Positions 1 through 64,000 of a DNA stretch of 64,000 bases are shown here, one piece after another; position 1 is the first letter of the stretch; each line of letters opens with the position of its first letter. The notes under the pieces were generated by a model, which worked only from the letters and a program-made list of their open reading frames with translations, did not search any database and was not told the origin of the DNA. The DNA comes from an uncultured Gammaproteobacteria bacterium (GTDB lineage: Bacteria; Patescibacteriota; Patescibacteriia; UBA1558; UBA10009). The stretch covers positions 3,425-67,424 of the forward strand of contig CAZPMS010000006.1 of assembly GCA_964588165.1 (NCBI GenBank). The letters are read 5' to 3'. Both the position numbers and the translations under genes were made by a program.

Positions 1-643
1 CCCTTAAATAACCTTCCGAAAGCCTGGCGATATTTTCTAAAACTTTGCTTTCTACTTTAATTTTTTCCTTCTTGGCAATATATTCCAAGTGGGTGGCGAT
101 ATCGCCTATTGGCACCTTTCTGAAATCAAACCGCTGGCACCTGGAAATAATGGTTTCGGGAATTTTATGAATTTCGGTGGTGGCTAAAATAAATAAAGCA
201 TGAGCCGGTGGCTCTTCTAAAGTTTTTAACAAGGCATTAAAGGCCTCGGTAGTTAGCATGTGGACTTCATCTATAATAAAAACTTTATATTTGCCTTTTA
301 CTGGAGTATATTTTGTCTGCTCCCTTAGTTCTCTAATTTCGTTAATGCCTCTATTGGAAGCAGCATCAATTTCCACTAAATCTAAAAAGTTGCCCTCTCT
401 TACTTCCTTGCAACTATCACACTCACAGCAAGGTTCATTGCCTTTCCTGTTAGTACAGTTTAAAGTCTTAGCCAAAATTCTGGCAATAGTTGTTTTACCA
501 ATGCCCCTAGGGCCGGAAAATAAAAAAGCATGAGCCAGCTTGCCAGACTCAATTTCGTTTTGCAGGGTAACCTTAATGTGGTTTTGGGCGATAACTTCAG
601 CAAACTTACCCGGCCTGTATTTTCTATATAAAGTGGTAGACAT
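1..643 (-). CDS. dnaX: DNA polymerase III subunit gamma/tau, N-terminal ~214 codons (rest lies beyond window start)
   Basis: Absent from the ORF track because it is open at the window edge. Minus strand from ATG at 643 reads MSTTLYRKYRPGKFAEVIAQNH..FSGPRGIGKTT..IIDEVHMLT..LKTLEEPP..SRCQRFDF (clamp-loader AAA+ boxes). Track ORFs 258-533 and 540-749 are its antisense shadows. Confidence 0.9.
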   Translation of the reverse strand, partial: MSTTLYRKYRPGKFAEVIAQNHIKVTLQNEIESGKLAHAFLFSGPRGIGKTTIARILAKTLNCTNRKGNEPCCECDSCKEVREGNFLDLVEIDAASNRGINEIRELREQTKYTPVKGKYKVFIIDEVHMLTTEAFNALLKTLEEPPAHALFILATTEIHKIPETIISRCQRFDFRKVPIGDIATHLEYIAKKEKIKVESKVLENIARLSEGYLR

Positions 644-720
644 AAGCTATAAAATTTTAACAGAACGGATGATAAAAATCAACCTACAAAATTTACCTAT
701 TTCCATATTAAATTTAGCAG

Positions 721-761
721 AAAATAAAAAACCCCGCACGTTTTGTTAATATTACGTGCGG
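721..761 (-). terminator. Rho-independent terminator after islet ORF 1
   Basis: Stem CCGCACGT (734-741) / ACGTGCGG (754-761). The A-run 721-731 on plus gives a U-run after the hairpin on minus. Confidence 0.6.
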
Positions 762-785
762 AGTCAAAGCTCTAGAAGCTGGACG

Positions 786-1316
786 TTACACTACAAAAGC
801 CGCGGGGTCGCCGTGGCTGAAGTCATAACCAAGCCAGTGTCCAAGCCAGCCCCACCTGTCGTCGTCCCAGTAGAGGAAACGAACGCTTAGGTCGCCATTT
901 GGGTAGCGATATATGGTACCCCAGAAGAAGATACGTTTACTTTTCCATTCCTCAGGAATAAGGTACGGATAAGCAAGTAGGTAGTCAAGGACATTGGCGT
1001 TGAAAACGGGCTTACCTTTCAGCTCCTTGTAAAGCTCATTGCCTTCAATTGCACTATCACCTTCTTGCTTCTTGGAAAGATAGAAAGAAACCCCGTTGGG
1101 ATCCCATTCCAGCTGTCCGCCATTGGTATGCTCTTCGACTTTCCAGTCTTTGGGCGCGAAAGGTTTGGCATCGCAATCAATAATACTGGTACCTCTTAGT
1201 AAAATCTGCAAGCCGGCCTTGGTAATTCTTCCGCTCTCAATTTGAGCGAAAAACTCTTTTAGCTGAGCGGGCGTTGGAGCTTTTGGACCCCAGTCAGCAG
1301 CATGTGATCTATGCAT
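786..1316 (-). CDS. hypothetical protein, Trp-rich (GC-rich islet ORF 1)
   Basis: 176-177 aa ORF. ATG at 1316 lies 6 nt after AGGAGG (the track start is GTG at 1319). G+C is clearly higher than the flanks. Own promoter and terminator. No family recognised. Confidence 0.6.
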   Translation of the reverse strand: MHRSHAADWGPKAPTPAQLKEFFAQIESGRITKAGLQILLRGTSIIDCDAKPFAPKDWKVEEHTNGGQLEWDPNGVSFYLSKKQEGDSAIEGNELYKELKGKPVFNANVLDYLLAYPYLIPEEWKSKRIFFWGTIYRYPNGDLSVRFLYWDDDRWGWLGHWLGYDFSHGDPAAFVV

Positions 1317-1458
1317 CACACACCTCCTATTTTAAACACTTTGCTAGAGGACTACCCCTTGTAGTCATAGCCAGAAATTACCATCCTTCGACAAAATATA
1401 GGATAACAAGTAACTTTTGGCTATAACTACTAGATTAAATGAACTTAAAGAATATATT

Positions 1459-1487
1459 ATACTAGCATATTTTACTTATTTTGTCAA
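1459..1487 (-). promoter_or_regulatory. sigma70-type promoter of islet ORF 1
   Basis: Minus strand TTGACA (1487-1482), N17, TAGTAT (1464-1459). This leaves a ~140-nt leader with a long-range stem GTTATAGCCA/TGGCTATGAC before AGGAGG. Confidence 0.6.
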
Positions 1488-1610
1488 GTTTTTATACCGT
1501 CTCTATTAATCATACTTATTATGGTCATGCTATGACTTTAGCTTTCACCTAACCAAACCCAAAGCCAATAAAAATCAACTAGTGGAATTAAAAAAAGCTT
1601 TTCCTCAATT

Positions 1611-1693
1611 GTCATTTCGAGCTCCGTCGAGAAATCCCGTTATAAACAGTACGTTTTAATAACACGGGATCCCTCCGCTCCGGTCGGGATGAT
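1611..1693. mobile_element. 83-bp MITE, GTCAT-TIR family, copy 1
   Basis: Left arm GTCATTTCGAGCTCCGTCGAGAAATCCCGTTA. Right arm reverse-complements to ATCATCCCGACCGGAGCGGAGGGATCCCGTGTTA. Centre contains AGTACGT. Same length and layout as 57437-57519. Confidence 0.75.
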
Positions 1694-1705
1694 AAAAATC
1701 AAATC

Positions 1706-1736
1706 AAAAAACGGGGAATAAAATCCCCGCTTTTTT
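1706..1736. terminator. bidirectional hairpin terminator
   Basis: CGGGGA-ATAAAA-TCCCCG (1712-1729) flanked by an A-run and a T-run. Sits just downstream of the stop of 1750-2283 (minus). Confidence 0.7.
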
Positions 1737-1749
1737 AAATATCTTATAT

Positions 1750-2283
1750 CTATTTTTTATTGATAACGTTCTCTATGGCTGCCCATTGGCTATCGGCTCC
1801 TTTGGGCACCAAAATTACCACTTCATCGCCCTCGCCACCTTTAAAATAAGTAACCGAGGCCAAAATAACTTTAAAGGCTTTCTTTTCTGCTAAGGCACTA
1901 TATTCACCGGTGGCTTCATCCCTAATAAGCTTGCCTACTAAACGTTCTCTTTCTACCGGGCCGATTTGCTTGTAAATAAAATTACCGGCTTCATCTATAG
2001 TTAATTTTAAAATATCTCCCTCAACCAATTTTGATTTAGAAATATAGTTGGCAGGAACTGAATATTGCTTGCCATCCGGGCCGATCATTTTTTCACCATC
2101 AAACACGCCTTCTATTATTCTTTCATCGCCCTTTTTAGTTTCCTCGCCTACTACAGAAGCTTTTTTGGTAAAGTCAGTTTTATCTGTCGGGCCAATGCTG
2201 CCCCCTTCTAAAATAACTTTACATTTTTGCACTTGGATTTCAATATTATCCAAAATTTGTTTTAGTTCATTTACGTTTTTCAT
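1750..2283 (-). CDS. conserved hypothetical protein
   Basis: 177 aa AT-rich native-style ORF. No motif I can name. Confidence 0.55.
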   Translation of the reverse strand: MKNVNELKQILDNIEIQVQKCKVILEGGSIGPTDKTDFTKKASVVGEETKKGDERIIEGVFDGEKMIGPDGKQYSVPANYISKSKLVEGDILKLTIDEAGNFIYKQIGPVERERLVGKLIRDEATGEYSALAEKKAFKVILASVTYFKGGEGDEVVILVPKGADSQWAAIENVINKK

Positions 2284-2403
2284 ATTTATTTTTATTTAAT
2301 TTTATTTTGTTTTATATCTATTTTTGATAGTATTTTAAATATATCAGTAACAATAAAGCTGTCAATTAATATCTTGTTAATAAATTGTGAAAAAATAACA
2401 CCA

Positions 2404-2497
2404 ATAACACACGATGCTCACGAATGGCTCACAGATAGCGCGAGGATATATGTGCGCTATTAGTGTAATATCAGTGAGCAACAGTATTATTAGTGAT
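2404..2497 (+). repeat. noncoding element F, copy 1 (homologous to 47986-48077)
   Basis: Shares the exact 15-mer GTGCGCTATTAGTGT (2452-2466 vs 48031-48045), AGCAACAGTrTTATTAGT (2477-2494 vs 48057-48074) and ATAACAC..GATGCTC in the same order and orientation. Confidence 0.6.
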
Positions 2498-2504
2498 TAT
2501 TCTG

Positions 2505-5075
2505 TTACTTATTAGCAGTGTCCTGCGAAAGCTTCATCCTTTCCAAAATCTCCTGTTCTACAATATTCCTGTCTCGGCCGTACTTTAAGCGCGAAGCTTC
2601 TTTAACTTTAAAAACGATTGATTTATCACCAGGCTTTGGCGGATAAGTTTTAATGTTAAAAGCCGGCACGTTCTGGTTATCTATTAATAATTTTAGATAG
2701 GCGTTAAACTTAGGAATATTTATTAAATCATATTCATTAAAAACAGGGTTAAACTGTTTAGCCACTAGTTCGGCATCATCCGGGCCTATCCTAAAGGAAG
2801 CCATTGTACCTACATTGCCAAAAACAGAATCCCTGATAGAAGTATCGTTGCCTTTTACCAGCTGGCCCACATATTGGTGCGCCACAGTTAAACTTAATTT
2901 ATATTTTCTGGCTTCTGATAAAATTATAGAAATGCTTTCGGTAATGAAATTTTGGAACTCATCTATATATAAATAATAATCGTGCCGCTTTTCTTCTGGC
3001 AATTCTACTCTGGAGAGGGCGGATATTAGAATCTTGCCAACAACTACCATGCCCAATAAATTTGCGGACATATCACCAATGGTCCCTTTGGCCAGTTTAA
3101 TTAGCAAAATCTTTTTCTTGTCCATTACTTCTCTAAAATTAAAAGAACTTTTTTGCTGGGCAATAATCGGCCTTAATAAATCGCTGGAGACAAATGGAGT
3201 TAATTTACTGGTGATATAAGGAACCATATTAGCCAATGATGCTTCGCCGCCGGCTTTTTCTGCCTCTTTCTCCCAAAAATCCCTTACCACCGGATTTACA
3301 CATTTAGAAAGCTTGTATCTCCTAAAATTAGGGTCGGCTAAAACCTTGGGTACTTCCAATAAAGTTGAGCCGGACACAGGATCTTCCATCATTAGCAGCA
3401 TGGCATTACGCATATACTGTTCAAACATTGGGCCACCGGTGGCTTTAAGGTCGTAGAGCTTATCAAAAATATTTATCATTTCGTTTATCACGAAAGTTTT
3501 TTGTTCCGGCGTGCTAAACTCCAGCATATTAAGCCCGATAGGCCTCTTGGTATCAGCTGGATCAAACAAAATTACATCGTCTACTCTGCCTTCGGGGATA
3601 TGCTCCATTACTGTTTCTATTAAATCTCCGTGGGGATCTATAACGCAAACGCCTTGGTTATTTTTAATGTCTTGGATTATCATGTTGGACATAAAAACAG
3701 ATTTACCGGTACCGGACTTGCCAATTATATACATATGCCTTAAGCGGTCCGAACTTTTAATTCTTATTGGCGCTTTTATTCCCCGATATAAATTCTCTCC
3801 CAAAATAAGGCCCTCTTTGGGTAAATTAAGAGGCGGCGTGGCCTTCCTGGCTTCTAACCAATTTATATTAGGTGTTTCTGAAGAAGGCAAAGGCAAGTGC
3901 CATAGGCTGGCCATTTCTTCAGCATTTAAAATTAAACTTTTTTTTGGAATAAAACTTCTATGGATAAAATTGGAGATCAATTTGGGAACTTTAATAAATT
4001 TTGCTTTTTTAAATCCATTGCCATATTCATAAATATTAAACTGAGAAAAAGCATTAATAATATTTTCTAAATAAGCCTCGGCCTTTTGCCTGTTTGGAGC
4101 AGAAACCACTACCCTTATGTTTGCTTCCATGCCTGCCTTGCTGGTTTTTTCTTCAATACCTTTTACCACCTCTGCTTCCATGGGAGAAAGCATTCTTCTT
4201 TCATCTGCTTCTTCTATATTTTTAGAAGCATCCTTTTTAGTTTTAAAAAAGCTTAAAGTGCCAACCACAGCGTTGGTTAGCTTATCAAAAATATTGCCTA
4301 AGCCTGCTTTCCTTAAAGCTACACTTAATTTTTTACCCTGTTGCATTTCTCTTGCTACAATTACTCCTTTGCGATGCCAGCTTTTATAAGCAGACCTAGC
4401 CACCAGCTGAATGGCTGCTCCTGATTCTTCACCTATTTTTGAAAAAGCATTGGTTAAAGCATTTAACGGATCGCTATCAGACTTTTTGTAAGTTTTAATT
4501 GGAAAAATAAAATCTCTGCCAAACTTTAAATAACTGCCAACCACCACGCCCTGGGCAGAAAAAATATTATAGTCTTCTAACTCCTCTATCTGTGCAAAAG
4601 GGTAAGAAGCATGGATTTGCTGTTCTAGGGTATCTTTTAAATAATCAGGAATGGCTACATAAAAATTAATCTTGCCATTTTGGGTTACGATTTCTACAGA
4701 AAAATGGTCTGATCTGCCAAAGATCCAGCTCTTTGTCCCTCTCTGGGCTTTAAGGCCGCCTAAAACAGAAAAAATGTTTTCCGCTACACCTATTTGTTCT
4801 TGGATTGTTTGGGGGGAATCATCGGCACCTTCTTTTTTTAAATTTTCTTTAGGCACGGTAATGAGCAAAATTTTCATTTTTAAAGCAGAAGGAACCTTAT
4901 TGCTTTTGGCTAAAAAACTTCTAACAATTAAAAAGGCGGTTATTAAAACCACCAACAAGATAAATATTAAAATAAAAGCTAAAAACCAAGTATTTTCCAA
5001 AAGGGCATTAGCCTGGGCAGTAAAAGGCGAATTTGACTCTATAACTATTTGCAAGGCAAACAAAGTTAAATACAT
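2505..5075 (-). CDS. VirD4/TraG-family (type IV coupling protein-like) P-loop NTPase with N-terminal membrane anchor
   Basis: 856 aa. N-terminal TM segments, Walker A IGKSGTGKS, Walker B-like YYLYIDEFQNF, then AHQYVGQL. Assignment by motif only. Confidence 0.65.
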   Translation of the reverse strand: MYLTLFALQIVIESNSPFTAQANALLENTWFLAFILIFILLVVLITAFLIVRSFLAKSNKVPSALKMKILLITVPKENLKKEGADDSPQTIQEQIGVAENIFSVLGGLKAQRGTKSWIFGRSDHFSVEIVTQNGKINFYVAIPDYLKDTLEQQIHASYPFAQIEELEDYNIFSAQGVVVGSYLKFGRDFIFPIKTYKKSDSDPLNALTNAFSKIGEESGAAIQLVARSAYKSWHRKGVIVAREMQQGKKLSVALRKAGLGNIFDKLTNAVVGTLSFFKTKKDASKNIEEADERRMLSPMEAEVVKGIEEKTSKAGMEANIRVVVSAPNRQKAEAYLENIINAFSQFNIYEYGNGFKKAKFIKVPKLISNFIHRSFIPKKSLILNAEEMASLWHLPLPSSETPNINWLEARKATPPLNLPKEGLILGENLYRGIKAPIRIKSSDRLRHMYIIGKSGTGKSVFMSNMIIQDIKNNQGVCVIDPHGDLIETVMEHIPEGRVDDVILFDPADTKRPIGLNMLEFSTPEQKTFVINEMINIFDKLYDLKATGGPMFEQYMRNAMLLMMEDPVSGSTLLEVPKVLADPNFRRYKLSKCVNPVVRDFWEKEAEKAGGEASLANMVPYITSKLTPFVSSDLLRPIIAQQKSSFNFREVMDKKKILLIKLAKGTIGDMSANLLGMVVVGKILISALSRVELPEEKRHDYYLYIDEFQNFITESISIILSEARKYKLSLTVAHQYVGQLVKGNDTSIRDSVFGNVGTMASFRIGPDDAELVAKQFNPVFNEYDLINIPKFNAYLKLLIDNQNVPAFNIKTYPPKPGDKSIVFKVKEASRLKYGRDRNIVEQEILERMKLSQDTANK

Positions 5076-5083
5076 ATATAATT

Positions 5084-5611
5084 TTACTTTCTATTTTTTA
5101 AACCTAATATCCTATCAGCTTTTATTTTAGCTTCTTGTTCTAAAAAAAACCTGTTTACTCCAGGAATAATTTTAAGCCAGTTTATAATTAGTTCAAATAT
5201 TTTTTGTGTTTTAATTTTGGCAGCGCCTAAGAGTTGTGAAATTTTTGTAGCTGTTTCTTCGCCGGCCTTTCTAAATTCCTTCTGTTTTTCGGGCGGCATT
5301 TTGCTATAAACTTCAGCAAGGCCAGTTTCTAAAACACTCTCTATTTGCTTAAAATAGACTCCTTTAGCAACTACTGGCTGTGTTTTTATTGGTTTTGCCG
5401 GAACTGAGATTGGCGGTTCCTCTTTTTTGCCTTTTTTAAATTCCTGGTCAGCCGGCAAAGCCTCTGTTTTAACCTCCTGTTTTTGTTCAGGAACTAAATC
5501 TGGAATTTCTAAAATCTCGGGCTGTTTTTTTATAGCCTCTTTTTTAGGCAACTCTGAAGCAACTTCCAGCCCTGCCAGCGGATCTTCTATTTTATCTTGA
5601 TTTTTATCCAT
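5084..5611 (-). CDS. hypothetical protein (Lys/Glu/Pro-rich N-terminus)
   Basis: 175 aa ORF, 8 nt upstream of the ATPase gene on the same strand. No recognisable domain. Confidence 0.5.
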   Translation of the reverse strand: MDKNQDKIEDPLAGLEVASELPKKEAIKKQPEILEIPDLVPEQKQEVKTEALPADQEFKKGKKEEPPISVPAKPIKTQPVVAKGVYFKQIESVLETGLAEVYSKMPPEKQKEFRKAGEETATKISQLLGAAKIKTQKIFELIINWLKIIPGVNRFFLEQEAKIKADRILGLKNRK

Positions 5612-5655
5612 CTTAGCTTTTATTATACAATATTATTGGTTAATCTTCAATAAAA

Positions 5656-5664
5656 TGATATAAT
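5656..5664 (+). promoter_or_regulatory. extended -10 (TGaTATAAT) candidate for corA
   Basis: TGATATAAT lies 44 nt upstream of the corA ATG. No clear -35. Confidence 0.45.
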
Positions 5665-5707
5665 TTAAATGTAAAATACTACACACTACCAACTACAAAC
5701 TAATACC

Positions 5708-6640
5708 ATGCCAAAATCAAAAAACATCAAAGAGATTAAAACCAATAAAATGAAATGGATTTACTTAACCAATAACTCAAAAAGGGAAATTGATTATTTA
5801 AGGAACCATTTTTCTTTCCACCCATTAGATCTAGAAGATTGCCTTTCTCCGGCTCAACGGCCAAAGCTGGATGAATACCAAAACTATATTTTTATGATAA
5901 TGTCTTTCCCCTATTTTAACCGTTCTACCAGAGAAATACTGGCATCGGAAGTGGATTTTTTTATTGGCCCAAATTATTTAGTAACCGTTTCTGACGGCAA
6001 GCTGGCACCTTTAGCCAATTTTTTTGAACAATGCCAAATTAATGATTCTTACCGAGAAAAGTTTTTAGTTGATAGCCCGGCTTTTTTACTTTCAGAAATC
6101 TTAAATAAGCTTCAGCTTTACCTCCACCCAATGCTGGACCATATTCATGTTGATATCGAAAATGTCCAAAAAGTTATATTTGCCGGCTATGAAAAAAAGA
6201 TGGTTAAAGAAATTTTAATGGTTAAACGAAATATTATCAGCTTTAGAAAAATTATGCAGGCCCATAAAAACGTTATCCGCAAGCTCATTTCTAAAAAAGA
6301 AAAATTCTTTATTCCCAACACGGCTAATGTTTATCTTTCCAATAATCTGGAACAATCTAAAGATGTTTGGGATAATCTAGAAAGCCTTAAAGAAAATGTA
6401 GAAGCTTTGCATACAACCAACGAATCTTTAATTTCATTCAGGTTAAACGACATCATGAAAATTTTAACCATGATTTCTGTGATACTCCTGCCGATTAACT
6501 TAATTGCTTCCATTTTTGGCATGAACACGCCAATTATGCCTTTTATAAATAATCCAAACGGCTTTTATATTATTTTAGGCCTAATGTGCTGTTTGATAGT
6601 GTCTTTCTTCTTTTTCTTTAAAAAGAAAACTTGGCTATAA
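5708..6640 (+). CDS. corA: magnesium/cobalt transporter CorA
   Basis: 310 aa with two C-terminal TM helices and the signature FGMN (ASIFGMNTPIMPF). Confidence 0.85.
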   Translation: MPKSKNIKEIKTNKMKWIYLTNNSKREIDYLRNHFSFHPLDLEDCLSPAQRPKLDEYQNYIFMIMSFPYFNRSTREILASEVDFFIGPNYLVTVSDGKLAPLANFFEQCQINDSYREKFLVDSPAFLLSEILNKLQLYLHPMLDHIHVDIENVQKVIFAGYEKKMVKEILMVKRNIISFRKIMQAHKNVIRKLISKKEKFFIPNTANVYLSNNLEQSKDVWDNLESLKENVEALHTTNESLISFRLNDIMKILTMISVILLPINLIASIFGMNTPIMPFINNPNGFYIILGLMCCLIVSFFFFFKKKTWL

Positions 6641-6695
6641 ACTAGGTGGTAGTTAGTAGTTAGTAGATTCTTGATTAATTAAATATTGTTATATT

Positions 6696-6733
6696 AAAAA
6701 AGCCGTCCCGGATAAAACCGAAGGGCGGTTTTT
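6696..6733. terminator. bidirectional terminator between convergent corA and 6757-7173
   Basis: GCCGTCCC...GGGCGG stem (6702-6728) with an A-run before and a T-run after. Confidence 0.6.
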
Positions 6734-6756
6734 AATTTTAATCTACTCACTACAAC

Positions 6757-7173
6757 CTACTCACTAAATACAACTATCTCCTCATTAGTTTCTTCCAACA
6801 TATACCTTAAAGTATATACTTGGCCGTCGGACCAATAATAATAAGAAATATTTTCTGAAGCTGATGGATCTTGAGGAACTTCACCTAAAGCATTAACTAA
6901 AGCTTCATAACCATTGCTGGCTTCATCATTTTGGAAAGGAAAATTGTTATTTTGGCTATTATACTCTGTTAACTTGTTTTGAACAGCTTGAATATCTTCT
7001 TTTCTCTTAATATCTCTTTGTTTTACCAATTCTTTTTCATGATCTATGCCAGCCATAACTCCAGTACTAACCAAACCGATAATAGCTAAAGCTAACGGAA
7101 TAACTAAGATAACAGCACCTTTTTTATCTCGCCATGAGTAAATTTGAGAAGCGGATTTATTAGTTAAATTCAT
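6757..7173 (-). CDS. hypothetical membrane-anchored protein, pilin/pseudopilin-like C-terminal region
   Basis: 138 aa with an N-terminal hydrophobic helix. The RDIKRKEDIQAVQNKLTEYNSQNNNFP stretch resembles type IV pilin-like globular-domain openings. No G/FTLIE cleavage motif. Confidence 0.4.
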   Translation of the reverse strand: MNLTNKSASQIYSWRDKKGAVILVIPLALAIIGLVSTGVMAGIDHEKELVKQRDIKRKEDIQAVQNKLTEYNSQNNNFPFQNDEASNGYEALVNALGEVPQDPSASENISYYYWSDGQVYTLRYMLEETNEEIVVFSE

Positions 7174-7273
7174 ATTTTATTAGCTATATTTATATAGGTA
7201 ACTGAGGCATTATACTCTTTCTAAGAAAATCGTCAAGTTATCCTTGAAGTTAATTAAAATACATCCACGAGCT

Positions 7274-7312
7274 ATCTGCGGGTAATCTGGCGGGTAATCT
7301 GTGTTATCTGCG
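7274..7312 (+). repeat. phased heptamer array A (ATCTGCG, ATCTGGC, ATCTGTG, ATCTGCG)
   Basis: Heptamers start at 7274, 7285, 7297 and 7306 (spacing 11, 12, 9). The array ends 7 nt before TTGACA at 7319. Confidence 0.75.
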
Positions 7313-7318
7313 ACAGCA

Positions 7319-7347
7319 TTGACAAACCTGCTATTTTATGATAAGCT
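7319..7347 (+). promoter_or_regulatory. sigma70-type promoter of islet ORF 2
   Basis: TTGACA (7319-7324), N17, TAAGCT preceded by TG (extended -10-like). The leader contains CAACAAAAC-ATAGAGAGG before the ATG at 7397. Confidence 0.55.
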
Positions 7348-7396
7348 GATTTATTAAATTCTTTAACAACACCAACAAAACATAGAGAGGTCTACC

Positions 7397-8260
7397 ATGA
7401 GAAGAAGGTGGATAAAAATTGACGGTACTGATACCGTTATCCGCGGTAAAACGGTAACTTTGAATTTAGAGTTACCGAGTGAATTCCAAAACGTTCACAG
7501 TCGTGATTTGGTGATAAACTGTGATGAAGGAAATGTACTGATTTGTGAAAGGGATGGTATTCACATCGCACCGACCATTGAAGTTTTTCCTGATACTCCT
7601 GATGTTCTTACTTTGGAAGTTAAGGGTAAGCTCATTCATCAACCAACAACAAGGACTGATTCTGCAAAGGAAACCGGCAGAGGAGATCCTTACAAAGTTG
7701 GCGAGCCACAGGTGGAACCGATTTTCGCCGATCCTGATCCGGAAGCTGAAGAAGAAGCAGAACTGGAACAGATTGGTGAAAGAATTACTATCACCCAAGA
7801 AATGCCGGTATACGAAACCACTGAAATCCATCACTTTGAGGCTGAAGAAAATTATTCTGCACGCTTTACTTTCAGGGTGATTGATTCTCGGCCGCTGATC
7901 AAACGTAACGAACTCACTGAGCTTCGGTTTGAGCTACCTGATGGTTTCGGCAAAATCAATGAACATCATCTACCAAAGATTTTGGGAAAGGGCGCCTACG
8001 TTACCGAGTGGCAACAGATAGGCCAAGCCTTAACTGTTTCGGTGAAGACCAAAAAGTCTTCACCCGAGGAAATTACTCTGCGGGTTCGCGGCATGTGTGA
8101 AGGCGAACATACTGAGGAATTCTTCAAAATTGATGTAGAGCCGGAAACTGAAAAGGTTAAGAGAAAAACTCTTATAGCCTTGGCAATACTTCTGCTGATA
8201 GCTGCCAGCTTTGTTTCGGGCATATACATTTCTACTCTTTTCCCTCTGTTATTTCAGTAG
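7397..8260 (+). CDS. hypothetical tail-anchored protein with two beta-rich repeats and an acidic linker (GC-rich islet ORF 2)
   Basis: 287 aa. Internal repeat (..LTLEVKGK.. / ..ITLRVRGM..), DPDPEAEEEAELEQ linker and a single C-terminal TM helix. High G+C. SD GAGAGG. Confidence 0.6.
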   Translation: MRRRWIKIDGTDTVIRGKTVTLNLELPSEFQNVHSRDLVINCDEGNVLICERDGIHIAPTIEVFPDTPDVLTLEVKGKLIHQPTTRTDSAKETGRGDPYKVGEPQVEPIFADPDPEAEEEAELEQIGERITITQEMPVYETTEIHHFEAEENYSARFTFRVIDSRPLIKRNELTELRFELPDGFGKINEHHLPKILGKGAYVTEWQQIGQALTVSVKTKKSSPEEITLRVRGMCEGEHTEEFFKIDVEPETEKVKRKTLIALAILLLIAASFVSGIYISTLFPLLFQ

Positions 8261-8277
8261 ACCAAGTTAATTTCATT

Positions 8278-8311
8278 CCGTCGGTTAACACTAATAACCG
8301 GCGGTTTTTTA
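8278..8311 (+). terminator. Rho-independent terminator of islet ORF 2
   Basis: CCGTCGGTTA / TAACCGGCGG stem followed by TTTTTT. Confidence 0.7.
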
Positions 8312-8359
8312 TTTAAAAAAACTTAAAAATAAAAAATAGTAGATAGATATCCGCGGACT

Positions 8360-8409
8360 ATCAGTGATTAATCAGTGATCGTTCCGCGAATATCAGTGAA
8401 TTATCTATG
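8360..8409 (+). repeat. phased heptamer array B (ATCAGTG x3, ATCTATG)
   Basis: Heptamers start at 8360, 8371, 8392 and 8403 (spacing 11, 21, 11). The array ends 7 nt before TTGACA at 8416. Confidence 0.7.
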
Positions 8410-8415
8410 AAAAAC

Positions 8416-8444
8416 TTGACAAAATCAATAAATTATGCTAAATT
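8416..8444 (+). promoter_or_regulatory. sigma70-type promoter of islet ORF 3
   Basis: TTGACA (8416-8421), N17, TAAATT (8439-8444). The leader has the palindrome AATGTTgttgAACATT (8456-8471), ACATAGACAAAAC, and SD AAAGGAG. Confidence 0.65.
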
Positions 8445-8515
8445 ACAATGTTAAAAATGTTGTTGAACATTGACAAAAAAACGCTAAACATAGACAAAAC
8501 AAAGGAGTACTGAAA

Positions 8516-10882
8516 ATGGCTACCACCGCAAAAGAAGTAGCTGGCGCAGCCACTGCTACCTCAGCTGCCGCAGCCAGAGAACAATTCCGTTTGGAACTGT
8601 GGCAAGTTTTCCGCGACATTCTTATCGGCAAAGACAAGTGGGTTGATGAAGTTGCCAGAACCCATTACGAAAACCAATTCAAGGAACAGTTTTCGGAGAA
8701 ATACGACCTACTTCTGAAAATGCTTCATCCCGACAACCTAAGTACTACCGACCAGCATTGCCTGGATATGGTGGCCTTGGAACATGCCAAGTTGGCCGAT
8801 AAATCTTTGCACGAAAAGGATACGGCTAAGCTCATACCAGGGATGTTTAAAATCTTCTGCGACAAGTTGGAAGAAGTTATTGACTTGGCTACCGAAGGTG
8901 ATGAGTTTGACGTCATCAAAGCGCACACACTGCTCCGGGACAAACGCTGGATCGGTCAGGGCTTCTGGGCTCAAAGGCTAAAGGAAAACATGGGTGAAAT
9001 TCTCAAGCTGGGTTGGATTTCTGAAGGCCTGAGAAGATTTATCCAATCTCCTATCGTTCATGACTTCATGGAAGGAGCTGAACAGCCTTCCATCGATTTC
9101 TTTGAATGGGCCCAGCAGCATTACAACCTCGCAGCCAAAATACGCAGCGGAGCACCCAGTAATCGCCGTTACAGCAACAACCCCTTCAAAAACTTTTTTG
9201 TAGGGCTGCAGTTGATGATTGGTGTTGCTTGGAACTATCTGATGGTAGGCTTGGGCAAGGTGAACAAGTTAAGGCAACAGAATTGGCACAGGATTGGCAA
9301 AAGGACCTTCTGGACAACCATAATTGTTCTGGGTGTGGTCATTGCTTTCCTGATACTGCTGGGATTAGGAATCCACAACAGCTACTTCAAAAGTACCAAC
9401 TACCTTTGGCTTATTGCGACTGCTGGAATTCTACTGTTCATCATCTTTGCTACACTCAAGATTATTGAGGCTGCACTGGGATTGGCCATCTTCACGGTAC
9501 GCTTGGCTTTTGCTGTTATAGCTAGGCCGTCCCTCTGGACCGTTGAACAAGGCGGTAAGTTTATCTGGCAAGTTGGTACTTGGCCAATTGAATTTGGCTT
9601 TGACGCTATAACCGACACCTTTAAGGGGCTATTAATGTTCTTAGGGGTTGATATTGAGGACATTGAACGGTTAAGCGACAGAAAATTCGAACTGACTGAA
9701 GCTCAGAAATCTGCTTGGGGAGATTTAAGTAAACGAACAGAAGACTTGATGAAAGGCGCCCGCCAAACCAGTATTTTCATCACTGTCGGCTTCAAGTATT
9801 TTGCGGCGCTGATAACTTCCACTTCTTTCCTGATCTTGGCCAAATGGCAGTTTTCTGGCGTAGACTCCAGTGCGGTTTTGAACAATCCGGTTTTTGCTCT
9901 GCTGATTCTTTTCCTGCTGGGCTCGCTTTTCACCCATTTTGGAATCCGTGAATATCAGGCAAGAATTGCTAAAGCTACCGGCTTAGATGACAAAAAGCGC
10001 TCCTGGCGAACAGTTAACCGGATTGCTTTTGCTTGCCTTGTTCTGCTGATTCTGGCTGAATGGCGATTTGAAACCGTCACTAACGTCTGGTACTACAATG
10101 CCAGGCAATCAGCAGCCATAACCGAACACGCAAACCAAGAAAGGAGGCTTAAAACTGCGATTTGGGAAAAAAATCGCAGTGCAACAATTCATCGTGGAGC
10201 AACTGTATTTTTGGCAGAAACCGATACAGAAAACGATGATGAGTCTTACATCGTCATAACCGACTCAACTTTCAGCCGGCCAAATCCGAATGTGGTTTAT
10301 GTGGTAAAACCTGCCCTTGAGCAAAACGGCCAGGTATTTACTATCTACAACCCCATTGACCAAAATGGCATCAGGCAAGCAAGCCTGCAATACGCTGTTT
10401 TGGCTCAATATCTGGATCAGGTTACTCCAAACGAGGCAGCCCGCTTGCTGGCTACCAAAACTGAGGCAAAGCCATCATTAATGCCTAGCTCCATTACTTA
10501 CAATCCGAGCAAAGGCATGGCAGTGCTTGGGTATGTTAACACCGATGATGTTCTTTATCTGGATCCTGTCCAACTGTCACTACTTAGCTGTCCTGAAGAA
10601 AGCGATATTGGACTGAAAGGTACCCATGGTACACCGCGTAGCCGCCATGAAGATTGGCCTGAAGAATTCGTTGATCAGCGCATGCGGCTTGGCGCCCTGT
10701 TGGTGAAATTACCAGCTTATGGTTGGCAACCTTTGTACCAAGCCGAGTCATTCAACATCCGTGGCAGCGGAACAGCCATGGTCTGCGTTAATACGCGGCG
10801 TGGGCTTTTTGGCCTTAACGAAGGAGGAATGGTAGATATTGCTATCAGGCTGGAAACCTATGCCGAAATGGCACAACGTTAA
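8516..10882 (+). CDS. hypothetical polytopic membrane protein, 788 aa (GC-rich islet ORF 3)
   Basis: Long uninterrupted ORF at roughly 45-60% G+C in sampled stretches. Soluble N-terminal ~270 aa, ~8 hydrophobic helices, soluble C-terminal ~250 aa. No family recognised. Confidence 0.65.
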   Translation: MATTAKEVAGAATATSAAAAREQFRLELWQVFRDILIGKDKWVDEVARTHYENQFKEQFSEKYDLLLKMLHPDNLSTTDQHCLDMVALEHAKLADKSLHEKDTAKLIPGMFKIFCDKLEEVIDLATEGDEFDVIKAHTLLRDKRWIGQGFWAQRLKENMGEILKLGWISEGLRRFIQSPIVHDFMEGAEQPSIDFFEWAQQHYNLAAKIRSGAPSNRRYSNNPFKNFFVGLQLMIGVAWNYLMVGLGKVNKLRQQNWHRIGKRTFWTTIIVLGVVIAFLILLGLGIHNSYFKSTNYLWLIATAGILLFIIFATLKIIEAALGLAIFTVRLAFAVIARPSLWTVEQGGKFIWQVGTWPIEFGFDAITDTFKGLLMFLGVDIEDIERLSDRKFELTEAQKSAWGDLSKRTEDLMKGARQTSIFITVGFKYFAALITSTSFLILAKWQFSGVDSSAVLNNPVFALLILFLLGSLFTHFGIREYQARIAKATGLDDKKRSWRTVNRIAFACLVLLILAEWRFETVTNVWYYNARQSAAITEHANQERRLKTAIWEKNRSATIHRGATVFLAETDTENDDESYIVITDSTFSRPNPNVVYVVKPALEQNGQVFTIYNPIDQNGIRQASLQYAVLAQYLDQVTPNEAARLLATKTEAKPSLMPSSITYNPSKGMAVLGYVNTDDVLYLDPVQLSLLSCPEESDIGLKGTHGTPRSRHEDWPEEFVDQRMRLGALLVKLPAYGWQPLYQAESFNIRGSGTAMVCVNTRRGLFGLNEGGMVDIAIRLETYAEMAQR

Positions 10883-10892
10883 CAACAAACAA

Positions 10893-10932
10893 CCCCTTAT
10901 CATTTTTTCAAAATGATAAGGGGTTTTCTTTT
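10893..10932 (+). terminator. strong Rho-independent terminator of islet ORF 3
   Basis: 14-bp perfect stem CCCCTTATCATTTT / AAAATGATAAGGGG followed by TTTTCTTTT. Confidence 0.85.
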
Positions 10933-10978
10933 AAATAAATTTATTCTACAAACTACCAACTACAACCTACTCACTATA

Positions 10979-12097
10979 TTATAATCCTTCTTTTTCTAAA
11001 TCTTCCAATAACTTCTTTTGCTTCCGGCTTAAATTATCAGGCACTTCTACCTTTACTTCTACAATTAAGTCTCCCCTGCCTCGGCCTCTTAATTTATGGG
11101 AGCCTTTATTTTTAATATTAAATTGGCGTCCAGTTGGCGTACCAGCCGGAATTTTTAAACTTACTTTGCCGTCTAAGGTTTCTATCTGGACTTTATCGCC
11201 CAAACTGGCTTGAGAAAATTTAATGGTTTTAGTTGTATGCAAATTATCGCCTTCTCTGTTAAATATTTTATGGGGCAAAACCCTAACTGTTATATATAAA
11301 TCTCCGGCTGTGGAACCTTTTAAGCCAGCTTCGCCTTTACTGGTTAGCCTTACAGTTTCCCCGGTAGAAATTCCGGCCGGAATACCAACTTTAACCCTTT
11401 CTTTGCCTCTTACTATACCATTACCGTGGCACTTAGCACATTCTTTTTCCGGTTTTTTACCTTCACCCATGCAGGCTTCGCAAACAGCTGCTGTCCTAAA
11501 AGTGCCAAAAAAAGTATTTTGAGTTTTATTTACCTGCCCGGAACCGCCACAGGTTTTGCATCCGCTGATTTTAGTGCCTGGCTCTGCCCCATTTCCCTTG
11601 CATTTTTCACACAAAATATTTTTAGAAATATCCAAAGTTTTTTCTATACCAAAAATTGCTTCCTCTAAAGTAATATTTATGCCAGCTTCAATGTCTCTGC
11701 CTTTATAATTCCTTCTGGTTGCTTGTTGGCGTTGGCCACCGCCAAAAAAATCGCCAAAGATATCGCCCAAATCATCAATATTAATATTATAACTACCTTG
11801 TCTAAAACCACCTCCACCTGCTCCACCTTGCCTAAAGGCATCAGACCAGTTAAAACCGGCATCATAAGCTGCCTGGCCGCCCATGCCCTCAAAACTGGTT
11901 CCAAACTGATCATACTGCTTTCTTTTTTTATCATTGCCAAGAACCTGATAAGCTTCGTTTACTTCTTTAAACTTATCAGCATTGCCGTTGCCTTTATCCG
12001 GATGATGCTCATGTGCCTTTTTCCTAAAGGCTTTTTTTACTTCATCGGCAGTGGCGCTTTTCTCTACGCCCAATGTTTTATAGTAATCTTTTCCCAT
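10979..12097 (-). CDS. dnaJ: molecular chaperone DnaJ
   Basis: J-domain with HPD (HEHHPDKG), a G/F-rich region and four CxxCxGxG zinc-finger repeats. Confidence 0.95.
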   Translation of the reverse strand: MGKDYYKTLGVEKSATADEVKKAFRKKAHEHHPDKGNGNADKFKEVNEAYQVLGNDKKRKQYDQFGTSFEGMGGQAAYDAGFNWSDAFRQGGAGGGGFRQGSYNINIDDLGDIFGDFFGGGQRQQATRRNYKGRDIEAGINITLEEAIFGIEKTLDISKNILCEKCKGNGAEPGTKISGCKTCGGSGQVNKTQNTFFGTFRTAAVCEACMGEGKKPEKECAKCHGNGIVRGKERVKVGIPAGISTGETVRLTSKGEAGLKGSTAGDLYITVRVLPHKIFNREGDNLHTTKTIKFSQASLGDKVQIETLDGKVSLKIPAGTPTGRQFNIKNKGSHKLRGRGRGDLIVEVKVEVPDNLSRKQKKLLEDLEKEGL

Positions 12098-12110
12098 TAT
12101 AATATGTTAA

Positions 12111-12134
12111 GCCGACGGTTTTTAAACCGCCGGC
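12111..12134 (-). other. intergenic GC stem-loop between dnaK and dnaJ
   Basis: GCCGGCGGTTT / AAACCGTCGGC on the minus strand. No U-run, so more likely a processing or attenuating hairpin than a terminator. Confidence 0.45.
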
Positions 12135-12149
12135 CTGAACGTTTATTTA

Positions 12150-14084
12150 TTATTTATCTTCCTTGTCATCCGAAGAGGATGATTCCTTTACTTCTTCAAC
12201 TTCTGCTTCCACAGGTTCGTCTTTCTTTTCTTCTGATTGGTTTTCTTGACCTTCCTGACCTTCAGTTGGCTGTGCCTGCTCTTGCTGTTGTTTATACATG
12301 CTTTCACCAATTTTCTGGACAGTCTGGTTCATATCTTCCAAAGCCTTGTTAATAACTTCAGCATCTTCGCCATCTTTAACCTTTTTTAAGGCATCCATTT
12401 TTTCGGTTACTTCGGTTTTTACATCTTCCGGAACCTTATCAGCTGATTCCTTAAGTAGTTTTTCTGTTTGGAAGATTACTGAATCGGCATTGTTTTTAGC
12501 ATCAATTAAATCCTTTTTCTTTTTATCATCATCAGCATGAAGTTCAGCATCCTTTTTCATCTTTTCTACTTCATCTTTAGAAAGTCCGGATGAAGCGGTA
12601 ATGGTAATTGACTGTTCTTTACCTGTGGCTTTATCTTGCGCCTTAACGCTTAAAATGCCGTTGGCATCTATATCAAAGGTAACTTCCACTTGAGGAACGC
12701 CCCTTGGTGCCGGCGGAATTCCGGAAAGGATAAATCTGCCTAAAGTTTTATTATCTTGGGCCATTTCTCTTTCGCCCTGTAAAACATTAATTTCTACTGA
12801 TGACTGGTTATCGGCCGCAGTAGAAAAAATTTGTGTTTTAGAAGTTGGGATGGTGGTATTCTTTTCTATTAACGGAGTCCTTACGCCACCTAAGGTTTCT
12901 AAGCCTAGAGTTAAAGGAGTTACATCCAATAACAGCACATCTTTAACATCGCCTTGCAAAACACCAGCCTGGACTGCAGCTCCAAGTGCTACTACCTCGT
13001 CTGGATTAACTGAAATATTTGGCTTTTTGCCAAAATATTCCTCTACCTTCTTTAATACTAAAGGCATTCTGGTCATGCCGCCAACTAAAATTATTTCGTC
13101 TATATCTTCTTTTTTAAAGCCGGAATCTTTTATTGCTAATTCAACCGCTTTAAACGATTGTTCAACTAACTCTGTAGTTAACTCATCAAGTTTAGCTCTG
13201 GTTAATTTCATTACCAAATGTTTTGGCCCTGCCTGATCGGTTGTTATAAACGGCTGATTAATTTCAGTTTCAGTGGAAGTAGAAAGTTCTACCTTGGCTT
13301 TTTCTGCGGCTTCTTTAACTCTTTGCATGGCCATGGCGTCACCGGTTAAATCTATACCCTGGTCTTTTTTGAATTCAGCAATAATCCAGTTAATAACCTT
13401 CTGGTCAAAGTCATCACCACCTAAATGAGTATCGCCATTGGTGGATTTAACTTCTACAGTATCTTCAGAAACATCTAAAATAGAAATATCAAAAGTTCCG
13501 CCGCCAAGGTCATAAACTGCCAGCTGCTGATTTTTCTTTTTATCAAAACCATAAGCCAAAGCAGCGGCTGTTGGTTCATTAACAATACGCTTTACTTTAA
13601 AACCGGCAATTTCTCCTGCATCCTTTGTGGCTTGACGCTGTGAATCGCTAAAATAAGCCGGTACGGTAATAATGGCTTCTTCAATTTTTTCACCCAGTTT
13701 CTCTTCAGCATCAGCTTTTAGCTTCTGCAAAATCATGGCCGAAATTTCTTGGGGCGTATATTCCTTATCTCCCATTTTAACTTTAACGCCAGCACCTGAT
13801 TTGACGATTTTATAAGGCATGGTTTTAATGTCGTCTTGGACTTCTTTATCTTCAAACTTTCGTCCAATTAAACGTTTTATGGAAAACAAAGTACTTTCCG
13901 GATTGGTGACGGCTTGCCTTTTAGCCAGTTGGCCGGCTAACCTTTCGTTGGTTTTGGAAACAGCCACCATAGATGGGGTGGTTCTGTTGCCTTCTTTGTT
14001 TTCTAATATTTTTGGCTGTCCGCCTTCCATAACAGCCATGGCTGAATTTGTTGTTCCTAGATCAATACCTAATATTTTTGGCAT
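12150..14084 (-). CDS. dnaK: molecular chaperone DnaK (Hsp70)
   Basis: 644 aa. [17 protein letters not shown] and the full Hsp70 architecture, with an acidic C-terminal tail. Confidence 0.97.
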
Positions 14085-14181
14085 ATTTTTATTATTAATT
14101 ATTAATAATTGATGATTAATGACTTATGATCATACTTATAATTAATTGATCATAAATCATAGTCCATAAATTAATTTCAAT

Positions 14182-14229
14182 ATCTGCGAATAATCTGCGC
14201 GTCATCTGTGACCAATCTGCGTATCTCTT
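14182..14229 (+). repeat. phased heptamer array C (ATCTGCG, ATCTGCG, ATCTGTG, ATCTGCG, degenerate ATCTCTT)
   Basis: Heptamers start at 14182, 14193, 14204 and 14215 (exact 11-bp spacing), then 14223. Lies between the divergent dnaK start (14084) and TTGACA at 14238. Confidence 0.8.
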
Positions 14230-14237
14230 ATTAACTA

Positions 14238-14266
14238 TTGACAAATCCTGTAACTGTTGTTAAATT
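14238..14266 (+). promoter_or_regulatory. sigma70-type promoter of islet ORF 4
   Basis: TTGACA (14238-14243), N17, TAAATT (14261-14266). The leader has the palindrome TTGAAatgTTCAA (14270-14282), CAACAAAAC, and SD AAGGAG. Confidence 0.7.
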
Positions 14267-14306
14267 AACTTGAAATGTTCAACAAAACTTAACAAGGAGA
14301 TATCTG

Positions 14307-14762
14307 ATGGACCAGCATGTATTTACTTTGAAAGGACGCTTCTGGTGCCTTGGAGGCCTTAGCGTTCATAGGGCTTTATTAAGGCCAGCTGACTACCTGC
14401 AAGATCCTAGGCCGACTCTGGGCGAAATGACCAAGGCATTCTTTAACCTGATGCATCTGAAACTTGGCAGGCTCGAACTTCCTATCCAAAAGGGTGGCCA
14501 TGGAGAAATCTGGATTTTTTATCCTAATGGATCTGGATTTAAAATTGAATTCAGGGAAGGGAAATTATGCCTCATCCGTTTTGGCAAATTCAGTGATGAT
14601 AGTCTGGATGTAAAATATCATGAAAATATTCTCGCCAAAATACCAATAGGCTCCCTGCCTCCAGAAGCAATAAAACAAGATTTTGTGCTTGACAATGGAA
14701 TGATACTGAATCACGATTCAATATCTCAACTAGGAACTGTCTTTACTGGCCTAGCCGCCTAA
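14307..14762 (+). CDS. hypothetical protein (GC-rich islet ORF 4)
   Basis: 151 aa. Higher G+C than the flanks, with SD AAGGAG 7 nt upstream. No family recognised. Confidence 0.55.
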   Translation: MDQHVFTLKGRFWCLGGLSVHRALLRPADYLQDPRPTLGEMTKAFFNLMHLKLGRLELPIQKGGHGEIWIFYPNGSGFKIEFREGKLCLIRFGKFSDDSLDVKYHENILAKIPIGSLPPEAIKQDFVLDNGMILNHDSISQLGTVFTGLAA

Positions 14763-14778
14763 AGTACATTTTCATCCC

Positions 14779-14810
14779 AATGAAGAGTTTAACCGCTCTT
14801 CATTTTTTTT
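14779..14810 (+). terminator. Rho-independent terminator of islet ORF 4
   Basis: AATGAAGAG / CTCTTCATT stem followed by TTTTTTT. Confidence 0.75.
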
Positions 14811-14812
14811 CC

Positions 14813-15148
14813 TTAAAATCCTTTCAATTTTTCTATAAAAGAACTATCTTTATTAATTAACTGATGAATCTCTAAAACATTATCAGAAATAATTTCTGGC
14901 TCCAATGTATAATCCATAACTTCTATTGCTGAAAGATCTGTTAAAATTGCATTGCCGATTAAACCGTGCGGCATGGTCATAACCCTTACAATAATACTGG
15001 AAGAACAGTGGCCACAGGTTAAATATGCCAAAAAGCCTTGTTCGTTTTCATCCAATATTTCAATCTTGCCTTCGGTATAATCATGGTTGCAAACCGGGCA
15101 TTTTTGAACCAATTTCAAACTAAATTGTCCTTTTTGACTGTTATTCAT
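14813..15148 (-). CDS. hypothetical zinc-ribbon protein
   Basis: 111 aa with CPVCNH...CGHC cysteine pairs. Native AT-rich style. Sits in the heat-shock cluster. Confidence 0.5.
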   Translation of the reverse strand: MNNSQKGQFSLKLVQKCPVCNHDYTEGKIEILDENEQGFLAYLTCGHCSSSIIVRVMTMPHGLIGNAILTDLSAIEVMDYTLEPEIISDNVLEIHQLINKDSSFIEKLKGF

Positions 15149-15152
15149 TTAT

Positions 15153-15584
15153 TTATTTCTTATTTTTCTTTTTAATTTCCACTTTAACGCTTTTTGGTTT
15201 TAATTTCTCTTGTTTTGGAATACTTATCTTTAAAATACCGTCTTCATATTCTGCCTTGGCCTTATCACCGCTAACTGAAACAGGCAAAGCCACGCTCCTA
15301 TGGAATGAACCGGTTCTGACTTCTTTTCTATAATAACTTTTATCATCAATTTCAGTCTTTTTTTCAATTTTACCATCCATGGTCAAAATATCATTTTCTA
15401 CCGTGATATTTACATCCTCTGGCTTAACTCCTACAAGTGGCGCTTCTACTATTAAATTTTTTTCATCTTGATAAATATCCAAAGATGGTGCAAAACCACT
15501 CTGTCTGTTACCAGGAAAATTGGTTATAAATTTGTCCATTTCATCAAATGGTTCAAAGAATGGACTCCATCTTATTAATGTCAT
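15153..15584 (-). CDS. small heat-shock protein, Hsp20/alpha-crystallin family
   Basis: 143 aa. Alpha-crystallin domain pattern (DIYQDEKNLIVEAPLVGVKPEDVNITVEND..LPV..A.YEDGILKISIPK). Confidence 0.9.
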   Translation of the reverse strand: MTLIRWSPFFEPFDEMDKFITNFPGNRQSGFAPSLDIYQDEKNLIVEAPLVGVKPEDVNITVENDILTMDGKIEKKTEIDDKSYYRKEVRTGSFHRSVALPVSVSGDKAKAEYEDGILKISIPKQEKLKPKSVKVEIKKKNKK

Positions 15585-15602
15585 AGGATTATTAACTATT
15601 AA

Positions 15603-16106
15603 TTATTTTTTTGAAACGATAACTTGGGCTGGCTGTAAAACACTATCCTTTATTTTGTAGCCAGACTTTATCTCTTTAATTATGATATTATCAGTTTGAT
15701 CTGACTCTTCCTGGCCAACTGCCTCATGAAATTCGGGATTAAATTCTTCTCCCACTGTTTTTATCTCTTCAATAGCAAACCTTTTTAAAAATTGATCAAA
15801 TTCAGCTCTAATATGTCCAAGACCCTCTAACCATTCTTGGTCTGACTTTTCTTTAGGTTGATGGTTTAAGGCTAATTTAAAATGGTCATAAATTGTTAAA
15901 ACTTCCAATATAATTCCGGCGGTAGAATATTCAACCAGATCTTTTACTTTTTTATCTGATTCTTTTTTTAGATTTTCATAATCTGCCTGAGCTCTTTTCC
16001 AGCCATTTAAATATTCTTCACATTTAGACTGAAGCTCCTCAACTTTATCCTGATCCTTGTTTATGGATCCTTGTTTATGAATTTTATTTTTTTTTGTCTT
16101 TTCCAT
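15603..16106 (-). CDS. grpE: nucleotide exchange factor GrpE
   Basis: 167 aa. Coiled-coil N-terminus, RAQADYENLKK and a C-terminal beta domain typical of GrpE. Confidence 0.9.
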   Translation of the reverse strand: MEKTKKNKIHKQGSINKDQDKVEELQSKCEEYLNGWKRAQADYENLKKESDKKVKDLVEYSTAGIILEVLTIYDHFKLALNHQPKEKSDQEWLEGLGHIRAEFDQFLKRFAIEEIKTVGEEFNPEFHEAVGQEESDQTDNIIIKEIKSGYKIKDSVLQPAQVIVSKK

Positions 16107-16114
16107 TTTACCAA

Positions 16115-16804
16115 TTACTTATTACTAGTCACTAAATTAATTAAACCTAAATTTTTCTCATAATCCATTCTTATGGGCCCCAGGATTCCTAAAAGGCCAG
16201 TTTGCTTATTTAATTGCCATCTGCCTATAACACTGCTGCAATCTTGCCCAAAAGGATTTTCGGAACCTATCAATACTTGGGTTTGGCTAATGTCTTCAAA
16301 AATATCGGAAACTACTTGTTCTAAATGGTCAATTATTAAACTAATATTATAAACCATCTCTGTTTGTTTAAATTCCGGCTGCGAAAATAAGTTAGAAATG
16401 CCGGTATAATATATATTACTGTCTGAGAAAGCCACAATCACGGCATTATTGGAAAACTCAGCCATTTTTTTAGCAATTGACTTTATTGACTGTTCAACTG
16501 ACTCTTTTTTAAAAATATTAATTATTTTTTGAATTTCTTTTTGCTCGGTTGAATTTATTTTGCCATCCTTAATATGATTTTCTAAAAAATACTTGTAGCC
16601 TTTTTCGGTAGGAATTCTGCCGGCCGAAGTATGTGGCTGGATAATATAACCCTCTTTTTCTAAATCAGCCATTTCGTTCCTAATGGTAGCTGAAGAAACT
16701 CCCAGTTTGGATTTATCTTCCAATAATTTTGAACCTACCGGGCTGGCTTGTTTAATATACTGTTTAATTATTTGGCTAAGTAAAGCCTTTTTTCTCTCTT
16801 CCAT
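16115..16804 (-). CDS. hrcA: heat-inducible transcription repressor HrcA (short form)
   Basis: N-terminal wHTH PVGSKLL...SSATIRNEMADLEKEGYIIQPHTSAGRIPT. A CIRCE operator lies immediately upstream. Confidence 0.8.
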   Translation of the reverse strand: MEERKKALLSQIIKQYIKQASPVGSKLLEDKSKLGVSSATIRNEMADLEKEGYIIQPHTSAGRIPTEKGYKYFLENHIKDGKINSTEQKEIQKIINIFKKESVEQSIKSIAKKMAEFSNNAVIVAFSDSNIYYTGISNLFSQPEFKQTEMVYNISLIIDHLEQVVSDIFEDISQTQVLIGSENPFGQDCSSVIGRWQLNKQTGLLGILGPIRMDYEKNLGLINLVTSNK

Positions 16805-16819
16805 AGACTTGAGAATTAA

Positions 16820-16846
16820 CTAGCACTCAAGCCATATGAGTGCTAA
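16820..16846 (-). promoter_or_regulatory. CIRCE operator (HrcA binding site)
   Basis: Minus strand TTAGCACTC-N9-GAGTGCTAG. Matches the consensus TTAGCACTC-N9-GAGTGCTAA at 17/18 positions. Confidence 0.9.
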
Positions 16847-16849
16847 ATT

Positions 16850-16877
16850 AGTATAACATTTTAAAAAAGAGTGTCAA
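16850..16877 (-). promoter_or_regulatory. sigma70-type promoter of hrcA-grpE
   Basis: Minus strand TTGACA (16877-16872), N16, TATACT (16855-16850), directly abutting CIRCE. The -35 is embedded in the palindrome AGAGTGTTGACACTCT. Confidence 0.7.
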
Positions 16878-16903
16878 CACTCTGTTCAAATAATCATAAA
16901 AGA

Positions 16904-18151
16904 TTACTCGTTCCTTAAAGCAGTAATAGGATCCATTTTAGCCGCCTTTCTGGCTGGCACAAGGCCGAAAATTAAACCAATGGCGATAGAAACACTGGCC
17001 GCTATTAAAAGTGATTCCGGTTTAATTATAAACTCCCAATCCATACCCTGGCTTTTGGCACCGATTGATGTTATAAAAGATATTAAAATTCCTAAAATAA
17101 TTCCCAAGACTCCCCCGCTAAAGGTTAACACTACCGACTCCCATAAAAATTGCGATAGGATGCTTTTATAACTCGCGCCAACGGCTTTTCTTAGGCCTAT
17201 TTCATAAGTTCTTTCCGAAACAGAAACAAACATAATATTCATAATGCCCACTCCGCCAACAATTAAGCTGATGGCTACAATAGACATTAATAATAAAGTT
17301 ATACCGGCAAAAATAGCATCCCAAATTTCCATCATTTCTTCCATGGTAATTACGCCAAAATCATCTTTATTAGGATCGGTTATGCCATGCCTATCTCGCA
17401 TTAATAAAGTTATCTCCTCTGAAGTGGCTTTGCTTAATTCTTGATCTATCAAATTTCCCATAATAAACATAACGTGGTCTATGCCCATTACCAATTTTTG
17501 CAAAGTCCTCAATGGAATCAAAATCATATCATCCATATCCATATACATTATGGCGCCCCTTTCTTCCATTACTCCGATAACTTTGTAATTATTCTTGCCT
17601 ATTTTAATAGTTTCACCAACTGCATCACTTTCACCAAAATAGTCCTCTTTTATTTTTTTACCGATCACAGCCACCTTAGCTAAACTTTTATCCTCTTGGT
17701 CTGTAAAAAATCTACCTTCAGCTATTTCTGAAGTGTCTATATCTAAATATGAAGACGTAACTCCCCAAATCTGCTTCATATCCGATTCATCGTATTTTGT
17801 TACCATAGCCTGCCCGATTATGGCCGAATAGACATCAGAAATATTTGGGTGCTTTTTTACTGCATCAGCATCAGACTCTTTTAAAGTGGTTATACTTACG
17901 CCCATAACCATACTGGTGGCGTTTTCTGATGAAGCATGCGAGGTGCTGGGAGTTTTAACTTCTATTTCAATAAAATCAGATCCCCAGGCTTCTATTTGTG
18001 AAAGCATTAATCCCTTTAGGCTTTCACCAGCCGAAAATACAAGTATCACAGAAGTTATACCTATAACGATTCCTAATATAGTTAAAAAACTTCTTAACTT
18101 ATTTACGGTTAAGGCATTATAGGCGATCTTGATTGAACTTAAAAATCTCAT
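16904..18151 (-). CDS. ABC transporter permease, MacB/FtsX family
   Basis: 415 aa. N-terminal TM, large periplasmic domain, and three C-terminal TM helices with the FtsX-type motif ERTYEIGLRKAVGA. Confidence 0.85.
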   Translation of the reverse strand: MRFLSSIKIAYNALTVNKLRSFLTILGIVIGITSVILVFSAGESLKGLMLSQIEAWGSDFIEIEVKTPSTSHASSENATSMVMGVSITTLKESDADAVKKHPNISDVYSAIIGQAMVTKYDESDMKQIWGVTSSYLDIDTSEIAEGRFFTDQEDKSLAKVAVIGKKIKEDYFGESDAVGETIKIGKNNYKVIGVMEERGAIMYMDMDDMILIPLRTLQKLVMGIDHVMFIMGNLIDQELSKATSEEITLLMRDRHGITDPNKDDFGVITMEEMMEIWDAIFAGITLLLMSIVAISLIVGGVGIMNIMFVSVSERTYEIGLRKAVGASYKSILSQFLWESVVLTFSGGVLGIILGILISFITSIGAKSQGMDWEFIIKPESLLIAASVSIAIGLIFGLVPARKAAKMDPITALRNE

Positions 18152-18261
18152 TTTTCAAAAATTCTAAGCGCTAAATCTTAAATACTAAACATTTAATTAA
18201 TTAGAATTTTGAACATTTGAATTTGTTTAGAATTTAGAATTTAGAAATTATGATTTAACAA

Positions 18262-19497
18262 TTATTCATGTCTCAAGGCTTCTATAGGATCTAATTTTGC
18301 CGCCTTTTTAGCAGGGAAATAACCGAATATTAAACCAATAGCGCAAGAAACAACAAAACCTACAATAACTGACGAAGGAGTTACAACATAATTCCAACTA
18401 TATCCTAAATAATTAGCCACCATGGCTACAGCTCCAGAAAATATAGAGCCAAATAAAATTCCTGTTATTCCGCCAAGGATTGTAATAATAATAGCCTCTA
18501 TTAAAAACTGGCTTAATAAATTTTGTTTTGTGGCTCCAACAGCTTTTCTTAAGCCTATTTCTTTGGTTCTTTCTGTGACTGAAACATACATTATATTCAT
18601 AATGCCTATCCCGCCAACTAATAACGATATGGCAGCAATAGCTGCTAAGAAAAATTTAAGCGCATCGGTTATCATAGTTAACATTTCCAAAGCTTCTGCC
18701 TGATTCCTGACTTCAAAATCATCCTCTTTAGGATTTTTAATGCTATGCCTGTCTCTTATTACCTGATTAATTGCTTCGGTGGCAATTTCCATATTTTGGC
18801 TGTTATCTATTTTAGCCCTGATTAAACTAACATGGTTTATGCCCAATAAAAGCTTTTGGGCCGTTTTAAGCGGAATAAAAACATGTTCGTCTACACTTTC
18901 AAAAGCTACAGTTCCTCTTTCCTTCATTACTCCAATTACTTCAAAACTTTCCCGCTTAATTTTTATTTTATGCCCTATGGGGTCTTCGTCCTCAAATAAT
19001 TCTTTAGCTGCTTGGAAACCCAAAACCGCCACCCTAGAAATTCCCTTTTCTTCTTGCTCAGAAAAAAAATGGCCGTTTATAACAGCCGTATCTTCTATAT
19101 CTAAATAGCTTGCAGTGGTGCCTACAAAAGTTGTATCTAATTTCTGATTCTGCCAAGAAAGAGTTTCTATTCCCCTAACAAATGAGGTGGCCGCTAAAAC
19201 TTCCGGTACTTGCCTGGCTATAGCCAAGCCATCTTCATATTTTAAAGTTGTAACTGTTATGCCAAAAGCAGCAGCCGGCGGCCCATCATCAGAGGCATTG
19301 CCCGGCATAACGCTTAATAAATTAGAGCCTACTTTTTCTATTTGAGATAATATTAAACTCTGGGCTCCGGCCCCAACAGACATAATAATAATTACCGCCG
19401 AAATGCCAATAATAATCCCTAACATAGTTAGGGCACTTCTGGTTTTATTCGTTTTTAAACCAATAAAAGAAATATTGATTATGCCTCTTAAATTCAT
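18262..19497 (-). CDS. ABC transporter permease, MacB/FtsX family (paralog)
   Basis: 411 aa with the same architecture; ERTKEIGLRKAVGA. Confidence 0.85.
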   Translation of the reverse strand: MNLRGIINISFIGLKTNKTRSALTMLGIIIGISAVIIIMSVGAGAQSLILSQIEKVGSNLLSVMPGNASDDGPPAAAFGITVTTLKYEDGLAIARQVPEVLAATSFVRGIETLSWQNQKLDTTFVGTTASYLDIEDTAVINGHFFSEQEEKGISRVAVLGFQAAKELFEDEDPIGHKIKIKRESFEVIGVMKERGTVAFESVDEHVFIPLKTAQKLLLGINHVSLIRAKIDNSQNMEIATEAINQVIRDRHSIKNPKEDDFEVRNQAEALEMLTMITDALKFFLAAIAAISLLVGGIGIMNIMYVSVTERTKEIGLRKAVGATKQNLLSQFLIEAIIITILGGITGILFGSIFSGAVAMVANYLGYSWNYVVTPSSVIVGFVVSCAIGLIFGYFPAKKAAKLDPIEALRHE

Positions 19498-19501
19498 AAT
19501 T

Positions 19502-20221
19502 CTATTTAACTAATTTTCCGTTGGAAGTTGACCTCCTACTGGTAACTTTAGAATCGCTGACAGCTCTGCCGTCTCTTAGTTTAATAATTCTTTCGGCATG
19601 GTTAGCTGTATCTTGCTCATGAGTAACCAAAATAATAGTTTTGCCGCTGGCATTTAACTTTTCTAAAATTTCCATTACCTGGTCACCTGATTTTGAATCT
19701 AAATTACCGGTAGGTTCATCCGCAAAAATAATATCCGGATCATTAACTAAAGCTCTGGCAATGGCCACTCTTTGTTTTTCTCCACCCGAAAGTTGGTTAG
19801 AAAAATGTTCTAACCTATGTTCCAAGCTAACAGCCTTTAAAGCTTTTTTGGCCTTTTCATCACTTACACCTTGGCTACTATAAACTAAAGGCAGTTTTAC
19901 ATTTTCTAAAACCGTAGTTTTAGGCAGTAAAAAAAATGACTGAAATACAAAGCCAACTTCTTTATTTCTAATTTCAGCCAATTTATCTTCATCAAAATCT
20001 TTTGTTTCTTTATCTTTATATAAAAAATTGCCCGAAGAAAGCCGGTCTAAAAAACCAAAAATATGCATTAAAGTGGATTTGCCAGAACCAGAAGGCCCCA
20101 TTATAGCCACAAACTCTCCCATACTAATTTCCAAATCTATGCCATGCAAAACTTTGGTGACCACTTCATCAGTTATAAATTCTTTCTTTAAATCTGTAAC
20201 TTTTATCAATGACTTGCCCAT
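19502..20221 (-). CDS. ABC transporter ATP-binding protein (MacB/LolD-like)
   Basis: Walker A GPSGSGKST, signature LSGGEKQRVAIARAL, Walker B IIFADEPT. Confidence 0.92.
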   Translation of the reverse strand: MGKSLIKVTDLKKEFITDEVVTKVLHGIDLEISMGEFVAIMGPSGSGKSTLMHIFGFLDRLSSGNFLYKDKETKDFDEDKLAEIRNKEVGFVFQSFFLLPKTTVLENVKLPLVYSSQGVSDEKAKKALKAVSLEHRLEHFSNQLSGGEKQRVAIARALVNDPDIIFADEPTGNLDSKSGDQVMEILEKLNASGKTIILVTHEQDTANHAERIIKLRDGRAVSDSKVTSRRSTSNGKLVK

Positions 20222-20227
20222 AAAATT

Positions 20228-21889
20228 CTATTTACTGCTCTTTATATAGGTAACAACTTCATCTCCCTTATTAAGTCCATTAATTATTTCAATTAAACCG
20301 TCGTCTCCTCTTAAGCCTGTGGCAACATCTTTCTCTATCATCTGGCCGTTTTCCATTGTTCTAACAAAACGCCTGCCATAAGCTTCTATTACTGCTCTGG
20401 CCGGAATATAAATAGCATCTTCACGCTCAGCTGTAGTAACTGATAAATTAGCTGTCATACCCGACTTAACCTCGTCACTAATCTCGTCAAAAATTACTTT
20501 TACCTTATAATATACAACATCGTTAATAATGGTTTCGGCCGGATCAACTAAAGTTATATGTCCAACGAATATTTTTTCTTCGCCAAAAGCATCCAAGGTT
20601 ATTTCTGCCGCGTCGCCTGCCTTTACCTTAGCAATATCTGATTCCGGCACATCAACTTCAATTTCAAAATTACTTTCACCGATTATGGTTAAAACAGGCT
20701 CATTAGAACTTATATATTCACCTATTTCATAATTTATCTTGGTTACAATGCCTTCTAAGGGGCTTTTAATAGTATAATCGACTAAATCAGCAACTGCCTT
20801 TTGCAAACTTGCCTGAGCTTGCCTTAATTTAGCTTCATACAAATCCACATTATAATCTGTTGGGCCGGCCTGTTTTAATTCCAGTTCCGCCTGGGCAACA
20901 GCTAAAGCAGCTTCGGCTTTTTGAATTTCCGCCTGGGCAATTTCTACATTATTATCATATTCCAAAACTCCTGTTTGTAGATCGGATTTAATGCTTTGAA
21001 CGGAAGAGATGTTAGCTGAAACACTGGTTTGGTCAGCTGCTATATTAGTTTTAAATGTATCAATATTTGCCTGGGTTAAACTGCCACTTGGTAAAATATT
21101 AGAAAGTAAATCAAAAGTATCAAAAAGAGCTATACTTGCTTTGGTTAATACTTCATCAGTTTCTGTTAACAAAAATACCAGTTCATCAACTGTGCTATCC
21201 ATTGAATAATTATCAATTATATCTTCTAAAATATTCAGTTCGGCTATTCCGCTGTTATAACTGGCTTTGGCTTTTGTATGAGTTACTGGATGATTGCTAA
21301 ATTGGATAGTATAGGAATTATCATTAATAAAATCATCTATATCTTCTAAAGATTCCTTTGCCACAAAGATTGACTCATTAGCCTCATTAACAGCCTGCTC
21401 TTTTAAGGAAATTATATTCTGGTCTCTTTCACTTATGGCATGGCTTAAGGTGTCCTGTTTAGCGGCTAAATCTGCTTGAGCCTGGCTTACTTTAGCACTA
21501 GCTACAGCTATCTCTTCTGCTGTAGAACCGGCTATAATAGTTGCTAAATCAGCTTCGGCTTGGCTAACCCCGGCCTGGGCATTAGCTACCTGGCTGGCAG
21601 CCTGGCCAGATTGCAGTTCGGCCAGTATTTGACCTTTTTTAACCTTATCTCCTACTTTTAAATAAAGCTTGGCTAAATTACCGCTATTGGTAAAATTAAG
21701 GTTTGTTTCGGTAGCAGATTCAACTTTGCCAGTGGCTGAAACAGTTTGCACTAATAAGCCTTTTTCAGCAAAAGAAGTAACTATTTCTTCTGTATCTGTT
21801 TTGTTTAAATTACTATATATAATGCCTCCTGCAACTATCACAATTATAAAAATTATCCAAAAAACCTTGCTCTTAAATATTTTTTTCAT
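20228..21889 (-). CDS. periplasmic adaptor (HlyD/MacA-type membrane fusion protein)
   Basis: 553 aa. N-terminal TM, biotinyl-lipoyl-like segments flanking long Ala/Gln-rich coiled coils. Adjacent to the ABC genes. Confidence 0.75.
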   Translation of the reverse strand: MKKIFKSKVFWIIFIIVIVAGGIIYSNLNKTDTEEIVTSFAEKGLLVQTVSATGKVESATETNLNFTNSGNLAKLYLKVGDKVKKGQILAELQSGQAASQVANAQAGVSQAEADLATIIAGSTAEEIAVASAKVSQAQADLAAKQDTLSHAISERDQNIISLKEQAVNEANESIFVAKESLEDIDDFINDNSYTIQFSNHPVTHTKAKASYNSGIAELNILEDIIDNYSMDSTVDELVFLLTETDEVLTKASIALFDTFDLLSNILPSGSLTQANIDTFKTNIAADQTSVSANISSVQSIKSDLQTGVLEYDNNVEIAQAEIQKAEAALAVAQAELELKQAGPTDYNVDLYEAKLRQAQASLQKAVADLVDYTIKSPLEGIVTKINYEIGEYISSNEPVLTIIGESNFEIEVDVPESDIAKVKAGDAAEITLDAFGEEKIFVGHITLVDPAETIINDVVYYKVKVIFDEISDEVKSGMTANLSVTTAEREDAIYIPARAVIEAYGRRFVRTMENGQMIEKDVATGLRGDDGLIEIINGLNKGDEVVTYIKSSK

Positions 21890-21924
21890 ATGTTTATTAT
21901 TTTATTATTTACGTTTTAAAAATC

Positions 21925-23049
21925 CTATAGAGTCCAAATGGTATAAATAATGCCTCCAACAAAAATAAGGGAAAGTAAAAAAACTATAAGAGGACTTTTA
22001 GAAAGTTGATACTCTGGTTGGCGCTCTTTTTTATCAGCAACTTTTAAATACATTAAACCAATTAAAATACCTTCTATGCCGCCTCCAATGGCTCCAACAG
22101 TTCCCATCACCTTAACAAAATTATTTAACCCTAGTAAAAAAACAATGAGCGGTATACTAATTGTTAAAAACCAAGCAAGATTCCTATTAAAGTTAAAATC
22201 AAACCGATAGGTATTTTTTAGAGCAAGGCCCAGAGTTAAAAAACTGGTAGCCATAGTAAAAAAAGCAAACAGATTGGCAAAAATTAACATAGGCCTGCCC
22301 ATAACATCGCCCAAACCAATGGTGGCCACTTCTGTTATCCTACTGCCAGCCACGCCCACCACAATAATTGTAAAAACCAAATAAACAATAAAGGGAATAC
22401 TGGTACCTATGATTATGCTTTTTTTCACCAAATTCTCACGACCTTTTAAAACCCGCCTTAGTTGTGGTACAGCTGAAGCACCGCCAATAGAAAAAAAGAT
22501 GACTCCGTAAGGTATTAATAGTTTAGACGCATCAAAAACTGCTAAGTTAGCCCAATTTAAATCTTTAATTCCCCAAAAGGAAATAACCACAACAATAAAA
22601 AGAATGGCTATAGTTAATAAAAATTCAGTTTCCTTAATTATAACTAATCCTAAATAAACCAATAGCGAAGCAAAAGCGAAAAAAATTAAACTGTAAATAA
22701 AAGGATTGCCGCCCGTTAAAGCTGCCAAAACTTTTCCTTCGCCAATTAGATAAGCAAGCATTGCTCCGTAAAAACCAAAAACCACAGAGCCAAACATTAA
22801 ATATTTCCCTATCTTGCCTAAATATTTTTCAGCGTAACCTGTAAGTTGGTGGTGCCTCTCGGTGCTTAAAACAATCTCGCCAAGATGTAAGTTAATCAAA
22901 AGTACAGCTAAAAATATTACCAACATTAAAATTCCCCCGGTAATAAAGCCAGACTGGTAAATTACATAAGGAATTCCTAAAACGCCGGCGCCGATAATAG
23001 TGCCGACCAGAATTGAAATAGCTTCAAAAAATGGTAGTTTCTTTTTCAT
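21925..23049 (-). CDS. amino acid permease (aromatic/hydroxy amino acid permease-like)
   Basis: 374 aa, ~11 TM helices, N-terminal FEAISILVGTIIGAGVLGIPY motif. Confidence 0.65.
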   Translation of the reverse strand: MKKKLPFFEAISILVGTIIGAGVLGIPYVIYQSGFITGGILMLVIFLAVLLINLHLGEIVLSTERHHQLTGYAEKYLGKIGKYLMFGSVVFGFYGAMLAYLIGEGKVLAALTGGNPFIYSLIFFAFASLLVYLGLVIIKETEFLLTIAILFIVVVISFWGIKDLNWANLAVFDASKLLIPYGVIFFSIGGASAVPQLRRVLKGRENLVKKSIIIGTSIPFIVYLVFTIIVVGVAGSRITEVATIGLGDVMGRPMLIFANLFAFFTMATSFLTLGLALKNTYRFDFNFNRNLAWFLTISIPLIVFLLGLNNFVKVMGTVGAIGGGIEGILIGLMYLKVADKKERQPEYQLSKSPLIVFLLSLIFVGGIIYTIWTL

Positions 23050-24156
23050 TTACTGTTGCTCCTTTGGTAAATTACCATTTATCTTAGGAAAGATGTCTCC
23101 ATTTATATCACCTTGTTTTTCTTCTGTGGTGATAACTTCTTTTTGATAAATCTGGCCTGCTTCTAATATTGGTATGATTGTCATTTTTAGATTAACGGAA
23201 CTACCCAGTTCCTCCGAAAGCTGGTTGGTTAAACTATCCATCTGTTTGGGGGTTAAATTATTTTTTGCCCTAACCACAATTTCAATAAATAAAACATCAT
23301 CTCTACCGGATAACTTAATATCAGAAATTTCACTTTGGCTGACTCTTAAGTTTATTACCCCTCTGACTATTTTAATTTGTTGGTTGTTTTTTAAAGTATC
23401 GCTGGTGATTATAATAAGCGGAATAATTATTATTATTAAAAATACTACGGACCAAACTACATTATTGCGCCTTCTTTCTAAACTTTCCTCTCCTGAAAGC
23501 GGCTTAAATTTAGCCAATACAAAAAACAAGGCTGCCGAAAGGATCATGGCGATCAAATTAGAAACAAAAAGTAGAAGCGAACCGGCCGCCTGGCCAAGAT
23601 TTTTTTCTGCTAAAGAGAGGCCTACAACGCATAGGGGCGGCACAACGGCAGAAGCAATAACCACACCGGCGATAAAACTGCCCAAACCGGGATAAGAAAT
23701 AACAAAAGCGGCTACAAAACCGGCAGCCAAAGCAATAAACAATTCTAAAATAGTAGGTTGGGTCCTAGAAATAACTTCCATGCCAAATTCATTAAAAGGC
23801 AAAATTAATCCCATTAAATAGGCTACTAAAAGTATGGAAGCTGTAGCCTTAAATAAAGTGAATAGCGACTGCTCGAATAATCTTAAGCTGCCTCTTATCA
23901 TACTAAGGGCCATAGCCAAAATTGGCCAAACCAAAGGTGCCATTAACATGCCGCCGATAATCACAGCGCTGCTATTTAAAATCAGCCCCAAGGTGATTAT
24001 TATTCCGGCAAAAATAGTTAAAGTAAAAAAATCCAAATCTCCTTTGGCACTTTCTTTTATCTGTTCTAATACTTTCACGTGCCTTTCATCAGAAAGCCGG
24101 AAAACATTAAAAATTTTTCTAAAATTTAATTGCATCTTACTTATATAATAACACAA
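23050..24156 (-). CDS. hydrophobic membrane protein, DUF389-like
   Basis: 368 aa, multi-TM core with a soluble C-terminal domain. Family call is from overall pattern only. An internal Met (MQLNF) is an alternative start. Confidence 0.45.
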   Translation of the reverse strand: MCYYISKMQLNFRKIFNVFRLSDERHVKVLEQIKESAKGDLDFFTLTIFAGIIITLGLILNSSAVIIGGMLMAPLVWPILAMALSMIRGSLRLFEQSLFTLFKATASILLVAYLMGLILPFNEFGMEVISRTQPTILELFIALAAGFVAAFVISYPGLGSFIAGVVIASAVVPPLCVVGLSLAEKNLGQAAGSLLLFVSNLIAMILSAALFFVLAKFKPLSGEESLERRRNNVVWSVVFLIIIIIPLIIITSDTLKNNQQIKIVRGVINLRVSQSEISDIKLSGRDDVLFIEIVVRAKNNLTPKQMDSLTNQLSEELGSSVNLKMTIIPILEAGQIYQKEVITTEEKQGDINGDIFPKINGNLPKEQQ

Positions 24157-24169
24157 TTTATAAGATTAT

Positions 24170-25168
24170 CTAATCTAACCAAATATTGGCCGCAGCCTGC
24201 CAAATATCCACATCTCCTTGCTGTTTAAGCCAATACCACCACTCAACTCCCCATAAATAGATAGGGCTTAAGCCTGTCCTTTTGGAGTAACTTAAATTCT
24301 TACTAAAAATAATAGGATCCATAGAATGTTTTTGTTCTTCCAAGGAAGTTAAAAGTATCTGCCTAGAAACCCAGGGTTCCATTTGCATCTCTGAAATGAA
24401 TATTGAATCTACATCAGTTACAGCCCTTGCTAGTAAGCTTTTTAAATAATAATGAGCAGGAGGCAAGGGATAATAAAAATAACCAAACCATTTATTCCAA
24501 GTTATTCTATAAATACTGGAGCCTACCATATCACCCAAAGAGGAGCCCCTAAGCCAAGTGGAAAGTTCTCCGCTCTCGGTAATTACCACCGGGCGATCAT
24601 CAAGTGATTTAACTAAAGCCACCTCATTTTTATAAAAATCCTTATCCAGCCTAGGACATTCACCAAAAACAGCCAAGTAAGGTTCGTTCTCTACCTGCCA
24701 GGCAATAATAGATTTATAATCTTTAAAATGATTAACTGTTTTTTTAAGCAAGTTTAAAATATGTTCTTGGCGTTCTTCTTCATTGGAGCCAAAAATCCAG
24801 GTTGGCCAATGGCATTCCGGCCACCTGGGAACCCTATTGCCGATAGTTAACAATATTTCGCCTCCCCTTTTTTCCACCTCTTTGATTTGCCATTCCAAAT
24901 TAGAAAAATCATACTTCCCTTTAGCTGATTCAATTTTATCCCAATAAGCAATTAACCTAAATTTTTTAACGCCTAGATCATCCAAGATACTGGTAAATGT
25001 TTTTTGCCAATCAAGCTCTAATTCTTCAGCATACTTTTGGCTAAAAGTAACACCATATTCTATTACCTTGCCTTTACTAAAATCAGCTAAGTAAAGCCAG
25101 ACTATTGAAAATATAATTGCCAAAATAATAAATAAGGAAAAAACTTTTTTATAATAATTTTTAATCAT
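24170..25168 (-). CDS. putative glycoside hydrolase, TIM-barrel clan GH-A-like
   Basis: 332 aa, N-terminal anchor, WQVENEP (NEP acid/base motif) and the FRLIAYWDKIE pattern. Confidence 0.5.
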   Translation of the reverse strand: MIKNYYKKVFSLFIILAIIFSIVWLYLADFSKGKVIEYGVTFSQKYAEELELDWQKTFTSILDDLGVKKFRLIAYWDKIESAKGKYDFSNLEWQIKEVEKRGGEILLTIGNRVPRWPECHWPTWIFGSNEEERQEHILNLLKKTVNHFKDYKSIIAWQVENEPYLAVFGECPRLDKDFYKNEVALVKSLDDRPVVITESGELSTWLRGSSLGDMVGSSIYRITWNKWFGYFYYPLPPAHYYLKSLLARAVTDVDSIFISEMQMEPWVSRQILLTSLEEQKHSMDPIIFSKNLSYSKRTGLSPIYLWGVEWWYWLKQQGDVDIWQAAANIWLD

Positions 25169-25192
25169 AAATTTTAGCTACTAGATACAACC

Positions 25193-25222
25193 CCAGCCAA
25201 AGGCTGGTGAGCCTACGGCTCA
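25193..25222 (-). repeat. GC-rich twin-hairpin element, copy outside a tRNA
   Basis: Plus strand CCAGCCAAAGGCTGG + TGAGCCTACGGCTCA. The first hairpin is identical to that at 34325-34339. ATCTAG occurs on both sides. Confidence 0.7.
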
Positions 25223-25228
25223 TACTCG

Positions 25229-26137
25229 CTAGATTAGAATTAATACGATTCCTACAAACAAAACAGAGCTCCAAAGCAATTTTTGGAAAATAAATTTCTT
25301 TTTAATACTTTCTTTTAATACTTTGGGATAAAATTTTGACATCAAGTAAACCAAAAAGATTATAAAGAAAAACTGTATTCCATTTAAAGCCGATACTAAA
25401 ATTACATTGCCTAATTTAATAGCAACCTGCTGCAGAATTACTCCCAAGCTTCCAGCCAACTGGCCCAATAAAAAAGGCGCCCAAGGCTGCTTCTTTTTTT
25501 TAAACAGCTTTTTTTTCTTTCTTATTAAAACTTTAGACCATTTATTAAATAATGCCACAAACAAAACAGCGGCCATCACTGTAAACCATCTCATCCAAAC
25601 AAAAGCAGTAATAAAGGAGAGGTTATCATAGGCGATTTTACCAAAAACGTTAGAAGCACCCAACATTAAACTGGATACTATTACAAAAAGCCAGGTTTTT
25701 TTGTCCAGGTGGGTTTTTTTAAGCCCTACCTGTGAAAGCAAATAACTTCCGGCTACAATTAGCAGGGCACCAGCAACTCTTTTAACAGAAACAAGCTCTA
25801 TTTCTAAAAACCAAGAAAGAGCAAAAACTACAATTGGTATGAAACTTACTACAATAGGGTTGGATTTAGAAACTTCTGACCTGGCTATTGCTAAAAACAG
25901 ATAATAAAGTCCAAAAAATAATGAGCAGCCACCCGCCAATAGCACAGCTAACCAGCCGACGGGAAGATAAAAACCTTTTTCAAAAAAAATAAAAAAACTG
26001 CTGAGAACTCCTCCCAGCAATGATATGTAAAAAGCGAAAGAAACCGGCACTATCTTAGTTTTAGAAAGTAAATATTTATCAACCACAGCAGCTACCGCCA
26101 GAAGAAAAAAAGCAATTATGGATAAAATAAACCACAT
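25229..26137 (-). CDS. EamA/DMT-family transporter
   Basis: 302 aa, ~10 TM helices in two similar halves. Confidence 0.65.
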   Translation of the reverse strand: MWFILSIIAFFLLAVAAVVDKYLLSKTKIVPVSFAFYISLLGGVLSSFFIFFEKGFYLPVGWLAVLLAGGCSLFFGLYYLFLAIARSEVSKSNPIVVSFIPIVVFALSWFLEIELVSVKRVAGALLIVAGSYLLSQVGLKKTHLDKKTWLFVIVSSLMLGASNVFGKIAYDNLSFITAFVWMRWFTVMAAVLFVALFNKWSKVLIRKKKKLFKKKKQPWAPFLLGQLAGSLGVILQQVAIKLGNVILVSALNGIQFFFIIFLVYLMSKFYPKVLKESIKKKFIFQKLLWSSVLFVGIVLILI

Positions 26138-26139
26138 AT

Positions 26140-27492
26140 TTAATACTGTGAAATAGTTTCTAGTTTTTTAGCTTTGCCAATTTGCTTAGCCAATATTTTT
26201 TCTATATTATAGGTTCCCATTTTAGGGGCTTCTAAAAATCCTTGCGCGGCAGCCTCAGCCAGCCAGCCACTCCTAATGGCATCATCCAGCCATTCACTTG
26301 CATACCTTGGATCTTCTTGTTTTATGCCGGCGCCCAAATTAATCAGCCATCTTTGGTTAAATTCCTCTTGGGAGCCGATCGGCGGGGCAATTATAATTGG
26401 CAAACCAAGAGCGCAGTAAAAAGAAAGTTCCGAAGGCTTTGTCCATAAAATATCGGTTTTGGAAAGCAGGCTATTAAACTTTTTAAAATATTCTTCTTTT
26501 TCTCTTTCATAAAGGATGTTCACCCATTTGCCTAATTCATTAGATAATCCATTTTTTTTGATTGCCTGTTTAAAAAATTTATTTACCAAAGGGTGGATAC
26601 CGGCTATAAGATTCATTTTTAACTCATGATTTTTAATTTTACCAGCCAGCCGTTTAATTATTTCGGCTCCCAGTTCCCTTTGTGCCCCAGCTCCGCCAAC
26701 TGCAAAAGTTATAGTTAAAGGATGATTGCATTTTTTAGGAAAATTCTTTACCTTAAGTGTTTTTAATAAAGTATCTCGGTATTTATTGAGATAGTTTTTA
26801 TTGGGATCCAAATTTAATAATCGATGTTTTAGATCATCTCTAACCTTTTTAAAACTTGGCGCGCCAAGGTTAGCATCCGGCAAAGGAAAGCCGGTTAAAA
26901 AAATCCTTGATTTATCTACGCCATAAAGCTGCAGCCTATCGTAAACCCTAACATTTGGCACAAAATATTTTATCTTGCTCTTACTGGGCTCTGCCGAAAC
27001 CCAGGCCCGGCTGATATCTGCATCGCAGATTATGCAAAAAATGTCTCCAGGGTATTTGTGGACCTCCGCCATAATAGCTGTAGCAAAAAAAGAAGTTACA
27101 TATGGCAAATCAGATCTTTGGGAAACTTTTTCAATTAAATGCTTGCCCCATTTCTTATCTTTAATTACTCGAGTAGCCGAAAGTGTCTGGATTGAAGGCT
27201 TGGAAAGATCTCGCCTAGGATAAAAATTAGGAATTTCCTGAATTTTATTCATAATGCTAAAAAGTAGGTCCCCAAAAAAAGGTACTTTTTTAAAACGCGA
27301 GACAAATTCATAAAACTTTCTCTGGTTTAGCCAGATTTTCCTATCATATCTGGGAATGCCATTATAACTATTGGCATTAATAGTCCCCTGGTAAGCTTTT
27401 TTTCTTAACGGATGAGTAGCCCTTTGATGGCCATAGCCCATATCCACTGTAACCAGCCAATATTTTAATTTTTTTTTCTTTTTTAGAGGCAT
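26140..27492 (-). CDS. putative glycosyltransferase (MGDG-synthase/GT28-like), uncertain
   Basis: 450 aa. N-terminal DMGYGHQRA and later VGGAGAQ glycine motif resemble GT-B lipid glycosyltransferases. Weak call. Confidence 0.35.
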   Translation of the reverse strand: MPLKKKKKLKYWLVTVDMGYGHQRATHPLRKKAYQGTINANSYNGIPRYDRKIWLNQRKFYEFVSRFKKVPFFGDLLFSIMNKIQEIPNFYPRRDLSKPSIQTLSATRVIKDKKWGKHLIEKVSQRSDLPYVTSFFATAIMAEVHKYPGDIFCIICDADISRAWVSAEPSKSKIKYFVPNVRVYDRLQLYGVDKSRIFLTGFPLPDANLGAPSFKKVRDDLKHRLLNLDPNKNYLNKYRDTLLKTLKVKNFPKKCNHPLTITFAVGGAGAQRELGAEIIKRLAGKIKNHELKMNLIAGIHPLVNKFFKQAIKKNGLSNELGKWVNILYEREKEEYFKKFNSLLSKTDILWTKPSELSFYCALGLPIIIAPPIGSQEEFNQRWLINLGAGIKQEDPRYASEWLDDAIRSGWLAEAAAQGFLEAPKMGTYNIEKILAKQIGKAKKLETISQY

Positions 27493-27563
27493 TTTTTAAA
27501 CAAAAATTATGAGAATATTTCTTCCCTTTGTTATCTTTAATTATAACATTTTTTTGCTATTCT

Positions 27564-28952
27564 TTAAAATAATTTATCCCACAAAGTTATGAAGGAAAAT
27601 AAGCCAAAAAATAGAAAGGCTATTAGAAGTATTATCTTACGATATAATTTTGGATGAAAAACTTTAGGCAGAGTTTTAAAATTCATGATATTTACTAAAG
27701 CAATGTGGATAAACATGGCGAAGGCATTAATAACTGCTCCCAAAACAATTAGCATTTTGGGTTCATAAATATTAAAAAGAAAAAGAATAATGCCAAAAGC
27801 AATTTGTGACCATAAAAAAAGATAATAGATCTTGGAAAGATTTATTTTTACCTGTTGAGTATGGTCTGATCTTTCTAAAGCGAAATTTTCAGCCATTACT
27901 CTAGAGGTTGAATCCATTATTCCTAATTGTGTTTGAAAAAGCATAACCGAAACCATTAGCAAAAATAAAACACCAACTATTGGAACTAAACTTTTACCGA
28001 TAGCTAAACCTTCATTTATAACAAAGTTAATTCCAGTAGCATTAGATTCCAGGCCAAAAGTGGTGGTATATGAGAGAATCATTAATAAACACATGGCCAC
28101 AAAACCAACTAGCCAAAATACTAACAGATGTTCGGTATTAATCCTTTTCCACCAAATTTTAAACCGGCTGATGTTTTCTTCATTCAATTCAAATTTTTCT
28201 CCGGTAAGTTTTATCTGATTTTCTTTCTTGCTCTTAAACAGGCCTGATATTTTTTGTGAATACTTGCCCATGCCATAGCCTTTTTCCTTAATATAAATTG
28301 ACTGGGTAAGGTTTAAATTGCCTCCGGCTCCAGAATAAGCAAAGGCGCCAAAAAATGTGCCGATAGCTATGCCCAAGGGCAAAAATTGATAACCCTGCCC
28401 TATGCCTATAATCCCCCGCCCCAGTTCTACCCAATCAGCATTTTTGCTAAGCATTACCGCTAAGACTAAAATAAAAGGCACGCCAATAAAGATTATAGTT
28501 TTGGTAACCCTTTCCATAACTCCATAAACTGTTTTTCCCAAACTTAGAATTAAGCCTACTACTATTAAAAGTAAGATGGCAATCCATTTAAAATTTTCTA
28601 TGCCAATAACAAAAGCAAAAACCTTGGCCGATGCCGCTACAATTCCTGGCAGGCCAAAACCAACAAAGGTTGAAAAAATAAACCAATAAGGCGCCAGTTT
28701 AAATATTTTATTTAATCCAACAAAAACGCTTTCTCCTTTTATTAAGGCGTAGCGCTCAATTTCCATATTAATAAAAAACTGGAAAGTAATTCCCAACAGC
28801 GCTCCCCAAACAAGCCCTAAGCCGTAATTTGAAGCCAAGTAAGGCCATAATATAACCTCTCCCGAGCCCAAACCAAGGGCTAAAATAATAAAGCTCGGTC
28901 CTATGAGCTTTCTTAATCTGACTGGTTTAGGAAATTCTTTTGTTTGCTTCAT
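27564..28952 (-). CDS. Nramp-like membrane transporter (distant)
   Basis: Multi-TM protein. I moved the start to MKQTKEF (28952), 14 nt after the upstream stop; the track start 29045 would overlap the AMMECR1 gene by 80 nt. Confidence 0.45.
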   Translation of the reverse strand: MKQTKEFPKPVRLRKLIGPSFIILALGLGSGEVILWPYLASNYGLGLVWGALLGITFQFFINMEIERYALIKGESVFVGLNKIFKLAPYWFIFSTFVGFGLPGIVAASAKVFAFVIGIENFKWIAILLLIVVGLILSLGKTVYGVMERVTKTIIFIGVPFILVLAVMLSKNADWVELGRGIIGIGQGYQFLPLGIAIGTFFGAFAYSGAGGNLNLTQSIYIKEKGYGMGKYSQKISGLFKSKKENQIKLTGEKFELNEENISRFKIWWKRINTEHLLVFWLVGFVAMCLLMILSYTTTFGLESNATGINFVINEGLAIGKSLVPIVGVLFLLMVSVMLFQTQLGIMDSTSRVMAENFALERSDHTQQVKINLSKIYYLFLWSQIAFGIILFLFNIYEPKMLIVLGAVINAFAMFIHIALVNIMNFKTLPKVFHPKLYRKIILLIAFLFFGLFSFITLWDKLF

Positions 28953-28965
28953 CGCTATTATTATA

Positions 28966-29526
28966 TCACTTTTTATGACTTTCCCTAAAGACTTCCGCTT
29001 GATAAGTATAAATTTTAATTTTATCCGACTGCCAGCAATCAGCATACCAGCCTCCTTTTAAACACAGGCTGGACAAAAATTCATCTGTTGAGGAAAATCC
29101 ATGCCAAACCTGGGGTAAATAGGTTGACCCCTTGTTTCCTTGTTTTAATATTACTCCATCAATACCCGGCCTAAGCTTACTGACATCTTTAAGCCCTTGC
29201 GGAGCAGATAAAATTGATATTTCAACAATAATATTACCAAGCTCATTTAAAGACAATGGCAAAAACCTATCATCATAAAATCCGGCAGCCACGGCATTTT
29301 CTATAACACCCTGATAAAGTGGCTTAATAGGTTCGATATAACCAACACAGCCCCTTAGCTTGCCTTCTTTTTCTAAAGTGACAAAAACGCCCCTTTTTTC
29401 TTTAAGAGGCTCTGTAACTTCTGATTCATTAACTGACAGTTGTTGGCCGGTTTTAAAATAATACTCAATGGACTTACGGGCCAGTTTAAAAAGTAAAGTT
29501 ATGTTATTTTTATCAATCAATTCCAT
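28966..29526 (-). CDS. AMMECR1 domain protein
   Basis: 186 aa. GVFVTLEKEGKLRGCVGYIEP core motif. Confidence 0.8.
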   Translation of the reverse strand: MELIDKNNITLLFKLARKSIEYYFKTGQQLSVNESEVTEPLKEKRGVFVTLEKEGKLRGCVGYIEPIKPLYQGVIENAVAAGFYDDRFLPLSLNELGNIIVEISILSAPQGLKDVSKLRPGIDGVILKQGNKGSTYLPQVWHGFSSTDEFLSSLCLKGGWYADCWQSDKIKIYTYQAEVFRESHKK

Positions 29527-29581
29527 AATTTAATTATATCAAAAAAAGACGCAAAGTCCTTAATTTGAAATTTATTTATAA

Positions 29582-30061
29582 TTATACTTTTAATTTTTCT
29601 TTCACTTTATTTACAACATCTTCTAATTTCCAGTCGCTTTTAATTAAATAATCATAGGCGCCACTTTCTAACATTTCAGCAATCTTTTCCCTATCATTTA
29701 AAACTGTTAATACTATTACCTGGACTTTACTACCCCATGTATCTTTTCTTAATTCCTTTAACATCTTTACTCCGTTCATCTTCGGCATAATAATATCTAA
29801 CAAGATAATATCAGGATGCTCTTTAAATGCAATTTCTAACCCTTCCTGGCCGTTTTTTGCCTGAAAAACCCCGAAGCCGTCAATCTTTGGCATAACCAGA
29901 TCTAAAAAAAGCAAATCAAACTTTTCACTTTTTAACAAATTTAATATTTCTTCACCATTATAAGCAACTTTTACATCAAAACCGGCACTTTTTAGTTTTA
30001 ATTCCAAAGCTTTAGCCATGGGCTTTTCATCTTCTCCTATTAAAATTTTCTTATTTGGCAT
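29582..30061 (-). CDS. response-regulator receiver (REC) protein with an internal ~33-aa duplication
   Basis: ILIGEDE..., then two successive phosphoacceptor blocks: AYNGEEILNLLKSEKFDLLFLDLVMPKIDG and AKNGQEGLEIAFKEHPDIILLDIIMPKMNG. No output domain. Confidence 0.8.
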   Translation of the reverse strand: MPNKKILIGEDEKPMAKALELKLKSAGFDVKVAYNGEEILNLLKSEKFDLLFLDLVMPKIDGFGVFQAKNGQEGLEIAFKEHPDIILLDIIMPKMNGVKMLKELRKDTWGSKVQVIVLTVLNDREKIAEMLESGAYDYLIKSDWKLEDVVNKVKEKLKV

Positions 30062-30129
30062 AAAAAATAAAATTATTGTTGATATTATACCATTTTATAT
30101 AATTTTTGTAACTAAAATAACTATTTCAG

Positions 30130-31371
30130 CTATTCTTCAAAAATAAAATCCGGATAATAATTTCTGGCGTTCCACAATAGCCAGCCAGCCGTACTAGTGG
30201 CTGCTTCTGTTACATTAATCTGACTTTTGATTTTCTGATAGTCATATGTTGCACCTAAACTGAAAGCTTGGAGCCAAGGCCTTAATTTGCCTCTTTTTTC
30301 TTCTAAGGCAGGTGAACTTATATTTAAGCCATAGCTGACTACTTGGCCTGGATAAGCAGCCGGATTATCAAAACCCAAATAATTTGGCGGATAATGCGAA
30401 GGATAAACCATTGGGCAAATAAAATCAAAACTTTCTGCTGCATCAACTAGAACCTGTCCTATGCCTAAATCATAGCCCGTTTCCACGTTGTCCAAAACTA
30501 GACCGAACAAATCAACGGATATTTTAGTTTTATCCGAAAGTTGGCTGGAGGCATAAATAAAAAAATCTTTTAAGGCATCTGATCTGGTTTTGCCTTCTGG
30601 TAAATTATAGCTTAAGTTCCCAATAGGGCCATCGCTGGGATAGCGGATATAATCAAAATTAATTTCATCAAAGCCTAATTCAATTGCCTCCTTACTGATA
30701 GATAAGTTATAATCCCAAACTTCTTGCTTTTGCGGGTCGGACCAAGGCCTGCCTGCATAATTATGCCAAGTGTTGCCATTATAAGTTTTTAAAGCTAAAT
30801 CAGGATTGCTACCAACCAGCTTAGGATCCTGGAAAATAACCTGCCGGGCAATAACGTAAATTCCTGCTTGATGAAAATCATCTAAAACTTTTTCTACATC
30901 AGGCATATGTAAAGTAACTGCTCCAAACTGTTTAACTTCTTCTATATCTGTATTATATAAAACCCGTCCATAAGCATCTTTAATATCAATAACTACTGAA
31001 TTAATATAGCCAGCTGACATTTTTTCAATCAACTGGCTGCGAAAGTCGTCACGGCTGGCTGAATATGCTGTTAAATATATTCCTCTAACATATTCGGGAA
31101 GCTCAACATGATTTTGTTCTTCTTCTATTGGTTTAATAGTTTCTAAAATATTCTGTATTGGAAACTGGCTGAAATTAATAATTTGTTCAAATTTTAACAA
31201 TTGACTTTGTTGTAAAATAAAAAAGCCACTGGCAATTACTGCCACAGCAAAAATTGAATAATAAATTATGGTTTTATGTTTGTTTTCCACCTCTTTATCA
31301 TATCTTATTTTTGCTGGTTTGAAAACTAAAAAACCAGCCGACAAGGCGGGTGAACTTTTTAAAAAATACAA
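30130..31371 (-). CDS. putative glycoside hydrolase-like TIM barrel (DUF4015-like)
   Basis: 413 aa, N-terminal anchor, VRGIYLTAYSA...VVIDIKD pattern. Confidence 0.45.
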   Translation of the reverse strand: MYFLKSSPALSAGFLVFKPAKIRYDKEVENKHKTIIYYSIFAVAVIASGFFILQQSQLLKFEQIINFSQFPIQNILETIKPIEEEQNHVELPEYVRGIYLTAYSASRDDFRSQLIEKMSAGYINSVVIDIKDAYGRVLYNTDIEEVKQFGAVTLHMPDVEKVLDDFHQAGIYVIARQVIFQDPKLVGSNPDLALKTYNGNTWHNYAGRPWSDPQKQEVWDYNLSISKEAIELGFDEINFDYIRYPSDGPIGNLSYNLPEGKTRSDALKDFFIYASSQLSDKTKISVDLFGLVLDNVETGYDLGIGQVLVDAAESFDFICPMVYPSHYPPNYLGFDNPAAYPGQVVSYGLNISSPALEEKRGKLRPWLQAFSLGATYDYQKIKSQINVTEAATSTAGWLLWNARNYYPDFIFEE

Positions 31372-31374
31372 ACC

Positions 31375-31995
31375 TTATCCTTTAAAATCGTTTTTATATA
31401 TAAAATCTACAATATTTCGTATTTGACTCATGTACGGTAGATACATATCATGTAAAATGACTTTCTTTAATTGCCATTTTTCTATGTTTATATCCCGTTC
31501 AGATTTGTCACGATATTTAGCTTTCAACAATGCAATATTTTCAGGTGTATCAACCAAAATATTAAGATTGGATTGATTCTTAAAAATTATAGATGATAAT
31601 AACCCCTCAAAAAGAACTAATTTACATTTAGAAGCATCAATGTAAATTTCTTTATCTAACTCTCCGTTACTAATATTGTAACAATTTTTTTCTACAAATT
31701 TCTGTTTTTGTTTAATTTTTTCTAACACCTCCTGTGCCTTTTCTTTATTATACCAATCCATCAAAACACCTTTATCTTGCTCAAATTTATCTTTCCACTG
31801 TGTTCGAGGGATCTTGAAAAATAAATCCATCGTAAGTAAAATGGATTCTTTAAGGGAATATTTAATAATCTGATCTGCAAGATAACTTTTACCACTTCCT
31901 ACAATACCCTCAATAACTATAATAACTGGAAAATTTGTTTGCTCCTGTAAACTAATTATTTTTTGCTTAATTTTTTTAAATGTTACTGAGTCCAT
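31375..31995 (-). CDS. P-loop nucleoside/nucleotide kinase-like protein
   Basis: 206 aa. Walker A GIVGSGKS. Confidence 0.5.
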   Translation of the reverse strand: MDSVTFKKIKQKIISLQEQTNFPVIIVIEGIVGSGKSYLADQIIKYSLKESILLTMDLFFKIPRTQWKDKFEQDKGVLMDWYNKEKAQEVLEKIKQKQKFVEKNCYNISNGELDKEIYIDASKCKLVLFEGLLSSIIFKNQSNLNILVDTPENIALLKAKYRDKSERDINIEKWQLKKVILHDMYLPYMSQIRNIVDFIYKNDFKG

Positions 31996-32034
31996 AAAAT
32001 TCCCTTTTCAGTAATTAATATCTTATCATGCAAA

Positions 32035-32132
32035 TGGCAGGGATTTGCCCCGCTTTTCGTGAAAGGCGGGATAAAAACCCAGACCAACGGTTTTGGACCC
32101 AGCCCTTCGCGAAGGGCTGGGTGGAGACCCTC
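32035..32132 (-). pseudogene. ghost of tRNA-Trp 3' half carrying two GC hairpin insertions
   Basis: Minus strand GAGGGTCTCCA[CCCAGCCCTTCGCGAAGGGCTGGG]TCCAAAACCGTTGGTCTGGGTT[..CCCGCCTTTCACGAAAAGCGGGG]CAAATCCCTGCCA aligns to the tRNA-Trp anticodon stem through CCA. The 3' acceptor strand is mostly deleted. Confidence 0.75.
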
Positions 32133-32148
32133 AAAAATCATATTATTT

Positions 32149-32223
32149 TGGCAGGAGCGCTAGGATTTGAACCCAGACCAACGGTTTTGGAGACCGTCAT
32201 GCTACCATTGACACCACGCTCCC
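32149..32223 (-). tRNA. tRNA-Trp (anticodon CCA)
   Basis: 75 nt cloverleaf GGGAGCG..ACGGT-CTCCAAA-ACCGT..CTGGG-TTCAAAT-CCTAG-CGCTCCT-G-CCA. CCA is encoded. Confidence 0.9.
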
Positions 32224-32258
32224 ATCAAAAAAATATGATTATCTTAAATTTAATCTCT

Positions 32259-32483
32259 TTAAAAGACCATGATAAGCGATCCATATTGTTTTAGTTTTCT
32301 TTCCCTCACTTTGGCATCTATTTCTTTCTGATACGCTTCATAATAAAACAATTTGGGATTTTTCATCCGTTTAGTAGTATACACTTTTCCACTTTTATGT
32401 TCAGACAATCGTCTATTTAGGTTATTAGTATACCCTATGTATATTTTCCCATGATCATCAAGTTGTAAATAAACATAATACAT
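32259..32483 (-). CDS. small GIY-YIG nuclease-family protein (COG2827-like)
   Basis: 74 aa. YVYLQ..GKIYIGYTNNLNRRLSEH..YYE. Ends 36 nt upstream of tRNA-Trp on the same strand. Confidence 0.8.
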   Translation of the reverse strand: MYYVYLQLDDHGKIYIGYTNNLNRRLSEHKSGKVYTTKRMKNPKLFYYEAYQKEIDAKVRERKLKQYGSLIMVF

Positions 32484-32552
32484 AATCGCTTTTCTTAATT
32501 CTTAAAAATAGATATCAAAAAACACTACTTACCGATTACTGTTTACTAATAA

Positions 32553-32963
32553 CTAATTTCTCAGATACTGTTCAAGATTTAAATCATCAATAAGTTCTGG
32601 AAATTTCTTTAGCAAATAAACATGGCGATCTGTTCTTTCACCGGTAGCCTCATTAAACAGTGGGTTGCTGCCGGTATATACTGTATCTTTACTGTTACCG
32701 TATTTATTCAGGTTTTTTTCTTCCAGCCATTGGTCTATTTTTTCTTTGCCTTGTGAAGTGAGTTGAGCCACGAAATCATCAGCCCATCCTTCACCCTGTT
32801 CTTCCCACCAGTTTTGAGCTTCATCCAAACCTTGGTTGATTAGTAAAGGAGTTTTTTCTTCAACTTTAGTTTGCCAAGAAGCCAGCCAGGCAGAAATATC
32901 TTCATGCCAGATAAGGCCGACTAAAGCACCCATTATTATTATGAATAAAAGCGTCTTTATCAT
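32553..32963 (-). CDS. hypothetical secreted/anchored protein
   Basis: 136 aa, N-terminal hydrophobic helix, Trp/Glu-rich. Confidence 0.5.
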   Translation of the reverse strand: MIKTLLFIIIMGALVGLIWHEDISAWLASWQTKVEEKTPLLINQGLDEAQNWWEEQGEGWADDFVAQLTSQGKEKIDQWLEEKNLNKYGNSKDTVYTGSNPLFNEATGERTDRHVYLLKKFPELIDDLNLEQYLRN

Positions 32964-32981
32964 ACTTTTGATAAATTTAGC

Positions 32982-33137
32982 TTATTTAGTTTCTTTGTGG
33001 AGGGTATGTTTTTTACAATGTTTACAGAATTTCTTAAGTTCCAATCTTTCCTTTAAAGTTTTTTTGTTCTTTCTGGAATATTGGTTGACTCTTTTGCACT
33101 CTGTACATTCTAACTTTATCAAGTTATCTTGCGACAT
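32982..33137 (-). CDS. rpmG: 50S ribosomal protein L33
   Basis: Not in the ORF track (51 aa): [51 protein letters not shown]. Has the CxxC...CxxC zinc ribbon and the LHKETK end typical of L33. Confidence 0.9.
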
Positions 33138-33211
33138 AGTATTTTTAGTTAAATTACAAATTATTTAATGGCCGCGCCATGAAGTTTATGAGCGCAGCGA
33201 ATAATACTTCA

Positions 33212-33286
33212 TGGAGCCGAGAAGAGGAATCGAACCCCCAACCTACAGTTTACAAAACTGTTGCTCTACCATTGAGCTATCTCGGC
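33212..33286 (-). tRNA. tRNA-Thr (anticodon UGU)
   Basis: 75 nt GCCGAGA-TA-GCTC-AATGGTA-GAGC-A-ACAGT-TTTGTAA-ACTGT-AGGTT-GGGGG-TTCGATT-CCTCT-TCTCGGC-T-CCA. Confidence 0.9.
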
Positions 33287-33308
33287 GTGTATCTATTTTT
33301 AAAATGTT

Positions 33309-33415
33309 CCTACAGTTTATGCCGCCTTTAGGAGGTGGCAAAACTGTTGCTCCCTGCCCCGTTTACTCCAAACAAATGTGAGGAGTTATGCGGGGTACCA
33401 TTGAGCTACAACGGC
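33309..33415 (-). pseudogene. ghost tRNA-Thr(UGU), 5' two-thirds, different acceptor (GCCGTTG), two hairpin insertions
   Basis: GCCGTTGTAGCTCAATGGT[43-44 nt hairpin 33353-33396]GAGCAACAGTTTT[GCCACCTCCTAAAGGCGGC 33321-33339]ATAAACTGTAGG. T-arm and 3' acceptor are missing. Confidence 0.8.
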
Positions 33416-33553
33416 TCGTTAGACTCACGATGCCTCTCAACTTCGTTCGAGACACTCGACTTCTTCTTAATATATCTCATTATATATCTCATTAATAAAT
33501 TATGGTCGTAGGCCACGAGCGTAGTATCGAACAAAGTGAGATACGAAGTCGAG

Positions 33554-33638
33554 TGGTGGGCCGGGCAGGATTCGAACCTGCGAAGGCAGAGCCAACAGAT
33601 TTACAGTCTGTCCCGTTTGACCGCTTCGGTACCGACCC
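33554..33638 (-). tRNA. tRNA-Tyr (anticodon GUA), class II with long variable arm
   Basis: 85 nt GGGTCGG..ACAGA-CTGTAAA-TCTGT-TGGCTCTGCCTTC-GCAGG-TTCGAAT-CCTGC-CCGGCCC-A-CCA. Confidence 0.9.
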
Positions 33639-33882
33639 ACAAATTTTTAACTAGCTCCTTAAAGGCTCTTCCTCCTTTATAAGATTTTATCAGAAGCTCT
33701 CTTTTATATGCATCTTGTTTAGAAAAATATCTTTCCGAATAAACCAACTTCCAAGGGACACCTGATTTTGTTGATTTTACAAAACCTTTATTATGTCTAG
33801 CTAAACGATTAAATAAATTCTTACAATGACCTGTATAGTATCTATCTAAAGATTTACTATGCAATATATAAACTATAAACAT
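33601..33882 (-). CDS. small GIY-YIG nuclease-family protein whose 3' end is encoded by tRNA-Tyr
   Basis: IVYILHS..RYYTGHCKNLFNRLARH. ATG at 33882 (the track uses GTG at 33885). The last 38 nt are tRNA-Tyr positions 1-38, and the stop TAA is the GUAAA of the anticodon loop. Confidence 0.8.
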   Translation of the reverse strand: MFIVYILHSKSLDRYYTGHCKNLFNRLARHNKGFVKSTKSGVPWKLVYSERYFSKQDAYKRELLIKSYKGGRAFKELVKNLWVGTEAVKRDRL

Positions 33883-33896
33883 CACTTTTCATTTAA

Positions 33897-33995
33897 GATT
33901 TATGCCCGCCTATGGCGGCACCCCGCCGTAGGCGGTGGCAGTCTGTCCCGTTTATCCCGCCAAAGGCGGCGATTTGACCGCTTCGGTACCGACCC
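33897..33995 (-). pseudogene. ghost tRNA-Tyr 5' half (positions 1-41) with hairpin insertions in the D-loop and anticodon loop
   Basis: GGGTCGGTACCGAAGCGGTCAAA[TCGCCGCCTTTGGCGGGAT, TTT duplicated]AAACGGGACAGACTG[36-nt double hairpin 33903-33938]TAAATCT, then diverges into the GIY-YIG gene. Confidence 0.8.
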
Positions 33996-34086
33996 GATGG
34001 AGCCGTTGTGCGGACTCGAACCACAAACCCCTTCCTTACCCCCGCAAGATTTCGTTTCACTCAATCTGCGGGGCAAGCATGGAAGT

Positions 34087-34202
<116 letters not shown>

Positions 34203-34318
34203 AAGTGCTCCCTGCCCCGCTTACTCCGAACAAAAGTAGGAGTTATGCGGGGTACCAACTGAGCTACAACGGCAATAATGTTTTTTTAAAAAAACATATT
34301 CTTATGGCATAACTTCTT

Positions 34319-34371
34319 TCTACCCCAGCCAAAGGCTGGTCCGCCTCTGACGGAAACTGAGCTATGTCGGC
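34319..34371 (-). pseudogene. third tRNA-Thr-like 5' fragment (acceptor GCCGACA) with a twin hairpin in the D-loop
   Basis: GCCGACATAGCTCAGTT[TCCGTCAGAGGCGGA][CCAGCCTTTGGCTGG]GGTAGA, then decays. The perfect palindrome ATGTTTTTTTAAAAAAACAT (34279-34298) lies downstream. Confidence 0.65.
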
Positions 34372-34394
34372 ACGTTAGGCATTACTTTATTTAA

Positions 34395-35279
34395 CTATAA
34401 CTTCTCAATCACTTCCTTAAATTCTGATAATTTTTGATTTTCAGGATTAACTTCCTTTAACTGGCTAAAAGCCTTTAAAGCAGCACCTTTATCTCGGACT
34501 ATTATACTGACTTCTATCAAAAAGTCAAGAACTTTGGGGTTATTAGGCTCAATACTGGCAGCACGGCTAATTATTTCAAAGGCCTGTTCCGGCTCATCTA
34601 AATTTAAATATACTTCGGAAAGGTCCAAATAGCTGGAAATATCGGTTGAATCTAATTCTAAAGATCTCTGTAACTCCTGCTGGGCCTTTTTTAAATCACC
34701 TTTATCTGAAGCAATTTCACCCAAGCTCCGATAAACAGAAGAATCCTGATCGTTTAAATTTAATAGGAATTCAAAGGTTTCTTTAGCGTGTTCGTAATCT
34801 TTCTGTTCTAAATAAAGTTTGCCTAAGCCTTTATAGGCAATAGTGTTTTTATTATCAACCTGCAGGATTTCAATATACTTTTTTTCCGCTTCAGCATATT
34901 TGCCAAGTTTAGCTAAAGTTTCTGCTTCAGTTAAAAGCTGGTTAGTAAACTGCTGTTTATCAACTTTATCTTTAAAGCTTGATTTGAGCGTCTTGTGCCT
35001 GTATTTTTCCTCCAACTCTATCAAGCGCTGATACCAATTTTTAGATTTACTTATAATTAGTCTGCCCAAGGGTTTTAAAAATAATAATGATTTATCCAGA
35101 GTTCCTTTAAATCTTCTATCTAACCTTTCTTCTAAAATTTTTCTTTTTACCTGAAGCTGCTTTACCATGGGGGTTGCCTTAGAATTTACAGCTACTGCCT
35201 TGGGTACCTTCTTTAAAAAAATGTAAGCAATAACTCCCAAGCTAACTATAATGATTACTATTAAAACGTAAAAAAACAT
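34395..35279 (-). CDS. TPR-repeat protein with N-terminal membrane anchor
   Basis: 294 aa. Repeated AxxxYxxAL/GxYxxA TPR-like units (e.g. LGKYAEAEKKYIEILQVDNKN). Confidence 0.7.
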   Translation of the reverse strand: MFFYVLIVIIIVSLGVIAYIFLKKVPKAVAVNSKATPMVKQLQVKRKILEERLDRRFKGTLDKSLLFLKPLGRLIISKSKNWYQRLIELEEKYRHKTLKSSFKDKVDKQQFTNQLLTEAETLAKLGKYAEAEKKYIEILQVDNKNTIAYKGLGKLYLEQKDYEHAKETFEFLLNLNDQDSSVYRSLGEIASDKGDLKKAQQELQRSLELDSTDISSYLDLSEVYLNLDEPEQAFEIISRAASIEPNNPKVLDFLIEVSIIVRDKGAALKAFSQLKEVNPENQKLSEFKEVIEKL

Positions 35280-35284
35280 ATTTC

Positions 35285-36139
35285 TTAAATATTAAATAAA
35301 TTGGCTTTTTTTTCAACTACTTGGCTTACTGCTTCTATAGAAGGTTTTATAACTTCACGGGGGTCAACTAAATTCCCTTCCATTTTTATAGTTTGTTTTA
35401 AACTATTGGTAAAGGCAATTCTTAAATCGGTATCCACATTAATTACCCTAACGCCGCCGCCGATTGCCTTTTTAACTTGTTTATCTTCTACGCCAGAACC
35501 GCCATGCAGAACAATGGGAATATCAATTTCCTTAGTTATTTTTTTTAATCTGGCAAAATCAATATTTTCTTCTCCTACAAAATTACCATGCATGCTGCCA
35601 ATAGAAACAGCTACAGTATTAACCCCTGTTCTTTCTATAAATTCCTTAATCTGTTCTGGATTTGTCATTAACTTTTTTAAATCTTCTCCTTGCTGCATCT
35701 TTATAAGCCCTTCTTTGCCGTAAATGTTGCCCAATTCTCCTTGAACCCAAACTCCTTTTTCTTTAGCTATTTCCACTGCTTCTTTGGTTAGCTTTATATT
35801 TTCTTCAAAAGAATACTCTGAAGCGTCCATGTGGACAGAAGAAAAACCCAGTTCAACACAAGCCCTTAGAACTTCCAAATTTTTACCGTGATCTAAATGA
35901 ATGGCTATAGGCACATCTCCACTTTCTTTTTCTATGGTCTTCTTAATTAAACAGTACAAAGCCTCTAAACCGGCATACTTTATGGATTTTTCAGTAACTT
36001 GAATAATAGCGGGTAAATTTGACTTCTTTATTCCACTGACAATACCTTGGGTAACTTCTAAATTAAAAGTATTAAAAGCGCCTGCTGCTGTTTGGTTTTT
36101 TACTTTTTCTTCAACTATTTCTTTAATATGAGTTAACAT
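35285..36139 (-). CDS. fba: class II fructose-bisphosphate aldolase
   Basis: 284 aa with the HLDHG, SVHMDAS and VLHGGSG motifs. Confidence 0.9.
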   Translation of the reverse strand: MLTHIKEIVEEKVKNQTAAGAFNTFNLEVTQGIVSGIKKSNLPAIIQVTEKSIKYAGLEALYCLIKKTIEKESGDVPIAIHLDHGKNLEVLRACVELGFSSVHMDASEYSFEENIKLTKEAVEIAKEKGVWVQGELGNIYGKEGLIKMQQGEDLKKLMTNPEQIKEFIERTGVNTVAVSIGSMHGNFVGEENIDFARLKKITKEIDIPIVLHGGSGVEDKQVKKAIGGGVRVINVDTDLRIAFTNSLKQTIKMEGNLVDPREVIKPSIEAVSQVVEKKANLFNI

Positions 36140-36170
36140 AATATGATGATTGAAAACTGTTGATTGATGA

Positions 36171-36186
36171 TTGATGAATAATGATT
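36171..36186 (-). repeat. 16-nt upstream motif AATCATTATTCATCAA (copy 1, before fba)
   Basis: Exact 16-mer (plus strand ttgatgaataatgatt), also at 42099-42114 and 47831-47846. Each lies 10-32 nt upstream of a minus-strand start codon. Confidence 0.6.
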
Positions 36187-36223
36187 AAAAACTAATCAAT
36201 CATTAATTTTTAATTATTAGTTA

Positions 36224-36988
36224 TTAGCTCTGTTTAACTAATTCAATAAATGTATCCGGCTTTAATGAAGCTCCACCAACTAAAATACCGTCCACCGTTG
36301 GCTGAGAAGTAAAACTGTTAACATTTTCCGGGTTAACACTGCCGCCATAAGTGATGCTGGTTTTCTTATCGGCAATCTCTAAAGATAATTTATCCAATAA
36401 AACCTGCCGTATTACCCTGTTAGTATGTTCTGCTTCTTCTGCCTGAACAGCCTGGCCAGAACCAATTACCCAAACAGGTTCGTAAGCAATTACCAAATAA
36501 TCATCCGATAAAATTTTAACATCTGCCAATGCCTTATTAATCTGCTCCATAATCACAAAATCTTTTCTGCCTTCTTTCCTTTGTTCAAAAGTTTCACCCA
36601 CGCAGATAATGGGAATTAAATTATTTTTAAGGGCAGACAAAACCTTTTTATTAACCATTTCATCTGTTTCTTTTAAATACTGCCTCCTTTCGGAATGGCC
36701 AACAATAACATATTTACAACCCAGCTCCTTTAAAACTTTAGGTGAAACTTCGCCGGTAAAAGCGCCTTCATCGTCCCAAAAGCAATTTTGGGCGCCTAAA
36801 GATACTTTATTTGAATTTTTTACAACCTCGCCAATGGAAGCGATTGAATCAAAAGTTGGACACAGTATAACTTCCACTTTTCCTTCTGACCATTCATTTT
36901 CTTTTTCTACAATTTCTTCTGCCAGCTTAAGGCTTTCGGAAGGTTTAAGATTCATTTTCCAATTAGCAATTATAATTGTTTTTTTCAT
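36224..36988 (-). CDS. tpiA: triosephosphate isomerase
   Basis: 254 aa. IIANWKMN, VGHSERR, AYEPVWVIGSG. Confidence 0.95.
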   Translation of the reverse strand: MKKTIIIANWKMNLKPSESLKLAEEIVEKENEWSEGKVEVILCPTFDSIASIGEVVKNSNKVSLGAQNCFWDDEGAFTGEVSPKVLKELGCKYVIVGHSERRQYLKETDEMVNKKVLSALKNNLIPIICVGETFEQRKEGRKDFVIMEQINKALADVKILSDDYLVIAYEPVWVIGSGQAVQAEEAEHTNRVIRQVLLDKLSLEIADKKTSITYGGSVNPENVNSFTSQPTVDGILVGGASLKPDTFIELVKQS

Positions 36989-37007
36989 AATATTAAAATT
37001 TAAATTT

Positions 37008-37472
37008 TTAGAAAAAACTAAATATTCCCAAAGTTGCCAAAACCACCAAAACTGCGGAAAGGATAAGGCCGGTTATAATCAATAATAAAGCTCTATTTTT
37101 TGGAATGTCAAACAAATATGCGATTATAGCACCGGTCCAAAAGCCGGATCCTGGCAAAGGCACGGCCACAAATAAAATTAACGCCCACTGGCCATACTTC
37201 GTATATTTCTTTACCGCCCTATCTCTGGTTTTTTCAAAAATCCAGTTAAAAAATCTTTCTAAAAAACCAATATGCTTAGATAATAACTTAACCGCCGGAT
37301 CAATAAACTTAAGCAACAAATAACTGCCGATAAAACTGCCCAAAAGCGACCAAAGAACAGCTTGAAAAACAGACATTTTATAAACAACTATAGCCACAGG
37401 AATAGAAGCCCTAATTTCCCCTATAGGCAAAGCTGAAAGTAAAATTGTTAGTATTTCTGGTGGTAAATTCAT
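37008..37472 (-). CDS. small multidrug-export-like membrane protein (COG2426-like)
   Basis: 154 aa, 4 TM helices, N-terminal LPIGEIRASIPVA motif. Confidence 0.55.
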   Translation of the reverse strand: MNLPPEILTILLSALPIGEIRASIPVAIVVYKMSVFQAVLWSLLGSFIGSYLLLKFIDPAVKLLSKHIGFLERFFNWIFEKTRDRAVKKYTKYGQWALILFVAVPLPGSGFWTGAIIAYLFDIPKNRALLLIITGLILSAVLVVLATLGIFSFF

Positions 37473-37558
37473 CTTTAAAATAGCTTAAATTGCTAAATAT
37501 GTAAACATTTTAGGAGGTAAGGATGTTAGAAGGTTAGTTAAACCGACATCTTAGCATT

Positions 37559-38485
37559 CTAACTTTCTGACATACTAGTTTCTGGCCAATAATAGTTATC
37601 AAACGACCATTGTGATAAGGCTTTCACCTCTTGGAAACGGCTATCTTCTGTTTCGCTGCCTAAAACAACCACTAAAACCTCATGGCCATTATTATCAATA
37701 TTGCTTACTAAGCAGTAACCGGCTTCATCCAAAAAACCTGTTTTTCCGGAAACCACATTAAGGTAACTATTTAATAACCGGTCGGTATTTTTTAAGGTGT
37801 AGTTTCTGGGGGCATTTATGATGCTAAACTTATATTCTTTCTGTTTAGTGGCTGCCGCAATATCCGGTTGGCTTAAAGCCGTTTGGGCAAGTTTGATTAT
37901 ATCAAAGGCAGTAGAAACATTAGCGGGATCCAACCCAGTTGGTTCAAAAAAAATTGAATCAGACATGCCCAATTCTTGAGCCTTCTGGTTCATGGCTTCT
38001 ACAAACCCTTCTTCTGTAAGGCCAGTGGACCTTGCCAAAGCCATAGTTGAATTATTGGATGAAGCAACCAGCGAAGCATTAAACAAATCCTTTACATACA
38101 TTTTTTCTCCATTATAAACTCTTACTCGGCCACCTTCTCTGGAATCTGATTCTTGAATTGTAACTTCCGTTTGCCAGCCGGGATTATTATCCAAAAAAAC
38201 CAAAGCTGTCATTAATTTAGTAATACTGGCAATTGGACGGGCTTCTTCCGGGTTCTTCTGCCACAAAATAGAGTTGGTTCTTTTATCCACTACCATAGCC
38301 GAGGCAGCAGATATTTTTATACCCAAGGAACTACTATTTAATCTGTAAGGAGCATCTTTTTTATAAACAGCGCTGATTAAATTAATATTGCCTTCAACAT
38401 TGCTATCAATCGTTTGGGTAACAATGGCCGGTAAGGTAACCAGGCTATATAAACCTATTAAATTAGCTAAGATAGATAGTAACAT
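37559..38485 (-). CDS. D-alanyl-D-alanine carboxypeptidase (S11, PBP5/6-like)
   Basis: SITKLMT (SxxK), SSNN (SxN) and KTGF (KTG) motifs in the right order. Confidence 0.8.
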   Translation of the reverse strand: MLLSILANLIGLYSLVTLPAIVTQTIDSNVEGNINLISAVYKKDAPYRLNSSSLGIKISAASAMVVDKRTNSILWQKNPEEARPIASITKLMTALVFLDNNPGWQTEVTIQESDSREGGRVRVYNGEKMYVKDLFNASLVASSNNSTMALARSTGLTEEGFVEAMNQKAQELGMSDSIFFEPTGLDPANVSTAFDIIKLAQTALSQPDIAAATKQKEYKFSIINAPRNYTLKNTDRLLNSYLNVVSGKTGFLDEAGYCLVSNIDNNGHEVLVVVLGSETEDSRFQEVKALSQWSFDNYYWPETSMSES

Positions 38486-38855
38486 TAAAAGGTCCTTTAA
38501 TTAAATAAAAAATACTTTTAAAATCAGTAAAGATTAAAGAGAGCCATAACAGAATAATTCCAATTATTGATAAGTTTATAATCATAAAAATAAACATCCA
38601 AACAGCTGCCACATAATTGGTTTTTAACAAAGTCTTGGCAATTGGACGTGCCGTTAATATAATCAACACAACAACTAAAATTATATAAAAAAACTTTAAA
38701 GCAATCTGCAAATTATTCATCCCTATATTGTTAAGCAGACGTGATAGGACAAATAAAACAATCCAGCCAATAATAGCTACTACATAAACTTTAACGCTTT
38801 CAGCTAAAGAAATCTGCCATAGTCTTTTTAATTTATTTTGATACTTTTTACTCAT
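38463..38855 (-). CDS. hypothetical membrane protein
   Basis: 130 aa, 3-4 hydrophobic helices. Overlaps the next gene by 23 nt. Confidence 0.45.
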   Translation of the reverse strand: MSKKYQNKLKRLWQISLAESVKVYVVAIIGWIVLFVLSRLLNNIGMNNLQIALKFFYIILVVVLIILTARPIAKTLLKTNYVAAVWMFIFMIINLSIIGIILLWLSLIFTDFKSIFYLIKGPFNVTIYLS

Positions 38856-38976
38856 ATGATTTTTCGTCAGCGGTTAGCGAAAAGTCTGCGAAAGTTCGTG
38901 CGATATGTGATGTTAGCGAATTACGCATACCGCGCTGACACAACTGACCAATCGCAAACCGCGAACAATAATTTAT

Positions 38977-39579
38977 TTATTGATCACTACTTACCTCCAC
39001 CTTAACAACCTTATCTTCTTTTGCTTCTTGCTGGCTGACTTTACTATCCAGCAATTTATGTAAATTCTCATCACTATTTAGTTTTTCAAAATCGGGCAAA
39101 TCTACCACTGAATTTATGCCTAAGTGTTTAAGGAAGTCCATAGTGACTGAATAAACGGTTACGCCTTTTTGCTTGCTGTATTCCGCTTCTACCAAACCTC
39201 TAATCATTAAGTTCCTTAAGATTAGGCTGCAGTTAACGCCCCTTATCTGTTCCATTTCGGCTTTGGATACCGGCTGACGGTAAGCAACTATAGTCAAAGT
39301 TTCCAATGAAGGTTCTGTTAGTTCACCGGTTATATCATCTTTTAAATAAGTTTTAACCAAATCGGCATTGGCTGGATTAGAAGCCAGCTGGACTGAATTA
39401 TTATTTTTAATCAGCCTGATTCCCCCGCCATTTTGGTTGTATTCCTGATTTAACTGGACTAAAACTTCTTCTATCTTTTTTGGTTTAACTTTTAATATTT
39501 CTGCCAGTTTTTTTACGGAAATTGGTTTTGAAGTTACCAGTAATATACTTTCCAGTTGTGACTTTAATTGGTCTGACAT
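38977..39579 (-). CDS. scpB: segregation and condensation protein B
   Basis: LESILLVTSKPISVKKLAEIL..., two wHTH-like halves. Downstream of scpA. Confidence 0.85.
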   Translation of the reverse strand: MSDQLKSQLESILLVTSKPISVKKLAEILKVKPKKIEEVLVQLNQEYNQNGGGIRLIKNNNSVQLASNPANADLVKTYLKDDITGELTEPSLETLTIVAYRQPVSKAEMEQIRGVNCSLILRNLMIRGLVEAEYSKQKGVTVYSVTMDFLKHLGINSVVDLPDFEKLNSDENLHKLLDSKVSQQEAKEDKVVKVEVSSDQ

Positions 39580-39600
39580 TTTAATTATTGATTATTTATT

Positions 39601-40314
39601 TTAATTATCATCTTGATGGCCATTTTTTTGAACAGTAATATCAGTAAATAAACCGCTCTGATCTACACTGATGGTTCGCTGTTTAACCAACTCCAGCATA
39701 GCTAAAAATGAAACTATCACTTCTGTTTTATCACCATTATTTAAAATATTCTTAAAGTTAAAAGAAAACTTTTCCATAATCATATTTTTTATATGTTTGA
39801 TCTTCTCGCCGATGGAAATAGTTTTTTTAATAACATCTTTAGGCAAATTTACAATTGGCTCTAATCTTTTTACAATTCTTTCAAATATTAATCCTAAATC
39901 CTTGGACCTTAGCTTTTCCGGTGGACTAAACCTAGGTGTAAATACCCTAATTGGCTTAGCTCTAGTAAACATAAAGCTCTCTTGCTTAAGCATCTGTTTT
40001 ATTTTTTTTGAAGCATCAAAATATTCTTTATAAATTTTTAGCTGGCGTTCCAAGGAACCCTCGTCTTCATCTTCAAAATCCAAACTTGGCATTAAAACTT
40101 TTGACTTTAATAGTAGAAGTTTTGAGGCAACAACTAAAAAGTCTGCCACCTCGCCCGGATTCATTTCTTCTGCTTCATTTACATAAGTAATAAACTGGTC
40201 AGCTACTTTAGCCAAAGAAACTTCCGTAATATCCATTTCCTGGTCTTCTATCAATTTCAATAAAAGGTCCAGAGGACCCTCAAATTGTTCCAGTTGTATT
40301 TTATATGTTGACAT
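39601..40314 (-). CDS. scpA: segregation and condensation protein A
   Basis: MSTYKIQLEQFEGPLDLLLKLIEDQEMDITEVSLAKVADQF. I prefer the ATG at 40314 over the track's TTG at 40329. Confidence 0.85.
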   Translation of the reverse strand: MSTYKIQLEQFEGPLDLLLKLIEDQEMDITEVSLAKVADQFITYVNEAEEMNPGEVADFLVVASKLLLLKSKVLMPSLDFEDEDEGSLERQLKIYKEYFDASKKIKQMLKQESFMFTRAKPIRVFTPRFSPPEKLRSKDLGLIFERIVKRLEPIVNLPKDVIKKTISIGEKIKHIKNMIMEKFSFNFKNILNNGDKTEVIVSFLAMLELVKQRTISVDQSGLFTDITVQKNGHQDDN

Positions 40315-40484
40315 ATCGCAAAAACGCAAAAAATTGAAAACGCAAAATTTTTCTACTATATTTTTGCGTCAAAAGTTGTTTACAACTCTTTTAATCTCCA
40401 ATGTTGGTTTGGAAAAATTTAATAATAATCCTAATTTCAATCCAGTTGTTTTTAAATATGATAATAACTGCGCTTTATGTACAG

Positions 40485-41048
40485 TTATCTTTTCTTTTTC
40501 ACTTTAGTATTTTTTCTCTTTGGCTTTTTTGTGGTTCTGCGTTTTTGCGCTTTTGCGGTCTTCGCGCCTTTGCGTTTAATCTTCTTTATTTCTGAAAATA
40601 GATGGACTATTGGCTCTTCCAACTTTTTATAATCATTAACTGTCATTTTGATGCTTTCCACCAATGAACCTCCGGAAAAAATTACTTTCTTTACTTTGTC
40701 AAAACCCTTATCTAGAATAACTTCAACTTTATGGATAGAACCAAATCCGGTTAATGAACCGGGCTTAATTTTAAAAGCTTTAATAAGTTCCGCTTCTTTT
40801 GGAATAACCACTTTTTTGGCCTTAAGGGCTTTTTTTAATTTAGATAAATTTACGTTCTTGTCTGAAGCCAAAATTAACAAATAATAGTTCTTATCAGCTT
40901 TAACAACTAATGACTTGGCGATTTCATCTAATTTGACTTTAAGAGTTGCCGCAGCATCAAAGGCAGTATAAACTTTTTTATGCGGTACAATTTCGTATTT
41001 TACTTTTTTATCATCTAAATGTTTTAGCACTTTCTTTGAAGTTGACAT
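40485..41048 (-). CDS. YbaK/aminoacyl-tRNA deacylase-domain protein with a Lys/Arg-rich C-terminal tail
   Basis: The YbaK-like core covers ~150 aa. The last ~35 aa (KKIKRKGAKTAKAQKRRTTKKPKRKNTKVKKKR) are encoded by a reiterated CGCAAAA-type word tract. Confidence 0.7.
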   Translation of the reverse strand: MSTSKKVLKHLDDKKVKYEIVPHKKVYTAFDAAATLKVKLDEIAKSLVVKADKNYYLLILASDKNVNLSKLKKALKAKKVVIPKEAELIKAFKIKPGSLTGFGSIHKVEVILDKGFDKVKKVIFSGGSLVESIKMTVNDYKKLEEPIVHLFSEIKKIKRKGAKTAKAQKRRTTKKPKRKNTKVKKKR

Positions 41049-41064
41049 ATATTTTAATTTAATT

Positions 41065-41123
41065 ATCTGCGGAATATCTGCGTGTCATCTGCGCCTGCCC
41101 GCCTATTGCGGGGTCAATCTGCG
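41065..41123 (+). repeat. phased heptamer array D (ATCTGCG x4) interrupted by a GC hairpin
   Basis: ATCTGCG at 41065, 41076, 41087 and 41117 (spacing 11, 11, 30). The CCCGC-CTATT-GCGGG hairpin lies between them. The array is 17-75 nt upstream of the minus-strand start at 41048. Confidence 0.75.
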
Positions 41124-41429
41124 TTATCTTTTTCCCTTTTTAAATTGAAAACTTTTTTGTTCGCCTAATAACTTTTTAGCAATTAAACGACCTTTAGGTG
41201 TTAGGCTTACTTCTTTAATAAACCACTTATGCTGAGTTCTTTGGCCATAACCGACCATTAAACCCTTATCAATTAATCTATCTATGCTTTTTGAAATTAT
41301 TTTAACCTGTTCTAATTTTGATGGAGTTTTTTTGCCGTTGTAATATTTATGGTAACGGCTGCGTAAAATCTTATTCCTTTGCCCAAAACTTTCTTTAAGT
41401 ATAAATTTTTGTAGGGCTGAAAGCTTCAT
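41124..41429 (-). CDS. hypothetical small basic protein (possible wHTH)
   Basis: 101 aa, Lys/Arg-rich. ATGA overlap with the upstream HD gene. Confidence 0.45.
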   Translation of the reverse strand: MKLSALQKFILKESFGQRNKILRSRYHKYYNGKKTPSKLEQVKIISKSIDRLIDKGLMVGYGQRTQHKWFIKEVSLTPKGRLIAKKLLGEQKSFQFKKGKR

Positions 41430-42088
41430 GCTAATTTAAATTTATTTATTTCTAAGCTGAATTTATAACCTAAATATTCTGCCGAATGCCGACAATAAAC
41501 CATCCTGGCGGTAAATATTTCAAAATAATTCATTGGCTGGGTAAACTTGGTATCAATTGTTAAATCAAGAGTGATGGTTTTTTTGCCATTATTTATTTTA
41601 AGTTGGTTGTCCTTAACAGCATAATTAACTCGGTCATGGATATCCGCTTTTATTTTATCCATCTTTTTAGTTAAAACCCGGCTACGATGAACATCGGACT
41701 TATCGGCAATTATGGCAGCTGCAGAAACTTTACTCATTATATTTATATCTTCTTTATCATGGGCCACAATGGCTTCCATAATGTCAGAAACCTGTTTAAC
41801 ATCTTTGTTATTGCCAAAAACCTGATGGAATAAAAGCCCAGCCCAATAATGATGGTAAGTCCTGCCTAAAAAATTACCCATATCATGGCAATAGCCGGCT
41901 ATCTTGGAATTTTCCGTATCAACTTTGCTAAACTTTAAATTCCTGGCAATTTTTCCTGCCCTATCGGCCACAATGCCCACGTGCCTAAAACCATGGTCAG
42001 TATAACCAATATCTTTTAAATATCCAGCTGACTGTTTTATAAACTGCTGGATTTGCGGATTAGCTTTTACTTGTTCAAAGGTTATCAT
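41426..42088 (-). CDS. HD-domain phosphohydrolase
   Basis: 220 aa. H..HD pattern (FRHVGIV...GYCHDMGN). Confidence 0.75.
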   Translation of the reverse strand: MITFEQVKANPQIQQFIKQSAGYLKDIGYTDHGFRHVGIVADRAGKIARNLKFSKVDTENSKIAGYCHDMGNFLGRTYHHYWAGLLFHQVFGNNKDVKQVSDIMEAIVAHDKEDINIMSKVSAAAIIADKSDVHRSRVLTKKMDKIKADIHDRVNYAVKDNQLKINNGKKTITLDLTIDTKFTQPMNYFEIFTARMVYCRHSAEYLGYKFSLEINKFKLA

Positions 42089-42098
42089 GATTTAATAA

Positions 42099-42114
42099 TT
42101 GATGAATAATGATT
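42099..42114 (-). repeat. 16-nt upstream motif AATCATTATTCATCAA (copy 2, before the HD gene)
   Basis: Exact copy, 11 nt upstream of the ATG at 42088. Confidence 0.6.
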
Positions 42115-42123
42115 CATGACTGA

Positions 42124-43506
42124 TTATTTAATCTTTATCCCTAATTCTTTAAGTTGGTCTTTATCCACTTCCGATGGTGAATCCATCAATGGATCTCTAT
42201 TATCAGAAGTTTTTGGAAAAGCCATTACTTCTCTTATGCTGGTTTCGCCCGCTAAAATTGCGATTAATCTATCTAGGCCAAAAGCAATACCTCCATGAGG
42301 CGGAACACCATATTTGAAAGCCTCTAAAAGATGTCCAAACTTATCTTTAATTTCCTTATCTTTATGGCCTAAAACTTCAAAAATTTTATAAAGAATTTTA
42401 GGATCAGAAGTTCTAATAGAGCCGCCGGCAATTTCTTGGCCGTTTAAGGCTAAATCATATTGTAGGGCCCTAACATCTTTTAAGTCACCTTTTTCTACTT
42501 TATCTAAATCTTCGGAATTAATAGCGGTAAAAGGATGATGAGCTGCACCCCAACGCTTATCGCCTTCTTTATATTCAAACATCGGAAAATCAGTTACCCA
42601 AACAAAGGCTAATTCATTATCATCTTCTTTGTTTTTTCTAACATCTGGCTTGTCAGACTTATACTTTTCTATAGCTTCTTTATGTGTCATTCTAGAAATA
42701 CTCATTTTGGCTTCTGGCTTAACTTTGGCAACAACTGACTTTATCAATTTTTCTATCAAAGAAATAATTTCTTTTTGATTTACAAAGCTCATTTCCATAT
42801 CCAGTTGAGTAAATTCCGCTTGCCTATCGCCTCTTTGGTCTTCATCTCTAAAACATCTAACTATTTGAAAATATTTTTCCATCCCGGCAATCATTAACAT
42901 CTGTTTGTACTGTTGTGGGCTTTGAGGCAAAGCATAAAAATTTCCTTTAAAATTTCTTGAAGGAACTAAAAAATCTCTTGCGCCTTCGGGTGTAGACTTA
43001 GAAAGAAATGGGGTTTCTATTTCTAAAAAATCTTCTTTATAAAAGAATTCTCTAATAGTTTTAATAACTTCGTGCCTTAATTTAATATTTTTCTGCATTC
43101 TTTCATGCTTTAAGTCTAAATATCTGTATTTAAGCCTAAGTTCTTCGTTAGCTTGCCTATCTTCATTATCAATCTCAAATGGCGGAGTTACTGCTTCTGA
43201 TAAGATTTTGACTTGCTTAGCCAATACCTCAACTGTACCGGTTGGTATATCTTTATTAACCTGCTTATCACCTCTTTTATTGACGGTGCCGTTTATTTCT
43301 AAAACATATTCAGGTTTTATGTTCTTGATAATTTCGGCTGAATCTTTATCCAGTTCTGATGGCACCAGGACAACCTGAACAATGGCAGATTTATCTCTAA
43401 GGTCTACAAACATTATCTTGCCCATTTTCCGGACGCTATGCGCCCAGCCGGCCAGCAAAACTTCTTTATTAATTTGTTTAGTTGTTTCTATATTATTTAT
43501 TTTCAT
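42124..43506 (-). CDS. aspS: aspartate--tRNA ligase (compact form without the large insertion domain)
   Basis: 460 aa. OB-fold N-terminus, class II motif 2 FRDEDQRGDRQAEFTQLDMEMSF, motif 3 GGIAFGLDRL. Confidence 0.92.
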   Translation of the reverse strand: MKINNIETTKQINKEVLLAGWAHSVRKMGKIMFVDLRDKSAIVQVVLVPSELDKDSAEIIKNIKPEYVLEINGTVNKRGDKQVNKDIPTGTVEVLAKQVKILSEAVTPPFEIDNEDRQANEELRLKYRYLDLKHERMQKNIKLRHEVIKTIREFFYKEDFLEIETPFLSKSTPEGARDFLVPSRNFKGNFYALPQSPQQYKQMLMIAGMEKYFQIVRCFRDEDQRGDRQAEFTQLDMEMSFVNQKEIISLIEKLIKSVVAKVKPEAKMSISRMTHKEAIEKYKSDKPDVRKNKEDDNELAFVWVTDFPMFEYKEGDKRWGAAHHPFTAINSEDLDKVEKGDLKDVRALQYDLALNGQEIAGGSIRTSDPKILYKIFEVLGHKDKEIKDKFGHLLEAFKYGVPPHGGIAFGLDRLIAILAGETSIREVMAFPKTSDNRDPLMDSPSEVDKDQLKELGIKIK

Positions 43507-43519
43507 ATTTTACCTCTAC

Positions 43520-43600
43520 GTCATTCCGAGCGAGGCTAAACCCTCGCCTTAACGTTTAAATTATTAAAAAATTGTTTAACGAAGAATTCAGCTTATCATT
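43520..43600. mobile_element. degenerate GTCAT-TIR MITE (copy 3)
   Basis: The left arm GTCATTCCGAGCGAGGCTAAACCCTCGCCTTAACG is clear. The right arm TAACGAAGAATTCAGCTTATCATT is only weakly related. Total length is ~81 bp, like the 83-bp copies. Confidence 0.4.
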
Positions 43601-43632
43601 CTAGTTTTTATATTTTTAGTTTTCATAAATTA

Positions 43633-43875
43633 TTACTCAACTGATTGACGTTCAATATCTTCCTCATGACTGGTAACAGTATCGCCCCAATCTCCATCTG
43701 TTTGATCAAGAGTTGGCTTGGTTCCGGTAGCCCTGTCTTTTTTAGGGGGTTGTTGAGTATCTTCCAAAAAAGCAGCGGCAACCTCCGGATCATTTGGTAC
43801 ACCAGATTGATCTAATAAATCTTTAGCCTCTGGTGGTATCTCCCCTCCGTTTTCAAATGATTTTCCGTCAAACAT
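43633..43875 (-). CDS. hypothetical acidic Pro/Asp/Glu-rich protein
   Basis: 80 aa. Intermediate G+C and no SD. Bracketed by GTCAT-type arms at 43520 and 43924 in the same orientation. Confidence 0.4.
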   Translation of the reverse strand: MFDGKSFENGGEIPPEAKDLLDQSGVPNDPEVAAAFLEDTQQPPKKDRATGTKPTLDQTDGDWGDTVTSHEEDIERQSVE

Positions 43876-43923
43876 ATTTTTATTGGTTAATTAATTATTA
43901 TTTTTTTTGTATTCTACTACTAC

Positions 43924-44299
43924 GCCATTCCGAGCTTGTCGAGGAATCCCGTTATTCCGGAAAGACGATTTTTAAATTCTTATTAACTCGCTTTATTAAA
44001 TCCAATTTTTTAAAACGACTCCATTTTTTTAACTGTTTTTCTCTATCAATCGCTTCAATAATACTTTCATAACTTTCAAAATAAACTAATTCATCAACAT
44101 TATATTTTTTAGTAAATCCTTTTAATTTTAATTGATGTTCATCTAATCTTCTAGCTAAATCATTGGTAACTCCTATATAAATCACTGTTCTCCTATGATT
44201 CATTAAAAAATAGACGTAAAATTCTTTTTGTAACACATTTTAAACTTTCCTACCCTGATACATTTATTAACGGGATCTCTCCACCTTGGTCGAGATGAC
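43924..44299 (-). mobile_element. GTCAT-TIR element carrying a GIY-YIG gene (putative autonomous partner of the 83-bp MITEs)
   Basis: Plus-strand left arm GCCATTCCGAGCTTGTCGAGGAATCCCGTTA (43924-43954). The right arm 44268-44299 reverse-complements to GTCATCTCGACCAAGGTGGAGAGATCCCGTTA. The ORF stop TAA lies inside the left arm. Confidence 0.7.
43952..44236 (-). CDS. small GIY-YIG nuclease-family protein (COG2827-like)
   Basis: 94 aa. FYVYFLMN..VIYIGVTNDLARRLDEH..FTKKYNV..LVYFE. Confidence 0.85.
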   Translation of the reverse strand: MLQKEFYVYFLMNHRRTVIYIGVTNDLARRLDEHQLKLKGFTKKYNVDELVYFESYESIIEAIDREKQLKKWSRFKKLDLIKRVNKNLKIVFPE

Positions 44300-44309
44300 G
44301 TCTGAGAAA

Positions 44310-45599
44310 CTACGGTTTTAATCTGGTAATCATTCTAGGAAATGGAATTGTTTCCCTAACATGTTTAGTACCGCAGATCCAGCCAACCAGCCTTTCTAAG
44401 CCAACGCCGAATCCGGAATGAGGCACACTACCGTATTTTCTTAAATCCAAATACCATTGGAAATCTTTTATAGGCAATTTGTGTTCTTTAACTCTTTTGA
44501 GTAAAGTGTCATAATCATCCTCACGTTGACTGCCGCCGATAATTTCACCAAAACCTTCTGGGGCTATCATATCATCACAAAGTGCCAACTTGCCGGACTT
44601 ATCGCGCTTCATATAAAAAGCTTTAATGGCTGCCGGCCACTTATCTACAAACACCGGCACATCTGAATCTTTGGTTAATAAAGTCTCATCATCGCCGCCT
44701 AAATCCTCGTTATCTTTAATATCTGATCCAAGTTTTTGAAGTTTTTTTACAGCCTCTTTGTGTGTCATTCTTACAAATGGAGCTTTGATTTTTTTAAGCT
44801 TAGCAGTATCCCGTTCTAAAATCTCTAATTCCTTTTTATTTTCTGAAAGTACCTTTTTAACAATATATGAGACTAACTCTTCCTGGATCTTCATATTTTC
44901 TTCATGTTCAACAAAGGCTGCTTCTGCGTCCATCATCCAAAATTCTGTAAGATGCCTGCGGGTTTTGGATTTCTCGGCTCTAAACACTGGGCCAAAGTCA
45001 AAAACCTTGCCTAACGAAAATATGGCCGCTTCTATATATAACTGTCCTGATTGCGAAAGGTAAGCTTTGCCTAGGTCAAAATAATCCAGTTCAAATAAAG
45101 TTGTGGTGCCCTCACAGGCGTTGGGAGTTAAAATCGGCGAATCAATCTTAATATAGCCCTGGTTATTTAAAAATTCGTAAATTGAGTTTATGATGGTGTT
45201 CCTAACTTTTTGGATGGCCCACTGTTTGTTTGAACGTAGCCATAAATGACGATTATCCAATAAAAAATCCGGTCCATGCTCTTTTTTGGAAATCGGATAT
45301 TCTTCAGCCACCTGGACTAATTCAATATCGCTGACTTGGAGTTCATATTCTTCCTTTTTTGGATGTTTACTTATTTTTCCAGATAATATAGCTGACGATT
45401 CTTGAGTGATTTTCTCAACTTCCTTCCATACCTTGCCAGATACTTCCTTTTTATTAACAATGGCCTGAATAAAACCAGAACCGTCTCTAACCTGTAAAAA
45501 ATAAAGGCTTCCGGAAGATCGGAAGTTATAAATCCAGCCCTGAATTTTTGCTTCTTTACCCTCAAATTCAGAAGCTTTCGTAATTGTAATTTTTTCCAT
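44310..45599 (-). CDS. asnS: asparagine--tRNA ligase
   Basis: 429 aa. OB-fold N-terminus, FRAEKSKTRRHLTEFWMMDAE (motif 2), GFGVGLERL (motif 3). Confidence 0.92.
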   Translation of the reverse strand: MEKITITKASEFEGKEAKIQGWIYNFRSSGSLYFLQVRDGSGFIQAIVNKKEVSGKVWKEVEKITQESSAILSGKISKHPKKEEYELQVSDIELVQVAEEYPISKKEHGPDFLLDNRHLWLRSNKQWAIQKVRNTIINSIYEFLNNQGYIKIDSPILTPNACEGTTTLFELDYFDLGKAYLSQSGQLYIEAAIFSLGKVFDFGPVFRAEKSKTRRHLTEFWMMDAEAAFVEHEENMKIQEELVSYIVKKVLSENKKELEILERDTAKLKKIKAPFVRMTHKEAVKKLQKLGSDIKDNEDLGGDDETLLTKDSDVPVFVDKWPAAIKAFYMKRDKSGKLALCDDMIAPEGFGEIIGGSQREDDYDTLLKRVKEHKLPIKDFQWYLDLRKYGSVPHSGFGVGLERLVGWICGTKHVRETIPFPRMITRLKP

Positions 45600-45652
45600 A
45601 AGTTGTAGATATTATACTATTTTTTGACTATTTTGTGAAGTTAATGATTGTA

Positions 45653-45681
45653 TTGACTAAACTAAGTTAACGTGTAAAAAT
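45653..45681 (+). promoter_or_regulatory. candidate promoter of islet ORF 5
   Basis: TTGACT (45653-45658) with TGtAAAAAT about 15-17 nt downstream. A second TTGACT lies at 45624. Weaker than the other islet promoters. Confidence 0.4.
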
Positions 45682-45736
45682 ATCCCTATTGTACATTACA
45701 AAACATACATCGTTTAACTAGCTGGAGATTAGAACC

Positions 45737-46354
45737 ATGAAGAAAGTTTTTGGAGTCTTAGCCGTTCTTTTATGCTTTCTGCTGTTGGTAGCTACCTTTG
45801 CCTTCCCATTCTGGAACGATAATCGGTTGGCCGTCAAAGAGCGCAGCGAAGCCATTGTAGCTGCTCAGGAATTCACCGTTGAAGGCCAATTGCTGGCTAC
45901 CGTTCACTATTCACTGGAAGGTATTGAAACCAAGGGAGAATTTAACCAGACTTTCATTGAACTGGTAAACCAACAAATTCCCTCCTACAACGACGCCGGC
46001 CAACGGCTGATAACCTATTGCTATATAGCCGGCCAAGAATCGTCTTCACAGCAAGAAATCTTATTGGCCAAACAGAACCTTAAGCCTTGCCAGAATTCGA
46101 TTATGATATTTTTGGCAAATTCCGAAGGGAAAACAAATTGCTACTTGATTATTGATAATTATTGGTCGAGCAACATGCCTGCAATTATGGGAATGTTTAT
46201 GAAGCCGAATACTGGACCGCTAACAGAGACTTTTACAGCTTTGATGATTGGCGCAACAATAAAAATTCCTTCAACTGTTTTATTGACCGGTGGCTGGATT
46301 CCCAATAACCTGGTGTATTTCTCCGATGAACAAATCCCTTATTTAACCAGTTAA
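45737..46354 (+). CDS. hypothetical secreted/anchored protein (GC-rich islet ORF 5)
   Basis: 205 aa. N-terminal signal/anchor MKKVFGVLAVLLCFLLLVATFAF. SD GGAG. Higher G+C than the flanks. Confidence 0.55.
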   Translation: MKKVFGVLAVLLCFLLLVATFAFPFWNDNRLAVKERSEAIVAAQEFTVEGQLLATVHYSLEGIETKGEFNQTFIELVNQQIPSYNDAGQRLITYCYIAGQESSSQQEILLAKQNLKPCQNSIMIFLANSEGKTNCYLIIDNYWSSNMPAIMGMFMKPNTGPLTETFTALMIGATIKIPSTVLLTGGWIPNNLVYFSDEQIPYLTS

Positions 46355-46372
46355 TTATTTGACCACCTCTAT

Positions 46373-46410
46373 CCGCCAAGCTACTTATGCCTGGCGGTTT
46401 TTATTTTTTT
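46373..46410 (+). terminator. Rho-independent terminator of islet ORF 5
   Basis: CCGCCAAG...CCTGGCGG stem followed by TTTTTATTTTTTT. Confidence 0.7.
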
Positions 46411-46558
46411 ATAAAACTTTTAATTTCTTCTGAAGTTAATTCCCGCCAATTTCCAGGCGGTAAATCTTCCATTTTAATGCTACCAACTCTGATTCTTTTC
46501 AAACTGACCACTTCATAGCCTATATTTTCTACCATCCGCCTTATTTGCCTATTCCAGC
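46401..46558 (-). pseudogene. orphan 3'-terminal fragment of the rluB-type pseudouridine synthase gene
   Basis: An open frame without a start: GWNRQIRRMVENIGYEVVSLKRIRVGSIKMEDLPPGNWRELTSEEIKSFIKK*. A ~103-bp block (46456-46558) is near-identical to 47193-47295 inside the live gene. Confidence 0.85.
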
Positions 46559-46562
46559 CCTA

Positions 46563-46591
46563 TTGACAATATTTTTAATATATGATATTAT
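46563..46591 (+). promoter_or_regulatory. sigma70-type promoter of islet ORF 6
   Basis: TTGACA (46563-46568), N17, TATTAT (46586-46591). Starts 5 nt after the end of the duplicated rluB block. Confidence 0.65.
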
Positions 46592-46619
46592 TTATTATTC
46601 GATCTTTCTTTATTGACCA

Positions 46620-46640
46620 TTTAGTACTAATAGTACTAAA
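46620..46640. promoter_or_regulatory. 21-bp near-perfect palindrome in the islet-6 leader (operator-like)
   Basis: TTTAGTACTAATAGTACTAAA (two TAGTACTA palindromes) between the -10 and the SD. Confidence 0.45.
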
Positions 46641-46682
46641 CTTCAAAAGAGTGAAAAGTGCCAAACCACAGTGAGGGAAATT

Positions 46683-47096
46683 ATGAGGTATCCGAACTCT
46701 TTTCTGAAGAATGGTCCGCTTTATGTGGTCATTCTAGCTGCTCTCGTTTTCGTAACGGGGTTTGTTCAGTACAACAGCGACAGCCATCACTTCAGCATTC
46801 AGCACGAAACTTTCGTCGCAGGCGACAACCAGGCCTCATTGATCGGCTACACAGTTGCTGATCTGGAAAATTATGGGCAACGTTACCTTGAAGCCAAGTA
46901 TCCTGGGACATCCCAACTGCCACGCTTCGTAAACGTGGCATTAGGAATGATACCTGTACTACTTCTTCCACCAAACATTTTTTGGTCGCCAGCAATCATT
47001 CTTACATTTATGCTATGCGGAATCTGCGGAATATTGCTTACCGGAATAATTTCTAACCGCAATATGAATTGCCTCAAACCAACTTTATCACAATAA
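46683..47096 (+). CDS. hypothetical membrane protein (GC-rich islet ORF 6)
   Basis: 137 aa from the ATG at 46683, with SD GAGGGA (the track starts at GTG 46671). About 3 TM helices. Higher G+C. Confidence 0.5.
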   Translation: MRYPNSFLKNGPLYVVILAALVFVTGFVQYNSDSHHFSIQHETFVAGDNQASLIGYTVADLENYGQRYLEAKYPGTSQLPRFVNVALGMIPVLLLPPNIFWSPAIILTFMLCGICGILLTGIISNRNMNCLKPTLSQ

Positions 47097-47125
47097 ACAA
47101 TGAGAGGTACAAATTTTCTAAACGA

Positions 47126-47821
47126 TCATCCTCTGAAAGCCTCGGCAAATGCTGAGGCTTTTTCTTTTTCTGTAAGATTACGCCACTTACCGGGCGGTAA
47201 ATCTTCCATTTTAATGCTACCAACTCTGATTCTTTTCAAACTAAGCACCTCATAGCCTATATTTTCTACCATCCGCCTTATTTGCCTATTCCAGCCTTGG
47301 TGGACTACAATTCGTAATTTATTATCCGAAACTCTTAAAATCTTATCGGCCTTGGCAATTCCCTCCCTCAACTTGATGCCCTGTCTCAATTTTTTAATTG
47401 ACTGTTCATTAATTACTTGTTCAGTTTCTACTAAATATTCTTTTTCATGTTTGAACTTGGGATGCATTATTTTATTGGCAAAGTCGCCGTCATTAGTAAG
47501 GATAATCAAACCGGATGATTCTACATCTAACCTGCCAACCGGATAAATTCTTTCTTTAATATCAATCTTTTCTATAATATTATCTCTTTTTGTCTCATCA
47601 GTTGTGCAAATAACACCAACCGGTTTATGGTAAGCAATGTAAATTGATGACTGATGATTAATGATTAATTTTTTTCCGACCTTAACTTCATCAGTCTCAT
47701 CAACCTGGCTACCAAGTTCGGCTATCTCATCATTAATAAAAACCTTGTTTTGTTTTATTAGTTCATCAGCTTGCCTGCGTGAACAGTGTCCGCTTTCGGC
47801 TAAATATTTGTTTATTCTCAT
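47126..47821 (-). CDS. rluB: 23S/16S rRNA pseudouridine synthase, RsuA/RluB family
   Basis: S4 domain MRINKYLAESGHCSRRQADELI, catalytic VGRLDVESSGLIILTNDG. The C-terminal ~10 aa derive from islet sequence. Confidence 0.88.
   Translation of the reverse strand: MRINKYLAESGHCSRRQADELIKQNKVFINDEIAELGSQVDETDEVKVGKKLIINHQSSIYIAYHKPVGVICTTDETKRDNIIEKIDIKERIYPVGRLDVESSGLIILTNDGDFANKIMHPKFKHEKEYLVETEQVINEQSIKKLRQGIKLREGIAKADKILRVSDNKLRIVVHQGWNRQIRRMVENIGYEVLSLKRIRVGSIKMEDLPPGKWRNLTEKEKASAFAEAFRG
47139..47170 (+). terminator. terminator of islet ORF 6, embedded in the rluB 3' coding end
   Basis: GCCTCGGCA-AAT-GCTGAGGC followed by TTTTTCTTTTTC. Its reverse complement encodes the last residues (ASAFAEAFRG) of the live rluB gene. 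Confidence 0.7.
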
Positions 47822-47830
47822 ATTTAATGA

Positions 47831-47846
47831 TTGATGAATAATGATT
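47831..47846 (-). repeat. 16-nt upstream motif AATCATTATTCATCAA (copy 3, before rluB)
   Basis: Exact copy, 10 nt upstream of the ATG at 47821. Confidence 0.6.
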
Positions 47847-47854
47847 AATGAATT

Positions 47855-47936
47855 ATCTGTGAGTAATCCCTACCTTCCGGCAGGCAGGCGTGGGTCATCT
47901 GGTGGGTAATCAGTAAATATCTGTGACTTATCCGTG
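47855..47936 (+). repeat. phased heptamer array E (ATCTGTG, ATCTGGT, ATCAGTA, ATCTGTG, ATCCGTG) with a GC hairpin insert
   Basis: Heptamers start at 47855, 47897, 47909, 47919 and 47930. The hairpin CCTACCTTCCGGCAGGCAGG lies at ~47868-47887. The array abuts TTGACC at 47937. Confidence 0.65.
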
Positions 47937-47965
47937 TTGACCCTATTTTAACAGATTTAACTATA
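47937..47965 (+). promoter_or_regulatory. candidate promoter facing element F copy 2
   Basis: TTGACC (47937-47942), N17-19, ACTATA/TATATA. No plus-strand ORF follows. Confidence 0.4.
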
Positions 47966-47985
47966 TAAAACTAATTTTTTCACAT

Positions 47986-48077
47986 ATAACACGAATGCTC
48001 GCTATTCTTTTACAGATTACACACTAATCCGTGCGCTATTAGTGTTTTATCCGTAAGCAACAGTGTTATTAGTTATT
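47986..48077 (+). repeat. noncoding element F, copy 2 (possible sRNA or cis element)
   Basis: Homologous to 2404-2497 (see that feature). Lies between candidate promoter E and the islet-7 terminator. Confidence 0.55.
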
Positions 48078-48087
48078 TACGCATAAA

Positions 48088-48122
48088 TGAAAAAGCCACC
48101 CATTATAGAGATATGAGCGGCT
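48088..48122 (-). terminator. Rho-independent terminator of islet ORF 7
   Basis: Minus strand AGCCGC...GUGGCU stem followed by UUUUUC. Confidence 0.6.
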
Positions 48123-48150
48123 TATTATGTTCTTCTTTTGAGTTGACGTT

Positions 48151-48645
48151 TTACTTTTTCAGCTTCTTGCCGAAGCCTTCATTGTCAAGAAATGTGAGCG
48201 CTTCAATCCAGAGAATGGCCTTAGCCATTTCTTGTGCGACACACTTCACGTTTCGACCACCAGGACCGTAAGTGAATTTACTGACACCCAGCGGGTATTG
48301 AGTACTGAAAGAGGCAATAATACCCTCAGTCATTTTCTGTTTTCCGCTGGTCTCGATAATTTGAGTTACGATTGGCCACTTAAAGTCATCACGGGTATGG
48401 TTGGATACCACTGCCCCGACTACCATCCCAAGGTTCCAGTTGACATCGCGTAGATGATCAAGCCCTTTGCCCTCAGCAAGCCACTCGTTGACCACCGTTT
48501 TTACTATTGGCCAGCTCCATTGCCAGCAACCAACTCCCACCAGAAGCAAATCACGATTGTCATGTACTCGAATGCCAGCCTTAGAAAACTTTATAAAGTT
48601 TTCTTTTAAAGCCCTTTCCTCTCGATTCTTCTCTTTGAAAGTCAT
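48151..48645 (-). CDS. hypothetical protein (GC-rich islet ORF 7)
   Basis: 164 aa, preceded by AGGAGGAG 3 nt upstream... of the ATG. Higher G+C. No family recognised. Confidence 0.55.
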   Translation of the reverse strand: MTFKEKNREERALKENFIKFSKAGIRVHDNRDLLLVGVGCWQWSWPIVKTVVNEWLAEGKGLDHLRDVNWNLGMVVGAVVSNHTRDDFKWPIVTQIIETSGKQKMTEGIIASFSTQYPLGVSKFTYGPGGRNVKCVAQEMAKAILWIEALTFLDNEGFGKKLKK

Positions 48646-48703
48646 CTTCTCCTCCTAACAATAAGGGGATTATGCTGCGCCACCATTAGCACAGTCTGTT
48701 TAT

Positions 48704-48732
48704 AATGTAACATATTTTTATATTTATGTCAA
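48704..48732 (-). promoter_or_regulatory. sigma70-type promoter of islet ORF 7
   Basis: Minus strand TTGACA (48732-48727), N17, TACATT (48709-48704). Confidence 0.65.
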
Positions 48733-48747
48733 GTTTTACTGGATATC

Positions 48748-48776
48748 AAAAAACTCAATAAAATTGAGCCTTTTTT
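48748..48776. terminator. bidirectional hairpin terminator downstream of tRNA-Asn
   Basis: CTCAAT-AAA-ATTGAG flanked by A6 and T6 runs. Confidence 0.6.
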
Positions 48777-48777
48777 A

Positions 48778-48954
48778 TGGCTGCCGGGGCTGGATTTTCA
48801 CCCCGCCGTATTGGCTGTGGAGACAGGACTCGAACCTGTAACATTCGCATTAACAGTGCGACGTTCTACCATTGAACTACTCCACAACTAATGTAGATAG
48901 ACGAAAATACTGCCCGCCAAAGGCGGGTCCGCCCTTGGCGGAAACTACCCGGCA
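48778..48954 (-). pseudogene. outer (disrupted) tRNA-Asn-like gene enclosing the intact tRNA-Asn
   Basis: The 5' piece is TGCCGGG-TA-GTT[twin hairpin 48913-48942]CAGTA (48954->48908). The 3' piece is ...CCCGGCA-G-CCA (48809->48778). The acceptor halves TGCCGGG/CCCGGCA are perfectly complementary. The anticodon arm is missing. Confidence 0.7.
48812..48886 (-). tRNA. tRNA-Asn (anticodon GUU)
   Basis: 75 nt TGTGGAG-TA-GTTC-AATGGTA-GAAC-G-TCGCA-CTGTTAA-TGCGA-ATGTT-ACAGG-TTCGAGT-CCTGT-CTCCACA-G-CCA. A U1-A72 pair also occurs in E. coli tRNA-Asn. Confidence 0.9.
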
Positions 48955-48977
48955 AACTTGTTCGCCGAAGAGGCGAA

Positions 48978-49003
48978 ATAAAAAACCCGCCGAACTTGGC
49001 GGG
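48978..49003 (-). terminator. Rho-independent terminator downstream of the GerMN lipoprotein gene
   Basis: Minus strand CCCGCCAAGTTCGGCGGG followed by TTTTTTAT. Confidence 0.7.
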
Positions 49004-49156
49004 ATTATTACTTTTTACTAAATAACAACTCACCAAGTTCTAAACCGGTTATTATTGTTTAAATTGTTGTCTTTTCTTAACATATTAATAATTTATCAGA
49101 TTTAATCTATTTGTCAACTCTTCCTAGTTACTAATTACCAGTTACTAATTACCAAC

Positions 49157-50077
49157 TTATGGCTGCAAAGCAGACTGGCTATCCCCTTCTACCTGGATTT
49201 CCACCTCTTTAATTTCTAAATCAGTAACTTCATTTAAAGACATTAAAGTTTTGGCTATCTGGCTCCTGCGCATTTCCATTAAACAACTGCCTCCGCCTTC
49301 ATTTAAATCAGCATTAAAATTAACAATGGCCTTATTATCTTCATAACCAAATGACCTGATCCTGGTATTAATTGGGATAGCAGTTAATAAATTTTCCTGT
49401 TCCAGATCTTCCGGAACCGAAAGCTGAATTAACAACTTTATAATTTCCGGGATTAAACCTAAATCTTCACTAGGCCTTCTAATTGTGGCCGTTTTTACGG
49501 CTGTAGCCTCACAGTTAAAATTTTCTAAACTGGCACTATCAAAATAAAGTTTAACTGTAATATTTTGGCCTTTTTTAGTTGAATCAAACTTAGCAAACGA
49601 GAAGTCGCTTATAAACTTGGCAAATTCAGCTGAGCCCGGTTTGCTATTAGTAACTAAAATTATAAATTCTCCGGTTTCAATTATTGCACCTTCAAACCTG
49701 TTATTATCATTTGTAGTACCAAATAAACTTGTGGCCAAACTGGCAAAAACTTCTGTTTGGCTTTGGCTTTCTATATTATAATCTTTTAAGACTTCGTCTG
49801 CCGTTGTTTGATAAAAAATCTCTACCTTGGTAGTTTCTTCTAGATTTGAAAAACTGACTTTATCGTTAAAACCCTCTAAATTTCCAGTGGAAGTTTCTTC
49901 AACTAAATTATTATTCAAATACCTGGCAGTAAAAGAAAACTTTTCAAAAAGCTCACTTCGATAAATCTCGTAGCTAATTTCAGTCTCTTTTAACTGATCA
50001 TCTTCTTGTTTATTTAAAAAACAACCACTTATTATCAGTGGCACTATTAATAATAGCAATAAATAATATTTCTTCAT
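49157..50077 (-). CDS. lipoprotein with C-terminal GerMN-like domain
   Basis: Signal plus lipobox (LIISGC). The C-terminus GGGSCLMEMRRSQIAKTLMSLNEV..VEIQVEGDSQSALQP resembles GerMN domains. Confidence 0.6.
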   Translation of the reverse strand: MKKYYLLLLLIVPLIISGCFLNKQEDDQLKETEISYEIYRSELFEKFSFTARYLNNNLVEETSTGNLEGFNDKVSFSNLEETTKVEIFYQTTADEVLKDYNIESQSQTEVFASLATSLFGTTNDNNRFEGAIIETGEFIILVTNSKPGSAEFAKFISDFSFAKFDSTKKGQNITVKLYFDSASLENFNCEATAVKTATIRRPSEDLGLIPEIIKLLIQLSVPEDLEQENLLTAIPINTRIRSFGYEDNKAIVNFNADLNEGGGSCLMEMRRSQIAKTLMSLNEVTDLEIKEVEIQVEGDSQSALQP

Positions 50078-50079
50078 AT

Positions 50080-51591
50080 TTAGTGTTTAAAAGCTCTAAT
50101 TTTTGTAAAGACCATAGCCATTTTAAGTTCATCTGCTGCGGCAATTACTTCTTCATCTTTTATTGATCCTCCAGGCTGTACAATAGATTTTATCTCATTT
50201 TGGGCTAACTTGTCAATACTATCTCTAAATGGAAAAAATGCATCAGAAGCTACTGCACAGCCCTTAATATTTTCAGCTGCTTTTTTAATAGCCATATCCA
50301 CAGCGTCTACCCTGGACATTTGTCCGGCACCTATTCCTACTGTGGCTCCTCCTTTTACCAAAACAATAGCGTTGGACTTTACATGCTTAACAACTTTCCA
50401 GGCAAATAATAAATCTTTTAATTGATTTTCTGACGGTTTTTCTTTAGTAACGATTTTTAAATCTTTTTGACTAAGTTGATGGTTGTTATAATCCTGCTCT
50501 AAAATCCCACCAACCACTTTTTTATAATCTTTTTGATTCTTGATTATGGATAATGGGTTATTGATTTTCAAAATCCTAATATTCTTCTTTTGCTTTAAAA
50601 TATTGAGTGCCTCAGCTTCATAATCCGATGCTATAACAATTTCTGCAAAAACTTTGTTGATTTCTTCAGCAATCTCTTTGGTGCATTCTCTATTTAAAAT
50701 TATAATTCCGCCAAAAGCTGAAAGAGAATCAGCAGCATAAGCTTTTTTAAAAGCTTGGGTGATGTTATCAGCTACCGCACAACCGCAAGGGTTAGTATGT
50801 TTAATTACTGCGGCTGCCGGTTCATCAAACTCTCTGATTAGATTTAAAGCACCATCAGCATCTAAAATATTGTTATACGAAAGTTCTTTTCCATGAAGTA
50901 CCTCCGCATTAATAATGCCTTGCCCCTTGTTACCTGCCCCTTGTTCCTCAAAAAGAGCAGCTTTTTGATGTGGATTTTCACCATACCTTAAATTATATAG
51001 TTTTTTAAAGTTAAGTGACAAATTCTTTCCTCCTGAAAAATAATCGGCAATCATAGCATCATAATCAGCCGTATGACAAAATGCTTTATAAGCCAATTCC
51101 TTTCTTAAATCTTTCAGTCTTTCAATCTTTTTATCTTCAACTTCAGACAAAGCTTCCAAAATCATATTATAGTCCTCAACATCACTGACAACTGTAACGT
51201 CTTGATAATTTTTAGCTGCCGCTCTTAATAAAGTAACACCGCCAATATCAATATTTTCTATGCCTGGCTCTTTGTCAAATTGATATAAATTACAGACTAC
51301 TAAATCAATAATAGGTATCTTATTGTCTTCGGCCTGATTAAGATGATCTTCTTTTGATCTATCAGCCAGAATCCCGCCAAATATCTTGGGATGTAAAGTT
51401 TTAACCCGGCCATCCATAATTTCCGGAAAGCCGGTAATTTCTTCCACCTTTTTTAGATTTTTGATGCCTTCCCCCTTTAATAATTTATACGTACCGCCGG
51501 TAGAAATTATTTCATAATCCAAAGAAACCAAACTCTTGGCAAATTCAGCTAAACCTTCTTTATTGCAAACGCTGATTAAAGCTTTTTTCAT
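50080..51591 (-). CDS. purH: bifunctional AICAR transformylase / IMP cyclohydrolase
   Basis: 503 aa. MGS-like N-terminus (ALISVCNKEGL..), GRVKTLHP, and a C-terminal AICARFT domain ending FKH. Confidence 0.95.
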   Translation of the reverse strand: MKKALISVCNKEGLAEFAKSLVSLDYEIISTGGTYKLLKGEGIKNLKKVEEITGFPEIMDGRVKTLHPKIFGGILADRSKEDHLNQAEDNKIPIIDLVVCNLYQFDKEPGIENIDIGGVTLLRAAAKNYQDVTVVSDVEDYNMILEALSEVEDKKIERLKDLRKELAYKAFCHTADYDAMIADYFSGGKNLSLNFKKLYNLRYGENPHQKAALFEEQGAGNKGQGIINAEVLHGKELSYNNILDADGALNLIREFDEPAAAVIKHTNPCGCAVADNITQAFKKAYAADSLSAFGGIIILNRECTKEIAEEINKVFAEIVIASDYEAEALNILKQKKNIRILKINNPLSIIKNQKDYKKVVGGILEQDYNNHQLSQKDLKIVTKEKPSENQLKDLLFAWKVVKHVKSNAIVLVKGGATVGIGAGQMSRVDAVDMAIKKAAENIKGCAVASDAFFPFRDSIDKLAQNEIKSIVQPGGSIKDEEVIAAADELKMAMVFTKIRAFKH

Positions 51592-51593
51592 AT

Positions 51594-51622
51594 TTGACTG
51601 ATTTACTTATTTTTGATAATTT
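51594..51622 (+). promoter_or_regulatory. candidate promoter of the 30-codon mini-ORF
   Basis: TTGACT (51594-51599, overlapping the purH start region), N17, TAATTT. Confidence 0.45.
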
Positions 51623-51654
51623 TTAATTATACTGTTCTTTACTAGGAGTTTAAG

Positions 51655-51747
51655 ATGAGCGATGAAAAACCAGATACCGAACAAGATGAGCCCACCCCAG
51701 CAGAATTAAGTGGAATGGGACTAGCACATGATTTGTGCGGCAAATAA
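51655..51747 (+). CDS. 30-aa acidic peptide ORF (GC-rich mini-islet 8), coding status uncertain
   Basis: MSDEKPDTEQDEPTPAELSGMGLAHDLCGK. AGGAG lies 6 nt upstream and a hairpin terminator follows. The G+C is far above the surrounding spacer. Not in the ORF track. Confidence 0.3.
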   Translation: MSDEKPDTEQDEPTPAELSGMGLAHDLCGK

Positions 51748-51759
51748 CATCTACCCAGG

Positions 51760-51788
51760 ACCGCCTCTTTACTAAGTTGCGGTTTTTA
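51760..51788 (+). terminator. terminator after the mini-ORF
   Basis: ACCGC...GCGGT stem followed by TTTTTAT. Overlaps the purN stop codon. Confidence 0.5.
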
Positions 51789-52370
51789 TTTCGCCTCTTC
51801 AGCGAACATTTTAATGCCTTCTAAAATAACTTGCTGTTCTAATTTTTGAACCTTATTTCTTAATGACTCTACGGTTTCATTTTCAACAATTTTAACTTTT
51901 TTTTGAATAATGGTTGGGCCCCCGTCCAAATCTTCATTTACAAAATGCAAAGTGCAACCGCTTTCTTTTTCTTTATTAAATAAAACTTCTTTATGAACAT
52001 CCAAATCCATACCCGGATATTTAGGCAACAGCGAAGGATGAATGTTCATTATTCTATTTTTATACGGATTGATAATAACTGATGTCATTATCCGCATATA
52101 ACCAATTAGTACTATCAAATCAATTTTATGCTCCTGGCAAACCTTTAAGCATTCTGCATCAAATTTTTCTCTGTTTTTATTTTTTTGATTAATGTAGATG
52201 GTATTAATACCGGCTTTACGGGCACGTTCCAAAGCATAACAATCTTTTTTATTGGATAAAACAAACTTTAAATCAGCAAACTCAAGATTACCAGATTCCT
52301 TAGCGTCAATTATAGCTTGTAAATCTGTTCCTTTGGTTGAAGCAAATACTGCTAAATTGATTTTATTCAT
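51786..52370 (-). CDS. purN: phosphoribosylglycinamide formyltransferase
   Basis: 194 aa. LAVFASTKGTDLQAII, MNIHPSLLPKYPG, and the ESGCTLHFVNEDLDGGP pattern. Confidence 0.92.
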   Translation of the reverse strand: MNKINLAVFASTKGTDLQAIIDAKESGNLEFADLKFVLSNKKDCYALERARKAGINTIYINQKNKNREKFDAECLKVCQEHKIDLIVLIGYMRIMTSVIINPYKNRIMNIHPSLLPKYPGMDLDVHKEVLFNKEKESGCTLHFVNEDLDGGPTIIQKKVKIVENETVESLRNKVQKLEQQVILEGIKMFAEEAK

Positions 52371-52381
52371 AATTTTATCGA

Positions 52382-52557
52382 CGAGGATAAATTCCTCGCC
52401 TGCGGAATATTATATTTATTAGCGAGGCTAAACCCTCGCCTGAACGATCTACTATCCCCAAAGTTGAGCAGAGGGTTTAGCCTCTGCATAAAATCCGTAG
52501 ACTATAAATGTAATAAATTACTTAACAAAATACCGTAACAGAGGAATTTATCCTCTG
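52382..52557. repeat. four-hairpin composite repeat filling the purD-purN spacer
   Basis: H1 CGAGGATAAATTCCTCG (52382), H2 GCGAGGCTAAACCCTCGC (52422), H3 GCAGAGGGTTTAGCCTCTGC (52468), H4 CAGAGGAATTTATCCTCTG (52539). H3 resembles rc(H2) and H4 resembles rc(H1). H2 plus its flank equals the arm at 43527-43554. Confidence 0.65.
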
Positions 52558-52562
52558 CAAAT

Positions 52563-53933
52563 TTAAGACTTTAATTCTTCCATCATCTTAATTCTTTTTT
52601 CTATCAATTCCTTAGTTCCAATATCCGGCCTATAGAAAACCGGACCGGTTATCTTTTTTATTTCTGCTTCTACCATTTTTTCTGCTTCATATAAATCTTC
52701 ATGAATACCCACTAATGCCACGGCCCTGGAACCGGCTAGATACAGGCCGTCTTCTCTTTGATCGACTGAGGCATAAAAAACTTTAACTTTAGACTGGTCT
52801 ACTTTAGAAACATCAATCTTTTTATCTTTGGTAGGATTTTCCGGATAACCTTCTGGCACTACATATTTACAGACTGTAGATTTTTTTTGAAGCTCTGGCT
52901 TTAATTGATCTAAATTACCGTTAATAATGGCTGAACATATTTCTAAAAAATCTGCTGATTTGTTGGCGGGAAAAGTTTTAGGCGGGAAAAGTGGCAACAC
53001 ATTCATGGCCTCTGGATCGCCTAACCTGGCATTATACTCAATCAGTTTGACTCCATTCTTAGTTAGCATAAAACCGCCATACAAAAATCCCTTATAGCTT
53101 TTACCAAACTTCTTTTTTAAAGCAACAGCCGTAGCTTCATTTACCCGACGGGCTTCTTTAATATCTTCTTCATCTAAAAATGGTAAAGAAAAATCTGCCA
53201 TAGAATAAGAACCCATGCCACCGGTATTAGGTCCTTTATCATCTACTAGAGCTCTTTTATTATCTTGAACCGCTGGCAGATGTAATAAATGTTCGCCATC
53301 ACAAAAACTCATCAAACTAAATTCCTGGCCAACCAATTTTTCTTCTATAACAACCTTATGACCTGATTCAAAATGTTTTTTTATAATCTCCAGGCCTTCG
53401 TTCATATTTTTAAAATGGTCGCCAGCCACAGTTACTCCTTTACCGCCAGCTAAACCGTCTTGTTTAATTACAAAATTTTCTTCCAAATGTTGAATCCAGT
53501 CTTCTACCCCTTCCATATCTTCACCCAGTCCTTCGCGAAGAGCTGGGTCAAAAACCATAAACTCGGGACTGCCATTTATTTTATAATCCTTAAATAATTC
53601 ACGAGTGAAGGCTTTACTGGTTTCTATCTGGGCTAAATCCTTGTCCGGGCCTACTGATGGAATGCCAACTTGGGATAAAACATCTACTACTCCTTGGCCT
53701 AAAGGAGCTTCTGGACCGATAAGGCAAAAATCAATAGATTTTTCGGTGGCATAACTAACTATAGAAGTATTATTTTTAAGCTCGCCAACTTTATAATCAG
53801 TTGCCAGCTCTTTAGTGCCTGGATTTGTGGATGAGGCAAATACATAAAGCTCTATTTCTTCTTTAGAAGATTTTAAAACAGAAGCCATGGCATGCTCTCT
53901 GGCACCAGAGCCAACTAACAAAACTTTTTTCAT
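52563..53933 (-). CDS. purD: phosphoribosylamine--glycine ligase
   Basis: 456 aa, ATP-grasp. VLLVGSGAREHA, GLAGGKGV, NARLGDPE. Confidence 0.93.
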   Translation of the reverse strand: MKKVLLVGSGAREHAMASVLKSSKEEIELYVFASSTNPGTKELATDYKVGELKNNTSIVSYATEKSIDFCLIGPEAPLGQGVVDVLSQVGIPSVGPDKDLAQIETSKAFTRELFKDYKINGSPEFMVFDPALREGLGEDMEGVEDWIQHLEENFVIKQDGLAGGKGVTVAGDHFKNMNEGLEIIKKHFESGHKVVIEEKLVGQEFSLMSFCDGEHLLHLPAVQDNKRALVDDKGPNTGGMGSYSMADFSLPFLDEEDIKEARRVNEATAVALKKKFGKSYKGFLYGGFMLTKNGVKLIEYNARLGDPEAMNVLPLFPPKTFPANKSADFLEICSAIINGNLDQLKPELQKKSTVCKYVVPEGYPENPTKDKKIDVSKVDQSKVKVFYASVDQREDGLYLAGSRAVALVGIHEDLYEAEKMVEAEIKKITGPVFYRPDIGTKELIEKRIKMMEELKS

Positions 53934-55420
53934 AATAATGAAGATTTACCGTGGTTATTATTAATATTTGATCTTTCTTGCTTTCTTCGTTTTTCTATTT
54001 CAACTAAAACTTCTTCGTTTATCTCTTCGGTTGGATATTTGCCATCAAAATAAGCGCAGTGCGGCCGGCTGAATTTTAGTTTTCCTTTCCTGGTTACTGC
54101 CTCTATTAAATCATCTAAATCTTGATAAATTAAAACATCTGCTCCAATACTTTGCTGTATTTCTTCTACACTGCGGTCGTAGGCAATATATTCTTCTCTG
54201 GTAGGCAAATCTATGCCATAAATATCCGGCCATCTAAGAGGCGGGCTGGCTGAGCCAAAATAAACTTTTTTAGCTCCATTCTCCCTCATTAACTTAACTA
54301 TATGCCTGGATACATTACCTCTAACAATACTATCATCTACTACCAATACGTTTTTATTTTTGATTTCTTGCTTAATGGCTGATAATTTATATTTGTTGGC
54401 TTTTTGCCTGGCTTCTTGGCCCGGCATTATAAATGTCCTGCCAATAAAAGGATTTTTGTAAATACCCTCTGTATATCTAACTCCTAATTCATTAGCGCAA
54501 GATAGGGCTGCTGTAGTAGCACTTTGCGGTGCCGGAATTACCACATCAATATCTAAACCGGGATGTTCTCTTTTAATTTTTTTAGCTAAGTTTTGGCCCA
54601 TTCTTAATCTGGATCTATATATGCTAACTCCGTTTAAGAATGAATCTACTCTGGCAAAATAAACATATTCAAAAATACAAGGCTTAAATTCTTTCTCTGT
54701 AACTCTTTTAGTTTTAACTTCTCCGTTTAAATCAATAAAAACAACCTCTCCTGGTTCTATGTCCCTATAAAAATCGTAGCCTAAAATTTGCAACATGGTA
54801 TTTTCGGAAGCAAAAATATGTTCAGTTTTAAAACTGGTTTTCCTCTGGCCCCAAATTAGCGGCCTGATTCCATGAGGATCTCTAAAAACAACCATTCCCT
54901 TATCGGCAATCATAGAAACTACAGAGTAAGCCCCTTTTACTCTTTTATGAACACTGCTCACTGCCTGGCAAACTGAATCAAAAAAATCACGATGGCAAAA
55001 CCGCGAAAGTTCATAAGCAAAAACATTTAAAATTACCTCCATATCACTGCTGGAATTTGTATGCCTTAGATCATTTTTAAACAACTCTTCCTTAAGCTGC
55101 CAATAGTTATAAACATTGCCATTATAGGCCATAGAAATTCCATAGGGAGAATTAACGTAAAATGGCTGGACTTCTTCTTTAGTAATAGCACCTACTGTAG
55201 GATACCTAACCTGTCCAATACCCATATTGCCTTTGAGATCAAAAATATCTTCTTGAGAGAAAACCTCTCTTACCAAGCCTAGCCCCCTTTTTTGATGAAA
55301 ACACTTATTATAGGTGGAAATGCCAGCACAATCCTGGCCCCGATGCTGCAAGGCCAATAAACTTTCATATAATTCTGTAGAAACTTGACCATTGCCAATT
55401 ATTCCGGCTATTCCGCACAT
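53930..55420 (-). CDS. purF: amidophosphoribosyltransferase
   Basis: The start is moved to MCGIAGIIG (55420), the Ntn-hydrolase Cys1 signature. The PRTase motif VLVVDDSIVRGN is present. Confidence 0.93.
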   Translation of the reverse strand: MCGIAGIIGNGQVSTELYESLLALQHRGQDCAGISTYNKCFHQKRGLGLVREVFSQEDIFDLKGNMGIGQVRYPTVGAITKEEVQPFYVNSPYGISMAYNGNVYNYWQLKEELFKNDLRHTNSSSDMEVILNVFAYELSRFCHRDFFDSVCQAVSSVHKRVKGAYSVVSMIADKGMVVFRDPHGIRPLIWGQRKTSFKTEHIFASENTMLQILGYDFYRDIEPGEVVFIDLNGEVKTKRVTEKEFKPCIFEYVYFARVDSFLNGVSIYRSRLRMGQNLAKKIKREHPGLDIDVVIPAPQSATTAALSCANELGVRYTEGIYKNPFIGRTFIMPGQEARQKANKYKLSAIKQEIKNKNVLVVDDSIVRGNVSRHIVKLMRENGAKKVYFGSASPPLRWPDIYGIDLPTREEYIAYDRSVEEIQQSIGADVLIYQDLDDLIEAVTRKGKLKFSRPHCAYFDGKYPTEEINEEVLVEIEKRRKQERSNINNNHGKSSLL

Positions 55421-55483
55421 AAATTTTATAATTAATGAACCATGATCAATAATCAATTATTATCATGGTTTATGGTTTATAGA

Positions 55484-56839
55484 TTATTTAATATACTTAT
55501 CTACCAGCTTACTGGCTAAACCGATATAATTTTCCGGGGTAAGCTTTAGCAGCTGATCCTTTGCCTGTTTGCTTATCTTTAAACTTCTAATGAATTTATG
55601 AAGCTCAATTTTATTTATAGTTTTTCCTCTGGTTAATTTTTTTAAAGCCTCATACGGTTTAGGATAGCCTTCTTTTCTTAAAACCACCTGGATTGGTTCG
55701 GCTAAAAGCTGCCATTGGTCTGATAATTCCTCTGCTACTTTTTGTTTATTTACTTCTAAACGTGATAAGCCTTTTAAAGTTGATTTTAAGGCCAATAAAC
55801 TATAGCCAATGGCCACGCCTTGGTTTCTCAATACTGTACTATCAGAAAGATCACGTTGCATCCTGGAAACTGCTAATTTTTCTGCTAAATGATTTAGAAT
55901 TGAGTTGGACAGCCCAAGATTACCTTCACTATTTTCAAAGTAAATTGGATTTACCTTATGGGGCATGGTTGATGAACCGACTTCTCCCTTAACTTTTTTC
56001 TGTTTGAATATGCCACGACTGATATAAAGCCAGATATCTTGATCTAAATCTTTGATAATATTATTAACTCTTATTAAATGATGGTAAGCTTCAGCTGATC
56101 CGTCATGAGGCTCTATTTGAGTTGTTAAAGGATTAAATTCAAGGCCGAATGATTCAATAAAATTTTTGCTAAAGCCAAGCCAGTCTACTTTTGGATAAGC
56201 AACCAAATGGGCACTCCAATTACCAACTGCTCCGGAAAATTTTCCTTTTAACGGCAACTGATTAATTTGATCATTGATTCTCTTATAAAAAACTGCTAAC
56301 TCCTTGCCAATGGTAGTTGGGCTGGCTGGCTGGCCATGGGTTAAAGCCAGTAGTGGAGTCCTGCGATGCTTGACTGCTGTTGACCTTAGTTCTTTCAATA
56401 ATTTATTTAAAGATTTTTTATAAGTAGCTAAGCCATCTTTTAACATTAAGGTGTAAGCCAGATTATTTATATCTTCTGAAGTTAAGCCGAAATGAATAAA
56501 TTCCTGATAGTCTTCCAATCTTTTAATCTTCTTAATCTTCTCCTTCAAATAATATTCAACCGACTTAACATCATGATTAGTTGTTTTTTCTATCTTCTTA
56601 ACTTTCTCAGCCTCCTTTATATCAAACTTTTCATAAATAGTTCTAAGTAGCACTCTTTCTTCGTCTGTGAATTCCCGCACTTCCGGAATTTTTGATTCGT
56701 TGGATAAGGCGATTAAATATTCCACTTCAACCTTAAGCCTGTACTTCATTAAAGCACTTTCAGAAAAAATTGAGTTTAGTTCTTTAACCTCATTATAATA
56801 ACGACCATCCAATGGAGAGATTGATGTTAAATTTGACAT
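55484..56839 (-). CDS. purB: adenylosuccinate lyase
   Basis: 451 aa. ISPLDGRY, the fumarate-lyase signature GSSTMPHKVNP. Confidence 0.93.
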   Translation of the reverse strand: MSNLTSISPLDGRYYNEVKELNSIFSESALMKYRLKVEVEYLIALSNESKIPEVREFTDEERVLLRTIYEKFDIKEAEKVKKIEKTTNHDVKSVEYYLKEKIKKIKRLEDYQEFIHFGLTSEDINNLAYTLMLKDGLATYKKSLNKLLKELRSTAVKHRRTPLLALTHGQPASPTTIGKELAVFYKRINDQINQLPLKGKFSGAVGNWSAHLVAYPKVDWLGFSKNFIESFGLEFNPLTTQIEPHDGSAEAYHHLIRVNNIIKDLDQDIWLYISRGIFKQKKVKGEVGSSTMPHKVNPIYFENSEGNLGLSNSILNHLAEKLAVSRMQRDLSDSTVLRNQGVAIGYSLLALKSTLKGLSRLEVNKQKVAEELSDQWQLLAEPIQVVLRKEGYPKPYEALKKLTRGKTINKIELHKFIRSLKISKQAKDQLLKLTPENYIGLASKLVDKYIK

Positions 56840-56946
56840 AAATGATTAAATTACCAATTAACAATTTCCAATAACCAATAAAATTCCAATTCTAAATTTA
56901 ATAATTTTTAATTTATTGGATATTGGTTATTGTAAATTAGATATTA

Positions 56947-57393
56947 TTAAAAGCTTTCTTTTATTTCCTTGATCTTATTTTTAACTTTATTTTGGATTGA
57001 CTCATCGGCCAAACCAAATATCCTAGCACAGGCAGCAGCCACATTTTTAGGATCCAAAACTGTAAGTACCGGCGTATCAGAAGGCATTTGCAAAGTTGAA
57101 TTAATGTTTACCATCATGTCTGATTTATCTTTAAAAGGCGGACAGGCAATAACCGGATGGACGGAATTGGCAGCCACTACTCCGGAAAGGCCGTTTGACC
57201 TACCGGCAATAGTTACGTAGACCAAATCTTTTTCCTTATTATTATTTTTTACAATTTCAAAAACCTTTTCCGGCACTTTATGGGCCGAAGCTATAATGGT
57301 TTCTGATTCTAAATCCCATTTCTTTAATTCCGATGATATTTTGTCAGCCCAATCTTTATCGGACGGACTGCCCATTATTAGAATGACTTTCAT
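56947..57393 (-). CDS. purE: AIR carboxylase/N5-CAIR mutase catalytic subunit
   Basis: 148 aa. IMGSPSD...ASAHK..P...AGRSNGL pattern. Confidence 0.85.
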   Translation of the reverse strand: MKVILIMGSPSDKDWADKISSELKKWDLESETIIASAHKVPEKVFEIVKNNNKEKDLVYVTIAGRSNGLSGVVAANSVHPVIACPPFKDKSDMMVNINSTLQMPSDTPVLTVLDPKNVAAACARIFGLADESIQNKVKNKIKEIKESF

Positions 57394-57436
57394 AAATTTA
57401 TGAATAAAAAATGTTATGGAAAACTTTACTTCTATC

Positions 57437-57519
57437 TGTCATCCTGAGCTTGCCGAAGGATCCCGTTACTTTTAGTACGTGCTATATAATACGGGATTCC
57501 TCAATGTAACTCAGAATGA
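57437..57519. mobile_element. 83-bp MITE, GTCAT-TIR family, copy 2
   Basis: Left arm GTCATCCTGAGCTTGCCGAAGGATCCCGTTA. The right arm reverse-complements to GTCATTCTGAGTTACATTGAGGAATCCCGTA. Centre contains AGTACGT. The outer flanks AAACTTTACTT / AAGTAAAGTTT are also inverted. Confidence 0.8.
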
Positions 57520-57544
57520 CAAAAAGTAAAGTTTTACCTGATTA

Positions 57545-58546
57545 TTATACAAGATAACCGCTTTTTTTCAAATTTTCTTCTATTCTATCCTTAATACTAC
57601 CCTCTTTGGCCTTAAACTGTTGGCCAGTTATCATTTCATACAGTTTTATATATCTGGATGAAAGTTCCACGACAAGCTCTTTAGGGGCTTCTGGCAGTTT
57701 TTCGTCATTATACGGATCACAGTGATCTTTAAACCACAATCTTAAAAATTCCTTATCAATATTATCAGGTTCTTTGCCATCTGATATTCTTTGTTGATAA
57801 GACTCTGCCAGCCAATACCTGGATGAATCCGGCGTATGGATTTCATCTATAAGCATAATATTACCTTCTTCATCCTTTCCGAATTCATATTTGGTATCAA
57901 CTAAAATTAAGCTGTTTTTGCTGGCTACTTCTTGGCCGAATTTAAAAAGTTCCATAGCTTTTTGGGAAATATAATCCCACTCTTGGGCAGTAGCAAAATG
58001 TTCCAACAAAATATCATTTTTGGAAATATTCCTGTCATGTTTTTCAAATTTAGTGCTGGGCGTAATTATTGGTTCCGTAAACTTTTGATTCTTCATCATA
58101 CCTTCTGGAAGTTTATTGCCGCAGAATTCCCTAACGCCTTTTTGATAATTAGTCCAAACTGCTGTATCAGTAGAACCAGTCATGTATCCCCTAACAATTA
58201 CTTCAAACGGAAACACTTTACATTTTTTACCAACTACTACGTTAGGATCAGGAATATCTAAAACAAAGTTGGGAATAATATTTTTAGTTTGCTTAAACCA
58301 CCAGGCGCTTGTTTGGTTTAGAACTTGGCCTTTAAACGGAATTGAGGCTAGCACTCTATCAAAAGCTGACTGCCTATCAGTTGTAATTAAAATTATTTTA
58401 TCTTCTGCTTGTCCTGAACCAGCTTTAGCTTGGTGCTGGATAAAATAGGTATCCCTTACTTTACCTGTCTTTTTTTCACCAAGGCCTTTAAAGTCAATCT
58501 CGGTTAAAACGTTATGAATGTTTTTTTCAATAATTTTTTTATCCAT
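57545..58546 (-). CDS. purC: SAICAR synthetase (long form)
   Basis: 333 aa. GKVRDTY..., ILITTDRQSAFD, LILVDTKYEFG. Confidence 0.9.
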   Translation of the reverse strand: MDKKIIEKNIHNVLTEIDFKGLGEKKTGKVRDTYFIQHQAKAGSGQAEDKIILITTDRQSAFDRVLASIPFKGQVLNQTSAWWFKQTKNIIPNFVLDIPDPNVVVGKKCKVFPFEVIVRGYMTGSTDTAVWTNYQKGVREFCGNKLPEGMMKNQKFTEPIITPSTKFEKHDRNISKNDILLEHFATAQEWDYISQKAMELFKFGQEVASKNSLILVDTKYEFGKDEEGNIMLIDEIHTPDSSRYWLAESYQQRISDGKEPDNIDKEFLRLWFKDHCDPYNDEKLPEAPKELVVELSSRYIKLYEMITGQQFKAKEGSIKDRIEENLKKSGYLV

Positions 58547-58559
58547 ATTATTATTTTAA

Positions 58560-59123
58560 TTATTTTCTAGCTTGTTTAAGGGCTCCTGCATACCATTCCA
58601 GTTCATCTAAAAAATTAACTACCCGCTTATTATATTTTTCATCCAAGGCTTTGCCATTTTCATCAAAAGCATCATTAATCCCGGAAACCATAAAGGAAGT
58701 TGGAATACTAGATGCGCCAAGTTCACCCATTACCGCCCTCAAAGGATTTAAAACTCTAACCCCAGCAAACGGACCTGCAGAATAAGTTACAATTCCACTG
58801 GGCTTGTAATGATATTCAGCTTGAAAATGGTCTAAAATATTTTTTAAAACCGGCGGCACACCATGATTGTATTCACCGGAAACCAATACAAAACCATCGG
58901 CCTGCTCTAAAACCTGATGGACTTTTTCTATGGGCTCTGGAGCTTTGCCAGCATCATATTCCTTATACATTTTATCTAGCATAGGCAAATTAAATTCCAG
59001 TTGATCAACTAGTGTAACTTCGTGTCCGCGCTCTTTTAACTGGTTGGTAATAAATTTTGCCAGTTTAGTGCCCTGGCGTTCGGTCCTTACGGAACCGTAA
59101 ATTACTGCAATATTTAAAGACAT
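58560..59123 (-). CDS. NADPH-dependent FMN reductase family protein
   Basis: 187 aa. IAVIYGSVRTERQGTKLAKF and SGEYNHGVPPVLKN patterns. Confidence 0.7.
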   Translation of the reverse strand: MSLNIAVIYGSVRTERQGTKLAKFITNQLKERGHEVTLVDQLEFNLPMLDKMYKEYDAGKAPEPIEKVHQVLEQADGFVLVSGEYNHGVPPVLKNILDHFQAEYHYKPSGIVTYSAGPFAGVRVLNPLRAVMGELGASSIPTSFMVSGINDAFDENGKALDEKYNKRVVNFLDELEWYAGALKQARK

Positions 59124-59134
59124 AATTTTATTGG

Positions 59135-59533
59135 TTAATTTTTTTTTTCACTGAGAACTTCTTCTATAGTTCTCTTTTTTATAATTAAAGGATGATAATA
59201 AAAAACTGATTGATTATTAAATTCACCTACAAGATATATTTTCAACTTCTTATCTTTAGCCTGAAGCGCTAAAGCCATTCCCAGTTCCACATACTTTCCC
59301 CTGCCTTCAGCAGGATCGGTAAATAAAATAAATACATCTGCTTCCAATAATCCATCTAAATCCCTCACTGCTCTAAAGCTGGCTTCTTCTGATTTGGCTT
59401 CCCTTTCTTTAGTAGAAATCGGCACGTCATTGAACCACTCAACAACGATTTCATGTCCTGATTTTTTAACCAGATCTGCTGCCTTAACAACTTCTTCTTT
59501 GCTTTCTAAAGTTCCGGCCAAATAAACTTTCAT
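59135..59533 (-). CDS. nucleoside 2-deoxyribosyltransferase-like protein
   Basis: 132 aa. MKVYLAG... Rossmann-like start and an acidic motif after beta-4. Weak call. Confidence 0.45.
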   Translation of the reverse strand: MKVYLAGTLESKEEVVKAADLVKKSGHEIVVEWFNDVPISTKEREAKSEEASFRAVRDLDGLLEADVFILFTDPAEGRGKYVELGMALALQAKDKKLKIYLVGEFNNQSVFYYHPLIIKKRTIEEVLSEKKN

Positions 59534-59535
59534 AA

Positions 59536-60771
59536 TTAATAATTTTCAATTGATTGAGAAAAAGGATTTGCTAAAATATTTGATTCTAAAATTTTCTGCC
59601 AGTCATCTGCTGAACATTCAACTTCCCACAAAACTCCATTTTTTATTGAACTGATCTCGGACATATTTAATCTATTATTTAATGTATCAAGTTTTGCCTG
59701 CCCCGTAAAATCGTCTTTGTATCTAGTGAGTAGTTTGTAGGTGGTAGTGAGTAGTTTTGATTTGTCATTAATATAAGGAATCTCCTTATTGGTATTTAAC
59801 AGTTCGTTTGATTTTATTAATTGGTCCACAAACTGTTCTGACTGATCAATAGATTGAATTTCCCAATGAGTATAACGTTTAACTTTGACGCCACTAAAAC
59901 CAAGGTTATTTAAAGCAGTTTGAAGGGTTTCTGCTTCATTGTCGGTAATTATAAGTTCAACCAACATTTCCATAGCCTCTTCCGGTTTTTTATATTCCCC
60001 ATTTTGAATTTGATTATTAAAATTTTGTATCTTGTCTGTTTCTTGCTTCTTGTTTCTTGCTTCTTGTTTATCTAAATAAGCTTTCATTGATTCAAATATA
60101 ATCTGTCCATCATCCGTTCTTTCCGGATGAGGCATTAAAGCTAAAACATTACCAGCCGGATTGCTAACTCCGGCTAAATTATAAACAGCACCATTGGGAT
60201 TAATAGGAAATTGATCTTTTACTTCCCCATTTTTGTCACAATACCTAAAAACTGTCTGGCCATTTTCTTTTAATTGATTTAAGACATCCTCATTAATAAC
60301 AAACCTGCCTTCACCATGGGCAATGGGTAATCCAAAATGATGGCCTTGTTTATAATTATTAAAAGCTGATCTTCCTGACTGAACATCATTTTTAATTCTA
60401 ACCCAAATATTTAAATAACCATGGTTATTCCAAGCCAAGGATGATCCTAAATGGTGGTTTTCTAATCCAGGAATCAATCCAGATTCAACCAAAATCTGAG
60501 CGCCATTACATATACCAATAACCGGCTTGCCTTTGGCTGACTCTTGTTTAACAATATCCATCAAAGGATCCCGGCCGGCAATAGCGCCTGACCTTACTCT
60601 ATCTTCGTAACTAAAACCACCGGCAATAAAATAACCGTCAAATTCCTTTAATTTATTATAATCATCGTTCCATCTAAAAAATTCCGCGTCCATACCGGCT
60701 TTTTTTATAGCCCGAGCTGACTCGTACTCACAATTAGTGCCGGGAAATTGAATAATAGCTATTTTATGCAT
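59536..60771 (-). CDS. purQ: FGAM synthase glutaminase subunit PurQ fused to two PurS-like repeats
   Basis: The N-terminal ~230 aa are a class I GATase (IAIIQFPGTNCE, GICNGAQIL, MPHPER). The C-terminal ~150 aa contain two PurS-like units ending LLNTNKEIPY and ILANPFSQSIENY. The linkers are encoded by reiterated word tracts. Confidence 0.85.
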   Translation of the reverse strand: MHKIAIIQFPGTNCEYESARAIKKAGMDAEFFRWNDDYNKLKEFDGYFIAGGFSYEDRVRSGAIAGRDPLMDIVKQESAKGKPVIGICNGAQILVESGLIPGLENHHLGSSLAWNNHGYLNIWVRIKNDVQSGRSAFNNYKQGHHFGLPIAHGEGRFVINEDVLNQLKENGQTVFRYCDKNGEVKDQFPINPNGAVYNLAGVSNPAGNVLALMPHPERTDDGQIIFESMKAYLDKQEARNKKQETDKIQNFNNQIQNGEYKKPEEAMEMLVELIITDNEAETLQTALNNLGFSGVKVKRYTHWEIQSIDQSEQFVDQLIKSNELLNTNKEIPYINDKSKLLTTTYKLLTRYKDDFTGQAKLDTLNNRLNMSEISSIKNGVLWEVECSADDWQKILESNILANPFSQSIENY

Positions 60772-60773
60772 AA

Positions 60774-61607
60774 TTAATTTGTATCAATATTATTTTGTAG
60801 TTCTTCATTGGAAATAAATTTTGGCCAATTCGGAAGTTGTTGATTACTGTATCTGATAACCTCTGCTTGTGGGGTTTTCTTTTTCCTAATTTCTTCTCTA
60901 TCTTTTATTTCATCTAAAATACCGAATAACATTCTAAAGCTTCCATTATGCCCGGAAACTAAAATTTTTATTGGTCGGTTATTTTGTTCTTGAAACTTTT
61001 GGGCTAATTTATATACATCATTTAAAAACCAAATAAGTTTCCCCAGCACCATTGAATAATTTTCACCGCCTGGAAAAAATCTGCCATAAGAGAATCCCTT
61101 AGCTTTTTCTTCGGCTGCCAATGAATCTTTTTTCTGGCCACCATATTCACCGTAACACCTCTCATTTATTCTTTGATCGATAACAAACCTTTCTTCAGGA
61201 ATTTCTATACCAGCTGACTTTAAAGTTTCTCTGACAGTAACATCAGTTCTGCTCAAACCAGATCTAACTACCAAATCAAATTCTTCTCCTTCTAAATTTT
61301 TACCCATAGCCTGAGCCTGTTCATAACCTTTCTCGGTTAATTCAGCATCAACTGTTCCGGTAAATTTTTTTGCCTCATTATGGGTTGTTTGGGTATGCCT
61401 GATAAATGAAAAATCTATTGCTGTTTTACCAATCTCTTCTTTTAACTTTAAATATTGCTGATATAAATATTCTATTTTGGGTAAAATTTCTCTTAAAATA
61501 TCCGGAGTGGGAATATCTTCTAAATTTTTAGACAAGGTTGAAGCACTTTCCCATAGTTCTCTAATAGAAATTCTCTCTTGCTCAAATTGTGGACCCTCTT
61601 CGTTCAT
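60774..61607 (-). CDS. histidine phosphatase (phosphoglycerate mutase-like) family protein
   Basis: 277 aa. FIRHTQTTHN (RHG-type motif) and a later SGHNGSF (H of the catalytic pair). Confidence 0.65.
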   Translation of the reverse strand: MNEEGPQFEQERISIRELWESASTLSKNLEDIPTPDILREILPKIEYLYQQYLKLKEEIGKTAIDFSFIRHTQTTHNEAKKFTGTVDAELTEKGYEQAQAMGKNLEGEEFDLVVRSGLSRTDVTVRETLKSAGIEIPEERFVIDQRINERCYGEYGGQKKDSLAAEEKAKGFSYGRFFPGGENYSMVLGKLIWFLNDVYKLAQKFQEQNNRPIKILVSGHNGSFRMLFGILDEIKDREEIRKKKTPQAEVIRYSNQQLPNWPKFISNEELQNNIDTN

Positions 61608-61629
61608 GTTTAAATTAATTTATTGCTGA

Positions 61630-61766
61630 CAGATTTTAAATCTTTTTTATATGATGCGGACAGATTTTAAATCTGCCCCTTTCTTACCGCTAACCACTTT
61701 ACCTATTTCGAAAACTTTCTCACCTGATTTTTCCAATTCTGAACGAACAGATTTTAAATCTGCCCC
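61630..61766. repeat. three copies of the 15-bp palindrome CAGATTT-T-AAATCTG at the purM 3' end
   Basis: Copies at 61630-61643 (14/15), 61661-61675 and 61748-61762. The last two are embedded in the 20-mer ACAGATTTTAAATCTGCCCC, 87 bp apart. Confidence 0.75.
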
Positions 61767-62684
61767 GACGATTAATACCATGCCAATGCCCATATTAAAA
61801 ACTCTATACATTTCTTCTTCTGCCACTTCTCCAACTTTTTGGATTAATTTAAAAATTGGCAGTATGTCCCAGGAATGTTTTTTTATCTCAACAGATAAAC
61901 GTTTTGGCAAAACTCTGGGAATATTATCTATAAATCCACCGCCAGTTATATGAGCAATACCGTTTATTTTTTCAACTAAAGGCAAAACTGACTTTACATA
62001 AGATTTATGTGGCATAGCCAACTCTTTGCCTAAACTAAAATTCAGTTCATCAAAATGGCTATCGGCCGTGTAATTATTTGCTTCAAAAAATATCTTTCTA
62101 ATTAAAGATGCGCCGTTAGTATGCATGCCGGATGATGCTAATCCCAGTAAAACATCACCTTCTTTAATTTTTTCACCGGTGATTATTTTATCTTTTTCTA
62201 CAATACCCGTAATACAGCCGGCTACATCATGTTCGCCTTTAACGTAGACTCCCGGCATTTCTGCAGTTTCTCCGCCAATTAAACTGACTCCGTTTTCCAT
62301 GCAGGCTTTGGCCATGCCTGTAACTATTTCTTCTATTTCTTTAGGATCAAGCTTATCGGCAGCTATGTAGTCTAAAAATGTTAAAGGTTTAGCTCCTTGG
62401 CACAAAATGTCATCACAGCAATGGTTAACAATATCCTCACCAACAGTTTCTAGGTTACCAACCATTTTGGCAACTTTAAGCTTAGTGCCTACGCCGTCTA
62501 TGCTTTGGACTAAAATTGGTTGGTTATAATCTTTTAATTGGCTGGCATCATACATGGCTCCAAAGGAACCTAAACCGGTAACCACATTGGCATCAAAAGT
62601 GGCCTTTACTTTATCTTTTATTTTATTTACTGCTTCATTACCGGCATCTATGTTAACACCAGAAGATTTATAACTAATTGACAT
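61647..62684 (-). CDS. purM: AIR synthetase (phosphoribosylformylglycinamidine cyclo-ligase)
   Basis: 345 aa. YKSSGVNIDAGN, DGVGTKL, GGETAEMPG. The C-terminal GADLKSVRII repeats an internal GADLKSVR. Confidence 0.93.
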   Translation of the reverse strand: MSISYKSSGVNIDAGNEAVNKIKDKVKATFDANVVTGLGSFGAMYDASQLKDYNQPILVQSIDGVGTKLKVAKMVGNLETVGEDIVNHCCDDILCQGAKPLTFLDYIAADKLDPKEIEEIVTGMAKACMENGVSLIGGETAEMPGVYVKGEHDVAGCITGIVEKDKIITGEKIKEGDVLLGLASSGMHTNGASLIRKIFFEANNYTADSHFDELNFSLGKELAMPHKSYVKSVLPLVEKINGIAHITGGGFIDNIPRVLPKRLSVEIKKHSWDILPIFKLIQKVGEVAEEEMYRVFNMGIGMVLIVGADLKSVRSELEKSGEKVFEIGKVVSGKKGADLKSVRII

Positions 62685-62746
62685 ATTTTTTACTTATTAA
62701 AAATATTTTAACACCGGCTTGTCCGCCGAAGCCTTGGCGTAGGTGG

Positions 62747-62787
62747 GCATCAATATTAACGCCTGATGATTTATAATCTATTGACAT
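62747..62787 (-). pseudogene. duplicated purM 5' end (first ~14 codons)
   Basis: Minus strand ATGTCAATAGATTATAAATCATCAGGCGTTAATATTGATGC (MSIDYKSSGVNIDA) versus the real MSISYKSSGVNIDA at 62684-62644. A GC hairpin (~62714-62735) lies between the copies. Confidence 0.75.
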
Positions 62788-62808
62788 ATTTTATTTATTA
62801 TATAATAT
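62781..62808 (+). promoter_or_regulatory. sigma70-type promoter of islet ORF 9
   Basis: TTGACA (62781-62786, the reverse complement of the duplicated purM ATGTCAA), N16, TAATAT. Confidence 0.55.
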
Positions 62809-62847
62809 ATATTAATTCGTACCTTTAAACCAACGAGGATTAAAAAA

Positions 62848-63345
62848 ATGCGTTTACGCAGCAGTGTTTTTCTAGCTTTATTACTGTTTTTGCTGTTTGG
62901 TTGTGGATTTATGTTTGAAGAACCGGAACAACCGACCTTTGAAGAAACCCTGAATCTAGTCCAACAATATACCTTTGAAGGGACGGTAGAAAAAACAGAA
63001 ATGCCCATATTTGATACCATTATCATATCTGCAAAGTCTGGAGGAAGAATATACACAATAGGGGTAATGAATCCCAACTGGATCTACTATAACCAAATGG
63101 ATCCTATTGCCCAGTTTGAAAACCCCTTTGATTATGAAAATGTTCATAATCTAAAAAATCAGTTAACAACTGGCTCCCGAATCCGTATTGCTATTAATCA
63201 AGCTCTACCAATTGAATGCAGTGTCCCTTTCAGACTAGTTTACGCAAATAATGATAGTATTCCTTATATCGACTATTTCCTCGAAGGTTTTACTATTCCA
63301 GCATATTTTTCTCCAACTGGTATTACTGAAATACCAATTCCTTGA
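62848..63345 (+). CDS. hypothetical lipoprotein (islet ORF 9)
   Basis: 165 aa. Signal peptide with lipobox LLFGC. SD GAGG. Sits between purM and purL on the opposite strand. Confidence 0.55.
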   Translation: MRLRSSVFLALLLFLLFGCGFMFEEPEQPTFEETLNLVQQYTFEGTVEKTEMPIFDTIIISAKSGGRIYTIGVMNPNWIYYNQMDPIAQFENPFDYENVHNLKNQLTTGSRIRIAINQALPIECSVPFRLVYANNDSIPYIDYFLEGFTIPAYFSPTGITEIPIP

Positions 63346-63361
63346 ATAACTCATTTTCCAA

Positions 63362-63389
63362 ACAGATAGCTTAGGCTGTCTGTTTTTCT
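63362..63389 (+). terminator. terminator of islet ORF 9
   Basis: ACAGATAGC / GCTGTCTGT stem followed by TTTTTC. Confidence 0.6.
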
Positions 63390-63400
63390 TATTTAAAAAA

Positions 63401-64000
63401 CTAATTATTCATTTTATCCCTTAAACCGTTCAACCATTTATCTGCCATTTCTTGAACTGATAAATTGATAATTTCTTGTACCGACGCAATGTCATCCTGA
63501 GCGGAGCCAAAGGATTGCGTCGCTACCTTTAGCGACTGACCACCAGTCTTACCTATTTCAATAGCTTCAATATTATATTTCTCACAAATCTTCTGTACCG
63601 ACGCAACATCCTTAGTTTCTAAAACAAAGCCGCCTGTTTCGGAAAATAATTTCCCTGACGGATAAATTCCGTCAGCTGCGGTTTGGGTGAATTCTATTTC
63701 GCAGCCAATTTTATTTTTCCCATTCCCGCCAAAACACATTTCAGCAAGAGCAACTGCCAATCCACCGTCTGATATATCATGGCAAGCCAACAGTAATTCA
63801 TTATCAATCATATCTGTTACTGCATATATTTGATTTTCTGCCTCTTTAAAATCAGGCTTTGGCACATTGGCACCTAACTCGTTATGGATTTGATAGTAGA
63901 CCGAACCGCCCAGTTCATCTTTACGTTGGCCAATTAATAAAATTGACGAACCGGTTTTTTTAAATTCCATAGTAATGGCCTTATTATAATCCTGAATTCT
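63401..64000 (-). CDS. purL: FGAM synthase II (PurL), C-terminal part; gene continues beyond window end
   Basis: ..LLACHDISDGGLAVALAEMCF.. is typical of the PurL C-terminal AIRS-C domain. The frame stays open to position 64000, and the track start at 63970 is only an internal Met. Confidence 0.88.
   Translation of the reverse strand, partial: RIQDYNKAITMEFKKTGSSILLIGQRKDELGGSVYYQIHNELGANVPKPDFKEAENQIYAVTDMIDNELLLACHDISDGGLAVALAEMCFGGNGKNKIGCEIEFTQTAADGIYPSGKLFSETGGFVLETKDVASVQKICEKYNIEAIEIGKTGGQSLKVATQSFGSAQDDIASVQEIINLSVQEMADKWLNGLRDKMNN
63482..63522 (-). repeat. GTCAT-type hairpin element inserted in frame within purL
   Basis: Plus strand CGACGCAAT-GTCATCCTGAGCGGAGCCAAAGG-ATTGCGTCG, translated as ..ATQSFGSAQDDIAS... 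The 12-mer GTACCGACGCAA is repeated at 63478 and 63595. Confidence 0.6.

Follow-up and report, generated by a model that had tools for sequence, protein, structure and literature searches.

Phased 11-bp arrays of the heptamer ATCNGYG as candidate docking sites for a DNA-binding protein in a Patescibacteria lineage

In the 64,000-nt stretch analysed here (the window), part of an uncultured Patescibacteria genome, intergenic DNA carries non-random arrays in which the heptamer ATCNGYG recurs every 11 bp. All five arrays listed in an earlier note (A to E) were found on the plus strand at the places given there, except that array B begins at 8349 rather than at 8360. When a cluster was defined as at least three matches to ATC[ACT]G[CT][GA] within 35 bp, the window held five, compared to none in 300 dinucleotide shuffles, and its minus strand held none. 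For the form ATCWGYG, 33 matches compare with an expected 14.1 +/- 3.6; 18 of the 33 fall inside arrays, so the remainder is at background level. Each array-bearing intergenic region contains 3-6 heptamer matches, while shuffling of that region alone predicts 0.12-0.19; the overall density is roughly one array per 12 kb. The proposed periodicity is seen, with 11 bp dominant: neighbouring strict matches lie exactly 11 bp apart in 8 of 14 cases and 9-12 bp or multiples apart in the others. Six independent metagenome assemblies of the organism (99.96-100% identity) carry the arrays without any difference, so the arrays are not hypervariable; the difference in repeat number between isolates that characterises a phase-variable promoter repeat was not seen among these six.

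A table of 26 units showed that the true repeat is about 10 nt long, RTWATCTGYG (RTWATCNGYG in its general form), and not just the heptamer. Variation is almost absent at positions 0-2 (A, T, C), 4 (G) and 6 (G). The 5' flank is partly conserved, positions -3 to -1 favouring R, T and W (T or W stands at -2 and -1 in 16-22 of the 26 units), and positions +7 and +8 are unbiased. Units of every array read ATCNGYG on one strand, as same-orientation direct repeats, and spacers vary both within and between arrays, which have only the unit in common and not the flanks. The pattern, in which the heptamer and its RTW flank are kept and the other spacer bases are free, shows selection for the unit but not for the spacer; it argues for selected protein-binding sites and against recent slippage.

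Three arrays precede strong plus-strand promoters in a common register. Array A (7274-7312, plus strand) has four units, at 7274, 7285 (ATCTGGC), 7297 and 7306, spaced by 11, 12 and 9 bp. Array B (8349-8409, plus strand) has six, at 8349 (ATCCGCG), 8360, 8371, 8382 (TTCCGCG), 8392 and 8403 (ATCTATG), and its ATCAGTGAT units are themselves 9-bp palindromes. Array C (14182-14229, plus strand) consists of four units spaced by exactly 11 bp (14182, 14193, 14204, 14215) and a degenerate fifth; its exact spacing had been reported as occurring four times, but four units give three 11-bp intervals. The promoters that follow conform to the consensus TTGACA-17-TGnTAAnnT (7319-7347 with TGa-TAAGCT, 8416-8444 with TGc-TAAATT and 14238-14266 with TGt-TAAATT, each on the plus strand with TTGACA and a 17-nt spacer) and drive plus-strand genes without a Pfam family. 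These encode a 287-aa protein with a C-terminal membrane anchor (7397-8260), for which no PHROG or PADLOC family was found either; a 788-aa multi-pass membrane protein (8516-10882), whose 35% identical homologue in a relative, L148, occupies the same syntenic position on the opposite strand, following dnaJ; and a 151-aa ORFan (14307-14762) that matched only itself among 5.8 billion proteins. Relative to the -35 box, units start at -45, -34, -22 and -13 in array A, at -67, -56, -45, -34, -24 and -13 in array B, and at -56, -45, -34 and -23 in array C. The three sets are congruent modulo 11, with -45 common to all and -34/-56/-23 as further shared positions, and by our own estimate such a shared phase has a chance of about (1/11)^2. 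This lock to the plus-strand -35 box argues that the arrays act on those promoters, although the shared register could instead derive from an old duplicated array-plus-promoter module and not from function. In the window, three of six plus-strand intergenic promoters of the form TTGAC[AC]-N16-18-TAnnnT carry an array, compared to none of five on the minus strand.

The remaining arrays are placed differently. Array D (41065-41132, plus strand; units at 41065, 41076, 41087 and 41117 and a degenerate one at 41126) fills the entire 75-bp gap from the stop codon of a gene for a conserved 101-aa Patescibacteria protein (41124-41429, minus strand) to the start of a YbaK-like tRNA-editing gene (40485-41048, minus strand). 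The same junction in relatives (L195-197) is a 20-bp gap lacking the array, and array D is thus 59 bp of cleanly inserted DNA in an operon junction that is compact otherwise. Array E (47855-47936, plus strand; units at 47855, 47866 (ATCCCTA), 47897 (ATCTGGT), 47909 (ATCAGTA), 47919 and 47930) precedes an rluB-like pseudouridine synthase gene (47126-47821, minus strand). Its promoter is doubtful, because no acceptable -10 was found 16-18 nt from the TTGACC that directly follows it. GC-rich inserts at 41094-41116 in D and 47873-47896 in E add about 19-20 bp; the inserts had been described as hairpins, but D offers a 5-bp stem (z -1.0) and E nothing convincing (z +0.4). A sixth array, F, lies just outside the window and abuts the guaB start codon, ending 2 nt before the AUG and downstream of a TTGATT-17-TATAAT promoter. 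All six arrays lie on the C-rich strand, opposite most genes.

The claim that arrays sit directly upstream of -35 boxes stands for A, B and C, and the TTGACA/TTGACC boxes are present but at gaps of 6 (A), 6 (B), 16 (C) and 0 nt (E) instead of 7-16 nt. Likewise, A, C, D and E do lie upstream of minus-strand genes, at 100, 97, 16 and 33 nt from the start codons, where the earlier note gave a range of 17-145 nt; at A the gene encodes a pilin-like 138-aa protein (6757-7173), and the array lies 38 bp upstream of the -35 box of that gene's own promoter (TTGACG-16-TATAAT, 7236-7209). Arrays D and E fall outside the A/B/C register, as does the relative L145 described below. No credible plus-strand promoter was found at D, E, F or the dnaK array of that relative, at each of which the start codon of a housekeeping gene is 2-41 nt away, so the arrays are not simply upstream activator sites of -35 boxes.

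Array C lies between dnaK (12150-14084, minus strand) and the 151-aa gene. The relative L145, whose DnaK is 84% identical, has an array of four units, spaced by exactly 11 bp, in the corresponding gap and with the same orientation, 41 nt upstream of dnaK, and has no plus-strand gene there; array C therefore probably also serves dnaK, and the earlier note's uncertainty over which promoter is served is real. An hrcA gene with a CIRCE element is also present upstream of the dnaK operon. Two positions recur in related Patescibacteria, namely before dnaK and before an opposite-strand membrane-protein operon after dnaJ. At the latter, L145 has a double array of 12 + ~9 units, with 11 consecutive intervals of 11 bp, and L161 a degenerate double array in the same syntenic place. 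Arrays adjoin promoters in the more distant L087, and one lies between convergent genes in L076; the double arrays of L145, L087 and L161 are divergent (inverted). Occurrence is patchy: four of 45 related loci (366 kb) carry any array, array C is absent from L144, L146, L147 and L148, and in L144, the closest relative, the dnaK junction is a compact 24 bp. Positions are heterogeneous (upstream of -35 boxes, abutting ATG, after stop codons), and the genes beside arrays have no common functional theme. The same heptamer phasing appears in a highly conserved 33-mer, ATCTGTGtttcATCTGTGttcaATCTGTGGCTAAA, found abundantly in Verrucomicrobia, Planctomycetes, Acidobacteria and a Treponema, where it often ends 10-22 nt before start codons or forms inverted pairs around hairpins.

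The arrays are a real cis-element with PhoB/OmpR-like architecture. Most likely they serve as docking arrays for a putative DNA-binding regulator, which would make them a familiar kind of element. Like the sites of that family (PhoB, Bacillus and Streptomyces PhoP, OmpR, ArcA), they are direct repeats of a ~7-nt core with a ~4-nt spacer, 11 bp from centre to centre and variable in unit number (2-6), and the placement at A, B and C, at about -40 to -100, resembles that of OmpR. Spacers of the family are A/T-rich where the wing contacts the minor groove; in the window arrays a bias to A/T is seen in the 3' part of the spacer, at -2 and -1, and none at +7 and +8. ArcA sites have been described as comprising 2-5 repeats at 11-bp spacing (PMC3798270). 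Unlike in this family, a relative has up to 12 + 9 units, and start or stop codons lie right beside some arrays. A Pho box takes the place of the -35 hexamer and is situated about 10 bp upstream of the -10. The earlier pho-box-like reading is accordingly borne out in the direct repeats, the 7-nt core, the ~4-nt spacer and the single helix face but not at the -35 box; the intact consensus TTGACA after A, B and C rules out a Pho box proper. Sites of Streptomyces antibiotic regulatory proteins (SARPs), which have an OmpR-like winged helix, are also heptameric direct repeats with 4-nt spacers and an 11-bp period. In contrast to the arrays, they are actinobacterial, have a TCGAG-type core and overlap the -35 region about 8 bp from the -10, a placement nearer to that of the 33-mer. 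Iterons and ParR-type centromeres (the 11-bp repeats of plasmid R1 parC) share tandem 11-bp units flanking a promoter, and the L145 double array is similar, but iteron units are near-identical over their full length and confined to a single locus next to rep/par genes, whereas the arrays have variable spacers, many loci and no par or rep genes. The CtsR operator of Firmicutes heat-shock genes is a direct heptanucleotide repeat at chaperone and protease genes, as the arrays before dnaK here and in L145 are; it differs in sequence (GGTCAAA), in having two repeats only and in its 10-bp period, and CtsR is absent from the examined region. To our knowledge, no known motif matches the core ATCNGYG.

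Our leading interpretation, which we consider about equally likely to be right or wrong, is that the arrays act in cis and that a single sequence-specific DNA-binding protein of this lineage docks on them. Protomers of this putative protein, one for each 11-bp turn, would bind the ~10-nt RTWATCNGYG head to tail and line one helix face with 4-6 copies (12 in a relative), a mode used by OmpR/PhoB/SARP winged-helix proteins and a few other oligomerising regulators. At A, B and C the bound oligomer would lie at about -48 to -100 from the transcription start and could modulate RNA polymerase; activation and repression are indistinguishable here, but we lean towards repression or gating because these promoters already come close to the consensus. 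For D, E, F and dnaK, the oligomer may sit on or just before the start of a housekeeping gene as an operator or roadblock. The search for a winged-helix response regulator that the earlier note had pointed to returned none with a Trans_reg_C domain, and no other obvious candidate, in ~75 kb (the window and a further 10 kb); there is only a receiver standing alone, at 29582-30061. The 101-aa protein beside array D, predicted to have a MarR/PadR-like winged-helix fold, is the only winged-helix candidate adjoining an array; it is conserved in relatives, where no arrays lie beside its homologues' genes. These results count against our interpretation, as do the patchy occurrence of arrays, the insertion at D, the absence of array C from L144, the heterogeneous positions and the lack of a common theme among neighbouring genes.

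An alternative explanation, which we consider rather unlikely, is that the arrays are a dispersed, insertion-prone repeat (MITE-like, solo ends with multiple transposase- or recombinase-binding sites, or expansion-prone 11-bp minisatellites) that lands in intergenic DNA and sometimes brings or creates promoters, any regulatory effect being incidental. Presence and absence at orthologous sites fit this (array D against L195-197, where it is an insertion into the 101-aa/ybaK junction; array C against L144, with its compact dnaK junction, and L146-L148), as does the patchiness among close relatives. The inverted double arrays look as terminal inverted repeats would, the 33-mer often forms inverted pairs around hairpins, GC-rich inserts recur within arrays, the 12 near-identical units of L145 suggest slippage, and a 136-bp duplication flanks another plus-strand cassette of promoter and gene in the window. 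However, the window copies share the unit only and are therefore not recent copies of a master element, yet their heptamers are undecayed, and neither inverted partners, target-site duplications nor a transposase was found in the window. Correia/NEMIS elements, which are likewise short, intergenic, patchy, inserted next to genes and able to supply a promoter or terminator, are conserved from end to end and bear terminal inverted repeats and target duplications, a likeness not seen among the window arrays. Invariance across the six assemblies and the identical register to three -35 boxes are also unexpected from random insertion.

Two further explanations place the function elsewhere. The arrays could load a protein at the chromosome level, as a DnaA-like initiator or titration cluster (9-mers with 2-bp spacing), a nucleoid-associated protein site or a replication-oriented polar element, which we regard as improbable. 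The single orientation of all six arrays (two-sided p about 0.03, our own estimate) and a density high for a specific regulon speak for it, and DnaA-box clusters share with the arrays 9-10-nt units in one orientation, an 11-bp period, a TTATC start (as in TTATCTGYG) and an intergenic position adjoining genes such as guaB and dnaK-type loci; the same 9+2 bp same-orientation layout is seen in E. coli oriC, in its low-affinity DnaA arrays. Yet TGYG stands in place of the CACA half that DnaA reads, six clusters within 75 kb are too many, and canonical DnaA boxes (TTATNCACA, at most one mismatch) are not enriched (21 matches against 18 expected in total, none inside arrays). Moreover, relatives carry both orientations side by side, most lack arrays, which would be odd for a core chromosome function, and the -35 register points to transcription. 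Finally, a role in RNA, in which the repeats would serve as protein- or ribosome-binding motifs (AUCUGYG before guaB; CRCAGAU before ybaK, rluB and dnaK) in leaders without a Shine-Dalgarno sequence, is very improbable. Array F does end just before the guaB AUG and downstream of a promoter, the start codons 16 and 33 nt from D and E lack such a sequence, and the 33-mer also ends shortly before many start codons. But the orientation of the motif would be opposite from one transcript to another, A, B and C precede their own promoters and hence are outside those mRNAs, and no significant folding or array-related Rfam match was found: covariance models returned only tRNAs in the window, and one tRNA and otherwise nothing in 18 array-bearing loci.

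Beyond this lineage, we think it unlikely, though worth stating, that ATCNGYG phased at 11 bp forms a cross-phylum class of cis-element, all read by one horizontally spread putative family of DNA-binding proteins (or by a mobile element carrying its own sites). If that were true, this family or element would act as a portable promoter-proximal control module.

We confirmed, by reading each region, the heptamer repeats that an earlier note had described in arrays A (7274-7312), B (8349-8409), C (14182-14229), D (41065-41132) and E (47855-47936). The motif ATCWGYG occurred 33 times in the window compared to 14.1 ± 3.6 times in dinucleotide shuffles; 18 of the 33 matches lie inside the five arrays, and the remainder of the window is at background level. 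With the looser unit ATC[ACT]G[CT][GA], the five arrays were the sole clusters in the 64 kb, all on the + strand, and clusters of at least three units were absent from 300 shuffles. Shuffling each intergenic region separately gave 0.12-0.19 expected hits versus 3-6 observed, and the two kinds of shuffle rule out chance or a low-complexity artefact. The claimed periodicity was recovered as exact 11-bp spacing between neighbours in 8 of 14 cases, but not by raw 11-bp autocorrelation, which did not flag the arrays because their spacers differ. The window arrays are therefore not simple tandem duplications, and the differing spacers likewise rule out plain slippage repeats. In a table of 26 units, the selected unit spans approximately 10 nt (RTWATCTGYG). 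It is nearly invariant at positions 0-2 (A, T, C), 4 (G) and 6 (G) and has Y at position 5; R, T and W are favoured at positions -3 to -1, and the other two spacer positions are random.

Several details of the earlier note were revised. Array B starts at 8349 rather than 8360 and has six units, and array C has four units and hence three 11-bp intervals, not four. The gaps between arrays A, B, C and E and the -35 box are 6, 6, 16 and 0 nt instead of 7-16 nt, and the TTGACC next to array E is present but without a usable -10. Regarding the GC hairpins proposed for arrays D and E, the GC-rich inserts are real, but a 5-bp stem was seen only in D, and the folding of both was no better than that of shuffles; the region of ~180 nt downstream of E also showed no folding beyond shuffles (z -0.47). 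Arrays occur here at a density of roughly one per 12 kb. They were identical in six other assemblies of the organism (99.96-100% identical), so that there is no sign of repeat-number variation, and phase variation was ruled out by this invariance.

A promoter of the form TTGACA, 17 nt, TGn and TAA(G/A)(C/T)T follows each of arrays A, B and C. The three arrays share one common register to the -35 hexamer, with unit starts at -45, -34, -22 and -13 (A), at -67, -56, -45, -34, -24 and -13 (B) and at -56, -45, -34 and -23 (C), and the modules are otherwise unrelated in their spacers and promoter spacers. Among intergenic consensus-type promoters, an array was found at 3 of 6 on the + strand and at 0 of 5 on the minus strand. 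The window belongs to a 167-kb metagenome scaffold, scaffold_24 of ERZ23499059, has a GC content of ~35% with negative GC skew throughout and carries nearly all of its genes on the minus strand; its DnaK has its closest named relatives in Candidatus Komeilibacteria. The + strand genes after A, B and C encode proteins of 287, 788 and 151 aa without a Pfam, PHROG or PADLOC family; a phage or defence origin was rejected, with no meaningful PHROG match and no PADLOC match. Among 5.8 billion proteins searched, none was homologous to the 151-aa protein. For the 788-aa membrane protein, the related locus L148 carries a homologue with 35% identity at the corresponding syntenic position, which rules out a recent foreign insert and indicates that the gene set is fast-evolving, not freshly imported. 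Opposite-strand genes lie directly after dnaJ in the window (7397-10882, +) and in the related loci L145 (14950-19953), L146 (14200-18932) and L148 (12168-13976), every relative having at least one large gene of this kind without a Pfam family. Their evolution is rapid, similarity being detectable only for the 788-aa protein. Those in the window differ from the neighbouring housekeeping genes in their strong Shine-Dalgarno sites and in a higher GC content (~0.44 vs 0.35).

The heat-shock cluster (hrcA-grpE-hsp20-111aa / dnaK-dnaJ) is interrupted by array C together with the 151-aa gene, which separate dnaK-dnaJ from hrcA-grpE-hsp20. The sole CIRCE element (16820-16846; CTAGCACTC-N9-GAGTGCTAA, one mismatch) is located upstream of hrcA, therefore hrcA-grpE-hsp20 is under classical HrcA control. 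HrcA/CIRCE was rejected as the link to dnaK, since this single element does not coincide with any of the arrays. A conserved 111-aa zinc-ribbon protein (14813-15148, -; CxxC...CxxC) without a significant Pfam match is encoded between hsp20 and dnaK in every relative inspected, with 39-79% identity.

Synteny was kept at the dnaK loci of relatives with 79-88% identical DnaK, and one of them, L145 (84%), carries two orthologous arrays. Its dnaK array, ATCCGTGagtcATCAGTGattcATCCGTGaactATCTGTG, comprises four units repeating exactly every 11 bp and lies in the 82-bp gap that separates dnaK from the 111-aa homologue; it is oriented as array C, no + strand gene accompanies it, and the unit nearest dnaK runs into TATAAT. 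The second array, at the positional equivalent of array A, consists of 12 units (ATCNGTGATWK) at an exact 11-bp period plus approximately nine inverted units, upstream of a TTGACA promoter; the operon driven from it follows dnaJ on the opposite strand and consists of unannotated genes. A degenerate double array occupies the equivalent post-dnaJ place in L161. The closest locus, L144 (88%), has arrays elsewhere and a dnaK junction of only 24 bp, and no arrays were found in L146, L147 and L148. Of these loci, L145 is ERZ27247128 k141_1652439, L144 is ERZ27293400 k141_1051400, L146 (together with L167) is the 963-kb Ga0209142_1000001 and L147 is GCA_900218215.1. Further related loci contained arrays in 4 of 45 cases (366 kb), two of which were again the L144 and L145 genomes. 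Two more distant Patescibacteria MAGs also carry arrays: in GCA_018818425.1 a promoter is preceded by a divergent double array (L087:2140-2340), and in JBFLWV01 an array separates convergent glnA and htrA (L076). Downstream of the L087 promoter, translation by eye gave a 41-aa Cys-rich, metallothionein-like ORF, MDTCTKCTMPLTDDTKCSCQDGVCCHCCDCDEGCACGCKDK.

The idea that the arrays are mere upstream sites of + strand promoters failed, since arrays D, E and F, like the dnaK array of L145, lie on or beside the starts of housekeeping genes. Array D fills the 75-bp gap between the 101-aa gene and the ybaK-like gene, with the ybaK start codon on the opposite strand 16 nt away; it has no downstream promoter. 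The corresponding junction measures 20 bp in relatives, so that D is a 59-bp insertion directly after the stop codon. Array E, out of register, lies between rluB and a 164-aa gene, 33 nt from the opposite-strand rluB start codon. Array F, a sixth array ~9 kb past the right end of the window (L194:901-939, same strand as the window arrays), has four units, reads ATCTGTGagccATCTGCGtatATCTGCGaaccATCTGTGatATG and continues straight into the ATG of guaB (IMPDH), with a TTGATT-17-TATAAT promoter ~90 nt upstream; further members of the purine-gene cluster there are guaA, folD and purA. An oligomer bound at D, E, F or the L145 dnaK array would sit on or beside a gene start and would act there as an operator or roadblock. 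Near array E, a 136-bp direct repeat (46424-46559 and 47161-47296, 89% identical, the second copy inside the rluB 3' end) flanks a + strand cassette without a heptamer array. The cassette comprises a TTGACA-17-TGnTATTAT promoter (46563, +), an ORF of 141 aa that belongs to no family and a terminator (47135-47162); the arrangement resembles an insertion that duplicated the 3' end of rluB.

Overall, the conservation of the unit with free spacers, the invariance across samples, the register to the promoters and the two orthologous recurrences argue for selected, putative protein-binding sites. The direct orientation and the 11-bp period imply protomers arranged head-to-tail on one helix face, which is the mode of OmpR/PhoB/SARP winged-helix regulators. 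The architecture argument made earlier thus holds; the specific Pho-box analogy does not, as arrays A, B and C differ from a Pho box in having an intact -35 box. For ArcA, 2-5 repeats at 11 bp are documented (PMC3798270). In the ~75 kb inspected, no Trans_reg_C protein is encoded, only a stand-alone response-regulator receiver of 159 aa without an output domain (29582-30061, -), which adjoins a 493-aa gene without a Pfam family (27564-29045). The 101-aa protein beside D (41124-41429, -) has no Pfam family and belongs to a widespread Patescibacteria family of ~100 aa, whose gene keeps its place, flanked by an Asp/Asn-tRNA synthetase gene and ybaK-scpA-scpB. A MarR/PadR-like winged-helix fold was predicted for it (pLDDT 85), which would make it a weak candidate at best for the array binder; against it, this is a conserved housekeeping-operon gene whose homologues lack adjoining arrays.

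The strongest rival to selected binding sites, and a non-trivial possibility, is a mobile or expansion-prone repeat. Insertions into compact junctions, a patchy distribution, inverted double arrays in relatives, recurring GC-rich inserts and the twelve near-identical units in L145 all speak for it. However, the window copies share the unit only, and an unselected unit should have decayed together with the spacers; moreover, the window contains no transposase, inverted partner or target duplication. An alternative explanation, a chromosome-level role, is suggested by the location of six of six arrays on one strand and by a unit beginning with TTATC, but canonical DnaA boxes were at background and not enriched, both orientations are present in relatives and most relatives have no arrays. 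Arrays acting in RNA would fit array F and those leaders that lack a Shine-Dalgarno sequence, although opposite orientations would then be needed in different transcripts, and neither Rfam, where known RNA families gave no match, nor folding lent support.

An exact scan of species-representative genomes for three ATCTGYG units at 11 bp returned at least 120 loci. Such collection scans also catch ordinary 11-bp tandem repeats with identical spacers, which are unrelated, as are the iteron-like arrays with identical spacers on phage contigs. Among the matches listed, one conserved class has 82 instances, ATCTGYG-(ttca/tttc)-ATCTGYG-(tttc/ttca)-ATCTGYG-GCTAAA, from Verrucomicrobia, Planctomycetes, Acidobacteria, a Treponema and others. 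This 33-mer (ATCTGTGtttcATCTGTGttcaATCTGTGGCTAAA) occurs at loci among L007-L126, e.g. L024:4378-4471, L036:2702-2769, L043:235-263 and L067:3742-3870. About one fifth of the class, among the matches listed, terminate 10-22 nt ahead of a start codon; the genes concerned are unrelated (FabG-like dehydrogenases, ABC ATPases, GatB, a histidine kinase, PfkB). Others form inverted pairs around GC hairpins. The 33-mer had no Rfam match, and a literature search with the repeat strings returned no paper containing them and nothing relevant. At three loci it separates the gene of an OmpR-family regulator from that of the cognate kinase. This regulator is probably not the reader of ATCTGTG because its gene has different repeats upstream, GTCAC-N6-GTCAC-N6-GTCAC at an 11-bp period (L067:2960-3060 and L029:5100-5200, Verrucomicrobia-type loci). 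These upstream repeats resemble a classic autoregulatory site and differ from the ATCTGTG arrays at those loci. A link between the 33-mer class and the Patescibacteria arrays is only suggestive, since their common core was imposed by the search pattern; the recurrence across phyla is the most interesting loose end.

The arrays are thus a real cis-element on solid statistical ground. Their architecture is that of winged-helix operator arrays built from direct repeats, and they are tied to three strong promoters and probably also to dnaK. The genomes of Patescibacteria (CPR) are tiny and encode very few recognisable regulators, no genetics is available for these bacteria, and to our knowledge almost nothing is known of how they control transcription. 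Dense, well-defined arrays linked to dnaK and to fast-evolving membrane proteins offer a concrete handle on this regulation, and the array DNA could be used directly as bait for a global regulator in enrichment cultures or with expressed candidate proteins. If the 33-mer does share the heptamer code, it would point to a widespread, undescribed promoter-control system.

Follow-up and report, generated by a model that had tools for sequence, protein, structure and literature searches.

Three plus-strand genes of a patescibacterial chromosome (islets 2, 3 and 4) are preceded by control regions that look alike, and the question raised by this locus is whether the likeness reflects a common descent of the three regions or a common regulator acting on them. 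A sequence-only reading of the same DNA had proposed "a common origin or regulon", and the two halves of this proposal fared differently in our analysis: the regulon fits what was found (repeat arrays in one register, an extended -10 promoter, and a leader with ACAAAAC and a Shine-Dalgarno (SD) site in all three islets), while a common origin is unsupported. The shared control architecture is compatible with a common regulon, the plausible half of the first reading, and perhaps also with a common kind of donor. Patescibacteria are not culturable alone, and gene control in the group is almost unknown. The interpretation that we favour, and to which we give about an even chance of being correct, is that islets 2-4 constitute three distinct transcription units, of a single gene each, which share signals and not descent and are controlled by one protein that binds the arrays. 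In what follows, the window is the whole 64-kb stretch of DNA analysed; the survey of arrays covered this window together with 17 kb of flanking DNA (81 kb in total).

The islet genes and their setting

The window is a segment of a low-GC (~35%) chromosome from a Patescibacteria (Parcubacteria-type) bacterium with a tiny genome, and its minus strand carries nearly all of the genes. Its Pfam content includes dnaK/dnaJ, hrcA-grpE-hsp20, ScpA/B, AsnRS/AspRS, the purine pathway and a TraG-like ATPase. The contigs that encode the exact proteins of the window all belong to the same strain (at least 99.96% identity) and, the strain itself aside, the nearest genomes reach a protein identity of only 57-72%. 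An IS1595-family transposase and a P63C-domain gene are located ~1.5-3.7 kb to the left of the window (contig L181, 13358-15472), with further small SD-bearing orphan genes nearby.

Islet 2 (7397-8260, plus strand) encodes an orphan protein of 287 aa that has a hydrophobic anchor at its C-terminus (GC 0.43), islet 3 (8516-10882, plus strand) a protein of 788 aa from a rare family, which by its sequence is a multi-pass membrane protein (GC 0.47), and islet 4 (14307-14762, plus strand) an orphan of 151 aa (GC 0.43). An intrinsic terminator is present at the end of each islet: at 8278-8314 (plus strand, directly upstream of array 2) for islet 2, at 10891-10925 for islet 3 (a bidirectional hairpin that also closes dnaJ) and at 14779-14804 for islet 4. 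No homologue of the islet 2 and islet 4 proteins was found among 5.8e9 proteins, islet 3 has 18 distant relatives among 1.84e9 representatives, and none of the three proteins has a Pfam domain. A phage origin of islet 3 was rejected, since no relative was found in IMG/VR or among GenBank phages. Islet 4 is wedged between the hrcA-grpE-hsp20-X genes and dnaK-dnaJ, so that the heat-shock cluster (14085-16877; hrcA-grpE-hsp20 and a gene for a 111-aa protein) is split from dnaK-dnaJ by an oppositely oriented orphan. In this cluster, hrcA has a CIRCE element (16820-16846) together with a consensus promoter, and no CIRCE element was seen upstream of dnaK.

The islets are compositionally foreign or orphan genes. 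Their GC content is 0.42-0.47, compared with 0.352±0.038 for the native minus-strand genes, and the orphans at 45737 (a fourth plus-strand orphan ORF, 45737-46354, 205 aa), 46683, 786 and 48151 are equally GC-rich. The use of SD sites follows a similar division: these sites precede five of six plus-strand genes against 8 of 56 minus-strand genes (Fisher 0.001), and all seven GC-rich orphans against 6 of the 55 other genes.

Phased heptamer arrays at the islet promoters

Upstream of each islet promoter there is an array of direct heptamer repeats with the consensus ATCWGYG and an 11-bp period. Array 1 (7274-7312, plus strand), which precedes the islet 2 promoter, contains four ATCTGYG-type heptamers (at 7274, 7285, 7297 and 7306). 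Array 2 (8349-8409, plus strand), at islet 3, contains six units (ATCCGCG, ATCAGTG, ATCAGTG, a degenerate tTCCGCG, ATCAGTG and ATCTATG), and TCCGCG-type units can be seen inside it at 8349-8357 and 8382-8390. Array 3 (14182-14232, plus strand), at islet 4, is the most regular, with four exact heptamers at exact 11-bp spacing (14182, 14193, 14204 and 14215) and a degenerate fifth unit in the same phase. Considering 29 heptamer units, the spacing is 9-12 bp (mode 11); there is almost no variation in ATC, G5 and G7, T predominates over A or C at position 4, position 6 is a pyrimidine, and the 4-nt spacers are variable.

The arrays are far more frequent than chance would predict: a simple array finder detected five in the window (every one of them on the plus strand), where 0.06 would be expected from a shuffled window, and ATCTG-N6-ATCTG occurs six times against 0.05 expected. 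Counted from the first base of the -35 hexamer, the heptamers start 45, 34, 22 and 13 bp before the -35 box of islet 2, 67, 56, 45, 34, 24 and 13 bp before that of islet 3, and 56, 45, 34, 23 and 12 bp before that of islet 4. Since these starts coincide at 12-13, 22-24, 34, 45 and 56 bp, the three arrays share one helical phase, for which the chance probability is about 0.008. Including guaB, which lies beyond the window, arrays stand co-oriented upstream of four of seven plus-strand genes and of none of 66 minus-strand genes.

Known elements did not account for the heptamers. The window, the array loci and the region after array 5 gave no Rfam match, a literature search on the heptamers found nothing relevant, and a DnaA box, CIRCE, IHF site or pho-box were each rejected because of a mismatch to the consensus (in a comparison by eye).

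Arrays elsewhere and intergenic repeats

The register seen at the three islet promoters is not found at the remaining arrays. Array 4 (41065-41123, plus strand) consists of three phased ATCTGCG units, a GC-rich hairpin and a fourth unit, and is placed between two co-directional minus-strand genes with no promoter. Array 5 (47857-47936, plus strand) has degenerate units and a GC-rich insert, is followed by a TTGACC at 47937 in a different register (offset by about 6 bp), and has no plus-strand ORF downstream. A sixth array is found ~7.7 kb beyond the right edge of the window (contig L180, 907-945, minus strand of that contig and plus strand of the window); its four ATCTGYG units stop 2 nt short of the guaB ATG, with no room for a promoter in between, and this geometry suggests repression there. 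The guaB gene (IMPDH) is native, with a housekeeping function, and one of the few genes on this strand.

Some further sequences occur around these arrays. The GC-rich inserts of arrays 4 (41094-41116) and 5 (47868-47896) are 20-27 nt long and, on the minus strand, both begin with CAGAT(T)GACCC. Downstream of array 5 (47937-48150, plus strand), the promoter-like TTGACC is followed by ~200 nt with no ORF, containing a hairpin (ACACTAAT...ATTAGTGT) and then TTTT near 48030-48055; this region could be a small RNA.

Two other Patescibacteria metagenome-assembled genomes carry the same arrays. In one of them (L081), the arrays stand back to back and contain both ATCTGYG and ATCAGTG units; downstream of one arm come TTTCAA-N16-TATAAT and a gene for a glycosyltransferase, and the other arm adjoins the end of the gene before it. 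In the other (L070), an array lies between the convergent genes glnA and htrA. Four related genomes, represented by ~95 kb of syntenic DNA, gave no ATCTGYG-type array.

These data define a serious rival to a regulon, namely that the arrays are intergenic repeats of a selfish or structural nature (REP/MITE-like, or produced by replication slippage) that settle near gene boundaries and whose position at three promoters is incidental. We consider this unlikely on balance, and the arguments on its behalf are substantial: relative to a related contig (L130, 72% protein identity), array 4 amounts to 59 nt cleanly inserted directly behind a stop codon; arrays 4 and 5 are interrupted by GC-rich hairpin inserts and lack a gene on which they could act; arrays lie between convergent genes in L070 and L081; and all six arrays in the 81 kb are on one strand (P≈0.03), a placement that could reflect replication rather than transcription. 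Moreover, of the relatives that have no arrays, one has other GC-rich short repeats; a second family (TTCGCGAA, GTTCGCG/CGCGAAC, GTCAGCG) is present in the guaA-guaB spacer of the genome studied here (L180, 1081-1160) and in an intergenic region of a relative (L130, 5240-5340). Phased triplets with an 11-bp period are also common in viral contigs for any heptamer (15 for ATCTGYG, 25 and 3 for permuted heptamers). With six intergenic copies in 81 kb, the arrays are multi-copy as REP/MITE elements are, and the insertion of array 4, together with the array-free relatives, fits a fast-turnover repeat as well as an operator.

Against such repeats stands, in the first place, the identical register to the -35 box at three promoters, and in the second place the combination of conserved heptamers with free spacers, which is a signature of protein recognition and not of copying. 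In addition, the arrays are co-oriented with the downstream gene in four of six cases in this genome, and they are direct repeats with no hairpin potential (z-scores of the DNA folds of -0.96 and +1.10; only array 4 has a 5-bp hairpin, in its insert), lacking the palindromic or terminal-inverted-repeat structure of REP/MITE elements.

A broader alternative, which we regard as improbable, is that the ATCTGYG arrays are the Patescibacteria version of a gene-boundary element found across phyla and read by one conserved factor. In a scan of the genome collection for three phased ATCTGYG units, an element of ~33 nt (ATCTGYG-TTCA/TTTC-ATCTGYG-TTTC-ATCTGYG-GCTAAA) accounted for at least 55 of the 124 arrays listed, with Verrucomicrobiota, Planctomycetota, Acidobacteriota and others as hosts among the matches listed (L001-L120); examples are L017 2183-2212 (minus strand), L018 4377-4471, L037 234-263 and L126/L129. 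The spacers of this element are conserved as well. It often stands 10-19 nt before start codons (of fabG-like genes, gatB and ABC ATPases) or abuts a convergent gene at its stop codon, sometimes in inverted or back-to-back pairs, and some genomes add an upstream array of three TCCTGC units. Neither an Rfam family nor a paper was found for this element. The argument for a cross-phylum identity is that its geometry is the same as that of the guaB array and of array 4. On the other hand, the idea that the matches prove a universal element is weakened by the viral contigs, in which permuted heptamers give similar phased-triplet counts (15 against 25 and 3), and the sharing of the heptamer across phyla may for this reason be a coincidence. 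A metagenome scan for an array combined with TTGACA returned four matches, all of the other-phylum type with a chance TTGACA.

Promoters and the question of a common cassette

The three islet promoters are TTGACA-N14-TGaTAAGCT (islet 2, 7319-7347), TTGACA-N14-TGcTAAATT (islet 3, 8416-8444) and TTGACA-N14-TGtTAAATT (islet 4, 14238-14266), all on the plus strand and with an extended -10 box. This is the general sigma-70 consensus of the organism and is not specific to the islets. The pattern TTGACA-N16/17-TGnTAnnnT has nine perfect intergenic copies in the window (and more in the flanks), including those of hrcA (with its CIRCE operator), of the genes at 1750-2283, 786-1319, 48151-48645 and 46683-47096, and of a small unit at 49117; a perfect consensus promoter is also present at genes with no array. 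The small unit (48985-49117, minus strand) is itself a tiny stand-alone one, in which a perfect TTGACA-N13-TGaTAAATT promoter is followed by ~100 nt (a 16-codon ORF or an sRNA) and a strong terminator (CCCGCCAAGTTCGGCGGG and a T-run).

The sequence-only reading had taken the three regions for homologous promoter-leader cassettes, suggestive of a module that is reused or travels together with its gene. The precedent for such a process are the PeSL promoter-terminator cassettes, which shuffle orphan genes in T4-like phages (PMC2839356), and the islets resemble them: they are small orphan genes, and each lies between a strong promoter of sigma-70-like type and a stem-loop terminator. A PeSL-like cassette (the promoter-leader region with or without the array), duplicated or travelling with its gene, would also accord with the terminator of islet 2 lying directly before array 2 and the islet 3 promoter, with the splitting of the heat-shock gene cluster by islet 4, and with leader words that are common beyond chance even when the fourth orphan (45737) is included. 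Furthermore, some distant promoters are nearly identical, spacer included: 8416-8444 and 1459-1487 agree at 24 of 29 positions, and 48704-48732 (minus strand) and L181 ~13600-13660 (minus strand) at 25 of 29. The flanks of these pairs are unrelated, which suggests that their A/T-rich spacer is strongly constrained in the promoters of this organism.

The pattern of identity between the modules did not bear this proposal out, and we give it little credence. When the three modules are anchored on the -35 box, identity is 0.69-0.83 at the heptamer, -35, TG and -10 positions and 0.28-0.45 elsewhere, against a random value of 0.27. Such a contrast, with high identity at the signals and near-random identity in between, is the signature of shared protein-binding signals and not of a recent cassette duplication, nor does background identity outside the signals support a recently copied or mobile cassette. 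In PeSLs, the sequence is conserved enough to recombine, and they belong to phages and not to a cellular chromosome; in the islets, the longest run common to the promoter regions (TTGACAAA, 8 nt) is too short for recombination, and the promoter spacers are no more alike from islet to islet (6-7 of 14 positions) than when an islet promoter is compared with a non-islet one (3-11 of 14). Among the contigs recovered, which are all of one strain, the islets show no polymorphism for insertion or deletion. The islets also differ in the spacers of both arrays and promoters and in the length of the arrays, the leader words vary in order and in distance from the -10 box (+16 to +50), the same type of promoter serves native genes such as hrcA, one array (41065) has neither a promoter nor a gene, and another abuts the start codon of guaB.

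Leaders: shared words in an unstructured context

The leader of islet 2 (7348-7396, plus strand) is CAA/ACA-rich and contains ACAAAAC (7375-7381), AAACATAGA (7378-7386) and the SD site GAGAGG (7385-7390). In the islet 3 leader (8445-8515, plus strand) we find TGTTGAACA (8461-8469), repeats of AACATTGACAAAA and AACATAGACAAAA (8466 and 8487), ACAAAAC (8494-8500) and the SD site AAGGAG (8502-8507), and in that of islet 4 (14267-14306, plus strand) TGTTCAACA (14276-14284), ACAAAAC (14282-14288) and AAGGAG (14294-14299). A fourth leader of the same type, with a TTGACT promoter and no array, precedes the orphan ORF at 45737, a gene outside the set of the first reading (45653-45736, plus strand; ACAAAACATA at 45698-45707, SD site GGAG at 45724-45727). 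The exact 10-mer ACAAAACATA has just two occurrences, at 7375 and 45698.

Most of the shared elements listed in the sequence-only reading are present where it had placed them: CAACAAAAC at 7373-7381 and 14280-14288, GACAAAAC at 8493-8500, ACATAGA at 7380-7386 and 8488-8494, and an SD site after these motifs in each of the three leaders. The palindrome that it had described around a 9-mer is weak: ATGTTCAAC is found at 14275-14283, its counterpart GTTGAACAT is at 8462-8470 and not, as given, at 8461-8469 (a shift of one position), and the palindrome amounts to a core, TGTTNAACA, with 4-bp arms, imperfect in islet 2. This core occurs five times in the window against 1.6 expected, a number reached in 3 of 100 shuffles.

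Taken one at a time, the leader motifs are marginal. In dinucleotide shuffles of the leaders, the ACAAAAC 7-mer common to the three has P=0.024, the shared 9-mers P=0.044 (islets 2 and 3) and P=0.018 (islets 2 and 4), and a 12-mer inverted match between islets 3 and 4 (TTGTTGAACATT) P=0.004. Taken together, the resemblance persists under correction for the AT-rich background: summed over the pairs of islet 2-4 leaders, 20 6-mers are shared against 7.0±3.2 in dinucleotide shuffles (P=0.0025), and when the leader of 45737 is added the number rises to 34 against 10.3±3.9, a value reached in none of 2000 shuffles. A MAFFT alignment of the three regions, which the earlier reading had described as homologous, places its conserved columns in the array and promoter; in the leaders, such columns are only scattered. 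The absence of a collinear alignment, together with word sharing above that of shuffles, indicates that the likeness of the leaders lies in shared short words and not in a homologous block. The leaders do not exceed shuffled sequences in structure (z-scores of their folds between -1.6 and +1.9) and no fold common to them was found; in each of the four predicted folds ACAAAAC stays unpaired, and the leader RNA matches no Rfam family.

The least probable of the alternatives, and one that we would put well down the list, is that the resemblance is nothing but low-complexity A/C-rich sequence on a C-rich strand, followed by an SD site, with no specific function or shared factor: it draws on the marginal single motifs (P 0.02-0.04), on one-mismatch versions of the words that are at background in the window, on the fourfold excess of ACAAAAC on the plus strand (16 against 4 occurrences) and on the lack of a common RNA fold and of a collinear alignment, but the dinucleotide-preserving shuffles still give P≈0.003 (P<0.0005 with the fourth leader), pairs of islet leaders share 3-8 6-mers where most pairs with other leaders share 0-4 (maximum 7), and ACAAAAC is present in positions -50 to -1 of four of six plus-strand genes (about 0.07 expected from its plus-strand density) and of none of 57 minus-strand genes (Fisher 2.5e-5, post hoc).

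A shared-signal model for the three islets

In the interpretation that we favour, each islet would be a unit made of four parts: (i) the ordinary sigma-70 extended -10 promoter of the organism; (ii) four to six direct ATCWGYG heptamers with variable 4-nt spacers, presented on one face of the helix at approximately -42 to -100 from the predicted start site; (iii) a predicted unstructured, G-poor and CAA/ACA-rich leader (with ACAAAAC and related words) ending in a canonical SD site; and (iv) an intrinsic terminator. The resemblance between islets would then arise from a sigma factor, an array-binding protein and a style of translation-initiation region that the three have in common. The putative protein would bind the array head-to-tail and cooperatively, with one monomer per helical turn, in a SARP/OmpR/PhoB-like manner, and could contact the RNA polymerase at the -35 region or through the alpha-CTD, leading to co-regulation of the three islet genes. 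Where an array stands between promoter and ATG, as at guaB, the same protein may act as a roadblock. The CA-rich leader and its SD site would constitute an unstructured ribosome-loading region, apparently typical of foreign-type genes and missing from most native ones, and this combination could be used as a marker for recently acquired genes in Patescibacteria genomes.

Several observations count against this shared-operator model. Two arrays (41065 and 47857) lack a co-oriented gene, and in L070 and L081 one array is directed into the 3' end of a convergent gene; the insertion of array 4, the array-free relatives and the placement of all six arrays on one strand weigh on the same side. The promoters are near-consensus, so that there seems to be no need for an upstream activator; no functional coherence is seen in the putative regulon (three orphans and guaB); and no OmpR/SARP-type DNA-binding domain or other candidate regulator was found among the ~65 proteins of the window, in which the regulator search returned only a stand-alone receiver domain (29582-30061).

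The gene next to array 4 (41124-41429, minus strand) encodes a basic protein of 101 aa with no Pfam match, even at E≤1. It belongs to a Patescibacteria-wide family (84 relatives found, with source labels of Patescibacteria, Parcubacteria, Uhrbacteria or Veblenbacteria) with the fixed synteny AsnRS/AspRS-X-YbaK-like-ScpA-ScpB. As the obvious candidate for a binder of the arrays it was rejected, because the synteny of the family is kept in relatives in which ~95 kb around it have no arrays.

Comparison with known control regions

CA-rich or (CAA)n sequences, such as the TMV omega leader and CA multimers, act as translational enhancers, and the islet leaders are likewise G-poor, unstructured and ACA/CAA-rich upstream of the ribosome-binding site. 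They differ in that their words are short, with no fixed order or spacing, and any enhancer-like function of these leaders is putative. For the arrays, one possible parallel is with operators of the ribbon-helix-helix or MraZ type. The heptads of the omega protein (WATCACW) are contiguous, with a 7-bp period, the 11-bp iterons of ParR are plasmid centromeres, and MraZ boxes are confined to the dcw promoter. These systems share with the model proposed for the islets the cooperative coating of short direct-repeat arrays near promoters, and WATCACW is superficially similar to ATCAGTG, but either the period or the location differs and no protein of these types is linked to ATCWGYG arrays.

There is a close likeness in architecture to the operators of SARP/OmpR/PhoB regulators (PimR, ActII-ORF4, pho boxes). 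The islet arrays differ from these in that the heptamer ATCWGYG is unrelated in sequence, the arrays are longer (4-6 units), the promoters already match the consensus, ATCWGYG arrays also occur with no promoter or directly against a start codon, and no cognate winged-helix (Trans_reg_C) regulator was found among the ~65 proteins of the window. [quoted passage not shown] The islet arrays have the same layout: direct heptamers with poorly conserved 4-nt spacers and an 11-bp period, three or more units turned to the same side of the helix, adjacent to the -35 box and, as in PimR, upstream of it. The islet control region is, in this sense, a further case of a familiar type, now from a phylum that has not been studied in this respect. 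If our interpretation is true, a phased operator array linked to strong promoters, at orphan genes whose products are probably surface or membrane proteins, would be a first handle on a Patescibacteria regulon, with the array DNA as a concrete bait for finding its regulator.

Follow-up and report, generated by a model that had tools for sequence, protein, structure and literature searches.

In the DNA studied here a plus-strand gene with expression signals of its own lies inside a minus-strand heat-shock operon, and a row of short phased repeats stands between this gene and dnaK. The question raised by the locus is whether dnaK and dnaJ still belong to the unit under HrcA, or have come under a new control through the DNA in front of them. 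Recognisable regulators are very scarce among candidate-phylum (CPR) bacteria, whereas orphan genes are numerous. At this locus an orphan gene whose expression signals look foreign has settled within an essential stress operon, a clean and comparatively dated case, and the locus also exposes a dense, conserved and helically phased heptamer array. A sequence-only reading of the same DNA had proposed that a GC-rich islet separates dnaK-dnaJ from the CIRCE promoter and that dnaK may have gained new control, possibly from the array. The window is the whole 64-kb stretch of DNA, and all positions are given in its numbering.

The heat-shock operon and the znr-dnaK spacer

The features of the operon and of the unit within it, from the hrcA promoter to dnaJ, are:

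16877-16850, minus strand: promoter of the hrcA operon, TTGACA-16-TATACT with an upstream TG, 11 of 12 matches in the consensus scan
16820-16846, between the -10 and the hrcA ATG: CIRCE operator, TTAGCACTC-N9-GAGTGCTAg
16115-16804, minus strand: hrcA (Pfam)
15603-16106, minus strand: grpE (Pfam)
15153-15584, minus strand: hsp20 (Pfam HSP20)
14813-15148, minus strand: znr, a four-cysteine zinc-ribbon gene (family alignment)
14779-14804, plus strand: intrinsic terminator of ORF151, 10-bp stem and U8
14307-14762, plus strand: ORF151, 151 aa, no Pfam domain
14294-14299, plus strand: Shine-Dalgarno AAGGAG, read from the sequence, 7 nt 5' of the ORF151 ATG
14238-14266, plus strand: ORF151 promoter, TTGACA (14238-14243), N17, TAAATT (14261-14266), with an upstream TG
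14182-14221, plus strand: array beside dnaK, four ATCTGYG heptamers with non-conserved 4-nt spacers in 11-bp phase
14085-14181: AT-rich spacer adjoining dnaK, ATTAATG-like repeats with a 7-bp period, without a Shine-Dalgarno site
12150-14084, minus strand: dnaK (Pfam HSP70)
10979-12097, minus strand: dnaJ (Pfam DnaJ)

The CIRCE operator has one mismatch to the inverted repeat TTAGCACTC-N9-GAGTGCTAA and is located just 3' of the hrcA -10. The HrcA repressor is encoded (PF01628, 1.1e-19, Pfam), and the znr product, 111 aa long, carries a CxxC...CxxC pattern with C17, C20, C45 and C48 invariant in the family alignment. The anatomy given by the sequence-only reading was recovered in full at the same positions: CIRCE and a good promoter 5' of hrcA (16820-16877), the order hrcA, grpE, hsp20 and zinc-ribbon gene (confirmed by Pfam and the four-cysteine alignment), the plus-strand unit before dnaK with its array, TTGACA-N17-TAAATT, AAGGAG, 151-aa ORF and terminator, and the 11-bp phasing of the array in the divergent spacer 5' of dnaK. 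It was also right that dnaK has no CIRCE upstream; no second CIRCE was found in the 64-kb window at up to four mismatches, the vicinity of dnaK included.

The organisation of the operon was compared with that in relatives, Komeilibacteria-like Patescibacteria, eight of which were examined in detail (L130-L133 and L149-L152). In seven of these eight, and at every further locus with dnaK, znr is followed by dnaK on the same strand; the exception, L133, also has the two genes colinear, but its spacer of 369 nt contains an antisense ORF of 88 aa that is unrelated. The gap between znr and dnaK is 11-84 nt in L130, L131, L132 and L149-L152, and only 2-20 nt in distant relatives. One CIRCE each, 5' of hrcA, was found in all eight relatives scanned, and ATTAATAATTAA-type leaders, similar to the AT-rich spacer of this genome, precede dnaK in relatives. 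Since the relatives show the colinear operon, hrcA-grpE-(hsp20)-znr-dnaK-dnaJ is the ancestral order and the ORF151 unit a derived insertion. The operon is physically interrupted, as had been claimed, between two genes which are contiguous in relatives.

In other lineages the same spacer contains other DNA. Antisense ORFs of a second family, unrelated to ORF151, are found there in L133/L171 and L182 (z = 7.6), and a third family is represented in L174; the ORFs of L133 and L174 were considered as relatives of ORF151 and showed no detectable relationship. Other repeats and GC hairpins occupy the spacer in L155-L162, L169, L172, L186 and L218. Counting assorted repeats and no fewer than three families of antisense ORFs, unrelated to one another, across lineages, the znr-dnaK spacer is a hotspot, and probably a recurrent landing or retention site for antisense orphan cassettes.

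The ORF151 cassette and transcription towards dnaK

The description of the inserted unit as a GC-rich islet holds in kind, as the enrichment is real, but overstates its degree: GC of ORF151 is 0.425 compared with a gene mean of 0.361 (sd 0.041), and GC3 is 0.38 compared with 0.31 (sd 0.06). The local GC peak is 0.49, and dnaK and dnaJ themselves have 0.39-0.40. Translation signals differ in addition. A Shine-Dalgarno core precedes six of the seven GC-richer orphan genes and 6 of the 54 other genes, so the GC-richer orphan genes use Shine-Dalgarno sites while the native genes are mostly without them.

Searches for relatives of the protein gave little. ORF151 has no Pfam match even at E up to 5, and a word-indexed search of 5.8 billion clusters returned only ORF151 itself. 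Full phmmer against 1.8 billion representatives brought up nothing but repeat proteins of biased composition (SpaA, crystallin and CBM types), and tblastn gave no match in phages or plasmids. The AlphaFold model (pLDDT 38.8) was too poor for a fold search. All contigs carrying ORF151 are 99.96-100% identical to one another, which left too little population variation to be informative. One syntenic homolog was found, in L154, with the same length, position and orientation, and with TTGACA-N17-TAAATT upstream, as for ORF151; the alignment covers 58 positions near the N-terminus, at 45% identity (Smith-Waterman z = 15). L153 has a remnant of the cassette, consisting of a TTGACAAATTGC -35 and a terminator hairpin shortly after, with no ORF. 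That ORF151 is not a gene and the region simply an expanded non-coding spacer is hardly credible to us; the lack of a Pfam match or, ORF151 itself aside, of a homolog among the 5.8 billion clusters, and the poor AlphaFold model would agree with it, but 151 codons are furnished with a correctly placed promoter, Shine-Dalgarno site and terminator, and a syntenic homolog of equal length is recognisable at the protein level. ORF151 is best described, on these comparisons, as a fast-evolving protein encoded by a self-contained accessory cassette with its own sigma-70-type promoter, Shine-Dalgarno site and terminator.

The claim that the islet also separates dnaK-dnaJ transcriptionally found no support. 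The ORF151 terminator folds with -11.3 kcal/mol (z = -6); read on the minus strand, 14779-14804 keeps the hairpin, which is then followed by UGGGAUGAAAAUG, without a U-tract, and the terminator is predicted to work in the plus direction alone. From znr to dnaK (14813 to 14084) no terminator was detected on the minus strand. Because only the plus strand has the U-tract, transcripts from the CIRCE promoter may plausibly read through into dnaK, and dnaK-dnaJ would still be largely transcribed in this way, in antisense across ORF151. The strong cassette promoter, through convergent transcription, would modulate chaperone expression, and so, possibly, would a weak internal promoter, which is possible within the AT-rich spacer at 14085-14181. 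The consensus scan found no convincing sigma-70 promoter for dnaK from the array to the dnaK ATG; a minus-strand match of 9/12 at 14263-14234 could drive the gene.

The heptamer array and its copies

The units beside dnaK are ATCTGCG at 14182, ATCTGCG at 14193, ATCTGTG at 14204 and ATCTGCG at 14215, spaced by exactly 11 bp. Among exact heptamers that recur 11 bp apart, ATCTGCG ranks first, and the phased two-unit pattern occurs seven times in the window compared with 0.14 expected (0/100 shuffles attained seven). Over 18 units the heptamer positions hold 1-2 bits of information and the spacers approximately 0 bits, which argues against simple slippage. No relevant Rfam match was obtained for the region, for the window or for any of 12 loci with arrays, the array RNA has no significant fold, and literature searches with the exact array strings gave nothing. 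Further copies are:

7263-7312, plus strand: second array, 5 units; TTGACA at 7319, then a 287-aa orphan ORF at 7397-8260
8349-8398, plus strand: third array, ATCCGCG, ATCAGTG three times and TTCCGCG; TTGACA at 8416, then a 788-aa ORF at 8516-10882
41065-41123, plus strand: fourth array, 3 units, a GC hairpin and 1 unit, ending 16 nt before the minus-strand ybaK-like ATG
2398-2497, intergenic: degenerate head-to-head array pair (position-weight-matrix phased scan)
47897-48075, plus strand: two arrays, both degenerate, with an orphan ORF on one side and a pseudouridine synthase gene on the other (position-weight-matrix phased scan)
L222:939-901: guaB array, directly abutting the guaB start codon

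At least eight array loci were thus counted in approximately 84 kb of this genome, all intergenic. In the arrays at 7263, 8349 and 14182 the last unit starts 13, 24 and 23 bp, respectively, before TTGACA; elsewhere copies lie directly against an ATG or a stop codon. The promoters adjoining arrays already have a consensus -35 and an extended -10, and would need no activator. All seven single arrays read ATC-to-G on the plus strand, whatever the direction of the neighbouring gene; such uniformity is not predicted by a simple operator model. The contexts are heterogeneous, including positions 5' of a -35, abutting an ATG, after stop codons, beside hairpins and in head-to-head pairs, and a selfish repeat fits them as well as a regulator does. 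The degenerate array at 48027 resembles that at 2448, spacers included. The 788-aa ORF seemed an orphan in the word-indexed search, and a recent import was considered; as tblastn detected diverged homologs 3' of dnaJ in L153, L131, L171 and L170, it is a resident fast-evolving gene.

Outside this genome, 680 kb of relatives contained 11-bp-phased ATCNGYG pairs at only four distinct loci, three of which are located in the znr-dnaK spacer (L150/L178, L158/L160 and L174). The heptamer is common to Patescibacteria of 36-50% GC (the window, L079, L090, L150, L158, L165 and L174). Among the matches listed in a scan of genome collections, some consisted of nothing more than perfect tandem repeats of 11 bp and may have been picked up by chance. 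As only 15 matches were found in 2.9 million viral contigs, a phage origin of the arrays is unlikely.

Array and cassette also occur apart. The homologous antisense cassette of L154 has no array, L150/L178 have no islet and yet a four-unit phased array of the same orientation in the znr-dnaK spacer, and L174 has an array together with an unrelated cassette. The case of L150/L178, an array without the islet, is one that the sequence-only reading had itself named as refuting it. The closest relatives, L130, L153 and L154, have no array before dnaK. Two parts of the sequence-only reading are lost here. The array is separable from the islet and did not, by this distribution, arrive as its part. 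Nor is it specific to dnaK, since it is also found 5' of two other plus-strand orphan genes, a ybaK-like gene and guaB; the distribution presents it as a dispersed intergenic element of this genome, not as a dnaK-specific switch. Because the znr-dnaK spacer accounts for three of the four phased loci of relatives, the array may still have some effect on dnaK.

Candidate roles of the array and comparison with known systems

On balance we regard it as somewhat probable that 14182-14810 comprises two separable things, an autonomous accessory cassette and one copy of a dispersed array, the latter acting as an operator and dnaK being reached by read-through. The element consists of three to five heptamers ATC(T/A/C)G(C/T)G in 11-bp phase with non-conserved 4-nt spacers, and would be a multi-site operator for a protein oligomerising along one face of the DNA. 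Winged-helix proteins of the OmpR/PhoB/SARP/ArcA type, or else ribbon-helix-helix or excisionase-like ones, would be the likeliest binders. At the three plus-strand orphan-gene promoters the array is located one to two helical turns 5' of a consensus -35 and roughly in phase with it. Four units at 11 bp agree with the definition of a direct-repeat operator (at least two repeats, a unit of 6-8 bp, a spacing of 10-11 bp and non-conserved spacers). No Trans_reg_C regulator is encoded in the 64-kb window, where the only response regulator is a receiver-only one (29582-30061). As a possible binder, the 101-aa protein next to the array at 41065 received support from neither Pfam nor PDB.

The model in which the insertion uncoupled dnaK-dnaJ from the CIRCE/HrcA promoter, with the phased array as a new HrcA-independent operator of dnaK, seems to us rather improbable. 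It draws on the lack of CIRCE upstream of dnaK, on the three spacer loci among the four in relatives, and on L150, in which the last unit continues directly into a perfect TATAAT located 41 nt 5' of the dnaK ATG and the earlier units occupy the -35 position, in the likeness of a pho-box-type promoter; the last unit also runs into GATATT or GATAAT beside dnaK in the window and at 41065. However, the array type occurs at at least seven other loci of this genome, unrelated to chaperones, it is missing before dnaK in the three closest relatives, no convincing sigma-70 promoter separates it from the ATG, and the cassette terminator would be inactive as such on the operon strand. The many unrelated repeats collected by the spacer suggest permissiveness rather than function. 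The same permissiveness enters another account, which we find unlikely, namely that the arrays are selfish or neutral dispersed repeats (MITE-like, REP-like or products of slippage) without a regulatory role, and the spacer simply one of a few insertion-tolerant places. The number of intergenic copies (at least eight per ~84 kb) speaks for it, together with the head-to-head palindromic pairs (window 2398-2497, L090 and L165), spacers common to some copies (2448 and 48027; recurring AACC, AGCC and CGCT), GC-rich hairpins embedded at 41094-41116 and in L158, and many other short-period intergenic repeats in this genome and in relatives. It fits poorly, however, with a heptamer that is conserved in most copies while the spacers are not, and that is common to Patescibacteria of 36-50% GC, or with the regular position one to two turns 5' of a consensus -35 in three cases. 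Neither a transposase nor terminal inverted repeats were seen, and a reading of the flanks revealed no target-site duplications. Judged as MITEs or REPs, the arrays have many intergenic copies, no conserved full-length sequence, and inverted pairs at some loci only.

Very unlikely, in our estimate, is a strand-polar chromosomal signal or an RNA-level element (CRCAGAU repeats in the intercistronic or leader RNA of mostly minus-strand genes) in place of classical operators. The orientation of the single arrays (7/7) would be explained by it, GC skew marks the minus strand as gene-rich and G-rich, several arrays lie between co-oriented minus-strand genes and would be transcribed, and the PVC version stands 10-20 nt 5' of start codons. 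But seven sites only give a two-sided p of ~0.016, head-to-head pairs exist, three plus-strand cassettes have the array 5' of the promoter and outside the mRNA, and neither an Rfam match nor a significant fold was obtained. A broader proposal, speculative and in our view doubtful, is that ATCNGYG arrays are bound by a global protein so far unrecognised, or form a strand-polar element of the chromosome, and are conserved across Patescibacteria and recruited repeatedly to the Komeilibacteria znr-dnaK junction; Verrucomicrobiota, Planctomycetota and Acidobacteriota may have a near-invariant counterpart, ATCTGTGTTCAATCTGTGTTTCATCTGTGGCTAA. If this were true, control independent of HrcA would form a second layer in these reduced genomes, over dnaK and a set of fast-evolving orphan genes. 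Should the array be an operator, as in the reading preferred here, its targets would make up one of the first regulons of CPR and connect guaB, of nucleotide metabolism, with orphan genes and the main chaperone; were it a selfish repeat only, the locus would be an ordinary insertion hotspot.

The operon resembles that of the Bacillus type in the order hrcA-grpE-dnaK-dnaJ, in its first gene, hrcA, and in the single CIRCE between the -10 and hrcA. It differs by the hsp20 and clade-specific zinc-ribbon genes that this clade adds between grpE and dnaK, and in this genome also by the autonomous antisense gene between znr and dnaK. The cassette recalls phage "morons" and other accessory cassettes: one ORF, equipped with a strong promoter and a terminator of its own, is inserted into an unrelated gene unit and departs from its neighbours in composition and translation signals. 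Unlike morons, it is not in a prophage, has no phage or plasmid matches, is flanked by a conserved chromosomal heat-shock operon, and is inherited syntenically in at least two lineages.

CtsR heptad GGTCAAA, HAIR, pho box and parS, judged by their usual consensus sequences, were rejected as identities of the array, and the DnaA box TGTGGATAA, by its usual consensus, matches only one unit (7/9). The plasmid R1 ParR-parC system has an 11-bp iteron centromere, with direct iterons flanking the promoter. Like these iterons, REP/BIME and MITEs, the arrays are short, multi-copy, strictly intergenic and sometimes palindromic, but in most copies only the heptamer is conserved and not the whole unit; unlike parC and MITEs, they have no transposase or partition genes nearby and are scattered over the chromosome. 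The sites of the recombination directionality factors Apl, Cox and Xis are described as direct repeats one helical turn apart, used at promoters and at DNA insertion sites (bioRxiv 10.1101/784983). The arrays are alike in spacing, whereas no integrase, att site or prophage is present here and the copies are far more numerous. SARP operators consist of heptamers and 4-bp spacers in an 11-bp unit on one face of the DNA, with class I activation when they lie upstream of the -35 (PMC5930380), and ArcA sites of 3-5 direct repeats at 11 or 22 bp (PMC3798270). By this analogy the array has the architecture of winged-helix operators of the SARP, ArcA and PhoB type: a conserved 7-bp unit, a non-conserved 4-bp spacer, an 11-bp period, 3-5 tandem direct repeats, an occasional 22-bp skip and a location 5' of or overlapping the -35. 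It departs from SARP, ArcA and pho-box operators in the heptamer sequence, in a much higher density of copies (~1 per 10 kb), in the single chromosomal orientation of the arrays, and in that some copies form head-to-head pairs or abut start or stop codons.

Heat-shock operon and its order in relatives

At 36% GC the window is AT-rich, with almost all genes on the minus strand. There the order is promoter, CIRCE, hrcA, grpE, hsp20 and znr, the last coding for a zinc ribbon of 111 aa with four cysteines. The 728 nt between the znr stop (14813) and the dnaK start (14084) hold a complete plus-strand unit. The sequence-only reading had described a CIRCE and a good promoter 5' of hrcA, this gene order, and a plus-strand unit before dnaK, and every part was recovered:

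16877-16850, minus strand, near-consensus hrcA promoter TTGACA-16-TATACT
16820-16846, CIRCE, one mismatch
14182, 14193, 14204 and 14215, plus strand, array heptamers ATCTGCG, ATCTGCG, ATCTGTG and ATCTGCG
14238-14266, plus strand, ORF151 promoter TTGACA-N17-TAAATT with TG upstream
14294-14299, plus strand, Shine-Dalgarno AAGGAG
14307-14762, plus strand, ORF151, 151 codons
14779-14804, plus strand, terminator, hairpin and U8 (fold -11.3 kcal/mol, z = -6)

The CIRCE at hrcA was the sole match within 64 kb with up to four mismatches allowed, in agreement with the claim that dnaK has none upstream. The unit had also been called GC-rich; ORF151 does lie above the gene mean (42.5% vs 36.1%, sd 4.1), but the excess is modest, as dnaK and dnaJ themselves reach 39-40%.

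Homologs of znr place the host as a relative of Candidatus Komeilibacteria (Patescibacteria). Read gene by gene, seven of eight relatives had hrcA-grpE-(hsp20)-znr-dnaK-...-dnaJ on one strand with a znr-dnaK gap of 11-84 nt (11 nt in L130, the closest fully read relative, znr 82%), and all eight relatives scanned had a single CIRCE, 5' of hrcA. Of 69 further metagenomic loci, every one in which dnaK was found had it colinear with znr, and in more distant relatives the gap was only 2-20 nt. Because relatives are colinear with such short gaps, their comparison identifies a tightly packed operon as the ancestral arrangement and the 728-nt spacer as derived; the proposal that an insertion physically splits the operon was thereby borne out.

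A gene for a DUF87/TrwB-like type IV secretion ATPase close to the heat-shock locus keeps its synteny in relatives, and about 10 kb past the left end of the window there are genes for an IS1595-family transposase and a P63C-domain protein (window 2505-5075 and locus L223:13720-15472 for these observations). The window (49157-63970) together with locus L222 also carries a near-complete de novo purine cluster (purF, purD, purN, purH, purB, purE, purC, purQ, purL-like, purM, guaB, guaA and purA). To our knowledge Patescibacteria are generally thought to be without nucleotide synthesis, and the cluster is thus unusual.

Antisense genes at the znr-dnaK junction

No Pfam domain was recognised in ORF151, neither of two very large protein searches returned a detectable homolog, and its structure model was poor. 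It is nevertheless a real, fast-evolving gene. In the relative L154 (znr 73% identical) a 150-aa ORF has the same position and antisense orientation. It is preceded by the promoter TTGACA-N17-TAAATT and the ribosome-binding site GGAGG, and its terminator touches the znr stop codon. The N-terminal regions of the two share 45% identity over 58 aligned positions (Smith-Waterman score 93; shuffles 27.6 ± 4.6). In the relative L153 (znr 79%) the ORF is absent, and a -35 sequence, TTGACAAATTGC, with a terminator hairpin shortly after it looks like a remnant of the cassette.

Small antisense ORFs of at least three unrelated families were found at this junction in different Komeilibacteria lineages, each ORF with its own terminator touching the znr stop codon:

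L154:560-1012, relative of ORF151
L133:7362-7628, second family, 88 aa, also in L171
L182:5208-5315, second family, 35 aa
L174:1285-1599, third family, 104 aa

The second-family members resemble each other (z = 7.6) and showed no similarity to ORF151. In other lineages the spacer holds GC-rich hairpins and lineage-specific heptamer or octamer tandem arrays of different sequence (L155, L161, L162, L169, L172). The junction is an insertion hotspot. A duplicated dnaK 5' fragment (atgagtaaaattttaggaatcgatctagg...) was seen in the spacers L155:742-925 and L156:798-1011, broken by a CCGCC...GGCGG hairpin element; this points to insertion of a small, GC-rich palindromic element with duplication.

Seven of the 61 genes in the window have at least 42% GC, and none of the seven has a Pfam domain. 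A Shine-Dalgarno core precedes six of these orphans vs 6 of the 54 other genes, and the anti-SD duplex energies of the two groups differ (Mann-Whitney p = 8e-5). The leaders of native genes, dnaK among them, are AT-rich and of the ATTAATAA type; one small genome thus uses two classes of translation-initiation signal. Since relatives span 30-50% GC, higher-GC Komeilibacteria could be one source from which the GC-richer genes were transferred. Such genes are not always recent, as the 788-aa multi-pass membrane protein (8516-10882; no Pfam domain), orphan-like in a word-indexed search, is matched in relatives by homologs of 30-35% identity that likewise sit convergent with dnaJ (L153:10279-12069, L131:10817-11272), and by this comparison is a clade-specific, fast-evolving resident. 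Another GC-rich orphan gene (164 aa), with a strong promoter and Shine-Dalgarno, adjoins tRNA-Asn (48151-48886) and has degenerate heptamer arrays on its other side (47897-48075). tRNA genes are classic integration sites.

Distribution of the phased heptamer array

Further copies of the array were located in the window:

7263-7312, followed by TTGACA and an orphan ORF of 287 aa
8349-8398, ATCAGTG/ATCCGCG variant, followed by TTGACA and the 788-aa ORF
41065-41123, last base 16 nt before a ybaK-like gene
2398-2497 (head-to-head), 47897 and 48027, degenerate arrays from a position-weight-matrix scan

In a 10-kb contig extension a four-unit array stops 2 nt before the guaB ATG. Over 18 units the information is confined to the seven heptamer positions, with about 0 bits in the spacers. 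The phased pattern matched seven times in the window vs 0.14 expected, and among exact heptamers repeated there at distance 11, ATCTGCG ranks first. All copies are intergenic, and single arrays share one chromosomal orientation (7/7).

Array and cassette also occur apart. L154 has the homologous cassette without the array (48 nt from the dnaK ATG to the -35), while the relatives L150/L178 lack the cassette and have an 82-nt znr-dnaK spacer with four units in phase (on the dnaK strand CACAGAT, CACGGAT, CACTGAT and CACGGAT), oriented to dnaK as in the window. In L174 a five-unit array stands 5' of the promoter that serves the unrelated antisense ORF there, and L158/L160 have 2 + 2 inverted units around GC hairpins. 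By this distribution the array is separable from the cassette and not dnaK-specific.

Tandem repeats of 7-bp period were seen in many intergenic spacers, often directly 5' of start codons (5678-5702, 10946-10970, 14094-14130, 18226-18250, 36144-36226, 47825-47853, 49128-49155, 56849-56945). A search of GTDB representative genomes for ATCTGYG-N4-ATCTGYG-N4-ATCTGYG gave at least 120 stretches (L010-L129; e.g., L027, L043, L044, L046, L085). Among the matches listed, a near-invariant version, ATCTGTGTTCAATCTGTGTTTCATCTGTGGCTAA, was found in many Verrucomicrobiota and Planctomycetota MAGs, usually 10-20 nt 5' of housekeeping start codons (ABC ATPases, fabG-like, gatB, a release factor) and often as inverted pairs. 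Acidobacteriota MAGs had looser versions, and some other matches were plain perfect 11-bp tandem repeats. The pattern corresponded to no Rfam family, and no literature on it was found.

Control of dnaK and likeness to known operators

The sequence-only reading had suggested that dnaK may have acquired new control, and had named relatives with the array before dnaK and no islet as the case against this; L150/L178 are such relatives. As stated, a handover of dnaK to a new regulator brought by the islet is not supported: the array is separable, and transcription from the CIRCE promoter could plausibly continue into dnaK-dnaJ, because the U-tract of the cassette terminator lies on the plus strand only (UGGGAUGAAAAUG comes after the hairpin on the operon strand) and the znr-dnaK interval showed no detectable terminator in the minus-strand direction. 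Such read-through would collide head-on with transcription from the strong ORF151 promoter. Between array and dnaK no good sigma-70 promoter was evident; the best minus-strand match, TTAACA-18-AATAGT (9/12), lies beyond the array at 14263-14234. An effect of the array on dnaK expression stays a live minority hypothesis, because three of the only four distinct loci with phased units in 680 kb of relatives are znr-dnaK spacers, and in L150 the last unit leads into a perfect TATAAT 41 nt before dnaK.

The description that fits the locus best is a cassette with an orphan gene, lodged in an insertion hotspot beside a single copy of a dispersed phased heptamer array. For a CPR genome such a cassette is ordinary; what deserves further attention is the array family. 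A dispersed repeat family would also fit the high density, single orientation, head-to-head pairs and partly shared spacers of the copies. The array is probably protein-binding, and our preferred reading is a multi-site operator for a global regulator, because its unit, spacer and period match head-to-tail binding by winged-helix proteins along one face of the DNA and because the last unit starts 13, 24 and 23 bp from the -35 start at the 7263, 8349 and 14182 plus-strand promoters, one or two turns and roughly in phase by a criterion set after the data had been viewed. No array-binding partner was found in the 64-kb window, which encodes only a receiver-only response regulator. SARP operators consist of heptamer repeats with 4-bp spacers in an 11-bp unit and give class I activation when placed 5' of the -35 (PMC5930380), in ArcA sites 3-5 repeats recur at a spacing of 11 or 22 bp (PMC3798270), and excisionase-type proteins also bind direct repeats one helical turn apart (bioRxiv 10.1101/784983). 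The array resembles such winged-helix operators in its 7-bp unit, free 4-bp spacer, 3-5 copies, 11-bp period and occasional 22-bp skips.
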